Source: Centroscyllium fabricii (taxonomy: Eukaryota). Taken from it: a stretch of 64,000 nucleotides of DNA. The notes beneath the pieces were generated by a model. The model did no database searches. It was not told the DNA's origin and was given only the letters and a program-made list of their open reading frames with translations. The position numbers were made by a program, and so were the translations under genes. Of this stretch, positions 1 to 64,000 are shown piece by piece; position 1 is the stretch's first letter, and each line of letters starts with the position of its first letter. The DNA lies in NCBI GenBank assembly GCA_051313645.2, contig JBNRSN020000002.1:37882001-37946000 (forward strand), given 5' to 3'.

Positions 1-239
1 TTTCATGTTTAGTGTTTTCTGCAAGCATGTGCTATTTTGTTTTGTTTTATCTGTTCTGTTCATGTTTAGTGAAGTGATTGAGGGTGTAAGATTGAAACAG
101 GAAAATTACACCACTGAATGTGAATTTTCAAAACTTTCTAGTGAAAGCCAGGAAAGTGTAGTTACGAATAGTAAATTGATCGCTTTCGCTTGGAGACATT
201 TGTGTCCCTGCCTACAATTAACTTTTTAAGAAAACTGAA

Positions 240-1875
240 TTTGATAGTGTGGCCACTACCCAAGACATCAGCACCATGCAGAGGAAAATGAGCAAAGATC
301 TCCAGAAGGCTACAATCTTTTGATAAGATACCTGCAAGTCCGAGAAAGGCTTGTATCAGATGACACGTGTGGCACGATATTAAGATACCGTATGGGTGTG
401 CAAATGTGATTCGTTACATATGAGGCAATTACCATCCGGGAATGTATGTTGAATTTGCACTGAAAAACGGCTCTCAGACATGCTCAGTTACTTGACGACA
501 GCAAGACATGAAATAGTTAATATGGCTCAGGAGAGTGAGACAACCTTTAAAGCATTGATGCATACTCCATCGAGAAACTATCTAATTAATGAAACAATCA
601 GAATAGAGTTAGATACACTGGTACCTGTTAGAGAGATTGAAATTGAAGTTGAAGGGGAGAGTTACATGAAATTTGGATTGGGACAATTGAGGCTAAGGAG
701 AAATCATATTAGCAAGAATTATCCATACGATGGATACAAGTAAAAGAGAGATCTGGAGAATAATTTAAGTCCATGATTTGTTGATTGGATGTTAAACTGT
801 AATGTCACTTGAAATGATTGTAAGACTGAATTTAACTATGACTGTAATAATTGTGTTTTGGAGGTAACAGAGCGTGGAAAAAACAGTACGAATCCAGTAT
901 GAGGTGGTTTTGGTGGTGCCTCTGTGTCACTACGACTGCTTTACGGGTCTAACAGGACCTGTCCCATCAACCGACATTTTTAAGTATGAGCTGCACAATT
1001 ATGTGACACAATTCGGATACAACATTCCCTGTTTTTTGAGGGTTTCAGTGAGCTCATGATGTGACTGAACTCCTCCCTAAAGCATTTTTATGTTTTGGAG
1101 CAAGAAAACACGAGATTAGATATTGAAATTGAAAGCATAAGGGACAACTCACACTGGTGGAATATTGGGCTTATTTTATCAGCACATCCTTAGGTTTGTA
1201 GTGCATGCAGGCCTGAAGAACCACGCTGGAGACAGTGAGATTAGATAACACTCATTTATTGCTTTACTCTGCAGGGACCAGGTAGCGAAGAGAGTGAGCT
1301 ACCTGGAACGGGCTTATTTAAAGGGCCCGCGGTTGGTGACGTCACCACGCCGGAAGTCACGGTGACGTCATCACGTCACCCGATGGGCGGGGCCGTGCCC
1401 CGCAGTACTCCCGAGGTGGATTCGATGGTCTTGGTGGGCGTGTCACCACAGGTTCGTATTATTTCACACGCTCTGGTAGTTCTCCAACTTGTAATGATTT
1501 TGTATTTGATATATATAACCCATGTAGTTAGACTTTGAACTATGTATGATCAGAAGTTTGATTAAGATTTACCCAGTTAAACACCAATGGTAGGGAGTTA
1601 CAAATTGTTAGGACTAATAATACAACACAGGGACAAACATGGAAATTTCTCCTTGGGTTAGGATAATTCCCCATATACTGGTCATATCCCACCTTGTAGT
1701 AATGATGTGCTTACTATTCTACACCTGCTACCTGAAACACCTAATGCACGAAACACGATCACCTTTAAATATGATCACAGCCTTGTATATCTTAAAGTTA
1801 CATAAATGTGGGAGAATAAACCCGTATATAAGATTTAATTTTGAGGGGTCGGCAAATGCCTCACCCTCAAGGTAG
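240..1875 (+). pseudogene. Degraded env-like / membrane glycoprotein region of an LTR retroelement (5' part outside window)
   Basis: Fragmented frames give NNCVLEVT...CLCVTTT, then LNSSLKHFYVLEQENTRLDIEIESIRDNSHWWNIG (heptad-like segment plus Trp pair) and a hydrophobic segment HP*VRIISHALVVLQLVMILYLIYI, split by the solo LTR at 1197-1450. A similar segment recurs at 1639-1875 (SPWVRIIPHILVISHLVVMMCLLFY). It lies directly upstream of a purine tract and LTR. Confidence 0.55.
1197..1450 (-). mobile_element. Solo LTR related to the CsRn1-type Gypsy LTRs (elements C and G)
   Basis: TGTAG...CCACA termini and 4-bp TSD GGTT (1193-1196, 1451-1454). Shares TATTTAAA..CCGCGGTTGGTGACGTCA with the LTRs at 19094 and 23285. 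Confidence 0.9.
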
Positions 1876-3340
1876 GGATCTGTAGGACAGGGTGTATCTG
1901 TATGATTTAGTAAATATTATTAAGATTCTATAACCATTTTTGTATAACTATAATATGTGAAATTATATGTTAAAAACCTAAAAGCCTGCATAAAATGGTG
2001 AATGGTTGAGACCAAAGCAGGATGGGAAATTATGCCAACCTGACTAATAACCACTGTTTTAGATCACTGAAGTAATGGAATGTTGTGCTGGATCAACATA
2101 GAGACTGGCGAAGATGAGGAATTCAGGAATGTTTTGTTTAAAGAGACAAGAACTAGAGAGAGAGAGATACGAGGTGGAGACATCCTTCATTGGTACAGCT
2201 GTAGAAAACATTTTAAGAAATGATCTGTGAAAAGTGAACATCTAAGATAAGGGTACTTTGTTGTGCACAGAAAGAGATCTAGTGGGATTAACAAAGTCAT
2301 AAGATGGTTAACGAAGGAAGCAAGACTTTTACTAGGTGTCAGAGGGATAATTACTGCCACGTAGGCAAAATGGGAGTAAAAAGGATATGTGAAGGAATAA
2401 GCCATTTACCTATTCAGAAAAATACACCAGTCTATGAAAAAATTCTGGCCTTATTAAAACATGACAAACTCGGTCTGGAAATCTGGAAGCCTCAACAATC
2501 TAAAACTGTTACAGCATTCTGGTAATAGAGATAAGATAAGTTGTTGACACTGAATCAATAACCTTATTGAAACAGGAGGTTGAAGCTCCCGACAGTCTGA
2601 ATCTTTGGGGGCAGACAATGGTACATCCTGCTTAATGTATTCTAAGTTGCACTTTGTACGCCTTCATAAAAATGACATCAAGTAAAAAAAAGACCTGCTG
2701 CCACACTGTTTTTGTGTTAAGCTTAAGACACCTACACAGGAGACATAATTCTGTGTTACAACCAGCTGAGGTGGATAAGAATTGCATAGATCACCCTGGT
2801 TGAGGTGTTTTAATTTACACTTCGTAAAGAGACACCAACAGAAGGCCTTGGTAGAGATGTCATCAAGTGAAATGCATCTGGTGTTACACCATTTTCAATG
2901 ATAAGCTTTGAACACCTAAGGTAGAGACACAATTCTTAATGTTACCAGCTGAACTGACTGTAAGAATTGCAGAAGTCAGCAGAAAAATGACTAGAGATAA
3001 TTAACTTACATTAGCAGAACACCTCAAAGGAAATACCATTGATAAAGGATATAAATATTGAACTTTCAAATGGGATGATAGTCTCACTGTAAAGGGGTAA
3101 AGCGATTCTCAGGCTTCAGAGGCGGCTCTGTAAGTCAATAACTCTTTGTACCTCGGGGATCAAAGTTATCAAAGGTATTTGATTTTGGTGGATATCCTGG
3201 AATAAGACTGAGAACTGTAAGACTGTAACAAAGTTAAGATTTGATAACAAGAATTGTTAGCCTACTCTTTTTGGAACTGTCAATGTTACGATTGAAACAC
3301 CTACTGTAATTACATGTCGGTTCTTTAATAAATCTATGTA

Positions 3341-4237
3341 CAGGTTGTGCACCATTAATCCGCCATGGGCGGGACCAGGCCCATGCCGGGAAACTGAAAA
3401 AAAACGGGAGAATGAAGTTGGACAATGCGCATGCGCGCACCATTCAAAATGGCCGCGCGCATGCGCACAACATTGGAAATGGCTGCCAACCGGCGAGCGC
3501 ATGTGCAGATCATGCAATAATGGCCGCCGCAAAGTTTTTTGACGGGCTCAGGCTTTTTTGGCGTTCCGTTTAGCTTTTAGGGCTGTCGGGCAGCAGTGAA
3601 AGGCCGGTGTTGCAGGGGGGGAAGGAGGGTTGTGTGGGCGGGGGTCGGGCCCAGTAGGTCCGCCTTCCCTCACCATTGCCTTTGGGGTTGCTGCTGCCGC
3701 CGAGCCGGTTTGTGACGGGAGCCCGGACTCGGGCTGACAGCTGCTGCCTGGTGACTGTCCGCCTCAGTCAAGGGGCTCAGCTGCTTGTGCTGAAACCGCA
3801 GTCCACTGTTGAACACACTAACCCTGCCCCTGTGAGTGGGCTGTGGATCGAGAGCAACTTGGAGCAACTTGGTTGGGGACTAGGTTAAAGGTTAAAGTAA
3901 CACTCGAGACATAAAAATCATAGGCTTCTTACAATTGTCCACCCCAGTCCAACACCAGCATCTCCACATCATGGTTTCAATTACACAGCTATCGAGAAAA
4001 TAACCGGCGGCCGTTTTGAATGATCTGCGCATGCGCTAACTGTCCGGCGACGCATGCGCAGATCATTCAAAACACCCGGCAGCCGTTTTGAATGATCTGC
4101 GCATGCGCTCGCAGATCATTCGCCAAAGCCGCGATCGCGGCTGCCATCTTGCGCATGCGCAGTGCAGTCGGGGCAATTTGTTCCGGCAGACTGAAGCTGC
4201 CGGCGTTTCGGGTCACGGATTTTCGGTGCACAACCTG
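3341..4237. mobile_element. Non-autonomous Tc1/mariner (Tigger/pogo-like) MITE
   Basis: TIR CAGGTTGTGCACC(4 nt)ATCCG at both ends (13 bp perfect), TA on both flanks (3339-3340, 4238-4239), no transposase ORF. Confidence 0.85.
3922..3973 (+). mobile_element. Penelope-like element terminal fragment
   Basis: TGTCCACCCCAGTCCAACACC..CTCCACATCATG matches the ends of the copies at 29256-29466 and 46299-46545. Confidence 0.7.
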
Positions 4238-5700
4238 TATTTTTAGAATTGTCTCACATAATACTTCTGTATCAAACTTGCAAACTCAATCTCTGTACAC
4301 TCTTTGATGAGGAGTTGCAGAATTCTGAGGGAGTTTTCCAGACCCTCATAATATCCGGAACATTACAGTCCAGCTAAACTTATTAAAAGTGCTATCTGGA
4401 GGATGGTAACATTCTCAGGTTGTTCCTTTCCTTTAGGGAGAGGTAGTCCGGACCTTTAGACACAATTAAGCGTCTTTAGGATTCAGCTACCTCAAACTTT
4501 AGACGAAAGTGAACGTCTGGGGAATATGCCTGATCCGGGGTAGCCCTATAGGGGCTAGGACTAGTAATTATCCTGGAGCACCGGAAGTAGTGCACCATAT
4601 AACCAGAGTTCAAGAAGCTTCAGTCAACAGAACACAGCAAGAACCCAAATAAGCAAGCTTCAGTCAACATAACACAGCAAGAAACATCAGGAGACTGTGC
4701 CACAGTCACTTGAAAGGAACGCCGGAGTTCGAATGAACAGACTGTGACTATCTTCTTGTTAAGTATTACTTCTTTGTACTGGATGTTTAATGTTAAATAA
4801 ACCTGTTTTACTTATCACAATGGCCCAGAAATTCGGCTCTGATCGCGTGATTACGCGTTGGGTACACACGCGTAGGCCCATCGAAAGTGCTGGTTTTATG
4901 CATGCGCAGCGCATGCGCGCGAAACCGGCACTTCCGATCCCCTGACAGAAGGGTTCAGAGGTCGGAACACATGCACTGGAAAGTCAGTGCGTGCGCATTG
5001 AAATGATGTGATTTTCTCAGTTGGTGCAGTGCGGGTAAGTCCCGAGCATTTGCACTTGTAACAAGCAGGAGTAAAGCTTCGGCAGCTGTCCGTAACGATC
5101 AGGAGAAGAACTTTTTCAGCAGTGGGGTTACTGAACGGATTGTGAAAGGGAGCAAAGTTATTTTCATAAAGTCTGAGGTAACTTTCCAACTTTAAAAATT
5201 TGTTGGGCCATGTTTTCCTGTGGCCCGTTTGCCGCTGGTGCGCGCTCCCAAGCACCCGCGGCGCACGCGCACGTACTTTTTTTTTTTTTTCTGACGGCAA
5301 TTTCCTGTGGGAAATGCCGGTTTTTTTTCCAGCGGAGGGGACGTCTTTTTTTTGGTGCGGGGTGCAAGCCACGCCCATTGAGGTTGGCTTTCCCCCCGCA
5401 CAAAACACAGAATCGGCCTGCGGGATGAAGAAGATCGGGTAGGGAAGCACCTTTTTTTTGGTTTTTTTCAGTTTCTAGGAAGCTGTTTTTTTTAAGTGTC
5501 TGCCTTTTCTGATGTTAGGGTTTTTTTTTGCTCCAGTGAAAAAAACACGTTTAATGTTAATTTTTTTTTGATTCCTTTGGAGATATTTGTCTGTGGTCTT
5601 TCAGCTTGTAAATGGGTAGGGTTTTATATTTTTTGGTGAAAGTGAAAAAAAACGGGGATTTGAACGCGATGTCAGCTTGTATGTATGACTTTCTTATTAT

Positions 5701-6537
5701 GGGCCAGAAATTCCGATGCCTAAAGCAGATGCCCACGGAGATGCCCATGAAAAATGCCCACAGATCCGAGATGCCCACGGATCCGAGATTTCCGATGCTG
5801 AGGGAGAAGGGCCCTCAGCATCAAACGCACGAGTGAGTTGCACCCAGAAATTGGGCTCCAAAAGGGTGCTTTTTTTTCTGTGATTCTGTGGGCAACGGAG
5901 CCCTCAGATGCACATGAAAAAAGCTGGAGTAACTCGTGGGTGAGGTAGAGAGAAACGTTCTTAAACAAGGTAAGTTACTTTTTTACCTTTAATTTTAGGT
6001 TTTAACAGTTTTGGGGAGTAATGTGGCCAGATCGGTAGTGTAAAATTTTTAAGTTAAAGTTTTTTTTTAAAAATTACAAATCCGATTTTAAGTTAATTTA
6101 CCTGTTTCAAATTGCTAATTTTTAAAGTTAAATTTCTGAATTTTTTAACTATCTAGCTGCAATAAAAAATCTAAGAGAAAAAATGGCAGACTTACCTAGC
6201 GTTTCTTCCTCTGAGAAGCTGCTGTGCCCGCGCTGCTCCCCGCCGAGTCTGTGAGTGCAGCTCCGCACTTCCCTGCTCTCACAAAGGTCCGACTCGGGAT
6301 CTGTGCGCATTTAAAAAATTTAAATTAGGGATCTGGGGGCGTTTTTAATTTAAATTTGGGATTTGTGGGCAGGGCATACACTGCGCACCTAGCGTGGCTG
6401 GACTGCCACGTTGCGAACGAAGGGGGCGGAGCCAATCGGAAATTCAGAGCATAAAAAAAGTCCGATGTTGGTGGGCTTCTTAAGTGCTCCGCATGGTCCT
6501 AGTTGCCCACCAACCGGCAAACCCGAATTTCTGGCCC
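5701..6537. mobile_element. Harbinger-family MITE, copy 1
   Basis: TIR GGGCCAGAAATTC / GAATTTCTGGCCC, TSD TAT, closely similar copy at 33630-34466. Confidence 0.92.
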
Positions 6538-6745
6538 TATGTTTGTTATTGGAAAATGATTTCGTGCCATGACAATCAGCAGGCGTGTGTGATGTGTTCC
6601 CAATCCGATACCGCACGTTGCCCGCCATAGCCCGAGGTGATTTTCTAGCCACTCACTTTTTAAAAATTATTTAACAACTATTTCCATTTTTTCCTTATAA
6701 GTACTTCTGTTTAAAGAGGAAGCCTGTGAGAGAGAAACAAGGTTA

Positions 6746-7557
6746 GTATGCAGGTGCAGCAAGTGATTAAGAAGGCCAATGGAATGTTGGCTTTCATTGC
6801 TAGGGGGATAAAATATAAAAATAGGGAGGTATTGCTTCAGTTGTACAAGGTATTGGTGAGATCACACTTGGAATACTGCGCACAGTTTTGGTGTCCATAC
6901 TTAAGAAAGGACATACTCACTCTCGAGTCAGTACAAAGAAGGTTCACTCTGTTAATCCCAGGGATGAGGGGTTGGACATATGAGGAGAGGTTGAGTAGAT
7001 TGGGACTCTACTCATTGGAGTTCAGAAGAATGAGGGGCGATCTTATTGAAACATATAAGATTGTGAAGGGGTTGGATCGGGTGGATGCGGGGAAGATGTT
7101 CCCAATGATGGGTGAAACTAGAACTAGGGGGCATAAACTTAGAATAAGGGGCTGCTCTTTCAAAACTGAGATGAGGAGAAACTACTTCACTCAGAGGGTA
7201 GTAAGTCCATGGAACATGCTGCCCCAAAAAGCTGTAGAAGCTACATCATTACATAAATTTAAAACAGAAATAGACAGTTTCCCAGTAGTAAAAGGGATTA
7301 AGGGTTACGGGGAGTGGGCAGGAATTTGGACATGAGTCTAGGTTCAGATGTGGGTAGTGGAGCGGGCCCAGGGACCGTGTAGCCTGATCCTGCTCCTATT
7401 TCGTGTGTCTAATTCTGTTAGATGCAGGAGATGCTTCTGTGATAGTAGGTTGGTTGTTAGGATCAGATCAGCCATGATCTTATTGAATGGTGGAGCAGGC
7501 TCGAGGGGCCGATTGGCCTACTCCTGCTCCTATTTCTTATGTTCTTATGTTCTTATG
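6746..7557 (+). mobile_element. 5'-truncated CR1/HER1-type LINE (ORF2 C-terminus plus 3' UTR)
   Basis: ORF 6748-7335 KKANGMLAFIARG...LEYCAQFW...RRMRGDLIETYKI and a (TTCTTATG)n tail. Confidence 0.92.
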
Positions 7558-7558
7558 T

Positions 7559-8106
7559 TTGAGAATGCTGTCCTGATGCTCTGTGAGATTTTGCTTCAGA
7601 TAATTGGAAACATCAGGGCACTGGAAAGAAGACGGAGGGAACAAGAAAGAAGACTGAGGAACCATCACCATCTCCTGATGAGGAGGAACTACTACCCTCA
7701 CCAGAGAGTGTACAGGGAGAGGCCGTCATTTGAGATGCGGTCGGAGGAGTTGTGTGTGAGGAGGCTGCACTTCAGTAAAGAGGCAATTGGCTGACTATGT
7801 GACATGTTGAAGGAAGACCTTCGAACACGCTCAAAGACCCGCACTGCCTTGTCAGTGAACATGAAGGTAACCACAGCACTGAACTTCTTTGCAAGTGGGT
7901 CATTTCAGGCAAGCACCGGTGACATAAGCAACATCTTCAAGAATGCTGCGAGGTCCTCCATTCACCAGGTCACAGATGTCATTTTCTGTAGGGCTTCAGA
8001 GTTCAATAACTTTGACTTGTCCACTCGCCATCAGAAGGAGATGGCCCTTGCATTTTATCGCATTGCTGGATTCCTCAAAGTGATTGGGGCCGTCGATGGA
8101 ACCCAT
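7559..8106 (+). pseudogene. Harbinger DDE transposase (HARBI1/DDE_Tnp_4-like), N-terminal part
   Basis: RVYRER...CVRRLHFSKE*, ALSVNMKVTTALNFFASGSFQ...FLKVIGAVDGTH, with one in-frame stop. Cut by Gypsy A just after DGTH. Confidence 0.9.
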
Positions 8107-9386
8107 TGTGGTAATCATATTACCATTGTATAGTTGTATTACACCACAGACCAATGTATATAGTGACTTGGTGTATTGTATATAGAACACTGTTGTTAGG
8201 CCAGGTCAGCCACACCTCTAACTCCTCCCCTCAGGTGGGAGCCTTATAGGTGAGGTCTGTCCTGCCCCCAGTTATTCTATGCCTGATGTTCGACTGGAGA
8301 CTAGCTCCATCTTTAAGCTAATAAAAGCCTATAGTTAAGGTAACTACTCGTCTTTAGTATTATTGACGATACGTCAATTTTATTAGCTTAACTTTTATAT
8401 GGACGGTCAAGCGTCAAACCAACAAGAACCAGCGTCAAACCAACAAGAACCAGAGGCGGCTATGGAAAGCCATGCAGTGAAACCGGACAGACTGGATGCA
8501 AATCGACAGGAACCAGACGCTGCTAACACCTTTGAAAAGTGGTTCGGCCTAGTCGAGGCCTACATGAGGGCCACAAAGGCAACGAGTGACAGGGACAAAC
8601 TGAAGGTCCTCTCGTCCAGAATCAGCAGCCGGGTATTCTCCTTCATCCGCGGCCTCACGACGTATACGGAGGCGGTGAAGAAATTGAAGGATTGCTACTT
8701 GCGCCCGGTCCACTGGCGACCAGACAACAGCGGCTTGGTGAGTCCAACGAACAATTTCTGTTGCCGCTTCAAGCCCTCGCTCGGGCCGTGACTACCAGCC
8801 ACATACGGCGCAGGAGGAGACGAATCTCCTCGTATGGGACGCATACGTGGCTGGAATCAGGTCCAACCAGGCCCGCGAGCGGTTACTGGAAAAGGACACT
8901 CTGTCACTGGAGGATGCGATCTCCATCTCCAACGCAGTAGACGGAGCGCGCCGCAAGCTAGAGGCATATGGCGGCCAAGGCCCACACGATACCCTTGATC
9001 ACTGGGTGGCCCCACGACAGGGTGAGAACCCCACAATAGCAGCGGCAGCTGCGAAGACGACGGCGGAGCGAAGATGCTACTTCTGCGGCCAGGGACAGCA
9101 CCCGCGAGCGAAGTGCCCCGTGAAGAGCACGACCTGCGAGCGATGCAGTAAGAAGGGACACTACGCCAGGGCCTGCAGATCGGCCCCAACGCACAGCTCC
9201 AGATCCAACAGCGCGGCCTGCGAGAGCTCCAAAGCCATCCCATGGCCCAAGGTAAACTGCCATTGCAGCGCGACCCAGCAGCGGTCCGGGGGTAAATCAC
9301 AGGCGCTTCTTTCTCCCATCCCGGTACGGTAGAGGCCGGCCACACGCACGGCACGGGCATCGCCACGCAAATGGCGGCCGAGGCCG

Positions 9387-9790
9387 GCCATGTGCGACCC
9401 CCCAACGCCGTCAACTCGCCCAGCGCGGTCCGCTGCATGCGAATCACGGGTGCCGCCATCTCGTCCACCACGGTCCGCCGCGTGCTAATCACGGGCGCCG
9501 CAATCTTGTTCTCAGCGGCCGGCCATGTGCGACTCCCCGGCGCCGCCATTTTGTCCTCAGAGGCCAGCCGTGTGCAACTCCCCGGCGTCGCCATCTTGTC
9601 CTCAGCGGCCAGCCATGTGCGACTCCTCGGCGCCGCCATCTTGCCCACCACGGCCCGCCGCGTGCGAATCACGGGTGCCGCCATCTTGTTTCCAGCGGCC
9701 AGCCATGTGCGACCCACCGGCGCCGCCATCTTGTCCACCGCGGTCGGCTGCGTGCGAACCACGCCACGGGCGCCGCCATCTTGTGCACGG
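9387..9790 (+). repeat. ~9 x 45-bp tandem array between gag and protease of element A
   Basis: Unit of the type GCCATGTGCGAC...GCGCCGCCATCTTGTCC.CAGCGGCCA, encoding 15-aa repeats like MCDSPAPPSCPQRPA. Confidence 0.85.
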
Positions 9791-10139
9791 CCCCAGCTAG
9801 CGGAGGGCCCCAATACACACACACACACACTTCGGTGTGGTGATATTGGCTATAACACCAACTATGTGTATGTACATGCCTTAGGGCGTGTCTACTCTTG
9901 CCCAGCCAGACTTGGGAGACCTGTACCTGGAGGACCTCGGGTAGGCCACGCCTCTGACCCTGGGGGTATAAAGGTCAGCACTCGTGGGTTCTGACCTCCT
10001 CTCTACTGTACTGTACTAACGATACCTGTGATCCCTTACGCTTGTTCTAAGTTTATTAAAGCCTATGTTAACTCGCTCTCTGACTCGAGTAATTGATGGT
10101 ATCAATTTAATAAACTTAGATCGTCGCTAAAATCCAAAA

Positions 10140-10976
10140 ATGGACCAAATTCAGGCTGTCCCGATCTTGGAAATTGATGCGACTGCTCCCGATGCCGAAC
10201 GCCGGTATAAACACTGGGAACAACAGCTAAGGAGCTATATCGACGAAGTGAAAAAGACCGCTTCAACTGATCAGCAGAAGAGCCGAATTCTACACTGCAG
10301 AATCAGTGCTGACCATTACCACCTCATCGAAGGGGAGTCAGATTACGAACAGGCCATGAAGAAGCTGAAAGAACACTTTGTGCCAGCAGCCAACGCTGTT
10401 CACTTAAGGCACTTGTTGACTCAGAGGGCCCAGAGCGCCGAGGAACCGGGCGCCAAATTCGTGAAAGAAATTTGTGCGCTGACCCGAGATTGCGCCCCTG
10501 GCCCCCTGACGGCGGACGAACACTACAACGAACTGGCACTGGACGCTCTGGTAAGAGGGGTATACTCCCCATATATCAGGGCCCGACTGCTAGAACGGGA
10601 TGAGCTAACGTTAAAAGAAGCAGCCTCCCTGATTGTAAATCTGGACAATGCAGATTGGAGATCCACCACGTATGGCCAACCAAGCGCGCCTACGTGGGCA
10701 TCCCCAGCCCCAACTCCTACCCCAGCGCTAACGGCAGCGGCAGGAAGAAGCAGGCCTGAAACCAACCAAAAGTGTTTCTTTTGCGGAAAAGCTAGGCACT
10801 CTAGACTGCGCTGCCCAGCCAAAGATGCTACGTGCTCGGGGTGTGGAAAGAAGGGGCACTATGCCGCGATGTGCCGCGCAATAGGGCAGAAAAAGAAGGC
10901 AGCCCCCGTCTGCAGCGGAGCGAGAGCGGCACCACGTTCCTACTACACGGAGGTAGATGACCGCGAGGGAGCATGA
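10140..10976 (+). CDS. gag: Gag of element B
   Basis: 278-aa ORF with CFFCGKARHSRLRC and CSGCGKKGHYAAMC zinc knuckles. Confidence 0.9.
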   Translation: MDQIQAVPILEIDATAPDAERRYKHWEQQLRSYIDEVKKTASTDQQKSRILHCRISADHYHLIEGESDYEQAMKKLKEHFVPAANAVHLRHLLTQRAQSAEEPGAKFVKEICALTRDCAPGPLTADEHYNELALDALVRGVYSPYIRARLLERDELTLKEAASLIVNLDNADWRSTTYGQPSAPTWASPAPTPTPALTAAAGRSRPETNQKCFFCGKARHSRLRCPAKDATCSGCGKKGHYAAMCRAIGQKKKAAPVCSGARAAPRSYYTEVDDREGA

Positions 10977-13955
10977 CGAGGCGGCGGCCATCTTGAGGCC
11001 ACAGCTAGGAGGAGCGGCCATCTTAGTTCATCACCACGAGGCAGCGGCCATTTTGAGAGTCTTCGACTTGACTCCGACCCCGAATATTCGGATGAAGACG
11101 ACTCATCAACCGTGCTGGCGTCCATCACTTTGGACCAATCAAAACCCCATGAATTGCAGAAATCAATGATGGACGTCCAGGTAAACGGACAAAACTGTAA
11201 CTGTTTATTTGATACGGGTAGTACTGATAGTTTTATTTCCCCCGAGACTGCTGACCGTCTTCACCTGTCGATCCGCCCCTGTTTAAAACGCATCGCCTTG
11301 GCGGCGGACTCAGAATCGGCGCAGGCCGTGGGGTGTTGCGTAGTATCACTTGTAGTTCGCGGAGTAAAATACTGTAATTTTAAACTGTTTGTGTTACCCC
11401 ACTTGTGCGCCTCAGTGTTATTGGGGCTCGATTTCCAGAGCCACCTGCAGAGTGTCACCTTGGCATACGGCGGCCCTCTCCCACCCCTGACGGTCGAGTC
11501 GAGTACCCCCCGTGAGCGCCCGCTTTGTGGGCTCACCACTTTACGGATCTCACCCCCGAAACTGTTCGCGAACCTCACGCCGGACTGCGCACCGATTGCC
11601 TCAAAGAGCAGGCGGTATAGTGCTGCAGACCGGGCGTTTATTGGCACCGAGGTGAAGCGACTGTTGGCAGAGGGGGTGATTGAAGCCAGCCGCAGCCCCT
11701 GGAGGGCCCAAGTAGTAGTGGTAAAGACGGGGGAGAAGAACAGGATGGTGGTCGACTACAGTCAGACCATAAACCGGTTTACACTCCTCGATGCGTACCC
11801 CCTTCCCCGGATCTCGGACATGGTAAATGAAATTGCCCAATACAAAGTCTATTCGACTATAGACCTTAAAGCGGCATATCACCAGGTCCCAATCCTCAGA
11901 GAGGAGCGCCCCTACACCGCTTTCGAAGCGGATGGTCGCCTCTACCAGTTCCTTCGGGTTCCCTTCGGAGTGACGAACGGAGTGTCCGTCTTCCAGAGGG
12001 AAATGGATAGAATGGTAGACGAACACGGGCTCAGGGCCACCTTTCCCTATCTAGATAACGTCACTATCTGCGGCCACTCGGACGAGGACCACGACGAGAA
12101 CCTCGGTAAATTTTTGAAAACAGCCAAATCCCTGAATTTGACATACAACAAAGAAAAATGTGTTTTCCGCACCAGACGCCTGGCTATTTTGGGCTGTGTG
12201 GTGGAAAACGGGTTAATCGGCCCGGACCCTGACCGAATGCGCCCGCTGATTGAGTATCCCCTTCCCAAGACACCCAAAGCTCTAAAGCGGTGCATGGGGC
12301 TGTTCGCGTATTACGCGCAGTGGGTCCCAAAATTTGCGGACAAAGCCCGGCCTCTGATGCGGGCCACTGTTTTTCCCCTGTCGGCAGCGGCACTAACGGC
12401 TTTTAAGCAACTTAAAGCCGATATAGTAAAAGCTGCAATGTCCGCCATCGATGAGGACGTGCCTTTCCAAGTGGAGAGCGACGCGTCCGACTTCACCCTG
12501 GCGGCGACCCTGAACCAAGCAGGCAGACCTGTTGCCTTCTTTTCCCGTACCCTCTCGGGCTCGGAAGCACGACATTCCTCCGTGGAAAAAGAGGCCCAAG
12601 CCATTATCGAAGCGGTGCGCCACTGGAGACACTACCTGGCCGGTAGAAAATTTACCCTGCTCACCGATCAGAGGTCGGTAGCATTTATGTTCAGTAACAC
12701 ACAGCGGGGAAAAATTAAGAACGATAAGATCTTGAGGTGGAGGATCGAATTGTCCACCTTTAATTATGATATTTTGTACAGGCCAGGTAGACTCAACGAG
12801 CTGTCCGATGCACTGTCCCGCGGGACCTGCGCCAGCGTGCAGGCGGGCAGACTGCAGGCTCTGCATAATAACCTCTGCCACCCGGGGGTCACCCGCTTCT
12901 ATCATTTTATCAAAGCCCGCAATCTACCGTATAGTATTGCGGAGGTTAGGGAGATAGTCAGGGATTGTCCGGTCTGTGCGGAATGCAAGCCGCAGTTTTT
13001 CCGACCGGACAAGGCACACCTGATTAAGTCCTCTCGGCCCTTCGAACGCCTTAGTATCGATTTTAAGGGCCCACTCCCGTCCACCGACAGGAATGTCTAC
13101 TTCCTCACAGTCGTGGACGAATACTCCCGTTTCCCATTTGCGATACCCTGCACTGATATGACTGCTGCCACAGTCATCAACGCCCTCGCCCCGATATTCG
13201 CAATATTCGGCTTCCCCTCATTCATACACTCTGACCGGGGGTCTGCTTTTATGAGCGACGAACTGCAGCAGTTCCTACTCGCGAGAGGAATCTCGTCGAG
13301 CAGGACAACGAGCTACAACCCCCGGGGCAATGGCCAAGTAGAGCGCGAGAATGGCACTGTCTGGAAGGCGGTCCACCTGGCACTCAGGTCCAGGGGCCTT
13401 CCAGCCTCACGCTGGCAGGCGGTTCTCTCGGACGCTCTACACGCCGTACGGTCGCTTCTTTGTACAGCGACCAACGCAACGCCGCACGAACGGATGTTTT
13501 CCTTCCCCAGGAAGTCCGTCTCGGGGATGTCGCTGCCATCGTGGCTAGCCTCCCCGGGCCCAGTACTGTTGCGGCGCCATGTACGGCACTATAAGACCGA
13601 CCCACTGGTCGACAGGGTACTCCTCCTCCATGCTAACCCGCAGTACGCCTATGTGGAGTTCCCTGATGGCAGGAAGGACACAGTCTCTATTAAAGACCTG
13701 GCGCCCGCAGGCGCCCCTGCGACCACAACTCCGCCCCCACCCCCCTTCCTCTCGTCGTGGGCCCAGCCGGCACCTACCACATCGCAGCCCGTGCCCAGCC
13801 CCCCACCGACCCATACCGCCGTATTCCCTGGTGACGCGCTGCTAACGTATATTCCTTCGGCTTCCCCAGGTACCGATACCGAACGGCAGGACCAGCAGCT
13901 CAGACGGTCGTCGAGTGTGCGACGCCAGCCAGACCGCCTGGTCTGCTCAATGTGA
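10977..13955 (+). CDS. pol: Pol (PR-RT-RH-IN) of element B, in frame with gag after one TGA
   Basis: LFDTGS protease, SPWRAQV...YLDN RT, ESDAS RNase H, H-x4-H...CPVC and D,D,E integrase. No stop between 10977 and the annotated ORF 11112-13955. Confidence 0.93.
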   Translation, partial: RGGGHLEATARRSGHLSSSPRGSGHFESLRLDSDPEYSDEDDSSTVLASITLDQSKPHELQKSMMDVQVNGQNCNCLFDTGSTDSFISPETADRLHLSIRPCLKRIALAADSESAQAVGCCVVSLVVRGVKYCNFKLFVLPHLCASVLLGLDFQSHLQSVTLAYGGPLPPLTVESSTPRERPLCGLTTLRISPPKLFANLTPDCAPIASKSRRYSAADRAFIGTEVKRLLAEGVIEASRSPWRAQVVVVKTGEKNRMVVDYSQTINRFTLLDAYPLPRISDMVNEIAQYKVYSTIDLKAAYHQVPILREERPYTAFEADGRLYQFLRVPFGVTNGVSVFQREMDRMVDEHGLRATFPYLDNVTICGHSDEDHDENLGKFLKTAKSLNLTYNKEKCVFRTRRLAILGCVVENGLIGPDPDRMRPLIEYPLPKTPKALKRCMGLFAYYAQWVPKFADKARPLMRATVFPLSAAALTAFKQLKADIVKAAMSAIDEDVPFQVESDASDFTLAATLNQAGRPVAFFSRTLSGSEARHSSVEKEAQAIIEAVRHWRHYLAGRKFTLLTDQRSVAFMFSNTQRGKIKNDKILRWRIELSTFNYDILYRPGRLNELSDALSRGTCASVQAGRLQALHNNLCHPGVTRFYHFIKARNLPYSIAEVREIVRDCPVCAECKPQFFRPDKAHLIKSSRPFERLSIDFKGPLPSTDRNVYFLTVVDEYSRFPFAIPCTDMTAATVINALAPIFAIFGFPSFIHSDRGSAFMSDELQQFLLARGISSSRTTSYNPRGNGQVERENGTVWKAVHLALRSRGLPASRWQAVLSDALHAVRSLLCTATNATPHERMFSFPRKSVSGMSLPSWLASPGPVLLRRHVRHYKTDPLVDRVLLLHANPQYAYVEFPDGRKDTVSIKDLAPAGAPATTTPPPPPFLSSWAQPAPTTSQPVPSPPPTHTAVFPGDALLTYIPSASPGTDTERQDQQLRRSSSVRRQPDRLVCSM

Positions 13956-16900
13956 CCTGGCATGAACAGGCGGCCACAATTTTTTGGAACATCTCGGAAC
14001 CTTTGTAAATACTGTCTGTACATATGTTAGGTATTGTTTGTGCCCCCCCTGGTACTGAAATTCTTTAACAGGGGGTGAATGTGGTGATATTGGCTATAAC
14101 ACCAACTATGTGTATGTACATGCCTTAGGGCGTGTCTACTCTTGCCCAGCCAGACTTGGGAGACCTGTACCTGGAGGACCTCGGGTAGGCCACGCCTCTG
14201 ACCCTGGGGGTATAAAGGTCAGCACTCGTGGGTTCTGACCTCCTCTCTACTGTACTGTACTAACGATACCTGTGATCCCTTACGCTTGTTCTAAGTTTAT
14301 TAAAGCCTATGTTAACTCGCTCTCTGACTCGAGTAATTGATGGTATCATTCGGCCTCAGCCATTGTCGACCAGGCTAGGCCGCACACCCTATCAAATTCC
14401 ATTATGGGGATTAAAGTGGACGGTCACATCACTAACTGCCTGTTCGACACCGAAAGCACAGAGAGCTTCATCCACCCCGACACAGTGCGGCGCTATGCAC
14501 TGCGGACCCTGCCCACGCACTACCAAATCTCCCTTGCCTCAAAGTCCCACACGGCGGACGTCACCGGCTACTGCTCCGTCACGCTCACGGTCAGGGACTG
14601 CGTGTACCATAATTTTAATCTGAACATCCTCCAGCAGTTGTGCGCCCCAGTCTTACTGGGTCTGGATTTCCAGTGTCACCTGAAGAGCGTGACAATGGAG
14701 ATCGGCGGGACCCTGGCCCCCCTCACCGTCAGTAGCCGGGACAATCCCTTCTTAAAGCGGAGCCCGACCTGCGGCCTATACACCCTGAAAGTCGACCCCC
14801 CCCTCACTGTTCGCCAACCTCGACCCCAACTGCAAACCTATTGCTACCAAGAGTCGGCGTTACAGTGCAGGGGACCGGGCATTTATCAGGTCGGAAGTCG
14901 GGCGTATGCTGCAAGAGGGGATAATTGAGGCCAGCACCAGCCCCTGGTGGGCCCAGGTCGTAGTGGTTAAGACCGGCGAAAAACTGCGGATGCTGATCGA
15001 TTACAGCCAGACGATTAACCGCTACACTGGGCTCGACGCCTACCCCCTTCCCCGCATCTCGGATATGGTCAACCAGATCGCCAGTATAAGGTTTTTTCAA
15101 CAATCGACCTTAAGTCGGCGTATCACCAACTCCCAATCAGGAAATCCGACCGCCAGTACACCGCCTTCGAGGCGAACGGTCAGCTCTACCACTTCCTCCG
15201 GGTCCCCTTCGGCGTGACCAACGGGGTGTCGTTATTCCAAAGGGAGATGGACCATATGGTTGACCAGAACGGGTTGCAGGCCACTTTCCCCTACCTGGAC
15301 AACGTGACCATCTGCGGCCATGATCAGCAGGACCACGATGCCAACCTTGCCAAATTTCTCCACACGGCGAAACGGCTCGATCTCACATACAACAAAGACA
15401 AGTGTGTCTTTAGTACAGATCGGCTCGCCATCCTCGGATACGTGGTGGAAAACGGGGTCCTTGGCCCCGCCCCACAGCGTGTGCGCCCCTTACAGGAACT
15501 GCCCATACCTCAGAACCCCAAAGCCCTGAAGAGATGTCTGGGATTTTTCTCCTATTACGCACAATGGGTTCCCCAGTTTGCGGATAAGGCCAGACCGCTC
15601 CTCAAGGCTGACGTATTCCCCCTCTCAGTAGAAGCCCAAACGGCATTCGCCCTGATTAAGGAAGACATCATCAAGGCGACCATGCACGCCGTTGATGAGT
15701 CCATCCCTTTCCAGGTGGAGAGTGACGCTTTGGACTTTGCCCTTGCCGCCACCCTGAATCAGGCAGGCAGGCCCATAGCGTTTTTCTGCCGGACCCTACA
15801 GGGACCCGAAACTCGCCACTCTGCAGTGGAAAAGGAGGCCCAGGCCATCGTGGAGGCCGTGCGCTACTGGCGTCATTACCTGGCCGGTAAGCGTTTTACC
15901 CTGCTCACCGACCAACGGTCGGACGCGTTTATGTTTAACAATAAACAAAAGGGTAAAATCAAGAATGATAAGATCCTGCGGTGGCGGTTCGAACTCTCGA
16001 CTTACGAGTACGACATTCTTTACCACCCAGACAAACTCAATGAACCCCCGGACGCACTGTCCATGGGAACATGCGCCAGCGCCCAGCTGGACCGGCTGAA
16101 GGCCCTCCATGATCGCCTCTGCCACCCGGGTGTCACCAGACTCGCCCATTTCGTTAAATCCCGTAGCCTAAACTACTCCATCACGGAGATCAAGGCTATG
16201 ACCAGAGACTCCCCTGTCTGCGCCGAGTGCATACCCCACTTTTTCAGGCCAGACACGGCGCACGTCATCAAGGCCACCTGCCCCTTTGAACATCTGAGCG
16301 TGGACTTCAAAGGTCCCCTCCCCTCCACTGACCGCAACTCGTACTTCCTCACGGTCGTGGACGAGTTCTCCCGCTTTCCCTTCGCCTTCCCCTGCCCAGA
16401 TATGATGAGCGCAACGGTGATAAGACACTTCACCACGCTGTTCGCCATTTTCGGTCTCCACAGCTACATCCATAGCGACTGGGGGTCGTCGTTCATGAGC
16501 AACGAACTGCGTCAGTTTCTGCTTCAGAACGGGGTTGCCTCAAGCAGAACGACCAGTTACAACCCCCGGGGGAACAGCCAGGTAGAAAGGGAGAACGGGA
16601 TCATCTGGAAGGCGGTCAACCTGGCCCTGAAGTCCAGAGGCCTTCCAGTGTCCCGTTGGCAGGAGGTCCTCCCAGACACGCTCCACTCCATCCGCTCTCT
16701 GCTGTGTACGGCTACAAACGCTGCACCTCACGACCTATTATTTTCCTTCCCCAGGAAGTCGACTTCGGGGACATCACTCCCACCATGGCTCACGACGCCG
16801 GGGCCGGTCTTACTTAGGAATCATGTCCGCGGCCATAAGACCGTCCCCCTGGTGGAGAGGGTACAGCTGCTGCATGCCAACCTGCAGTATGCCTACGTGC

Positions 16901-17593
16901 AATTCCCGGACGGGCGCGAGGACACAGTTTCCATCAGAGACCTGGCGCCCGCTGGGAGCACTAGAACGGAACCTCCGGTCGAGCCTCAGCCCGACCAACC
17001 ACCACCCACCGAACACTGACCTGCATAACAACCAACTTCCACCGAATACTGGCCTACATACACACACACACCGGAGCCCTCGACGCTATCGGCCGACAAC
17101 CCAGGGCCGGATGCCACGCTGCAAGCACTGTTGCCGGAGGATCCGACCCCGTCACCACAACCGGCACCAGCGCCGCTACCGGAACTCCGGCGGTCGGCAC
17201 GACAGACACGACCACCGGAAAGACTTATAGAGCATTGCTGGTACGGACACAAAATTGTTTTTTGCTCTGTTCTGTTCCATTCACCCCGCCGGACTCATTT
17301 TCAAAGAAAGGGTGAATATGGTAATCATATTACCATTGTATAGTTGTATTACACCACAGACCAATATATATGTAGTGACTTGGTGTATTGTATATAGAAC
17401 ACTGTTGTTAGGCCAGGTCAGCCACAACTCTAACTTCTCCCCTCAGGTGCGAGCCTTATAGGTGAGGCCTGCCCTGCCCCCAGTCATTCTGTGCCTGATG
17501 TTCGACTGGAGACTAGCTCCATCTTTAAGCTAATAAAAGCCTGTAGTTAAGGTAACTACTCGTCTTTTGTATTATTGACGATACATCACCCAT

Positions 17594-18197
17594 GTTGCAT
17601 TGAAGGCACCAGTGGATGCACCTGTGACATACATCAACAGGAAGGGGTATCATTCATTGAATGTAATGATAGTCTGTGATGCGCATCTCAGGATCCTAAA
17701 TGTGAATGGGAGGTAATCATGACTCCTTCGTCCTCCGTAACTCGAACATATATGGCGCCCTCAGCGCATTGCCTCCAGGATCTGCATGGATATTGGGCGA
17801 AAAGGGCTACCCGCTAAGATCATGGCTGATGACTCCCTACCGCAATACCAATAATGAGGCTCAGGTGAGATACAACCAGGCACATGTGTCCACACGGCAA
17901 GTGGTGGAGAGGACAATTGGGGTTCTGAAATCCCACTTCCGATGCCTGGACAGGTCAGGGGGGACCTTGCAGTATTCTCACCAGAAAGTGGGAAGGATTG
18001 TGATGGCCTGTTGTGCTTTGCATAACTTTGCCCTGCGGGAAGGACTGACCCTAAACCCTGAAGAAGAGCTCACTGCTGAAGTGGAGGACATGGACGATGC
18101 CAATGTGCCTTTGGCCAGCCATGATGGGGAGGAGCCAAGTGCTGCTGAATGTAAGGCTGCTCGGGAACTGCGAGTAGCCAATACCTTCACGAGGTGA
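17594..18197 (+). pseudogene. Harbinger transposase, C-terminal part
   Basis: VALKAP...YINRKGYHSLNVMIVCD...HDSFVL...LGEKGYPLRSWLMTPY...VERTIGVLK...CCALHN. The second catalytic Asp position reads E (GEKGY), and there is a small deletion near 17705. Confidence 0.9.
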
Positions 18198-19093
18198 TGA
18201 TAGCGTCGTCTTGTACCTCCCGTTCCCTCAGCAAGGCAAAGAAAGGAACAGACATAATTTAAAGTAAAATAGTGAACTTTTATTGCAGCATCAAAGACTT
18301 TTGAGGTTCAGCTTTGATGAACGTAGTTTGTAACTTTGAAATGTTAACTAACTATTTTCTACTTTTCAAATATTCGCAAACATAAGTAGTTTTGGAAAAA
18401 AATTGTAAACACTTTTAAGTGACTTTTCTGTTTTCTTCGTGCAATAAAGACAAGATGGAAACTACCTATTTTCTAAATTGCAAATATTTTTTCAAAAAAA
18501 AGTTTACATTTTTTTCAAAGTGACTAGAGTCTGTACTTTTTAAACAAACAGGTTGCATACACTTTCAGTCACAAATATATATTTCAATAAAAAAAGCAAA
18601 TACAACATTTAACATGCAAATAAAATGAAAAATTAAACAATTGAATGATTTGCCCCCTAAAATCTGTGCCTGAGGGTCAAAGGAGGTGCGTTGTGCAAAA
18701 GGTGACACCCTAACGTCTCCTGCGCTTTCCCCCTCCTCATGACCGCAGCCCTCTGCTGCCACTAGAAAGGCCCCTGTGTGCCATCTTTTGCCCTTCAGCA
18801 ATTGCCTCCTGACAGCCTTGCTACTGCTGCAAGGCAACGTTTGCTTGCATCACGACTGGCTCTTGGGCCCGCACTGTTTCTGCCTGGGAGCAGGTAAGGG
18901 CGGTTCTACGGGGGTCAAAGTAATGCTGGCAGAAAGTGGTTCAAGCAACTGCAAGAGTCGAACGAGAGACTCATTAATTAGATTACGTTGTTTTCCCAAC
19001 TGCAATGCTATCTGATTAAGTGAATTGCCAAGATTATCCATTCCCTGCCTGATGGTGGCAATAGAGTCAACGTTCTTCTCAGTAAGAGAACAC

Positions 19094-22000
19094 TGTAGCG
19101 CCGGCAGGCCTAGGAACCACACGTGAGCCAGAGCTAGAGAAAACACAGCTTTATTACACTAAGCAAAACAAGAAAGAGAGTGAACCACTCGCAACAAGCG
19201 TATTTAAACAGTCCTGCGGTTGGTGACGTCATCGCGTCGGCCGACGTGATGATGTCGTCGCGTCACCCGGATGAGCGGGGCTTTGCTCCGCGGAGTCCCC
19301 GTGGCGGATTCGATGTCTCAGTGGGCGTGCCGCCACACAGCTCCCCCCAGAATCCGTCCGGGAGGAATAGTGACAGAGTCTATGTTGTGCCGTTGGGGTG
19401 GCCGGATGATGCGGCCGGACCGTGTTGTCTGTTGCTCCTGGTTCTGCGGTGGAGTGTGGGCGGGTTTTGTTGCGGGAGGGCGACCGCGTTGTGGTGGTTG
19501 TGCGGGTACCGTTGTCTCACCCGCTATCACGTGCGCCGGCTTGTGCCGGTCTATTGTCACAGTGTCAGTCCTGTTGCCCATTTGTAATTCAAAAGCTTTA
19601 GCTCCCGCCCGAAGCACTCTGTAGGGGCCATCGTATGGTGGCTGTAGTGGAGATCGGTGTCCGTCGCGCCGGACGAACACGAATTTCGCGTTTTTAATGT
19701 TGTCCGGCACCCGAGCTGCCGGCTCTCCGTGCCGGGCCACTGGTAGTGGCTGGAAAGCTCGTGCCGGGTTGGCGAAGTCTTTTAAATACTGGTCGGCTGA
19801 CCAGGGAGCATTGGGCTCAGCCAGGAACTCGCCCAGCACCGTTAAAGTTTGGCCGTAGATGAGCTCCGCTGCCGAGCCGTTAAGGTCTTCTTTGACTGCC
19901 GAGTGCAGCCCGAGGAGAACCCATGGAAGGCGGTCGGTCCACGATGCGTCTTTAAGTGTGGCTCGTAGTGATGCCTTCATGGAGCGGTGGAACCGTTCGC
20001 ATAGGCTGTTCGCCTGTGGGTGGTATGCGGTGGTTCGGTGTAGTGTAACCCCGAGGTCGCGGGCGATGGCCGCCCATAATGCCGACGTAAACTGGGGTCC
20101 TCTGTCGGAGGTGATGTCTGTGGGCACGCCGAAACGGTCGACCCAGGTGGCGATGAACGCCCTGGCCAAGTCCGTGGTGCCGGTGGCGGTGAGGGGGACT
20201 GCTTCTGGCCAGCGGGTGTTGCGGTCGACCATGGTCATTAGGTGTGTGTGGCCCCGGGATGGCGGTAGTGGCCCGACGAGATCGATATGAACGTGGTCAA
20301 AGCGTCTGGCCGGCACTTTAAAAGTTTCCAGCGGTGCCCTAATGTGCTTATGCACTTTGGAGCGCTGGCAGGCTATGCAGGAGCTGGCCCAGGCGCGGAC
20401 GTCCTTGCGCAGGCCGCGCCATACGAATCGGGCCGAGATTAATTTGATGGACGCGCGGGCGCCGGGGTGGGACAGGTCGTGCAGGGTCCTAAATATGTGT
20501 CGCCTCCAAGCGTGGGGTACGACTGGCCTGGGTTGCGGCAAGGATACGTCGCAGCAGACGACGGTGGCAGCGGGGCCGTGCGTGATATTGGCCAAGTGGA
20601 GGCCGGGGAGATTGGTTGCTGCGTTGAGCAGGTCGGGGTCGGCCAGCTGGTCCGCGGCCAGCTGGGCGTAATTGACCGCCATTTGGGCGGCGTTAATGGT
20701 GCGGCGTGAGAGGCAGTCAGCGACCACGTTGTCGCGGCCGGAAATGTGCTGGATGTTGGTTGTAAATTCCGACAAGGCCGCGAGTTGGCGCTGCTGCCTG
20801 GCCGACCAGGGTTCAGCGACCTTAGCCATCGCAAACATGAGTGGCTTTTGGTCGCTGAAGGCTGTGAAGTGGCGGCCCTCCAAGAGGAAACAAAAGTGTC
20901 GCACTGCCAGATGGAGAGCGAATAGCTCCCTATCGAAGGCACTGTATTTAACCTCTGGGGGCCGGAGTTGCCGGCTGAAAAAGGCCAGGGGCTGCCACGA
21001 GTTGCCGGTCCACTGCTCAAATACGGCCCCGACCGCATGGTCGGAGGCGTCGGTGGTGAGGGCTACTCTGGCGTTTGGCCTAGGGTGGGCTAGGAGGGTG
21101 GCGTTTGCCAGGGCGGTTTTAGTTGCGGTGAAGGCGGTGGCGGCGTCGGCCGTCCACTCGACCGCAGCCTTGTTGGACTGCCCGCGGGTGGCCTGGTATA
21201 AGGGGGCCATGAGAGCGGCTGGACCCGGGATAAAGCGGTTATAAAAATTAACCATGCCTAAGAATTCCTGCAGCCCTTTAATGGAGTGCGGGCGGGGTAA
21301 TTCCTGTACCGCCTGCACCTTAGAGGGCAGGGGTATGGCCCCTGTTTTGGAAATGCGGTGGCCGAGGAAGTCAATAGTCTCGAGGCCGAATTTGCACTTG
21401 GTGGGGCTTAAGATAAGGCCGTGTTCGGTAAGGCGCTGGAACAGGGTCCTGAGGTGCAGGAGGTGTTCCTGGGGGGAGGTGCTGGCCACGAGGATGTCGT
21501 CTAAATAGACGAAGATGAACTTCAAGTCCCGTAGGACTGAGTCCATGAGGCGCTGGAAGGCCTGGGCCGCGTTTTTAAGGCCGAAGGGCATTCTAAGGAA
21601 CTCGAAGAGCCCGAAGGGGGTAATAACGGCCGTTTTGGGAATGCCCGCCGGGTGTACGGGCACCTGGTGGTAGCCACGCACCAGGTCGATCTTGGAAAAG
21701 ATCGTACAGCCCGCTAATCTGGCGGAAAAATCCTGGATGTGGGGTACGGGGTACCTATCCGGGGTAGTGGTGTTGTTAAGGCGGCGGTAGTCGCCGCAGG
21801 GGCGCCAACCTCCGTCGGGCTTGGGGGCTATATGGAGTGGAGAGGACCAGGGGCTGCTGGAGCGGCGGATTATACCGAGTTGCTCCATGGTGCGGAACTC
21901 GGTGCGCGCGATCTCCTGCTTGGCCGGGTCGAGCCTACAGGCGTGGGCATGGACGGGAGGGCCTGTGGTCATAATAAAATGCTCCACCCCGTGTTTGGCC

Positions 22001-23528
22001 TGGCGGGCGGTGAACGTGGGGTTGGTTAGGGCGGGGAACTCTGCCAGGAGTGTGCCATAGGCATCGGAGTCCCGGGAGCGGCATTGGGCTGCCGCGTGGG
22101 CCAGGAGTGCGGGCTCTGTGGAGCATGGGATGGTCGTCATAGTATTTATGTTGACCAAGCGGCGCCGGGTTACGTCGACCAGTAGGCCGTAGGCGCAGAG
22201 GAAGTCTGCCCCGAGGAGGGGTGAAGTGACCTGGGCCGTTACAAAATCCCAGGTGTACGCGTGGCTAGCAAGGGTAATTGTCAGCTTGCGGGTGCCGTAC
22301 GTTTTTATATTGGAGCCGTTGGCCGCCGCTAGTGGCGGGCCCCGGGTGCCTTGTTTGGTTTCTGCGGGGGAGGCTGGCACGATGCTGTGCTGCGCGCCTG
22401 TGTCGCAGAGGAACCTGAGGCCTGTGCCGCTGTCTGTGGCAAAGAGCAGTGCTCCTGTGTGGCCTACAGACATGGTGGGGGCTGAGTTGGGCCGTGGCTT
22501 GAACGCGCATGGCTGGACGCAGCGGTGCGCTTTGTGGTCGAACCGCGTGTGGTAGTAGCTAGAGGGACGCGGTTGTCTAGGTGGGCGCGGGGCCCTAAGT
22601 TCAGGCGTAAAGTTATGCCTGGGGGGTGATTGGCTGCGCTCTACCGATGCGGAGTTAGGGTCGCACGTGTTTGCGCGGGTGCGCTGCGCCTCCATGAGCC
22701 TGTCAGCTTCCTCTCCGAGCTCGTCATCGCTCCGATGGCCAAGGGCCGCCAAGGCCGGTCTGATGGCGCGGGGCAGTTTAAGGAGGAAGACGGTGCGGAA
22801 GAGGGAGGCCGGGTTGGGTGTGAGCGCTTGCATCTGACCTAAGAGGTCTGATGGGTCTGCGTCCCCGAGTTCGGGGAGGTCGAGGAGCTGGCAGTCGCGC
22901 TCAAATTGGGAGGGGGTAAATTTTTTTATAAGCGCGGCCTTAAGTGCTTCATACCTGCCTGCGATGGGCACACGCTGTATTTTTGACCACATCCGATCGA
23001 TCGTCGTCTGTGGTAGGGCTGAGAACACCAGGTCGTATCGGTCGTCCCCCTGAATGCCATGTGTGCGGCAGCTGGTCTCAATGCACATGAACCAGGCCGC
23101 TGGCCGTTGCTCCCAGAACTCGGGTAGAGTTAGTCCACGTCTGGCGTTCTGGCCAGCTCCCTGCGTTCGTGGAGCTTGGTTCCTTGGGTTTACCATGTTT
23201 TCTTAAAAAAGTTCTTTGGCTGGTGGTCCCAGATCCTGCGGCAGCTTTTCTTCTCTAGAAGTCGTTCCAGTTCGGGGTCACCACTGTAGCGCCGGCATGC
23301 CTAGGAACCACATGTGAGCCAGAGCTAGAGAAAACACAGCTTTATTACACTAAGCAAAACAAGAAAGAGAGTGAACCACTCGCAACAAGCGTATTTAAAC
23401 AGTCCCGCGGTTGGTGACGTCATCGCGTCGGCCGACGTGGTGACTTCGTCGCGTCACCCGGATGAGCGGGGCTTTGCTCCGCGGAGTCCCCGTGGCGGAT
23501 TCGATGTCTCAGTGGGCGTGCCGCCACA
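19094..23528 (-). mobile_element. CsRn1-clade Gypsy element C
   Basis: LTRs 23285-23528 (5') and 19094-19337 (3'), TSD ACAC, PBS TGGTGACCCCGA (tRNA-Trp type), PPT GGGGGGAG. Confidence 0.95.
19318..23196 (-). CDS. gag-pol: Single Gag-Pol polyprotein of element C (1292 aa)
   Basis: LPEFW..P.AWF Gag, LCDTGA protease, SPWSSPLH / [10 protein letters not shown] / YLDD RT, RNase H, HHCC and DDE integrase, PPYDGPY (GPY/F motif). Confidence 0.93.
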
Positions 23529-24469
23529 ACACACTGATTGGATCAACCCTTCAACCTCTTGCACCTGAGCTTGTGAGTGCTGTTCTGTTTAATGTCTTTC
23601 TGCTCCTCCCACCTGCTCTGCGTTATCAAGCTGGTGTCTGTCTGTGGAACAGTCATGTGTGCCTCGCACAGACCCAGAGGGGCCAGGAGATGGTGTGGTA
23701 CTGTGCAACAACTCGGGGTCCATACCCTCCTCTTCCACAAGCTGACATAGCAGAAGTTGCTCCTGCTTCTCCACCACCTCACTCACTGCATCAGCAACCC
23801 CTTCCCCAATGCCCTCTGCGCCCGCAGACTCAACGCACTGCTCATCCCATGTGTGAGAGGTATGCTGTCCATCTGCGGAAAGGAAACAGTAAAGATCAGC
23901 AAAGTCGGAGCATGATCTGCCACATCACAGAGGCTGATGTTCAACACACACCTAACATTTTTAAACATATGGCTGGCCAGTGCAACTCACGTTCAGGTGC
24001 AGGAATGTCTGATTGTTTACCAGCCGCGGGACAACCGCGAGTAAATGCTAACAGCTGCTCGACCCTTTCCTCATGTTGGGTTAAATCCCTCAGCGTGACT
24101 ACACCGCCGCCTGTCAGTGCACGTTCTCTGGCGCTGTGAGCACTTTTACTCTAAAATTAAAACAGAAAACATGTAACGTCAGGAAAATGCAGCTTTGTCT
24201 GCAGAGAGAGCCCATTTCAGACAGGGACACAGCCAGGGTTTTTGTTTCACTCACTAATGGAAATTGTGCAGCTCAAAGCAGTGCAATCAAGATAAGAGCA
24301 CAACAGATGACCCTGAGCTGGCCTGAAAGCCATAAAACTTTATCGCAACCTCAGGTGCCTGGACAAATAAGTAATGAGACTATTCTGCATGAATAGAACA
24401 GTGTTTTAAAACTTTTTAAGTTAAATTTAAAGATATATTACAGTTGACTTCTCTAACTTTTCTTACAAC

Positions 24470-24680
24470 GTTGAACTGGAGAGCCGGAGCATCAGCGAAC
24501 CCACAATTGATTGTGCCGGAGAATGGCTTGACGTCTTGCGGGTTTCACGCATTCTGTGTATCTCTATGTTCTTTTGTTGTGCGGTTTGATGTATGGCACG
24601 TGTGTAAATAGCAATAAGCATTTCACTGTTTGAATTTTCTGTTCAATTCATGTGACAATAAAATTTTACTTACTTACTTA
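24470..24680 (+). mobile_element. LINE 3' end within the ORF2 intron
   Basis: CATGTGACAATAAA followed by a (TACT)n tail. Confidence 0.55.
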
Positions 24681-25022
24681 ATAACTGTACAAACCTTGAC
24701 AGATCGCAATAAACCGTTAAATTGTTTGCGGCATTGTCCCGCTGTCCGTGGATTGGTGGAGTTCGCGCTGACAGCCTGGGCAACTTCTGACCAAGCAATC
24801 ATCTGTCCTTTTCGCAGCGCCCTGGACTACTCATTCCCAATGATCTGCAATCGCTTTGCCTCAACCTCATTGAGGAGATTGGTGAGATCATCGTCAGTGA
24901 AATTCTGAGTTCTTTTAATGAAGTGAATTGTGCTCATTCCAGCCATTTCACTTTGCTAATGAAACAAAATGAATGAAAAAAATGCTTTCAGGGCTTTGAA
25001 AACTATTTAAATTGCTTCAAAT

Positions 25023-27485
25023 TGTATTGTTTTCTATGTGGGTTCAACGACGACACATTGATGAAGGAGAATGTTTGTTCATCTAACGTATGTTCAAGTA
25101 ACTTACTGATTTGCATGAGGCTTTTACAGGGAGACTCCATCTTGGAGATCAATCCTATACTGCAACTCAACTAACTTGCTTCTTGTCACATGCCCTCTGC
25201 TGGCAAGGCATAGATAATCAAACAGGCAAATATGATCACTATTTGCTAATATCATTACATCTCCCTTTCTTAAAACAAAAGTATCTTACTTTTCACTAAC
25301 AACATGTTTTCTTTGTATTACTCTGCAATTTTAACTGTAACACTTAATGAACTTACATTATCATTATTATTATCATTATTAAGGTTTTTTAACCTTGTTT
25401 TGTGTGTTCACATGAAATATGTAAATACACTAGAAGTTGAAGAGTGAATAAGATAACACAACTTCATTCTATAACAAGAGTCCTTAAATTTGCTCTATGA
25501 GTCTCTCAGGAGGCTTCACATGTCTTGAGGATCTTCTGATTTATTGTCCTTGAATCTGAGTTGTTGCTTCAGATGATGGGTTCTCAGCTGTGTAATCAAG
25601 TTGTTCAACAGTATCAGTCTTTCGTCCTGCTGTGGTTGGTCCCATGAGAAGATCCCAATGTTTTCTTCAAAGAACAGCACCTTCATCTGTCTGAATGGTG
25701 TATGATCTTGGTTGGACTTCACTAAGGACAGTTCCCTTCTGAGTCCATATGTATGTTTTGTTTTTGAGCCTTACTTGGTCACCAGTGTGGAGTTCAGGTA
25801 GGTTTTGTGTTCCTCTGTCAAAGTAGTACTTTTGCTTTTCTTTTTGTTGTTCTTTGAACTTCCTCACTTTCTCCCCCTCTTTGTTTTCAGGAGGTTCTCC
25901 AGGATGGGTAGATTTGATCTTAGCATACGTCCCATAAAGAGTTGGGCTGGTCTCACAGGCTATTAAACCTAATATGGCCTGCACATCCTTTGGCACCATG
26001 ATGAATGCTAGCATGTGCTCTCTGGCCTTGTGTGTCACTTTGACAATGCATTTTCCTTGCACTGGTATATCAGTACCTGAGTATCCTGTCACTTTCATTT
26101 TTGTTCCATGTATCTTTGGTTTGGGTCTAATTTTCTTAAAATCAGTCTCTGATATCACATTAACTTGTGCTCCAGTATCCAATTTAAATGAAATGTGCAT
26201 GTCATTCACTTTTAATGTCAACATCCAGTCTCTTTTATCTCTTTTGTTTTCAGACACAATGTCCACATAGAACTCTTCTATCTCCCTTTCATTTACTGCA
26301 TGGACCTTGCTTTGTTGCGCTTGGTTATTACAGCAACAGGCATAATGGTTGTTTTTGTTGCAACTATTGAATGTTTTACCATATGCTAGACACTTTTTTG
26401 GTAGGTATTGTGTACCACATCGACTACATGGCTTTTGATTGCCCCTTCCATTTTTGTTCGCTGGCCACGCCTCTTTTTTCACGTTGGCGCTCTTTTTGTT
26501 AAATGGTTTGTGTCCGTTCTTTCTCACTGCATCCACGTTGCAGCTACTGTCACTGAACAGCTCCTTTGCCTGCGACTTCACAGTCTCTGTAACCCTACAG
26601 AGTGCTATCGCTTTTCCCAGGTCTAGATTTTGCTTTCTTAGCAGTCTTTCCCTCAGACTATTATCTGGAATACCACACACAAGTCTGTCTTTTACCAACG
26701 AGTCTGCCAGTCCACCAAATTCACACGTTTTGCTTCTGCTTCTCAGTCCAGTCACATACTGATCAATAGTTTCTCCCATTTTCTCTACACATGTGAAAAA
26801 TCTGTGCCTCTCAAACATCACGTTACGTTTAGGTATGCAGTATGCCTCAAACTGTTCCATTATTTTATCCAGCTTCATTTTGTCTCCATCAGCAGTGAAT
26901 GTGAGGTTATTATACACCTCCAGCGCTTCATCACCCACGACATGTAAGAACACTGACGCTTTCATTTTATCACTTTTCTCGTCAGCTCCAATTGCCGCTA
27001 AATACAACTCAAAACGTTCTTTGAACCTGTTCCAATTTTCAGCCACATTACCTGTCAACTGAAGCTTCGCCGGTGGGTGTAACCCTTCCATTTTTCATTT
27101 AGTTAGCTATTCTCCAAAGGTAAGTAATGATGTTCTCTTTTGGCTTGCTGATATGTGGAGAGCTGATTTCGCTGGGTAGCTTACTTGCCACGACTAGTTG
27201 CTAACTTCAGATTTTTCCTCTTTATCTCCTTCAATCACTTCTGACACCATGCATTGTTTTCTATGTGGGTTCAACGACAACAGATTGATGAAGGAGAATG
27301 TTTGTTAATCTAACGTATGTTCAAGTAACTTACTGATTTACATGAGGCTTTTACAGTGAGACTCCATCATGGAGATCAATCCCATACTGCAACTCAACTA
27401 ACTTGCTTCTTGTCACATGCCCTCTGCTGGTAAGGCATAGATAGTCAAACAGGCAACTATGATCACTATTTGCTGATATATTTCA
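25023..27485 (-). mobile_element. Internally deleted Mag-type Gypsy element E
   Basis: LTRs 25023-25259 and 27250-~27485, probable TSD CAAAT, PBS TGGTGTCAGAAGTG (tRNA-Leu type), PPT AAGAAAGGGAGA. Confidence 0.88.
25667..27091 (-). CDS. Gag plus protease of element E joined to integrase C-terminal sequence (RT, RNase H and IN core deleted)
   Basis: GNVAENWNRFKERFELY Gag, FKLDTGAQVN protease, then KQKYYFDR..LPELHTGDQVRL..PRSYTI. Confidence 0.8.
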   Translation of the reverse strand: MEGLHPPAKLQLTGNVAENWNRFKERFELYLAAIGADEKSDKMKASVFLHVVGDEALEVYNNLTFTADGDKMKLDKIMEQFEAYCIPKRNVMFERHRFFTCVEKMGETIDQYVTGLRSRSKTCEFGGLADSLVKDRLVCGIPDNSLRERLLRKQNLDLGKAIALCRVTETVKSQAKELFSDSSCNVDAVRKNGHKPFNKKSANVKKEAWPANKNGRGNQKPCSRCGTQYLPKKCLAYGKTFNSCNKNNHYACCCNNQAQQSKVHAVNEREIEEFYVDIVSENKRDKRDWMLTLKVNDMHISFKLDTGAQVNVISETDFKKIRPKPKIHGTKMKVTGYSGTDIPVQGKCIVKVTHKAREHMLAFIMVPKDVQAILGLIACETSPTLYGTYAKIKSTHPGEPPENKEGEKVRKFKEQQKEKQKYYFDRGTQNLPELHTGDQVRLKNKTYIWTQKGTVLSEVQPRSYTIQTDEGAVL

Positions 27486-28707
27486 CAAATCTCTTTAAAA
27501 CTATTTAAAATTCTTCCAATTCCTGTAAAAGTCTTTAAAAGTTTCTAAATTTCACAAAAGATCAATACAAATACAAATAACCATCTTACCATGTTGTTCC
27601 ACAGTGTACCAAGGTCTTGCAGTCTATGAAAGAATATAGGGGGCATGTCCTATGCTAATGCGACCTTATAGGGTGGGTCTCCCATACACTCCGCCCTGGA
27701 GGCTACGCGCAGGCTGTGTTCCTGGGCGGCATTACGTCAGACGCTGCCCGGGAGTAATCTTCAAAAAAACGGATGTCCATGCTAGCCAACAGCTCACCAG
27801 CTGGTGTGCAAGGTAAGTACAGGTTGGAGGCTTACACATGCGGGAAGCCTACAACTCGAATTTCTGGGTCAATATACCTGTACCCAGAGTGGTTTGTGTA
27901 GTCACAGACAAATTATTCTAAGAGCTTTTGAAAACTACAAAAGAGGAAATAGCAGAAACCCTGACCATCCATTTTTCAATCCTCTCTGGCTTCAGGTGTG
28001 GTGCCGGAGGACTGGAGGACTGCTAATGTGGTGCCCTTGTTTAAAAAGGGAGAAAAGGATAGACCGAGTAATTACAGGCCAGTCAGGCTAACCTCAGTGG
28101 TGGGAAAATTATTGGAAAGAATTCTGAAGGACAGGATAAATCTTCATTTAGAAAGTCACAGATTAATTAACGATAATTAGTGTGAATTTGTTAAGGGACG
28201 GTTGTGTCTGACAAGCTTGATTGAACTTTTTGAGGAGGTGACAAAGGGGGGTAGATGAGGGTAGTGCATTTGATGTAGTGTATATGGACTTTAGCAAGGC
28301 TTTTGATAAAGTTCAACATGGCAGACTGGTCAGTAAGTTAAAAGCCCATGTGATCCAGGGCAAAGTGTCAAGTTGGATTCAAAACTGTCTCAGAGGCAGG
28401 AAGTAGAGGGTAATGGTTGATGGGTGTTTTTGTGACTGCAAATCTGTTTCCAGTGGGGTTCAGCAGGGCTCAGCATTAGGTCGCTTGCTTTTTGTGGTAT
28501 ATATCAATGATCTAGACTTGATTATAGGGGGTATGATTAAGAAGTTTGCAGATGATCCGAAAATCGAATGTGTGGTTGATACTGAAGAAGGAAGCTGTAG
28601 ACTGCAGGAAGATATCAATAAATTGGTCAGGTGGGCAGAACAGTGGTAAATGAAATTCAATCCTGAGAAGTGTGAGGTAATGCATTTGGGGAGGGCTAAC
28701 AAGGAAA

Positions 28708-29103
28708 CATAGAAACATAGAAGATAGGAGCTGGAGTAGGCCATTCGGCCCCTCGAGCCCGCTCTGCCATTCAGCGAGATCATGGCCGATCATTCAAACC
28801 CAGCACCCCGCCCTGCCCACCCCCCATATCACTATCGAGCCTGCACCGACATATATCCCACCCTATCCCCATAACCCCACACATTCAATCCCCCTAACAC
28901 TAGGGATCAATTTATCCTGGCCAATCAACCTAACCTGCACATCTTTGGACTGTGGGAGGAAACCGGAGCACCCGGAGGAAACCCACGCAGACACGGGGAG
29001 AATGTGCAAACTCTACACAGATAGTACCCGAGGCTGGATTTGAACCCGGAGTCTCCAGAGCTGTGAGGCAACAGTGCTAACCACTGTGCCACCGTGCCGC
29101 CCT
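28708..29103 (-). mobile_element. HE1/V-SINE-like tRNA SINE
   Basis: tRNA-like head GGCGGCACGGTGGCACAGTGGTTAGC, core TGCGTGGGTTTCCTCCGGGTGCTCCGG, LINE-type (TTCTATGT)n tail, probable TSD AGGAAA. Confidence 0.9.
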
Positions 29104-29255
29104 AGGAAAGGGAATACACATTAAATGGCAGGACACTGAGTAGTTTAAAGGAACAAAGGGCCCTTGGAGTGCATATCCACAGATCCCTGAAGGTAGCAGG
29201 CCAGGTAGATAAGGTGGTTAAAAAGGCATACGGAATGCTTGCCTTTATTAGCCAT

Positions 29256-29466
29256 ATGCAAAAAGTCACACAACACCAGGTTTAAAGTCCAACGTTTTAT
29301 TTTAAATCACAAGCTTTCGGAGCGTCTGCCCCTTCGTCAGGCAAAGACGAAGGGGCAGACGCTCCGAAAGCTTGTGATTTAAAATAAAACGTTGGACTTT
29401 AAACCTGGTGTTGTGTGACTTTTTGCATTTGTCCACCCCAGTCCAACACCGGCACCTCCGCATTAT
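29256..29466. mobile_element. Penelope-like element, inverted terminal repeat
   Basis: Inverted repeat with arms of about 80 bp, TSD CTTTATTAGCCAT, partial hammerhead cores. Confidence 0.85.
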
Positions 29467-32392
29467 CTTTATTAGCCATGGCATAGAATACAAGAGCGGG
29501 GGGGGTTATGCTTCAACTGTATAAAACACTAGTTAGGCCTCAGCTAGAGTACTGCGTGCAGTTCTGATCACCACATTACAGGAAAGATGTGGTTGCACTC
29601 GAGAGGGTACAGAGGAGATTTACAAGAATGTTGCCGGGAGTAGAGAATCTTAGCTATGAGGAAAGACTGGATAGTCTGGGTTTGTTTTCCTTGGAACAGA
29701 GGAGGCTGAGGGGAGACCATATTGAGGTGTATAAAATTATGAGGGACCTAGATAAAGTGGATAGAAAGGACCATTTCCCTTAGCAGAGAGGTCAAAAACC
29801 AGGGCGCACAGATTTAAAATATATGATGGAAGGTTTAGAGGGGATTTGAGGGGAAGTTGTGGAGGTCTGGAACTCACTGCCTGAAAGGGTGGTAGAGGCA
29901 GGAACCCTAACCACATTTAAAAAGTACTTGGATGTGCACTTGGGATGCTGTAACCTTCAGGGTTACAGACCAAGAGCTGGGAAGTGGGATTAGGCTGGAT
30001 AGCTCTTTGTTGGCCGTCGTGGACACAATAGGCCGAAATGGCCTCCTTCAGTGCTGTAACTTTCTATGATTCTATGATTCTATATCCATCTCCCTCATGT
30101 ACTTATCCAGCTTCCCCTTAAATGCTTCTATGCTATTCACCTCAAGCACTCCCCGTGGCAGCGAGTTCCATGTTCTCACCACTCTCTGGGTCGAGGTGTT
30201 TTCCTGAATTTCTCATTAAATTTATTAGTGAGCATAGCACTGAGGTTTGAGGCTTATGTATGGAATGAGAGCGTGGGTGGAATTGTTCCCAACACTGAAA
30301 CATAGAGCACAGGTTTGAGTTTTATTTGCTAGAATTTAAATTGGTTAGAAAAAATATATGAGGGGAAGGGACAGGAAGTCTAATGAAGTCGATCTGACAG
30401 TTCTCAAGAGTTTATGTAAAAATAAAACAAGATTTCAAAGTAAAACTGTTTTGGAAGGCATTTTTTAAAACATATAAATAAAAGGGACTGTCGGGGGTAA
30501 TTATTCTCTTGCACAGTTAACTGGTCAAACCGATTGCACGTCCGTTATAGAAGCCGCCCAGTTTTGTTGAGTTCAATAGAAATTTAATTGTATAACAGGT
30601 GGTTGATCCACTGTGCCAGTTTACTGTCTGTGTGGTGAAGGCAAAAATGACCCTCAGTGTCTCTCAGCTGATCATTATTATGGCTATTTTACACTTCAGG
30701 CTGTTGGTTCGAGAGAACCGAGAGGGAGATGTTTTTGTCTGGAGCTTTCTCTGATGTGATGCTCTGAGATTCCACTCCAGTGACGTCAGGGAGGTGAAGT
30801 GCTGCCCACAGCTCACTAACCCCTTCAGAATTTGTTTTATTAAGAAATCCGGCATAGAAATTCCTTGGTGGTGCGCCCTTTTTCAGGCTGTGATGAAATA
30901 ACTGTGTTCTGGCCTTTGTATTGCTTGTTTGTACTTGTTGAAATAACTGTGTTTTCTGGCCTTTATATTGCTTGTTTGTACTTGTTAATGTTTTGGAATA
31001 GTCTGCAGGTGTAACCACTGATGCTCCGCCCTAGCCCCGCCGTTCTGGATTATGTGGATGGGTGTGAGTCTTGCTCATAAGGGCTGGGTCGGTGACGAAG
31101 GAAGGTTGCTCTGTGTTAACTCAATGCCATGTTCTAACTTAATAAAAGCCTTTAGTTTTAAGTTTAATCCGGGTAGTCCTTTGGCACATCATTTTTATTA
31201 AGTTACAATCCTTAGAAGATGGATCGATTTTTGAAACCAGAGCGTCTGGATATCGATCCCCATTCGGCAGACGCGTTGAAGAAATTCACGCATTGGCTTC
31301 GATATTTTGAACACTTCATTGCATCGCTCGATCCGACGGTAAACAAGTTGGGTCTTCAAACCAACTTGGTAAGTCATCAAACTTACTCCATAATTGAAGA
31401 TGTTGCCACGTATGAAGAGGCCCTCATAGCCCTCAAGGCCCAGTACCTTAAGTCGGTTAATGAAGTATACGCCAGTTATCTCTTGTCTACTCGCAGGCAA
31501 TTACCTGAGGAATCCCTGGACGATTTCTTGCAGGACCTCAAGGCTTTGGCTAAGGACTGCAATTACAAGGCCGTTTCTGCCATATTGCATCAGGAAGAAG
31601 CCATTCGCGATTCCTTTATATCTGGCCTTTGATCTAACTTCTTGAGAATGACTCGTTCGTCTTAAAAACGGTCGTCACTACTGCTCGATCATTAGATGTA
31701 GCCCAGAAGAATTTAGAAGTGTATGCATTAGCCCATGTGTCCCTCTCAGCCTCATGTGCTCTGAGTATGGAGGCACCCATAATGCCAATGGAGCCTCCAC
31801 TTAATTCTATTGTTGCAGCTGTATCCTATGGGTCTAAGTGTTATTTTTGTGGCCAATCTAAACACCCCAGGCAAAGATGCCCAGCCAGAGAGGCTACTTG
31901 TTTTAAATGTAAGAAATGGGGACATTCTAGTAAAGTGTGTAAGGGTAATCCTGTAACCGATGTCATCTCCGCTGCCGCCTATTGTTTGACTTTAGTCTCG
32001 GTTACGGTTGACCAGAACATACCGTGCTCCTTGTCGAAATCCATGATGGACATCAAGGTTAATGGTCGTCCTACTAAGTGTTTGATAGGCTATGGCAGTA
32101 CTGAAAGTTTTATACATCCCAACCTTGTTAACTCCTGCTCATTGAAGGTGTATCCTGTCCGAAGTGAAATCATGATGGCGTCCAAGTCCCTTACTTCAGA
32201 GGTAACCGGATATTGTAAAGTCACATTGACCATTAAGGACACAGAGTATAAGGATTTTAAACTCCTCATATTACCTCATTTGTGCGTGAACTTAATTTTA
32301 GGCTTGGACTTCCAGAGTTTAGGCATGAGAGTGTCACCCTTATGTTTGGTGGATCCCAGTCTCCGCTCACAGTCTGCAGCCTTTCCACTTTA

Positions 32393-32560
32393 GGGTGCTC
32401 TAGGGTTGGATGTATGGGATCAAATTTCTCCCCTCCCCCATGTGTGTGATCTTTGACTTTAGTTTCTCCTTCACCTGATGAAGGGGCAAAAGCTCCGAAA
32501 GCTTGTGATTTAAAATAAAACGTTGGACTTTAAACCTGGTGTTGTGTGACTTTTTGCATT
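32393..32560 (+). mobile_element. Penelope-like fragment inside D
   Basis: TSD TTTCCACTTTA and the same terminal sequence as the other PLE copies. Confidence 0.85.
32471..32508 (+). ncRNA. Minimal type I hammerhead ribozyme motif
   Basis: TCAC-CTGATGA-A-GGGGC AAAA GCTCC-GAAA-GCTT-GTGA: helix I TCAC/GTGA, helix II, conserved core and palindromic AGCT helix III. Confidence 0.75.
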
Positions 32561-33629
32561 TTTCCACTTTAAAAGTAAGTCTGCCTTCCTTGTTCGTGAA
32601 CCTCGCTCCTAATTGCAAACCTATAGCGACCAAGAGTCGATGGTATAGTTCAGAAGATAAAAATGTTATAAAAGAGGAAGTGGAAAGGCTTCAACGGGAG
32701 GGAATCATTGAACACAGTGGCATGCCCAGGTGGTGGTGGTTAAAACTAATGAAAAGAAAAGACTTGTGGTTGATTATAGCCAGACTATAAACTTGTATAC
32801 TCAATTAGACGCCTATCCTTTGCCTCGTATTTCTGAGATGGTGAACCAGATAGCCCAGTACCGTGTGTTCTCCACCATTGATCTAAAGTCTGCCGACCAT
32901 CAACTCCCCATTAAAATAGAAGACCAACCTTATACGGCCCTCGAAGCTAATGGGCGCCTGTACCAATTCCTTAGGGTGCCCTTTGGAGTGACGAATGGGG
33001 TATCTGTCTTCCAACAGGAGATGGATCGTATGGTGGATGAATACGCATTGGAAGCAACATTCCCGTACCTGGACAATGATACTATCTGCGGGCGCGACCA
33101 ATGAGAGCATGATCAAAATCTTGCGAAGTTCCTAGAGACTGCAAATAGGTTAAACCTGGCCTACAATGAAAACAAGTGCACTTCCAACACTACACGTTTG
33201 TGTATTCTCGGCTGCGTTGTGGAGAATGGGGTAATCAGGCCAGACCCTGAAATATTACGCCCACTTAAGGAATTTTCTTTACCTCACACTTTAAGAAGGT
33301 CTCTGGGATTCTTCTCGTACTATGCCCAGCGGGTGGCTAACTACTCAGATAAAGTCTGACCTCTTATTAAGTTGATGTCTTTTCCGCTATCGGCGGAAGC
33401 TCAGGAGGCTTTTCGAATATCAAACGGGACATTGAGAAGGCCGTGGATGAGAAGATCCCTTTTCAAGTGGAAAGTGATGCTTCTGATTTTGCGTTGGCAG
33501 CAACTCTTAACCAAGCTGGTAGACCAGTAGCTTTGTTCTCTCGTACATTGCAAGGACCAGAAGTCCAACATTCTTCAGTGGAAAAGGAGGCACAGGCGAT
33601 TATTGAAGCAGTCAGGTATTGGAGACATA

Positions 33630-34466
33630 GGGCCAGAAATTCGGGTACCTAAAGCAGATGCCCACGGCGATGCTCACGAAAAATGCCCACGGATCCGAGA
33701 TGCCCACGGATCCGAAACTTCCGATGCTGAGGGAGAAGGGCCCTCAGCATGATGCCCAGGAATGAGTTGCACCCAAAACTTCCGAATCAAAAAGGGTCAT
33801 TTTTTTCAGTGATTCTGTGGGCAACAGAGCCCACAGATGCACTTGAAAAAAGCTGGAGTAACTCGTTGGTGAGGTAGAGAGAAACGTTCTTAAGCATGGT
33901 AAGTTAATTTTTTAACTTTAATTTTAATTTTTTACAGTTTTTGGGAGTAGTGTGGCCAGATCGGTAGCGTTAAATTTTAAAGTTAAAGTTTTTAAAAAAA
34001 TTTAACAAATCCGATTTTAAGTTAATTTACCTGGTTGAAATCGCTAATTTTTAAAGTTAAATTTGTGAAATTTTTAACTCTGTAGGTAATTTAAAATTTT
34101 TAAAAATCAACGAGGAAAAAATGGCTTTTCTTACCTGCCGTTTCTTCCTCTGAGCTGCTGCTGTGCCCCCGCGCTGCTCCCCGCGAGTTTGTTGTGCAGC
34201 AACGCACTTACCTGCTCTCACAAAGGTCCGACTCGGGATCTCGGCATTTAAATTAGGGATCTGGGGGGCGTTTTCTATTTAAATTTGGGATCTGTGGGCG
34301 GGGCTTACACTTCGCACGTAACGTGGCTGGACTGCCACGTTGCGAACGAAGGGGGCGGAGCCAATCGGAAAGTTTGAGAAAAAAAAAACTCCGATGTTGC
34401 TGGGCTTCGTAAGTGCTCCGCATGGTCCTAGTTGCACACCAACCGGCAAACCCGAGTTTCTGGCCC
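33630..34466. mobile_element. Harbinger-family MITE, copy 2 (inside D RNase H)
   Basis: Same TIRs and body as 5701-6537. TSD ATA/ATT; removal restores WRHYLAG. Confidence 0.92.
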
Positions 34467-34600
34467 ATTATCTCGCTGGCCAACGTTTTCCGCTCATTAC
34501 TGACCAGCGATCTGTGGCCTTTATGTTCAATACTAAGCAGAGAGGCAAGATCAAAAATGATAAGATTTTAAGATGGCGAATAGAACTGTCAACATATGAC

Positions 34601-34913
34601 TGTGGCGGATCACCACGGACTTACTGGCGAATCCGCCGGACTCATGGACCCTGAAGGCACCGGCCCCGAGGCGCGCTACTCTCGCGAGGCCAGTGCCGAC
34701 GCAAAGACGCCTCGCGCATGCGCACAACGCGCCCGACGCGCACTAACGCGCAGACGCGCATACGTCATTAGGCTCATGCGTAATGACGTTAGGAGGGCTA
34801 CTTATTCGAGCAAAAAGGCGCGAAAGCGCACACTCTGTAATACGAATCAATAAAGAAGGTTGTTTGATGTTACCTGTCTCAGGAGTTCTTTCGCCTGCCA
34901 ACAAACCTCAACA
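34601..34913 (+). mobile_element. Solo LTR inside D
   Basis: TGTGGCGG...CAACA, AATAAA at ~34849, TSD TGAC. Removal restores STYDYDIQY. Confidence 0.88.
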
Positions 34914-36289
34914 TGACTATGATATTCAGTACAGGCCTGGAGTATTCAATGAGCCATCAGATGCCTTGTCACGAGGAGTATGTGCCAGTTTAGGTACGGA
35001 TATGCTTCAAAGTCTCCATGACACACTCTGCCACCCTGGGGTTACCAGAATGAATCACGTCATTACGTCCCACAATCTACCCTACTCTATTGAGGAGGTC
35101 CGGACAATGACTACAACCTGTCATGTTTGTGCTGAATGCAAACCCTGCTTCTATAAACCGTTCGAGCCAGCTCATCTCATTAAAGCAATTCAACCGTTTG
35201 AGCCTCAATTTTAATGGTCCCCTTCCATCGAGTGACCGTAACGTCTATTTTCTCAATATTATAGACGACTTCTCTCAGTTCCCTTTTGTTATCCCCTGTC
35301 TGGATGTGACCAGTGCTGTTGTAATGAAATGCCTCTGCCGACTGTTTTCTTTGTTTGGCATGCCTAACTACATACATAGTTATAGGGGTTCTTCCTTTAT
35401 GAGTGAAGAATTGCGACAGTTTTTGCTATCGAAAGGGATTGCCATGAGTAGAGCTACCAGCTATAACCCTCGTGGTAATGGGCAGGTCGAGAAAGAAAAT
35501 GCGACAGTGTGGAAGGCTATCATACTGTCTCTGAAGTCGCGACACCTGCCGACCTCTCGCTGGCAGGGTGTCCTGCCAGACATGCTGCATTCCATAAGGT
35601 CTCTTTTGTGCACAGAGATGAATGCCACCCCTCAGGAAAGGATGTTTAGCTTTCCAAGAAAAGTTACTGATGGAGTATCACTACCCACATGGTTGACGAC
35701 CACAGGCCCTGTGCTGTTGTGCAGGCATGTGAGGGGTCACAAGACTGATCTGCTGGTGGAGGAAGTACAACTCCTCCATGCTAATCCCCAGTATGCGTAC
35801 ATTCAATACCCGGATGGGCGAGAGGATACAGTCTCTATTAAAGATCTCGCTCCTGCTGGAGCTCGGAAAGAGTTTGACTCTGAGAGTAGAGTTTTCGACC
35901 GTAGTACTGGACATTCAGAGATACAAACCCTCAGTGTGGAAAACACTGATGATTCCGGAATTCGAATGAACCGGAGTTAGTACTCCGAGAGGAGCCTCAG
36001 TAAGAGTTACGTCATTCCCAGAGGACTATCAGGCTCCCTGACAGACTTAATCTATAGCAGGGGGTGAATGTGATGAAATAACTGTGTTCTGGCCTTTGTA
36101 TTGCTTGTTTGTACTTGTTAATGTTTTGGAATAGTCTGCTGGTGTAACCACTGATGCTCCACCCTAGCCCCGCCCTGCTGGATTCCCCGGATGGGTGTGA
36201 GTCTTGCTTATAAGGGCTGGGTCGGTGACGAATGAAGGTTGCTCTGTGTTAACTCAATGCCATGTTCTAATTTAATACTGAGGACACTT

Positions 36290-36830
36290 TAGATGGCCGC
36301 GGTGGGTGACCTCGAGCAGCTCTGGGTCTTGTGGATGCGGCTGCAGACTGCAGCATCTCAGCATGGATCGGGCAGTCTGGCCCAGCTGAGAGATGACAGT
36401 CGGCTTCTCTCCCACGGAGCCAAGACCACTCTCCTGGGACTGCACCTCAGCCGCCCTACAGCTCTGCACGAGACCGGAGTGTAGGAGAGATGTGACGCTC
36501 TTAAAGCCTCTGTTAACACTGGCTGCAAAGCCAAGGTGACAGCCATCAGCGCTTCCATGGCAACAGTGTCAACTGCCATGAAAGCTGTCAGAGTTGTCAG
36601 GGTTGCAAAAGTGGTGGATGTGTGAGTATGAGAAAAAGAAGGTTTAGTGAAGTGTGGCGCTGTGAATATAGGAGAGTGAAGGTGAGCAGCGGGGCTGGAG
36701 GGGGTGGTGGTGTAAGTATAGAGTAAGAGAGCAATATTCTTTGCTTGACAACTCTGGTGAGGTCCTTGAACCTCTTCTGATATTGCAGCCATGTCCTGCG
36801 TGCTAAGCTCCTGGCATTGACCTCCTCTGA
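36290..36830 (-). pseudogene. Fragment of another Harbinger Myb/SANT ORF2
   Basis: SEEVNARSLARRTWLQYQKRFKDLTRVVK resembles a SANT/trihelix third helix. Confidence 0.6.
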
Positions 36831-37056
36831 ACAATCGGAATTAATAGGCAAGTAAAGACCAGCTGGTCCATCAAGCCTGCCCACACCATGATGGCTGGAG
36901 CATAATGACTAAATCCATCTTCACTCCCACCACCACCTTTCCCCCATTTCCCTCCCCACCTCATAGCTATGTAATCTCCTGGGAGAGGGAAAAAACAGAG
37001 ACAAGACCCAGGGCAATTAAGGGAAAACACACTCTCGAAAATTCCTCTCCGACCCC

Positions 37057-37334
37057 TGACGTATCGTCAATTTACTCAATAAAGTCAAAGACGAGTAGTG
37101 ACCTTAACTACAGGCTTTTATTGACTTACTTTGGAGCTATACTCCGAACGAACAAACAGGAACAGAATGAGTGAGCCCGGTCAGTCCTCACCTATAAAGG
37201 GCCTCACCTGGGGGAGGAGTTAGAGGTGTGGCTGACCTGGCCCCACGACAGTGTCGCAACATGTTCAACTATATACATGGCAATATTGGCACCAATATTG
37301 TAGTGGTAAACTATGGACAATTATGGTTACCACA
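37057..37334 (-). mobile_element. Solo LTR of the F family
   Basis: Similar to LTRs 54938-55227 and 59501-59790, TSD ACCCC. Confidence 0.93.
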
Positions 37335-37654
37335 ACCCCCTCAGGCAATCCTCAGTGACATCTTCCCACTGGCTCCAGAGGTGTCACCTGGAAAGCTTCC
37401 TGCCTCCCTTGGGGTGGAACAGGATTTCCATCCTTCTATTCGCCACCTGGATCAGCGCCTCCGACGCGGCATCAGAGAATCTTCTTAAATCGGGGAAACC
37501 TCCCGTTTGCCTGCAGCCAGAGTGCACCTCCCCTTTACGAGGTGCTGGCTGCCTTTATGTAGCATTAGAGAGGCAAAATATCTGTGCCCCCCCCACCGAA
37601 AAAAATTGGGCTTATAGTTGATGAATAACGCTGGCTGCATGCCTGAATCATTTT

Positions 37655-38036
37655 AACACAGAAACACAGAAATACAGAAGATAGGAGCAGGAGTAGGCCA
37701 TTTGGCCCTTCGAGCCTGGTCCGCCATTTCGATGAGATCATGGCTGATCATCCAAACCCAGCATCCCCCTCCTACCCTCTCCCCATATCCCCCGACACCC
37801 CCAACTCTAAGAACTATATCTCACACACATAGTCATGGGCAATTTTTAGTCTCTCCAATTCACCTAACCTGCATGTCTTTGGGTGGCGGGAGGAAACCGG
37901 AGTACCCGGAGGAAACCCACACGAACACGGGGAGAACATGCAAACTCCATGCAGAGAGGTCCCGGGGCCAAGCAGGATTCGAACCCAGGAGCTCCTTATT
38001 GCGAGGCAGCAGTGCTAACCACTGCGCCACCGTGTC
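37655..38036 (-). mobile_element. HE1/V-SINE-like tRNA SINE (different subfamily)
   Basis: tRNA-like head, V-type core and LINE-type tail. Confidence 0.85.
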
Positions 38037-38264
38037 ATCCAGGTAACAAATTTAACCTGGGGCATGGGACCACTGGGACAGAAGCGTGCAGTGCGCGCCC
38101 GCACCCTGGGCACCCGCTACTAGGTGCGATCGAAAATAGGTCTGTGAGCTTGACATCTGCAGGAAGGTGAACAGACAGTTGAGATTTAACTACTTCACAC
38201 AGATAGCAGTGAATGTGTGGAATGAATTGGCCACCCCGGCACTGGAAGTGGAGAGAAAAGAAAA

Positions 38265-38853
38265 GAAAGAAAGTCTTGTATTTGTATTGCATCTTTCATG
38301 ACCTCAGGATGTCCCAAAGCACGTTACAGGCAAAGAATTCCGTTTGAAGTGCTGGTTAAAACCTGAAACACTACCAGTATTTCTCTAGGAAAGGGATCAG
38401 ATTGAAAAACACCTGCAGATCCTTGGCATCTGGACAGCTGAACAACAGATGGTATTTTACATTGATTAGTACAGGATAATGACGTCAGAAAAATACAAAA
38501 TACTGGCTGAAATGAAATACGGTGAATAAGGGAAAAGATTATGCTGGAACTTAATCTGGTTCTTTTTCAGCGATGTTGATTGAGGGATAAATTTGGCCAG
38601 GACACCAGAGAGAACTCCCCTCGCTCTCCTTTGAAATAGTGCCATGGGTTCTTTTATGCCCACTTGGGAGGGCAGACGGGGCCTCAGTTTCACATTTCAT
38701 CCAAAGCACGGCACCTCCGACAGTGCAGCATTCCCTCAGTACTGCACTGGAGTGTCAGCCTAGATTTTGTGCTCAAGCCTCTAGGGTTGGGACTTGGAAC
38801 CCACAGCCTTCTGACTCAGATGAGCGTGTGCTACCCACTGAGCTGCAGCTGAC
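38265..38853 (-). mobile_element. DeuSINE (SacSINE1/AmnSINE1-like), interrupted at ~38350-38555
   Basis: CAGTACTGCACTGGAGTGTCAGCCTAGATTTTGTGCTCAAG core and GATGTCCCAAAGC tail. A related remnant lies at ~61345-61575. Confidence 0.7.
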
Positions 38854-39849
38854 ACAAACCCAAGGAGGGGGTGGTTAGTTTTTGGCATCATTAGTAATTG
38901 AGGGTTATCGTGAATAGAGCACAGTATGTTCCTTTCTGAGCTTTGGAACAGGCCAGGTGCCTCACAATGGTCCTTTCTCGTCCTATACGTCCCTATATTG
39001 CTGTAACATTAATAATGGGGAAAAGGCTGGAGTGTGACAAAGGAAATAGTTCAAGCATGCTGAGTAATAATTCCATAACACTAGGTTTTTATGAAAGTCA
39101 ACTCATACCGAACACATTGATGAGAATTTCTTCATGGACTGAAGAGCGATGCTAAGGTTATTTATACCACATATCTCAATTTTCAGGAAATAATTCAATT
39201 CGTTCCATTGCAAGAAACATATCACTGAAGTGAAAACCCGTGATGTCTAAAGTGTTATAATTAATGGACTAGATAATAGAAAATAGAATGCAGCGATCAA
39301 CGGTGCCAGTTCTAATTAGATAGCTGTGACCAACAGAGAGCTTTAGAAATTATTCCGACTAACGAGCTATAATCAGTCAGTAATCGTAATGTGACAACTA
39401 AGAAGATATGGTGAATGCTAGAAATCCACACCAGGCTAATCAGCTTGTCAAGGCAAAATGCAGGCTAATGGTTAGGATGGAGCTTGAGATCAGAACTGCT
39501 GGCTTCAGTCCTTCCGTTTTTGTTCAACAATCAGTGTTGGTTAAAAGCTGAAACACTCCCAGTCTTTCTCTAGGAAAGGGATTAAGAAAGGAGTCAATAT
39601 TCAAAGACACTTGCAGAGACTTGGCAACTGGACAGCTGAATAACAGATGGTATTTTACATTGTTTAATACAAGGTAATGACTTCAGAAAAATATAAAATA
39701 CTGGCTATATCATGAAATAAGGTGAAAAGGATTGTGCTGAACTTAATCCAACATTAAAATTGTCATTCATGTATAGCAGGATGGTGTGTGACTTGGAGGG
39801 GATCTTGGAGGTGGTGGTGTTCCCATGCGCTTGCTGCTCTTGTCCTTCT

Positions 39850-40060
39850 AGAAACATAGAAACACAGAAAAATAGGAGCAGGAGTCGGCCATTCGGCCCT
39901 TTGAACCTGTTCCGCCATTCAATATGATCATGGTTGGTCCTCTATCTCAATACCTTATTCCTGCTCTCTCCCCATACCCCTTGATGCCTTTTGTGTCTAG
40001 AAATCTGTCTCTCTCAGTGACTTGGCCTCCACAGCCTTCTGTGGTAGAGAATTCTAGATG
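39850..40060 (-). mobile_element. CR1/HER1 LINE 3' end
   Basis: DRFLDTKGIKGYGERAG and the shared 3' tail. Confidence 0.8.
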
Positions 40061-40741
40061 GAAGAGGTCGCGGGTTATACCCTGCCCAGTATTACTCTCC
40101 GCTGACTTCAATGGAGCGTATAATCCACCGAGGTGTAAAACTCGCATTGCACTTGACTTTGTCAGTTTCCTGATGGGCAGTTTAAGTTAAAATTGCCTCC
40201 AAATGTGTCTGATGGCCTCCTTCTGTGCTGCAAGCTTCCATGGCTCTGTGGTTCTAAGTGATTGTAAAAATTGGTTAAAATATTGATGAGACCATGTCTG
40301 AGTATTGTGGTCTCAACTGCTTCCTTTTGAGTGACATCCCATGGCCTAACTGAATTGTTTGGTGAGAATGTCATGCGCTCATCACGGGAGGTGTGCCACG
40401 GGAATGGAGCACTATTGAACGTTTTGCTGTATCAAGCAATTCCAAGTAATATATAGCACAGCCAGACACAACACAAATCTCCCTCAACTCGCTCCCTAAG
40501 ATTTATCTTAACCTCAACCTCGAAAGAGACTCTCTTTCTGCATCAGCATGATATTTTCCAGGGAGAGCTGGCAGTTGGAACAGAACGGAATCTAGTACCA
40601 CATCTGTCCTTGATGCTGTCCAAATGCATTTGCTAATTAATACTGAATTCTTGCCATTTGTTAATTTGTGCTCTCTTGGGTGAGTTTTGCGGCTCGTGAT
40701 GACTAGAAACTGTATTGAGACTGCTCAAACTCATTTCAGTT

Positions 40742-41502
40742 ATGATGTGGAGCTGCCGGTGTTCAATTCAATTCAATTCAATTCAATTCAATTCAAGTTT
40801 TATTGTCATTGCAGAGTACTAGTACAATACAACGAGACGAAGACTCGACTCTCCCGAGAGTAGTGTAAACAAAATAAATAAATTACATAAATAAATTGCA
40901 TACAGTAAAGTTCATTATCAGGCGTGCAGGTACCGGAGTTTCTTTTTAGAGTTCAGGAGGCTGACAGCCCTGGGGAAGAAGCTGTTCTGAAATCTAGTCG
41001 TGCGGGTGCGAATTGCTCTGTAGTGTCTCCCGGAGGGCAGAGGGGCGAACAGACTGTGGCTGGGGTGTGTGGGGTCTTTTATAATGTTCATAGACCTCCG
41101 TAAGCAGCGTTTGAGGTAGATGCTTTCCACTGACGGTAGCTGTGTACCGGTAATTCGTTGGGCAGTTTTGACTACCCACTGCAGGGTTTTCCGGTCCGAG
41201 ATAGTGCAATTACCATACCAGACAGTGATGCAGCTTGTCAGTATGCTTTCTATTGTGCAGCGGTAGAAGTTGGAGAGGATGCCGGATGCCAGCCTGGCTT
41301 TCTTCAGCTTCCTAAGGAAGTACAGGCGCTGTTGGACTGGGGTGGACAAATGTAAGAAGTCACACAACACCAGGTTATAGTCCAACAGTTTTATTTGATA
41401 TCACAAGCTTTCGGAGCGCTGCTCCTTTGTCGGGTGTGCCGAAAGCTTGTGATTTCAAATAAAACTGTTGGACTATAACCTGGTGTTGTGTGACTTCTTA
41501 CA
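40742..41502 (-). mobile_element. Penelope-like inverted-repeat element split by a Rex1 LINE
   Basis: TSD TCATTTCAGTT (40731-40741, 41503-41513) and inverted repeat at ~41352-41502. Confidence 0.85.
40763..41329 (-). mobile_element. Rex1/Babar LINE 3' fragment
   Basis: QRLYFLRKLKK..FYRCTIESILTSCITVWYG..DPTHP..LPSGR..SFFP, AATAAA and a (TTGAA)n tail. Confidence 0.9.
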
Positions 41503-41805
41503 TCATTTCAGTTCGGAGGCTTCCAGTGAACAGAGAGAGAAAGGCCCTGTCAGATTGAGCTGGACCTTAATCCAGATTCATTTATTGAAAGGACAGATGA
41601 TTCCAACCTAATGGTCTGACTCACAACTTGATCAAACACATTGGATTTACTGCCAGTCATTCTGAGATCTCTATCTAGAGAATGTTGAGTCCTTGTTGGA
41701 AATAACAATTATTTCAGGATTGGTTTCCAGACATTAAAGTTGTTCCCATAGTAATACGGAAACAAATGAGAAGCAACATTTGACTGTACCAATCTGTGCC
41801 AACTT

Positions 41806-42280
41806 TTTTTTAATCCATTGATGGGACGTGGGCATCGCTGGCTGGCTAGGCCTGCATTTAGTGCCCATCCCTAATTGCCCTTGAGAAGATAGTGGTGAGC
41901 CACCTTCTTGAACCGCTGCAGTCCATATTGTTTTTCGTAGTGGTTGTTTACATCTGAGTGGCTTGCTAGGCCATTTCAGAGAGCATTAAGAGTCAAACAT
42001 ATTGCTGTGGGTCTGGAGTCACATGTAGGCCAAACCAGGTAAGGATGACAGATTTCCTTCCCTAAAGGACATTAGTGAACCAGATGGGTTTTTGCAACAA
42101 TCGACAATGGTATCATGGTCGCCATTACTAAGACTAACATTTAATTCCAGAAATAAATTGAATTGAATTAAAATTCCACCAGCTGCCGTGGTGGGATTTG
42201 AACCCATATCCTCAGAACATTTGACTGAGCCTCTGGCTTACTAGTCTAGTGACATAACCACTACGCCACTGCCTCCCCTG
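41806..42280 (-). mobile_element. tRNA-derived SINE-like retroposon
   Basis: Head GGCAGTGGCGTAGTGG (A box) and GGGTTCAAATCCC (B box), with an A-rich 3' end at ~41806. Confidence 0.7.
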
Positions 42281-44164
42281 CTGCATTAGGAACAACATTT
42301 CAATAAAAATCAAAAGACCTGCAGTTTTCAGCAGAGTGGCGTGGGAGCAGCCCTCCCAGCATGCTCCTGGCTCAGCTCCTCATGGGCATAATTTCAACAC
42401 AGGATTCGATCGGCAATGGAAACAAAAGAGTCTGTCGGACTGAGTTCCTGGGCTACCTTTGGAATTCCCCCCATCGGCCATTACATGGTCTCAACGGAAC
42501 TCTTGCTAACTGAGAGCTGGTATCATTATTGTTGAGGCGTTTTGAAAGGCTCCGTACCCTTACCCAGTTGAAGGTAATCAATCCCGGCTGGTGTTAGTTG
42601 CCTTCTGTTTAAGGTAGAATGACTCTCCTCAGAGCTGAAGGCTGTTGTAAGCATTTGTTTTTTCAACCCGAAAGGACCTCTGGTGGAACGGCTATGGGTC
42701 ATTCCACCTTACAAGGGTGGTCCACCCCAGCAATGGAAATGACTCCATTCTTGCAATGCTGGATGGTCTGCATCCTCGAGATTGGATGGATAGGGGTTCT
42801 GCTCTGCTGCCTTTGCATTGGCAGAGTGGGACCCATGGGATTTCAGGCCCTTGGTCTTTTTCAGTTCCAATTACCGTTTAATCTCCTGCTACCAGTCACG
42901 GGAAATGTGTAAGAGCACCTGCTGATAGAATAGGCTTGCCTTTGGAATTCATCTTGCCCTCTTGGAGTTGAAGGACAAGAAGAATGTCCAGAAGATTCAA
43001 CAGAGGGATGCTTGTCCACACCTTATGCATAGGCACAGACTAACCATTACCCAAGTAGGCTCATCCACAGGTCCCAGTGGACCTTCTTGAGAACGCCACA
43101 GGAGATTTGACCAGGGTTTTCTTACAATTGTGAAAGGTTTTGATTAAAGGGAATAGGGAACAAAGTATTTCCTCTTCTGGGGAGTCAGTCACAAAGGGTC
43201 AACAATTTAACGTTGTCACCAGGAGAGTGATGAGAGAGGTATGACAAGTTTCCTTATGCAGAGGCTGGTGGAGCATGCAGTGCTTGGGCGAGTTAGGGCA
43301 ATGGTCTTCTTCTGCATTGTAAACTTTTCTAGTTCTCTGGAGGCCTCTCACCAGGGTGGCATTAAGGTGGCATTTGGTGGCCACAGCAGAAAAGTGGTCT
43401 TAAGAGGCTGGAAGCTGAAAGAGCACATGTGAAATGACACGCATGTACTCAATGTTCCTTCGGTCCTGGCCGGTGGCCTCCTGCTTTCCAACCTTCCGTA
43501 CCATTTGCCGGCGAACTGCCGCTTCCCTTGTTAAAATCTCCTGGGCGTCACGTTGCTGAGGTCAGGGGTGTTTGGTGCTTGCTTCAGCTCCAACCCCCAC
43601 CACATGCCACGCCCCCCCACACCCCACCTGCCTGCGTGATTCCTGGTTAAATTCGAGCATCAAGGACTCCTGTGTTAGGTGCAGAGTAAAGCACCTTTTA
43701 TTAGGCCCCAGCAATATGCCTCAGCCCCAACCTCAGAGGAAGACACCTTACTGCAAAAGTGTGGCACTTTTCCATTTCTCATGTGAGCCATTACTGTGGC
43801 CTATGTAAGAATAAGCCATTTGCTTTAAATTTTGCTGTAACTTGACCAAACTTAAAGTTTGACCAAATTTAATATACCAGCATGCTTCGCGAGGCTGAGA
43901 GGCTGGCTCCTGTGGAAAGTTTGTACGAAAACTGTTCACAGATAAGGAAGACCTTGGACAGAAAAAGACCTTCTGCTGGAATGTAAAACAAACTGTTCTG
44001 GGTTGAAGATGTAAAGGCTTCCAGCTGCCTTTTCATAGAATCATAGAAAGTTACAGCATGGAAGGAGGCAATTTTGGCCCATCATGTCCACGCTGGCCAA
44101 CAAAGAGCTATCCAGCCTAATCCCACTTCCCAGCTCTTGGTCCATAGCCCTGCAAGTTAGAGTA

Positions 44165-46140
44165 ACAGCCAAATTGGATTCTTACCAAATTATAGAACCT
44201 CTGACCATATTTTCACCCTACACACCCTAATAGACAAACATGTCCACCAAAACAAAAGCAAAATTTTTGCCTGCTTTATAGATTTCCAAAAGGCATTCGA
44301 TTTTTGGCACGATGGTCTATTCCTAAAACTCATTGAAAGTGGGATAGGGGGAAAAACATATGATGTAATTAAATCAATGTACACAGGTAACAAATGTGCA
44401 GTTAAAATCGGAGATAAACAAACAAAATATTTCCCACAGGGTCGTGGCGTGGCACAGGGCTCGTCTATCTCACCGACTCTTTTTAACATTTATATAAATG
44501 AACTGGCAAAAACACTGGAACAATCTACAGCACCTGGCCTCGCCCTACATGACTCTGAGGTTAAATTCCTCCTGTATGCAGATGATCTGGTTCTGCTGTC
44601 ACTGACAGAAGAGGGTCTACAGCAGAACCTTGATCGGTTAGAGTCATTCTGCCAGAATTGGGCCTTGAAAATAAACCCCCAAAAAACCAAAGTTCTTGTG
44701 TTCCAGCAAAGATCCAGACATCAGGGAACCAAAACAAACTTCACACTAGGAGCAACAAAAATTGAACAAACTACAAACTACACATACTTAGGCTTAAAAA
44801 TCAGTTCCACGGGAAATTTTCACTTGGCTGTGAATGAACTGAAAGAGAAAGCTAAAAGGGCATTCTATGCCATTAAGAAGTCAATCCAAATAGAAATTCC
44901 ACCTGGCATTTGGATCAAAATTTTTAATTCAGTAATTGAACCAATTGCACTTTATGGCAGCGAGGTGTGGGGTCTGCTAACACACCACGAATTTGCAAAA
45001 TGGGACAAACACCCAATTGAGACCCTACATGCTGAGTTCTGTAAGAGTATCCTCCAGACTCAGAGGAAAACCACAAACAATGCATGCAGGGCAGAGTTAG
45101 GCCAATACCCACTACTAATTAATATCCAAAAAAGAGCAATCAAATTCTGGAAACATCTAAAACTGAGCAACCCCCACAGCTATCACTACAAAGCCCTGAA
45201 ATGCCAAGAAGCGAACATAAAGAGAAGTCCCATCAGCCAACTAGTCCTGGGACTTAGCGAAGTAACTATTAACACTACTGGTAACAACCAACTTAGCGGA
45301 GTAACTACTAACACTACTGGTAACAAACAGCCCCAGGACAGTGACGTCCTAGTACTCAGAATCCCACCCAACACAATTATTACTAAACAAAAAGAAAATA
45401 CTTGAATTACTGGACAGAAATGACAAAAACCCAAAACAAACTAGATTGTTATTTGGCCCTAAACAGACAGTACACCATGGCTGATTACCTGTCCATGGTG
45501 AAAGATAGCAAACTGAGAAAAACCCTGACAATGTACAGACTTAGCGAGCACAGCCTAGCCATCGAAAAAGGCAGACACAGAAAGACTTGGCTGCCCAGAG
45601 AGGAAAGGCTGTGCTCCCACTGCAGTCAGGGAGTAGTGGAGACAGAGCTGCACTTCCTCACAACTTGCGAAAACTATCAGGGAATAAGGGGTAATTTCTT
45701 CCCAAAATTTGCAACAACATGCCCTGAATTCAAAAATTTGAACGACCACCAAAAACTCCCATATCTATTGGGGGAACAGAGGGACTGCATAAAATTAGCG
45801 GCAAACTACGTCACAGCTTGCCATAAGCAGAGGGACAACCAGTGACCATTGAAGCTAGGAAGAGCATACAAGCTCTACATGCGGGTATATATGTATGTGT
45901 TTGCGTAGCTATTCATTCAATACGTCTGGTTATGCATTTGTATGTCCAATTGTATATGTTCTTTTTAGATATATATGCGGGTTTTTTATGTGTATGTGTT
46001 TGCATAGTTATTCATTCAATACATCTGGTTATGCATTTGTATGTCCAACTGTATATGTTCTTTTTCTGTGCTTTGGCAACATAGGATGTATCTTGTCATG
46101 CCAATAAAGCAATTTGAATTGAATTGAATTGAATTGAATT
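44165..46140 (+). mobile_element. 5'-truncated RTEX-like LINE ORF2
   Basis: QIGFLPNYRTSDHIFTL..CFIDFQKAFD, LLYADDL, C-terminal CSHC..ETELHFL..C, AATAAA plus (GAATT)n tail, TSD AGAGTA. Confidence 0.88.
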
Positions 46141-46348
46141 AGAGTATCCCAAGTGCACATCCAAGTATTTTTAAAATGTGGTTAGTGTTCCTGCCTCTAC
46201 CACCCTTTCAGGCAGTGAGTTCCAGACCCCCACAACCCTCTGGGTGAAGAATATTTCCCTCAAATCCCCTCTAAACCTTCCACCAATTTCTTTAAATCTG
46301 TAAGAAGTCACACAACACCAGGTTGTAGTCCAACAGTTTTATTTTAAA

Positions 46349-46386
46349 TCACAAGCTTTCGGAGCTTCTGCCCCTTCGTCAGGTGA
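46349..46386 (-). ncRNA. Minimal hammerhead ribozyme motif
   Basis: Reverse complement reads TCAC CTGACGA AGGGGC AGAA GCTCC GAAA GCTT GTGA. Confidence 0.72.
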
Positions 46387-46417
46387 AAGAGAGACTGACT
46401 TAAAGTCAGCTTCTCTT

Positions 46418-46455
46418 TCACCTGATGAAGGGGCAGACGCTCCGAAAGCTTGTGA
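46418..46455 (+). ncRNA. Minimal hammerhead ribozyme motif
   Basis: TCAC CTGATGA AGGGGC AGAC GCTCC GAAA GCTT GTGA. Confidence 0.75.
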
Positions 46456-46689
46456 TTTAAAATAAAACTGTTGGACTATAACCTGGTGTTGTGTGACTTC
46501 TTGCATTTGTCCACCCCAGTCCAACACCGGCACCTCCACATCATGTTTAAATCTGTACCCCCTGGTTTTTGACCCCTCTGCTAAGGGAAATAGATCCTTT
46601 CTATCCACTTTATCTATGCCCCTATTATTGTATACACCTCAATAAGGTCTCCCCTCAGCCTCCTCTGTTCCAAGGAAAAGGATAAGGGA

Positions 46690-47284
46690 AATAGACCTTG
46701 AAAGTTCTGTGGAGAAAAAGCTATTGAACTATTGAGCCATCGCAAAAACAGGAACATCCTCAGACTTTGGAATGTCACCGGCCTTGCGGCCCATTGACTG
46801 AATGACTGACCACTGGTAAGAAGAGAAAACCAACTACTGACCATTCTTTGTATAAGTTGGGGACACGTACGCTGTGGGCAGGTGGCCAGGTTTTAAGGTA
46901 TAAAAGATGCTGTAAGAAGACACTCGGGGCTGCAGACGGCCAACCTGGTCAGTTGTCAGAAATCATACGTCTAGTCATCGCCGAATTGACCAATCGCTGG
47001 TGTTAGTACGTATGTGGTGTTTGCTTATTATCGCTTGAGCTTAGAGTAAAGGGATAGCTCTGTGTTTGCTAAAGGATAAACGGGAATACTTATATGCTAC
47101 ATAACTGTCGATGCTTACTCGTAATCTCTTGCTGATTTTTAAGTCAAATATGTTTTTCACAGATTTATTGGGTTTTGTGTTGTCTGTTCGACGGGTCTGA
47201 ACTTTGGAAACTGTTGGACGGAGCGAGGGGCGATTTCCGCGAGTCGTACGCCTGCGTGTCCATTTAGTGGCAGGTTTGTGCTAT
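46690..47284 (+). mobile_element. LTR-like sequence (boundaries uncertain)
   Basis: GGTATAAAAG at ~46898 followed by R/U5-like sequence. No TSD found. Confidence 0.35.
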
Positions 47285-48222
47285 AGAAACATAGAAACAT
47301 AGAAACATAGAAGATAGGAGCAGGAGTCGGCCATTCGGCCCTTCGAGCCCGCTCCGTCATTCAATGAGATCATGGCTGATCTTTGGCTGATCTTTCAAGT
47401 TCAGTACCCTGTCCCCGCCTTCTCTCTGTAACCCTTAATCCCTTTAGCCTGAAGAAATGTATCCAATTCCCTCTTAAATATATTTAATGAACTGGCCTCC
47501 ACTGCCCTCTGTGGCAAGGAATTCCACAGGCTCACCACTCTCTGGGTGAAGAAATTCTTCCTCATATCTGTCCTAAATGGTTTACCCCTTATCCTTAGAC
47601 TGTGGCCCCTGGTTCTGGACTCCCCCGCCATTGGAAACATTCTTTCTGAATTTAACCTGCCCAGGCCTGTCAGAATTTTATATGTTTCGATGAGATCCCC
47701 TCTCAATCTTCTAAACTCCAGCGAGTACTAGCCCAAACTACACAATCTCTCCTCATAGGTCATTCCTACCATTCCAGGTATCATCCTGGTGAATCGCCGC
47801 TGCACTCCTTCCATGGCAAGAACATCCTTCCTCAGATGAGGCGACCAAAACTGTACACAAGTCTCACCAGTGCCTTGTACAGCTGTAGTAAGGTATCCCT
47901 ATTCCTATACTTAAACCCTCTTGATATGAAGGCCAACATACCATTTGCCTTCTTAACTGCCTGTTGCACCTGCATGCTCGCCTTCAGTGACTGGTGCACA
48001 AGAACACCCAGGTCTCTCTGCACTTCCCCATCTCCCAATCTATTGCCATTTAAATAATAATCTGCCCTCCTGTTTTTGCCCCCAAAGTGGATAACCTCAC
48101 ATTTATCCACATTATAGTGCATTTGCCATGTATCCGCCCATTCCCCCAACTTGTCCAAATCGCACTGGAGCTTCCTGACATCCTCTTCAGAGCCCACCCC
48201 CCCCCCTCCTAGTTTAGTGTCG
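47285..48222 (-). mobile_element. CR1/HER1 LINE 3' fragment
   Basis: LQCDLDKLGEWADTWQM..NVDKCEVIHFG, MRGDLIETYKIL and a (TTCTATGT)n tail. Confidence 0.92.
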
Positions 48223-48450
48223 TTATGTATGTTATGTAACCACTAGGAACTGGACTGAGACTACACACACTCATTGTATGGATCGATGACCGGCTGAAGA
48301 GGCTGGAAGTTGTGTCTGAGCCACAGTGGGGAATTCAGGGCACAGAGGGGAAAGAGAGGGTCTAGTCCATCCAGTCCTCTTACATTATTTTATTCTTCCA
48401 TTTTATTGACAAGCCACTGTGAAGGGTCCAGGTCCATAGTGCAAGATATC

Positions 48451-48850
48451 GGCACGGTGGCGCAGTGGTTAGCGCTGTTGCCTCACAGCACTAGAGACCC
48501 GGGTTCAAATCCAGCCTCGGGTACAATCTGTGTGGAGTTTGCACATTCTCCCTGTGTCTGCGTGGGTTTCCTGCGGGTGCTCCGGTTTCCTCCCACAGTT
48601 CAAAGATGTGCGGGTTAGGTTGAATGGCAAGAATAAATTGATCCTTGGTGTTAGGGGGATTGAATATGTGGGGTTACGGGGATAGGGTCGGATATGTGTC
48701 GGTGCAGGCTCGATTGGGATCAAGAGATATGGGGACAAGGCAGGGACAGGGTACTAGGTTTGGATGATCAGCCATGATCTCATTGAATGGCGGAGCAGGC
48801 TCGAAGGGCCAAATAGCCTACTCCTGCTCCTATCTTCTATGTTTCTATGT
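48451..48850 (+). mobile_element. HE1/V-SINE-like tRNA SINE
   Basis: Same family as 28708-29103. Confidence 0.9.
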
Positions 48851-50474
48851 TTAAGTTTGGAGAGAGTTGGAGTCCCTTCCTTCTGTCTTCTGCTTGTGGG
48901 GATGATTATCACTGGAGCTGTTTGCCTATCCCCCCGACCCCAGCCACCACATCCCAGTTGTCATAAGAAATTGAATTTAGTGGCATTTGTGCTACTTAAC
49001 TTACTGAAAACTCTCCTTGCTCTTAATAATTACATGAATTATTTATGTTGCTGCAGCAAGGCGACCTCCTGAGCTTTTCAGTGACAGTCGAATAGAATTG
49101 AAGCTGAATGAATAAAGTTCAGATCAAGTCTCTTCAGCATCTGTTTTCCATCACTGCTCTCATGGCCCCTGTGACATTTGCAGAAATTGGATTTGAGACA
49201 AAAGGATATTCTTACAACAGTAATCAACAAAATTGCTCATCGGACAACCTCTCTTATTTGGATAACAGTATCTTAGAGTCATCTCAGCCCTGTGGCCAAT
49301 TATCTGGCACGTAACAGCAGTGATCTTAGCCCTATCTTTAGAAAAATAACAAATACAGTATAAAGAAAATCTGATTCCGCGGTGCATTATGCAAAATAAT
49401 TAAATGTCACCCATTTCTGGTCACCATAGTGTTAGAGTCGATGCTTGTGACGGGATGTATTTGAGTTTCTGTTAAAACTGTGTTACCAATAACGGTAAAA
49501 TTGTAAAATAGATTGTTTTCTTTCCCCCACCCCAGCCCTCATTGATGAAGTCTGGGTTTTGCTGGGGGCGATATTGTACTACAGGCATCAGTGGCCATAT
49601 TTCATTCTCCATACTTGAGCTATCTGATCAGAAAGGATATCAGAAATGAGCCTGATCCCATCCTCACCCAATGTCCACAAGCACATAAGGGTCCGATTTT
49701 CCTCCCCCATGTTAGATACTATGTTAAGGATGTTGGTCAGGGTGACGAACATAGAAGCACATCACCTTAGGTCACATCATCCACTGAACTGACATGGCCT
49801 TATTACCGTCTCCTTCGAAGTCCCATAAAAGCGTTTAAGAATAAAACTGTTCCTGCACATTAACTGCTGGCGCTGAATCAGAAAACACACCCACATGCCC
49901 ACTTCTTTGCACGCTGCCCAGCCAATTACTCAACCTGCAAATGTGAGAGATTAAAAGCGCAATTAATTTGTGTCCTGTAATTCAACTGTGCCGTTGCTAG
50001 GTGGCACAAGCGGACTTTAACAGACAGACGCAGCTTCAATAGTTACGACAGTGCTCAACCCCATTCTTTAATTCCTAGGAGTATGCAATGTTTATATTCA
50101 GAAATGAGATTCTGAGGAGCTGTGTGCAAAGACTGCATTGAATGTTAACCCTTCAAGGGATTATCCAGCAAATGATTTTCCATTATTAACCCCCTTTGTA
50201 AAACAAGCAGTTTCATACCTTATTATTTCCAGTGGTGAATATAACCAGATGAGAATTCCTCAACCGCATCCTATTCCTTTTACTTCCATGGTCTCAACAC
50301 AAATGTTTCCAGAATGGTTTCGCACCATATTCTCATTTACCGCATTGTAAAGAACTTCTTCTGGAACACTTTTTTGTCTCACTTAGTGCAGCCGTATTGT
50401 TTGCAGTGCTGAGGCTGTGGTTCCATTCACTTCTGGTGGTCCAGATTTCAATTTCAGTCATTTTTCTTGTCGTA

Positions 50475-50645
50475 ACAAACTTCTTCACCCAGAGGGTGGT
50501 TAGAATGTGGAACTCGCTATCAAAAGAAATAGTTGAGGCAACTAGCATAGACGCATTTAAGGCGAAGCTAGAAAGCGCATGAGGGAGAAAGGTATAGAAG
50601 GACATAGAATGGCCTGCTCCTGCTCCTATTTCTTATGTTCTTATG
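50475..50645 (+). mobile_element. CR1 LINE 3' remnant
   Basis: NFFTQRVVRMWNSL and a (TTCTTATG) tail. Confidence 0.75.
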
Positions 50646-51048
50646 ATATGTTGATGGGGTTAAATGGAGAGGGGAGGGAGGAGGCTCATGTGGAGCATAA
50701 GCGCTAGCATGGACCAGTTGGGCCGAAGGGCTCCTGTGCTGTAAATACTTTGAAATACTTTGTAACAGCTTTTCTTTCTTTGCTCGATCAATAATACATT
50801 GGTCATTGATCCTCTTCTTATTTCACCTAAGGCTCCAAATATACCGTCCTGCACAATCTTACTCCTCCCTGTATTCTCATTGTGGTGAACTATACAGCGA
50901 AAATTAATGTACAGCTGGGAATTTTCCTGAAGGTCCTCCCGATTGGCCACCGTAACTTCGGCAGAAGATCATTGTGGAAAACCCGAATATGCACATAAGC
51001 AGAGTTTCCTCCAATCTCCTTTTCCTTTGCCACGATCAACCATACATA

Positions 51049-51447
51049 GGGCGGCACGGTGGCATAGTGGTTAGCACTGTTGCCTTACAGCACTGGAGAC
51101 CCGGGTTGAAATCCAGCCTCGGGTGACTATCTGTGTGGAGTTTGCACATTCGCCCCGTGTCTGCGTGGGTGTCCTCCGGGTGCTCCGGTTTCCTCCCACA
51201 GTCCAAAGATGTGCGGGTTAGGTTGATTGGCCAGGATAAATTGACCCTTAGTGTAAGGGGGATTGAATATGTGGGGTTACGGGGATAGGGTGGGATATGT
51301 GTTGGTGCAGGCTCAATAGGGATCGAGGGATATGGGGAGAGGGCAGGGGCGGGGTACTGGGTTTGGATGATCAGCCATGATCTCATTGAATGGCGGAGCA
51401 GGCTCGAAGGGCCGAATGGCCTACTCCTGCTCCTATCTTCTATGTTT
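51049..51447 (+). mobile_element. HE1/V-SINE-like tRNA SINE
   Basis: Same family as 28708-29103. Confidence 0.9.
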
Positions 51448-51839
51448 CAATGTCTCTATACACAATTTCCCACCATATCCCTCATTCCTTCTTTTTTCAG
51501 AAGCCCTTCTGGTTGTCTCTTGAATTCTACCCTGTGTTCCAATGGCTTGCCCTGGTAACTTATTCCGCGACTCTATTACCACTTGGCTAAAAAATGTTCT
51601 GCCTATTTTCCCTTCTTACTCACGAGATACTCATTTTTAACTTGCATTTCCGAGGTTTCAGTGCAATGAGCAATTTGTAGTGTTTTCAGGTCTCATTTCA
51701 GGTTTACAGCATTTGTCTTTTTTCTTTGTTATCATTTCTCAACAGGGTTCATTGTTAATAATCTTCTTTCGCTTCCATGTAGAAAAACTGGGTTTCATGC
51801 TACCCTGCAAATTAAGAGCGATTTAATTACCATCTTAAT

Positions 51840-52596
51840 GGCCCGATATTTCCGAGCCACGCATATCCCGTTTGAGTTCTGGTGCGAGCGCACCAGAGCT
51901 CAAACCTGCATGAAGCAGCCGTTTGTGCTGCTTCATGACTTTCCGTAGGCGGCCAGCAGGGGGGGCAGAGTTCCTGCGATCGCAGGAACCAGTGCACCAC
52001 GTGGTGCACTGTAACATTCCGTTTTTTTCTCTAGGATTTTCATCGGGATAAGTATGGAAGATTCTACGCTTGGAAAAAGGAGTCGTAAGCACCCATTTTT
52101 ATCAGATAAGTCTTTATTTTATTGATTTTAAGTCTTGTTCGTTCAGGTTTTTAATTATTGTTAACTTTAAAGACAGGTAAGTATTTTTTAGGCCTGTTAA
52201 AGAGTGAAAACATTTTTTGTAAATTTTTATTTTTTCTTTAAAATAGGTTATTTATGTTAGTTGGAGTAATGTTAAAAAATGTGGTGTTTTTAAAATTTTA
52301 TTTTTGAGTTTAGATGTGCTTTGGAAATCTCTCTTTTGAAAACTTACACAGATTTCTGTGTGTAAGTTTTTAATGGAGGATTGCGTCCATTGATTGGCTC
52401 CCTGCCGATCACGTGATCTCGTGGGAGATTTCAAACTAATTACGCCGTTGAGTTGTCCACGGAGCTCACACAGCGCTCTGACAAGCTGTGCTAATCGGAA
52501 AGTCACAGTGCAAAAACTCAAAACTGAAAAAGTGCTGGGTATGTGCAAATAAGAGCACTGCACCCGCACGAAGGCTCCCGGGCTAATTTCTGGCCC
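51840..52596. mobile_element. Older Harbinger-type MITE
   Basis: GGCCCGATATT...AATTTCTGGCCC termini, flanks AAT/ATT, GC-rich ends and AT-rich centre as in 5701-6537. Confidence 0.6.
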
Positions 52597-53672
52597 ATTA
52601 TTTTCTACTTAGCTCTTTATTTATTTTTGTATCTTAACGAAGGTTTCACATCTGTAGGAGAGGTAACCCTCCAATGGGGTAGGGGAGGGTGAAGAAGAAT
52701 TGGACGTAGAGTCATTATTGGTGGCTCGTCTATGCCTTTTGGTGACTGCTGGGGATTGGTATTGATGGGAGACTGGGCTCAGGTCTGCCCCTCTGTCCTC
52801 TCAGTTGTAGGAGTGCACACCCCAGTTAGCCTTGTATGGAAAGAGAATCAAGAGTGACAATATTGGAGATTTCAGAGTTAAAAAGAATATGAGGGCCAAG
52901 GAAGCATGGGACAAGAACTGGCCCAACTCCTGAGTAAAATCCCAGGTCTTTTTTGTCTCCAGTCCGAATTGTTGCTTTTGACGAACTGGAACAATTAAGG
53001 CTGTAGCTTTAAATAATTATGTAAAAGGTTAAGGGTGCACGGTGGTTGCCATCAGGGAAAGCAATAAAATCCATCATTCATTATATTTTTCTCATTAGTG
53101 TTTTGGAGTATGCAATAAAATATGATGAACTAGAAAATTGGATAGCAGTAGAATATTCTCTCTTTAAAGGGGAAAAAAATCAAAAATCAGTGAAGTATCA
53201 AATCCTCGTATAATGCTTTATTGAAATGAACACATGCTATTTCTCAACTGAATACTCTGGAACAAGTGAGCTGAATACAGGATGAATTTGCAGGGAAGGT
53301 GGTGCCGAGAATTCAATTTAAATTTAAAATTGTTCCAGGCACCATCCTTCATGTCCGAAGGAATATGGGGGGGAAACATTAGGTTGGTTAGCACCTCCCT
53401 TTAGCATGCCGATTTTAGCACCGCTCGCGAAATTGACCAGTTGTTTTGTGGCGGCATTAAACACTACCGCCATGATCTCCTGCGCCTGCAGATCGTGAAG
53501 TCAGTCGAGCGTGCAACACCCCGGTAGCGCCCCAGACTAGATATTGAGTCACGCCCCCCCTGCCTTAGCGCCCGCCGCTAGGTATGACAGGTAGAGGGGA
53601 ATGTTTTCACGTCGGGAAGGGGCTGGGAGAGCACTATTTAAAGGCATGTAGGGGGTTTGGCTGGGTATTGTG

Positions 53673-53953
53673 TGTGGTAATCATATTACCAGTGTATATA
53701 GTTGGGTTACACCACAGACCAGTGTGTATAGTGGCTTGGTGTATTGTATGGTGTATTGTTTATAAGAACACTGTCGTGAGGTCAGGTCAGCCACACCTCT
53801 AACTCCTCCCCTCAGGTGAGAGCCTTATAGGTGAGGTCTGCCCTGCCCCCAGTCATTCTGTACTCGATGTTCAACTGGAGACTAGCTCCATCTTTAAGTT
53901 ATTAAAAGCCTATAGTTAAGGTAACTCGTCTTTGTATTATTGACGATATGTCA
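53673..53953 (+). mobile_element. Solo LTR of the A family
   Basis: Closely similar to 8107-8376, TSD TTGTG. Confidence 0.93.
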
Positions 53954-55246
53954 TTGTGCGAGGTCGGTTTGGCCCGTACCTGCCCGTGAGCGGTTTCGAG
54001 GTGCTCCCACTCCCCCTCCTGATTCTGGACACCGGGCTTATTACCAGACTACTGGTGGTGCAATAACACAGGTAGACAGACGACTTAGGTGAGTCAAATG
54101 AGTTTAAAAGGTTTTAATGAGAAGAGAAATCATGAATGGTACGCTACAGGTAAAACGATACAATCACTAGACAAAGGTACAGATTTGTGGAACACACGAC
54201 ACATCGAGGGATACAAATGACATGATACACCCCTTAACCTTACTACCCACCCTACTATGCCTATACCTAACCTAGGTCAATTACCAAGGGTCTGATTTCA
54301 TGCTCACCAGCCTAGGTTTAAATGCAACGAGTTTTGAGATTTCGCGTCGGTCTTTCAGGCTTCCGTCCTCACGTCTGCTGTGGGCTGTGACGTGGACGTC
54401 TCACGCAAAGGTTTTACGTCCCTCAAGGCTGGGCGCCTCGTGGCCTCCCGACAGTCTTAGTACGAGCTGGTCTTCGTGTCGTAGTACGAGCTGGTCTCTG
54501 TGTCGTAGTACGAGCTGGTCTTCGTAGAAATCCTGTGGTATTTCGCCGATGAACACCTGGCGAATGATTACTGGGGGCCCGTTTTGCGAAGCTCGCCCCA
54601 GGCACCCTCGAATGCCGGCTCTTTTCTTTAGGATGTCATACACAATGGGAATCACCCAGGTGCACCTTATTCTTTCTCCGGTCCGTACTGGATCATATTA
54701 AAATGTCTCTTTCGTTCCTGGCCTTCATTTGGGCCCGGCCTCGTGATATGGCCTGGGCAATTCCAGGGACTTTCAGTGCGGACCGGATAGACTGTCTTTA
54801 CGGAGCTCGATTCAACTCTTTGTCTTGGCTGGAATTCTCAGAATTCGACTGCCTGCCTCCCGATGTCTGCCTGCTCGTTTCTGGAAAACAAGTTGGAGGA
54901 GCTCTCCTTCCCGGTGCTGAACGAATTTCTTTATGACTGACGTATCGTCAATTAACTCAATAAAGCCAAAGACGAGTAGTGACCTTAACTACAGGCTATT
55001 ATTGACTTACATAGGAGCTATACTCCGAACGAACAACAGGTACAGAATGAACGGGTCCGGTCAGTCCTCACCTATAAAGGGCCTCACCTGGGGGAGGAGT
55101 TAGAGGTGTGGCTGACCTGGCCCCACGACAGTGTCACAACATCTTATGCACCCGACCGCTATGTACAGTGGTAATATTGGCACCAATATTACAGTGGTAA
55201 TTTATATACATATATATGGTTACCACATTCACCCCTTCTTGAAAAT

Positions 55247-58200
55247 TTAAGTCCGGCGGGGTGAATGGACAGAGCAGTTCATTATTAACTTGTCCGGCGG
55301 TCGCTTCTGTCTGGAGGACCGCCGAGGCTCTGGCAGAAGTTCCGTGTGATCTGTCCCGCTCGGGTCCGGTGGTGGTGACAGCGGCGCTGCTGCCGAAACT
55401 TCAGATGCTGGTGGTGGTGGTTGGTCCGAGCCATCAGAATGGTGGTCTTGGGCTGGCCACGGCTGGGGCTCTGGATACCTTGGTGGCCACTGTAGGTGCA
55501 GGGGGTGGTCGAAATATCGTGGCTGGGCGGGCTGCTGCCTGACCAGTGGCTCTGCTGTGGTGCTCCCGGCAGGCGCTAGGTCCCTGATGGAGACGGTGTC
55601 CTCGCGCCCGTCCGGGAACTGCACGTAGGGGTACTGTGGGTTGGCGTGCAGGAGCTGCACCTTGTCTACCAGGGGGTCGGTCTTGTGGCCGCGGACGTAT
55701 CTTCTAAGGAAGACCGGCCCCGGCGTCATGAGCAATGGGGGAAGAGCTGTCCCCGAAGTCGACTTCCTGGGAAAGGAAAACAATAAATCATGAGGGGTGG
55801 CGTTGGTGGCCGTACATAGCAGGGAGCGTATCGAGTGCAGCGCGTCGGGGAGGACTGCCTGCCAATGGGACACTGGAAGGCCTCTGGACTTCAGGGCCAG
55901 GGTGACCGCCTTCCAGATCCCTTTCTACCTGGCCGTTCCCCCGGGGGTTGTAATGGGTCGTTCTGCTCGAGGCAACCCCTTTCTGGCGCAGTTCATCGCT
56001 CATGAACGATGACCCCCGGTCGCTATGAATGTAGCTGGGGAGACCGAAAATGGCGAACAGCGCGGTGAAGTGTTTTATCACTGTTGCGCTCATCATATCT
56101 GGGCAGGGGAAGGCGAAGGAAAAGCGGGAAAACTCGTCTACAACCGTGAGGAAGTACGAGCTGCGGTCGGTGGAGGGGAGGGGGCCTTTGAAGTCCACGC
56201 TTAGACGTTCAAAGGGGCGGGTGGCCTTAATGAGGTGCACCGTGTCTGGCCTGAAAAATTGGGGTTTGCACTCGGCGCAAACAGGGCACTCTCGGGTCAT
56301 AGCCTTGATCTCCATGATGGAGTAGGGGAGGCTACGGGATCTAATGAAGTGGACGAGTCTGGTGACACCCGGGTGACAGAGGCGATCGTGGAGGTCCTTC
56401 AGCCGGTCTAGCTGGGCATTGGCGCACATTCCCCTGGACAGTGCGTCCGGGGGTTCATTGAGTTTGCCTGGTCGGTAAAGAATGTCGTACTCGTAAGTCG
56501 AGAGCTCGATCCGCCACCGCAGGATCTTATCATTCTTGATCTTACCCTTTTGTTTATTATTAAACATAAACGCAACCGACCGCTGGTCGGTGAGTAGGGA
56601 AAAATGCTTACCGGCCAGGTAATGACGCCAATAGCGCACGGCCTCCACGATGGCCTGGGCCTCCTTTTCCACTGCAGAGTGGCGAATTTCGGGTCCCTGT
56701 AAGATGCGGGAGAAAAACGCTATGGGCCTGCCTGCCTGATTCAGGGTGGCAGCAAGGGCAAAGTCCGAAGCGTCACTCTCCACCTGGAAAGGGATGGATT
56801 CATCAACGGCATGCATGGTCGCCTTGATGATGTCTTCCTTTATCCGGGCCAATGCCGTTTGGGCTTCTACCGAGAGAGGGAAGGCGGCAGCCTTGAGGAG
56901 TGGTCTAGCCTTGTCTGCAAACTGTGGGACCCATTGTGTGTAATAGGAGAAAAATCCTAGGCATCTCCTCAAGGCTTTGGGGTTGTGAGGAAGGGGCAGT
57001 TCCTGCAATGGGCGCATACACTGTGGGTCGGGGCCGAGGACCCCATTCTCCACCACGTATCCGAGGATGGTGAGCCGATCTGTATTAAAGACACATTTGT
57101 CCTTGTTATACGTTAGATCCAGCCGTTCCGCCGTGTCAAGGAATTTGGCCAGATTGGCATTGTGGTCCTGCTGGTCATGGCCGCAGATAGTCACGTTGTC
57201 CAGGTAGGGGAAGGTGGCCCGCAACCCGTTCTGGTCAACCATGCGGTCCATCTCCCGTTGGAACACTGACACTCCGTTGGTCACGCCGAAGGGGACCCGG
57301 AGGAAGTGGTAGAGCCGACCGTTCGCCTCGAAGGCGGTGTACGGGCGGTCGGCTTTCCGGATCGGGAGTTGGTGATACGCCGACTTAAGGTCGATTGTGG
57401 AGAACACCTTATATTGGGCGATCTGGTTGACCATGTCTGAGATGCGGGGGAGGGGGTAGGCATCGAGCCCGGTGTAGCGGTTAATAGTCTGGCTGTAATC
57501 GATAACCAGCCGCCGTTTCTCGCCAGTCTTCACCACTACAACCTGGGCCCGCCAGGGGCTGGTGCTGGCTTCAATTATCCGCTCCTCCAGCATACGCCCG
57601 ACCTCCGACCTGATAAATGTCCGATCCCCCACACTGTTGGTAGCAATAGGTTTGCAGTTGGGGTCGAGATTGGCGAACAGTGAGGGGGGGTCGATTGTCA
57701 GGGTGGAGAGGCCGCAGGCCGGGCTCCGCTTTGGGAAGGGACTGTCCCGGCTACTGACGGTGAGGTGGGGCAGGGTCTCGCTGAACTCCATTGTCATGCT
57801 GTTAAGGTGGCACTGGAAATCCAGTCCCAGTAAGGTTGGGGCGCACAGTTGCTTGAAGATGTACAACTTAAAGTTGCGGTACACGCAACTCTTGACTGTG
57901 AGCGTGACGGAGCAGTAGCCGGTGATGTCCGCGGTGTGGGACTGTGAAGCAAGGGAGACTTGGTAGCTCGTGGGCAGGATCTGCAGTCCATAGCGCCGCG
58001 CTGTATCAGGGTGGATGAAGCTCTCTGTGCTTCCAGTGTCGAACAGACAATTGGTAGTATGGCCGTTAACTTTAATCGGCATAATCGAGTTCGATAGGGT
58101 GTGCGGCCTAGCCTGGTCGAATTTTGATATGGCTGAGGCCGAAGTGTGTGTTTGTGTGTGGGGGCCCCCTGCTGGTTGGGGCTGAATACAAGATGGCGGC

Positions 58201-59476
58201 GCCCGTGGTTCGCACATGGCGGGCCGCTGGAGACAAGATGGCGGCGCCGGGGTGTCGCACATGGCGGGCCGCTGGAGACAAGATGGCGGCGCCGAGGGGT
58301 CGCACATGGCGGGCCGTTGGAGGCAAGATGGCGGCGCCCGTGGTTCGCACGCGGCTGACCGCTGTGAGCGCGTTGGTGGCGCCCGTGGTTCGCACGCAGC
58401 GGGCCGCGGTGGCTGGGTTGGCGGTGCCCGTGGTTCGCACGCAGCGAGCCGCGGTGGTTGGTTTGGCGGTGCCCGTGATTCGCACGCAGCGGGCCGCGCT
58501 GGGCGTAATGCCGGCGTTGGGGGGTCGCGCCTGGCCGGCTGTGGCATGCCGTGGGTGCAGCCGGCCTTTGCTGCATCAGGGTGGGAGATGGGGGCGCTTT
58601 TTCTCTACCCCCGGACCGTCGCTGGATCGCGCTGCCATTGCAGCTTACCTGAGGCCTGGCGGAGCTTTCGCAGGCTGTGCTGTTGTACCTGGAGTTGGGC
58701 GCCGGGGCTGATCTGCAGGCCTTTGCATAGTGTCCCTTCTTGGAGCACCTCTCGCAGGTCGCGGTCTTCGCTGGGCATCTCGCCCGTGGATGTAATCCCT
58801 GGCCGCAGAAGTAGCACTTTCTATCCGCCTGCGTCTTTGCGGCTGTCACTGCCATCGTGGGGGTCTCGGCCCGTTGTGGTGCTGCCCAGGCCTCGGCCCG
58901 TTGTGGTGCAGCCCACGCATCATGGACATGCAGGTTTGTGCCGCTGTACGCCTGCAGCTTGTTGCGTGCACCTTCCACCGAGTTCGAGATGGAGATCGCC
59001 TCCTCTAGAGTTAGGGAGTCTTTCTCTAGCAGCCGCTGGCGGGCCTCAACGCACCTTAGGCCTGTTACGTAGGCATCTCGGACGAGGAGATTCGCCTCCT
59101 CCTCTGCTGTCCGTGTTTGGCATCGACAGACCCGTACCAGGGCTTGGAGTGCCTGCTCGAACTGTTCATTCGACTCACCCGGTAGTTGTGGTCTGGTCGC
59201 GAGCACATGTCTGGCGTAGACAGAGTGGACCGGGCGCTCGTAGCATTTTCGCAGTTTCTCCACCGCCACTGGGTACATTTTGGCGTCCCGGATGAGGGAG
59301 AATACTCGGCTGGAGATCCTGGACCGGAGAACCTGTAGCTTGTTCCCGTCGGTTGTAGCCTTGGCAACGTCCATGTAGGCCTCCAGGAGACCGAACCAGT
59401 GTTCGAAGGTAGTGGCGGCGGCTGGGTCCTCTGGACTGATGTCCAGCTTCTCTGGTTTCACCGCGCCGCTCTCCAT
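55247..59476 (-). pseudogene. gag-pol: gag-pol of F with frameshifts and small deletions
   Basis: ORFs 57794-59476 (Gag, CCHC), 55788-58547 (LFDTGS, SPWRAQV, YLDN, RH, IN) and 55247-55873 (IN C-terminus). Confidence 0.92.
58188..58530 (-). repeat. ~8 x 45-bp tandem array in F, homologous to the array in A
   Basis: Encodes ACEPRAPPTQPPRPA / MCDPSAPPSCLQRPA repeats. Confidence 0.85.
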
Positions 59477-60468
59477 TTCGAATTTTTAAGTCAATAGAAT
59501 TGACGTATCGTCAATTAACTCAATAAAGCCAAAGACGAGTAGTGACCTTAACTACAGGCTTTTATTGACTTACTTAGGAGCTATACTCCGAACGAACAAC
59601 AGGTACAGAATGAACGGGTCCGGTCAGTCCTCACCTATAAAGGGCCTCACCTGGGGGACGAGTTAGAGGTGTGGCTGACCTGGCCCCACGACAGTGTCGC
59701 AACATCTTATGCACCCGACCGCTATGTACAGTGGTAATATTGGCACCAATATTACAGTGGTAATTTATATACATATATATGGTTACCACAATGACTCTGA
59801 GCTGGACAATTGTGCCTCTCTGTCTTGTCTGTGTGTCTCTCAAGAAGTGCTGCAAGAGTGTCTCTGTGCTGGACTAAACATATAATTATACTCCTCTTTC
59901 CAGCGCTATCTCCCACCCAAATCAGGTTCGCCTTTGTCTAATTTGGCGGGCTTCACTGCCCAACAATGCCTGGTGCTCAAAGTTGAGTAGTTGAAAACCT
60001 GTTAACGTCTTTCTGATAGCTTTATCCAGGGTCCGCATTGTCTAAGCTTTTACCTCGATACCGAAACCTCCGGGGTTGACTGGAGAAATGTTTATCACAA
60101 AATAAAGCATTTAACTTAACTTTGTTGTGTTCAATTGTTCTGCTTGGCCTGGTGGCGGCTCCTTCATGCACATTCAACTTCTGGCTGGCGTTCTACAACC
60201 CATGTATACTGAGATAACGCTTGCTGTCTGTTGGCTGTTGCCTGGCAGAAATCACTGCCTGCTGGCTGCGGTCATGTGATACAGACTCCATTTTGTGTCC
60301 GTTTTAAAATGTGTCCATTTTCTATAACTTCGTTTACAAGAGCTGGGAAGGCAAGAAATATTGCGAATCTTACAGGCGGTCACTTCCTGCCTTTTCTTGT
60401 GGGCAACATTTTTGGTTTTAACGCTGTCCTAAGGAGTTTTGGCCCTTAGCACCACTTTTGGGGTTCCT

Positions 60469-60882
60469 AAGCATAGAAGCATAGAAGCATAGAAGATAGG
60501 AGCAGGAGTAGGCCATTCGCCCCTTCGAGCCTGCTCCACCATTCAATGAGATCATGGCTGATCATCCAAACCCAGCACCCTATCCCTGCCCTGTCCCCAT
60601 ATCCCTCGATCCCTATCGAGCCTGCACCGACACATATCCCACCCTATCCCTGTAACCCCACATATTCAATCCCCCTAACACTAAGGGTCAATTTATCATG
60701 GCCAATCAACCTAACCCGCACATCTTTGGACTGTGGGAGGAAACCGGAGCACCCGGAGAAAACCCACGCAGACACGGGGAGAATGTGCAAACTCCACACA
60801 GATAGTACCCGAGGCTGGATTTGAACCCGGGTCTCTAGTGCTGTAAGGCAACAGTGCTAACCACTAAGCCACCATGCCGCCC
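60469..60882 (-). mobile_element. HE1/V-SINE-like tRNA SINE
   Basis: Same family as 28708-29103. Confidence 0.9.
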
Positions 60883-61234
60883 AGCTCTTTCCCTGGGCCT
60901 ATTCATTAGTGCTTTCAATTGCTTTTGAGGTCTCTCCAGGCTGAGAGTCAAGGCTGCAATGAGCAGAAAATGGGTTGCCAGCAAGATGGCCCCTCCCCTT
61001 TAAGAACTGGGCGCCAGCCTGTCTGGTTTCCATGGTAACTGACATCGACTAAGCTTTGGTAGCGTTCTGACGTAGCAACTCGCTCCCTGACGTTTGCCCC
61101 TTAAGAGAGGTGTGTAGCACCCTCCCAGAGAAACCTGCAAAAAAAACATAAGTTCCAGGCGCACGCGCTGCCTCTGCAGTGCACACGTTCGACCTCTGAA
61201 GCCCTTCCTTTAAGGGAACGGATGTTACGGTTTC

Positions 61235-61318
61235 CCACGCATGCGCAGTACATGCATGAAACCGGCACTTTCATTAGGCCTACGGGTACTCACCCGTGGA
61301 GACCTGAATTTCTGGGTC
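61235..61318 (-). mobile_element. Harbinger terminal remnant
   Basis: Reverse complement GACCCAGAAATTC...CGTAGGCC..GAAAGTGCCGGTTTCATGCATG matches 4822-4920, with AAT flank. Confidence 0.7.
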
Positions 61319-62043
61319 AATGTTGTTGTCCAATGCAAAAAGAAATAAGAACATGCATTTATATAGCACCATTTGATGATCCCAGGATGACCCAAATTGC
61401 TTTACAGTCAAGTAAGTACTTTTAGAAGAGCAGGCTCTTCCAACAATGTGGCACTCACTCAGTACTGCACCAGACTGTCAGCCTGGATTTTGCGTTCAAG
61501 TCTCCAGAGTGGGACTTAAACTCACAACCTTCTGGCTCAAAGGCAAGAATACCACCAACTGAGACACGGCTGACATATTGGACGCCTGACATGTAGAGAT
61601 AGCAACTTGCTATATTTCGTATGAAGTCTTAGCAGGACTAGACTTTCTGAGTGCTCGCCTGTGGTGTGATAACTCATTCACCATGAGGGTGAATCGGAAA
61701 ATATTCAGCTGCATGCCAGCAGTTTTCCTGATGTCCACTCCTAGTGGGCGAGGTAACTTATCCTGGGGAGGAAGACGGAAAATCGTCCGTGGAGCTTTTT
61801 TTTTTAGTGAACTTGAGCTCTCAAGTTTTTGTTCAAGAGTTTCAAGAATCTGAAATCTCATGCGTGCAGGGGAGAGGATTTGAATTGCATGATTTCCCCG
61901 CCCAATTCTGGAGTTCTCCAGCCCATCTCTTTGAACCTCGCAGTCACAACTCATGCAAAATTACACATTGCATGAGTCATCAGAAGACACAACGCTAAGT
62001 CAAAACAATTTTTACCAATAAATTGTCGCATTTTCTTTAAGGA

Positions 62044-62198
62044 AAAACATAGAAACATAAGAAACACGAGCAGGAGTAGGCCATACGGCCCCTCAACCCA
62101 TTCAATAAGATCATGGATGATCATCGACCTCAACTCCACTTTACCGCCCGATTTCCATATCCCTTGATTCCCTTAAAGTCCAAAAATCTATCTATCTC
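62044..62198 (-). mobile_element. CR1/HER1 LINE 3' end
   Basis: Shared tail GAGCAGGAGTAGGCCAT / AGAAACAT repeats. Confidence 0.75.
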
Positions 62199-62429
62199 TG
62201 TGATGAACCTTTTAGTGTGGTTCACACTGTGCGATTATTGTATATAGTTTGGGTTAATATATCTGTTAATATCTGTACATTTCTGAAAGGACCTGCACCG
62301 GCTGACCCCGCCTCTGGGTACGAGTATAAAGGAGAATGTTCCGCCCACTTATCTCTCATTCCGGGCGGGCTCATCGGAGACACGGTTCTGTTTCTTGTAA
62401 ATAAAAGCCACTTGTTAAGATCAAGCTGC
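62199..62429 (+). mobile_element. LTR (A/B/D/F-like) interrupted by element G
   Basis: TGTGATG start, TATAAAG at ~62325, AATAAAAGCC at ~62400. Confidence 0.7.
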
Positions 62430-64000
62430 TGTGGCGGCACGCCCCCTAGGACACCGAATCCGCCTCGGGAACACTGTGGGGCATGGCCCTGCCCATCGGG
62501 TGACGCGATGACGTCACCACGACTTCCGGCGTGATGACGTCACCAACGGCGGGCAGTTTAAATAAGCCTGCTTCGAGTGGTTCACTCTCTTCTTGTGTTA
62601 CTGTGATGCATTAAACAAGTGTTTTTTCTGTCTCTCTGGCTCACGTGTGGTTCCTAGGCCTTGCTGGCGCTACAGTGGTGACCCTGAATTGGAACGACTT
62701 CCAAAGAAAAAAGCTGCCGCAAGATCAAGGATCACCAGCCTAAGGACAATTAAAAAGGGAAAACATGGCTTCAAGAGCAAGGAACCAAGCTCCACGAACC
62801 CAAGGATTTGGCCAGAACTTCGGGCACAGACTTACCCTGCCAGAGTTCTGGGAGCAATGGCCAGCGGCCTGGTTTATGTGTATTGAAACCAGCTGCCGCA
62901 CACATGGCGTCCAGGGGGACGACCGCTACGACCTGGTCTTCTCAGCCCTACCGCAATCGACGATTGATCGGATGTGGTCCAAACTACAGCGTGTGCCCAC
63001 CACAGGCAGGTACGAGTCCCTCAAGGCCGCGCTCATAATTTTTTTTACCCCCTCTCAATTCGAGCGCGACTGCCAGCTCCTTAACCTCCCCGAACTCGGG
63101 GACGCAGACCCATCAGACCTGTTGGGTCAGATGCAAGCGCTCACCGCCGATCCCGCCTCCCTGTTCCGCACCGTTTTCCTCCTCAAACTACCCCGCTCCA
63201 TCAGACCGGCCCTGGCGGCCCTTGGCCAGTGGAGCGACGACGAGCTCGCCGAGGAAGCCGACAGGCTTATGGCGGCAGAGCGCACCCGCTCAACCACGTG
63301 CGACCCTAACGCCGCATCTATCGAGCGCAACCACTCGCCCCCCAGGCCCAACCTCATGCCTGAACCTAGGGCCCCGCGCCCACCCAGACAACCGCGTCCC
63401 TCTAGCACCGGCTGGTGCTACTACCATACGCGGTTCGATAATAAAGCGCACCGCTGCGTCCAGCCATGCGCATTTAAGCCACGGCCCACCCCAGCCCCCA
63501 CTATGTCTGTAGGACACACAGGAGCACTGCTCTTTGTCACAGACAGCGGCACAGGCCTCAGGTTCCTCTGCGACACAGGCGCACAGCACAGCATCGTGCC
63601 AGCCTCCCCAGCAGAAGCCAAACAAGGCACCCGGGGCCCGCCACTCGCAGCGGCCAACGGCTCCAATATTAAAACGTACTGCACCCGCAAGCTCACCATT
63701 AGACTTGCAGGCCACACGTATAACTGGGACTTCGTTACAGCCCAGGTCACTTCACCCCTCCTCGGGGAAGATTTCCTCTGCACCCACGGCCTGCTGGTCG
63801 ACATGACCCGGCGCCGCTTGGTCGACATCAATATCATGTCGACCATCCCATGCTCCACAGGGCCCGCACTCCTGGCCCACACGGCCGCCGAATGCCGCTC
63901 TCGGAACTCCGACGCCTACGGCACTCTCTTAGCAGAGTTCCCCACCCTAACCAACCCCACGTTCACCGCCCGCCGGGCCAAACACGGGGTAGAGCATTTT
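62430..64000 (+). mobile_element. CsRn1-clade Gypsy element G (relative of C), running off the window
   Basis: 5' LTR 62430-62674 and PBS TGGTGACCCTGA at 62676. Confidence 0.93.
62765..64000 (+). CDS. gag-pol: Gag-protease part of the G polyprotein (open to the window edge)
   Basis: ATG 62765 [44 protein letters not shown], collinear with C. The frame is preserved to KHGVEHF at 64000. Confidence 0.85.
   Translation, partial: MASRARNQAPRTQGFGQNFGHRLTLPEFWEQWPAAWFMCIETSCRTHGVQGDDRYDLVFSALPQSTIDRMWSKLQRVPTTGRYESLKAALIIFFTPSQFERDCQLLNLPELGDADPSDLLGQMQALTADPASLFRTVFLLKLPRSIRPALAALGQWSDDELAEEADRLMAAERTRSTTCDPNAASIERNHSPPRPNLMPEPRAPRPPRQPRPSSTGWCYYHTRFDNKAHRCVQPCAFKPRPTPAPTMSVGHTGALLFVTDSGTGLRFLCDTGAQHSIVPASPAEAKQGTRGPPLAAANGSNIKTYCTRKLTIRLAGHTYNWDFVTAQVTSPLLGEDFLCTHGLLVDMTRRRLVDINIMSTIPCSTGPALLAHTAAECRSRNSDAYGTLLAEFPTLTNPTFTARRAKHGVEHF

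Follow-up and report, generated by a model that had tools for sequence, protein, structure and literature searches.

A Ty3/gypsy clade without a chromodomain in Centroscyllium fabricii that likely primes reverse transcription from an internal piece of its own LTR

The window, i.e., the complete stretch of 64,000 nt of Centroscyllium fabricii DNA that was analyzed, contains a Ty3/gypsy LTR retrotransposon of 4.5 kb (element B, 9836-14348, plus strand), which is nested in a related element, A (LTRs at 8109-8376 and 17319-17588). Another related element, F, is located on the minus strand at 54938-59795. B has the TG...CA LTRs, the short target duplication, and the PR-RT-RH-IN order of Ty3/gypsy elements, and its best match to a solved structure was Ty3 RT; general LTR features are outlined in the consulted sections of PMC3601003. 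The LTR pair of B is 100% identical across 269 bp, and TTCGG is present as target duplication on both sides. Contigs from four runs were consistent with an LTR that ends at 10104; they were uninformative about transcript starts and ends. The features of B and the corresponding sites of A and F are as follows.

9836-10104, plus strand: 5′ LTR of B, TG...CA, 269 bp, delimited by repeat comparison; the contigs diverge after 10104
9967-9972, plus strand: TATAAA in the 5′ LTR of B
10046-10060, plus strand: LTR arm, candidate self-primer, with the ATTAAA poly(A) hexamer at 10055-10060, followed by GCC
10091-10107, plus strand: U5-end inverted repeat AATTGAT-GGT-ATCAATT, the outer 2 bp of which compete with the duplex
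10105, plus strand: lone A separating the LTR end from the primer site (A in 56 of 56 elements)
10106-10120, plus strand: primer-binding position, exact reverse complement of 10046-10060, without TGG
10140-10976, plus strand: gag part of B with two tandem CCHC knuckles; an in-frame TGA at 10974-10976 ends this copy
10977-13955, plus strand: pol part of B, continuing the gag frame, with protease, RT (YLDN), RNase H, and integrase, without chromodomain
14070-14079, plus strand: purine-rich tract AGGGGGTGAA preceding the 3′ LTR
14080-14348, plus strand: 3′ LTR of B; its arm copy at 14290-14304 has no downstream primer site
8313-8391, plus strand: element A, arm 8313-8326, LTR end 8376, site 8378-8391 (14 bp)
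59487-59572, minus strand: element F, arm 59572-59560, LTR end 59501, site 59499-59487 (12 of 13 paired, one mismatch)

Additional repeats were noted in the window. A and F carry 45-bp tandem repeats, seven copies each, between gag and protease (9335-9784 and 58144-58541). Two C-type gypsy elements with a DUF7041 gag and a TGG-led primer site are found at 19091-23528, where a single frame of 1294 aa is open, and at 62427-64000. Element D (25023-27479) is a short LTR element of 2.5 kb with a protease and a TGG-led site and without a long pol frame. A dispersed 400-bp repeat family, which we take to be SINE-like, as in sharks and rays, occurs at 28700-29100, 37650-38040, 48450-48850, 51050-51460, and 60470-60880.

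The B family is very young and large, with thousands of near-identical copies. The 15-mer of the arm had 14,556 exact matches in the genome, about three per full copy, versus 19 for a control, and all 30 fetched loci, one of which was B itself, showed 0-3 differences per 365 bases. The frame of B stops after 281 codons, and a hand count found one frame of 1274 aa in 75 of 150 copies among the matches listed. Stop codon readthrough between gag and pol was therefore rejected, as about half of these copies are a single open frame. The view of the initial annotation that B is the youngest copy and the best experimental substrate was not supported: because of the thousands of near-identical copies and its in-frame stop, B is no special copy.

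The arm at 10046-10060 reads TCTAAGTTTATTAAA, and 10106-10120 is its exact reverse complement. The sequence thus confirmed a perfect 15-bp pairing that had been noticed before, and the use of the variant hexamer ATTAAA with a matching change in the primer site was borne out as well. In B, moreover, the A-run and the T-run are shortened in step; its family has three of each base, and most relatives in this genome have four of each. From the LTR limits, which are given by the identical LTRs and the TTCGG flanks, it follows that the second arm begins 1 nt after the terminal CA. When the 5′ region of B was folded in silico in four windows, the duplex was predicted with probabilities of 0.83-1.0 per pair, in line with the earlier expectation; the folding z-score was -2.86, and 2 of 200 shuffles were equally good. 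An Rfam scan of 9800-10250 yielded no family over the primer site and two sub-threshold miRNA matches on a simple repeat.

The occurrence of this arrangement was analyzed in a sample of 80 ten-kb stretches of the genome and the window. The sample contained 68 gag starts, 66 of them with enough upstream DNA, which comprised 49 B/F-like and 17 C-like elements. The LTR ends were set from the partner LTRs, independently of pairing. Six of the 49 B/F-like elements were left out (three second-round matches without a first-round gag match, one with a weak gag, and two without CA at the partner end), and two had no anchor, L106 and L035, which is split by a nested insertion. Among 80 metagenome loci, 23 had long direct repeats, of which 16 were taken and their ends read by hand. 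One of these, L139, had no anchor; it showed a 14-bp match at an offset of 2 without the hexamer, and its LTR is cut by the contig ends. The 3′ LTRs of L117 and L118 are also cut, so that the ends assigned to them depend on the pattern itself. We revised the anchor rule a single time, treating L111 as an exception. The final set consisted of 56 elements in 21 LTR clusters, 41 from the same genome (11 clusters) and 15 from metagenomes (10 clusters). Viral contigs yielded two distant loci, which were of no use. One family has a pair of near-identical gag starts at L038:6231-7551, in head-to-head orientation and about 850 bp apart.

The spacer base was A in all 56 elements, and none of them had TGG at the primer site. 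All 13 positions were paired in 45 elements and at least 12 in 51, with L055, L101, L155, L184, and L186 below this value. RCC directly followed the arm in 54 of 56, a number that has to be read with the fact that the anchor rule itself seeks such a motif. The C-type controls had a TGG-led site and a self-match of only 6-8 nt in all 11 mappable cases (of 17). In summary, the match of arm and site is a clade trait, with a fixed register (the site 1 nt after CA, the last base of the arm being the A that precedes RCC) and no tRNA-type site.

Next to the register, the sequences of arm and site were compared between clusters. Among the 21 cluster representatives, cognate pairing was 0.989 versus 0.671 for cross-cluster pairing and 0.19-0.29 for slid registers. 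None of 10,000 permutations reached the cognate score, a count that is not a probability because copies and clusters are related. The 728 pair cells comprised 706 Watson-Crick pairs, 2 G-U pairs, and 20 mismatches, and 28 distinct perfect 13-mers were found. Compensatory changes numbered 29 in 19 disjoint nearest pairs; by hand count, 19 of these changes were transversions. The same pairs contained 20 non-compensatory differences, eight from one copy with a short deletion, which we read as decay after insertion. Resolved by position, pairing was 0.95-1.00 through position 13 (1.00 at 13) and 0.62 at position 14 (cross-cluster 0.31). Helices that are under selection alone usually change via G-U intermediates. 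The G-U-poor and transversion-rich change observed here therefore fits a site that is re-copied from the primer rather than a helix maintained by selection only. Combined with a register anchored to the end of the LTR and the absence of a tRNA site, this pattern of change points to priming.

The overlap of the arm with a poly(A) signal was frequent and not universal. AATAAA or ATTAAA was present within the arm in 49 of 56 elements (9 of the 15 metagenome elements), and a canonical hexamer was absent from the arm in seven. As these seven lack it and L116 carries AATAAA outside the arm, the arm does not have to coincide with the poly(A) signal. In the folding model of B, the hexamer was paired at 0.96-1.0 in the 5′ context, while in the 3′ context four of its six bases were predicted to be mostly unpaired (0.11-0.13). 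Masking of the 5′ poly(A) signal is thus a plausible side role in this model, and not the cause of the register.

The initial annotation had also proposed that the duplex encloses a 7-bp hairpin at the end of U5. The inverted repeat AATTGAT-GGT-ATCAATT was located at 10091-10107, but the two structures are not separate, because they share 10106-10107. In B, duplex and hairpin can coexist only up to 15 bp plus 5 bp or 13 bp plus 7 bp. In the model, the 7-bp hairpin alone has -2.6 kcal/mol and would be only 1-2% populated in B, the loop being predicted to fold otherwise. The corresponding stem ascribed to A and F, ATTGACG-ATA-CGTCAAT, was indeed found at both 5′ LTR ends, but it is lost in the 3′ LTR of A. 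The wider claim that a U5-end hairpin is kept with different sequence held in part: among the 11 clusters of this genome, the stem surpassed shuffles (P <0.05) in 8, and its inner pairs differ among them, with T-A, C-G, and G-C at one place; but it is weak, overlaps the duplex, and reached this level in 0 of 10 metagenome clusters. A clade-wide requirement for the hairpin was rejected for the latter reason and because the L064 cluster lacks it. In the families of this genome, it might instead serve as a dispensable stem next to the junction. In F (59501-59560) and in the L034, L038, and L059 clusters, a further stretch of U5 is complementary to the hexamer arm over 8-9 nt (P up to 0.03); it is absent in B and is a possible alternative fold in those families.

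The position of the arm relative to the promoter was used to locate the putative primer within the RNA. In 40 of 41 elements of this genome, the 3′ end of the arm is preceded by a TATA-like motif at a distance of 79-94 nt; most metagenome relatives are without any TATA. Transcription starting at the arm would need an AT-rich 8-mer at a position where one was present in 1 of 11 clusters of this genome. In B, transcription would begin near 9997, at TATA +30. A chromovirus control was taken from the same genome because the 20 long, distant homologues that were scanned contained no chromodomain. Twelve loci with a Tf2-type SH3 domain were fetched, five of them with an LTR pair, and a chromodomain was found in all four control elements scanned. 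Three of the five (L196, L201, and L202) have an 11-nt arm, a 1-nt spacer, and an arm start 30 nt after TATTTAAG; the arm of L193 is decayed, and the LTR of L198 fell outside the comparison. Judged from these sequences, two self-priming lineages would so share this genome, the B group and chromodomain-type gypsy elements. With the arm end 79-94 nt after TATA in the B group versus an arm at TATA+30 in the control, the primer of the B group is predicted to be internal, ending about 50-65 nt inside the RNA.

Several observations were made alongside. In L196, L201, and L202, the U5/leader complement TGGGTCCA with TGGACCCA is present. In 17 of the 21 clusters, positions 11-10 of the arm are AG, in many cases preceded by a run of pyrimidines, and B has TACTAAC about 30 nt upstream (10013-10051). 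The arrangement resembles a 3′ splice site, but the other families do not have this branch motif.

Taken together, self-priming in one form or another is very probable for B, and this reading is well supported by the covariation, the fixed register, and the absence of a tRNA-type site. As to its form, B, a Ty3/gypsy element without chromodomain, likely self-primes from a 13-15-nt LTR piece that is predicted to be internal to its RNA. By analogy with Tf1, the 5′ RNA would fold back and place the arm onto the primer site, and the RNase H of the element would cut directly 3′ of the arm, at 10060/10061 in B. The new 3′-OH would copy U5 and then the remaining short stretch of R. Later, plus-strand synthesis would copy the last ~13 bases of the primer back into the primer site, and we propose that both arms would thereby stay Watson-Crick perfect. 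As a side benefit, the fold would hide the poly(A) signal in the 5′ LTR only. A primer of 50-65 nt leaves the limit of 13 paired nt unexplained, and a second cut or a stop must be assumed. Extended further, a large, animal-wide gypsy clade would have invented self-priming independently of Tf1/sushi, with a defined 13-nt primer that is excised from the interior of its RNA and is its own poly(A) signal, one fold that starts reverse transcription and silences 5′ polyadenylation, and a site that is rewritten in each cycle; this combination is possible, but we regard it as somewhat doubtful.

Two other forms of self-priming have to be weighed against an internal arm at the 5′ end. The arm could be supplied by the 3′ copy of R, from the same RNA molecule or from a partner. 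This would account for the covariation equally well, the arm is present in both LTRs, and a longer R overlap would be left for strand transfer; moreover, the 3′ arm has no local primer site and, in the model, the partly free hexamer described above (four of six bases mostly unpaired, 0.11-0.13). However, the 5′ arm lies 45 nt from the site and is predicted to pair with P near 1, so that it would have to be displaced, and the excerpts of the literature examined contain no precedent, which makes this variant unlikely. Alternatively, transcription could begin at the arm, and the primer would be the first 13 nt of the RNA, as in the plain architecture of Tf1. A start site would give just the sharp stop of pairing at 13 nt, and the 1-nt spacer is common to the B group and the chromoviruses. 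The promoter spacing argues against it: the TATA-like motif is 79-94 nt before the arm end in 40 of 41 elements of this genome, the AT-rich box that would be needed is missing in 10 of 11 clusters, and the arm of the chromovirus control is exactly at TATA+30. An arm at the start of the RNA is therefore improbable.

It is also conceivable that the LTR does not supply the primer. If the duplex only hid the 5′ poly(A) signal against early termination and something else primed, the arm hexamer in 49 of 56 elements and its predicted pairing in the 5′ context (0.96-1.0) and partial release in the 3′ context would be explained. But masking needs neither the 1-nt register at the LTR end nor pairing free of G-U, the duplex persists where the arm is without a hexamer, and the element would be left without any primer site; we consider this quite improbable. 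Priming by a host RNA, a tRNA half or another small RNA, with an incidental LTR match, has a parallel in the half-tRNA priming that PMC6317226 describes, in the part consulted, for copia lineages. It is nevertheless highly improbable, as each of the 28 distinct perfect 13-mers tracks its own LTR, no Rfam family covers the site, and, of the first 100 matches to the 15-mer in the genome, most are at the LTR/site spacings of 60 and ~4,240 nt. An internal arm at the 5′ end thus remains the reading that we prefer.

The affiliation of B was analyzed with its homologues. Sharks and rays contributed the closest named ones, with 71-80% across RT-RNase H, followed by cnidarians, a damselfly, and a whipworm (about 60-65%); a cluster look-up of the homologues gave no useful clade name. 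In a quick RT tree of 71 of 144 RT matches, retained after thinning, the B group comprised 53 rows with an SH-aLRT of 99, and chromodomain-type rows were apart. No chromodomain was detected in B or in any of five long homologues (E 0.1). B shares with Tf1/sushi a primer site complementary to its own LTR RNA, but its classification as a Tf1/sushi chromovirus was rejected because it has no chromodomain and its RT is apart from chromoviruses in the quick tree. Two CCHC gag knuckles are present in B and in 74 of 77 long homologues. The RT motif of B (pol, 10977-13955) is YLDN, not YxDD; Asn was found in most of 119 homologues, and both forms are scattered over the tree. The leader helix of the pretzel described for Tf1, in which leader and U5 pair, was sought as Watson-Crick runs and was not detected in 21 of 21 clusters (all P >0.1), and a U5-side stem was found in 8 of the 21 clusters overall (P <0.05).

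The B clade is abundant in this genome, with thousands of copies in the B family alone, and its relatives occur in sharks, rays, cnidarians, an insect, and a nematode. If priming from an internal arm is true, tRNA-free priming would be commoner in animals than the consulted parts of reviews suggest, self-priming would have arisen again by another route, and RNase H would have to cut at a defined junction inside a capped RNA. Such elements would presumably also escape control by tRNA fragments directed against primer sites. The many natural variants of arm and site make the rules of priming testable with short RNAs. From the known self-priming of Tf1, the B-group design would differ by its internal arm, usually overlapping the poly(A) signal, in a non-chromovirus clade. 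In the titles, abstract openings, and excerpts of the literature examined, we found no account of such a design for animal elements other than chromoviruses; one may still be in print, for instance in subscription journals or Repbase reports.

Among the known systems, several lineages are candidates for the classification of B. The Cigr-1 clade (Ciona, molluscs) is, like B, an animal non-chromovirus Ty3/gypsy lineage (PMC6238403), and the YLDN motif suggests B as a candidate member, as far as the consulted parts of PMC6238403 and PMC3670739 go. By knuckle count alone, B would also fit the Mag or Micropia/Mdg3 lineages, which have two CCHC gag knuckles as well (PMC2577118); on its own, this number is not diagnostic, as several lineages have two.

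In the sections of the reports consulted, self-priming has been shown for Tf1 and is inferred for Tf1/sushi, Tcn1, and TAR (PMC6317226, PMC4600332, PMC5341516, PMC2864245, PMC6934838, PMC5006619). For TAR (copia) and Tcn1 (plants), it was predicted from sequence alone, on the basis of ≥10 matching bp that begin 0-5 nt beyond the LTR (PMC6317226); these lineages show that self-priming arose more than once. In contrast to B, these elements belong to another superfamily or to the chromoviruses, and the excerpt of PMC6317226 mentions neither a poly(A) signal nor an internal arm. Tf1 and Tf2 of Schizosaccharomyces pombe, Tj1, Tosmo, Tcry1, and Tf1/sushi are described as having, like B, a primer site that matches their own LTR, no tRNA site, and a site-adjacent stem (PMC7175516, PMC10085805, PMC4600332). 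The Tf1 ‘pretzel’ includes a stem adjacent to the PBS (PMC10085805), and the U5-end stem of the B family resembles one of its two site-adjacent helices as depicted there. The chromoviruses of this genome and the B group have the 1-nt spacer in common. B differs from Tf1/sushi in that it has neither a chromodomain nor a Tf2-type SH3 domain, belongs to a separate RT clade, and lacks a detectable leader helix. In Tf1, the RNA's initial 11 bases anneal to the primer site and RNase H cleaves between nucleotides 11 and 12, according to the consulted part of PMC7175516, whereas the primer of the B group would comprise 13-17 nt, is predicted to be internal, and overlaps the poly(A) hexamer.
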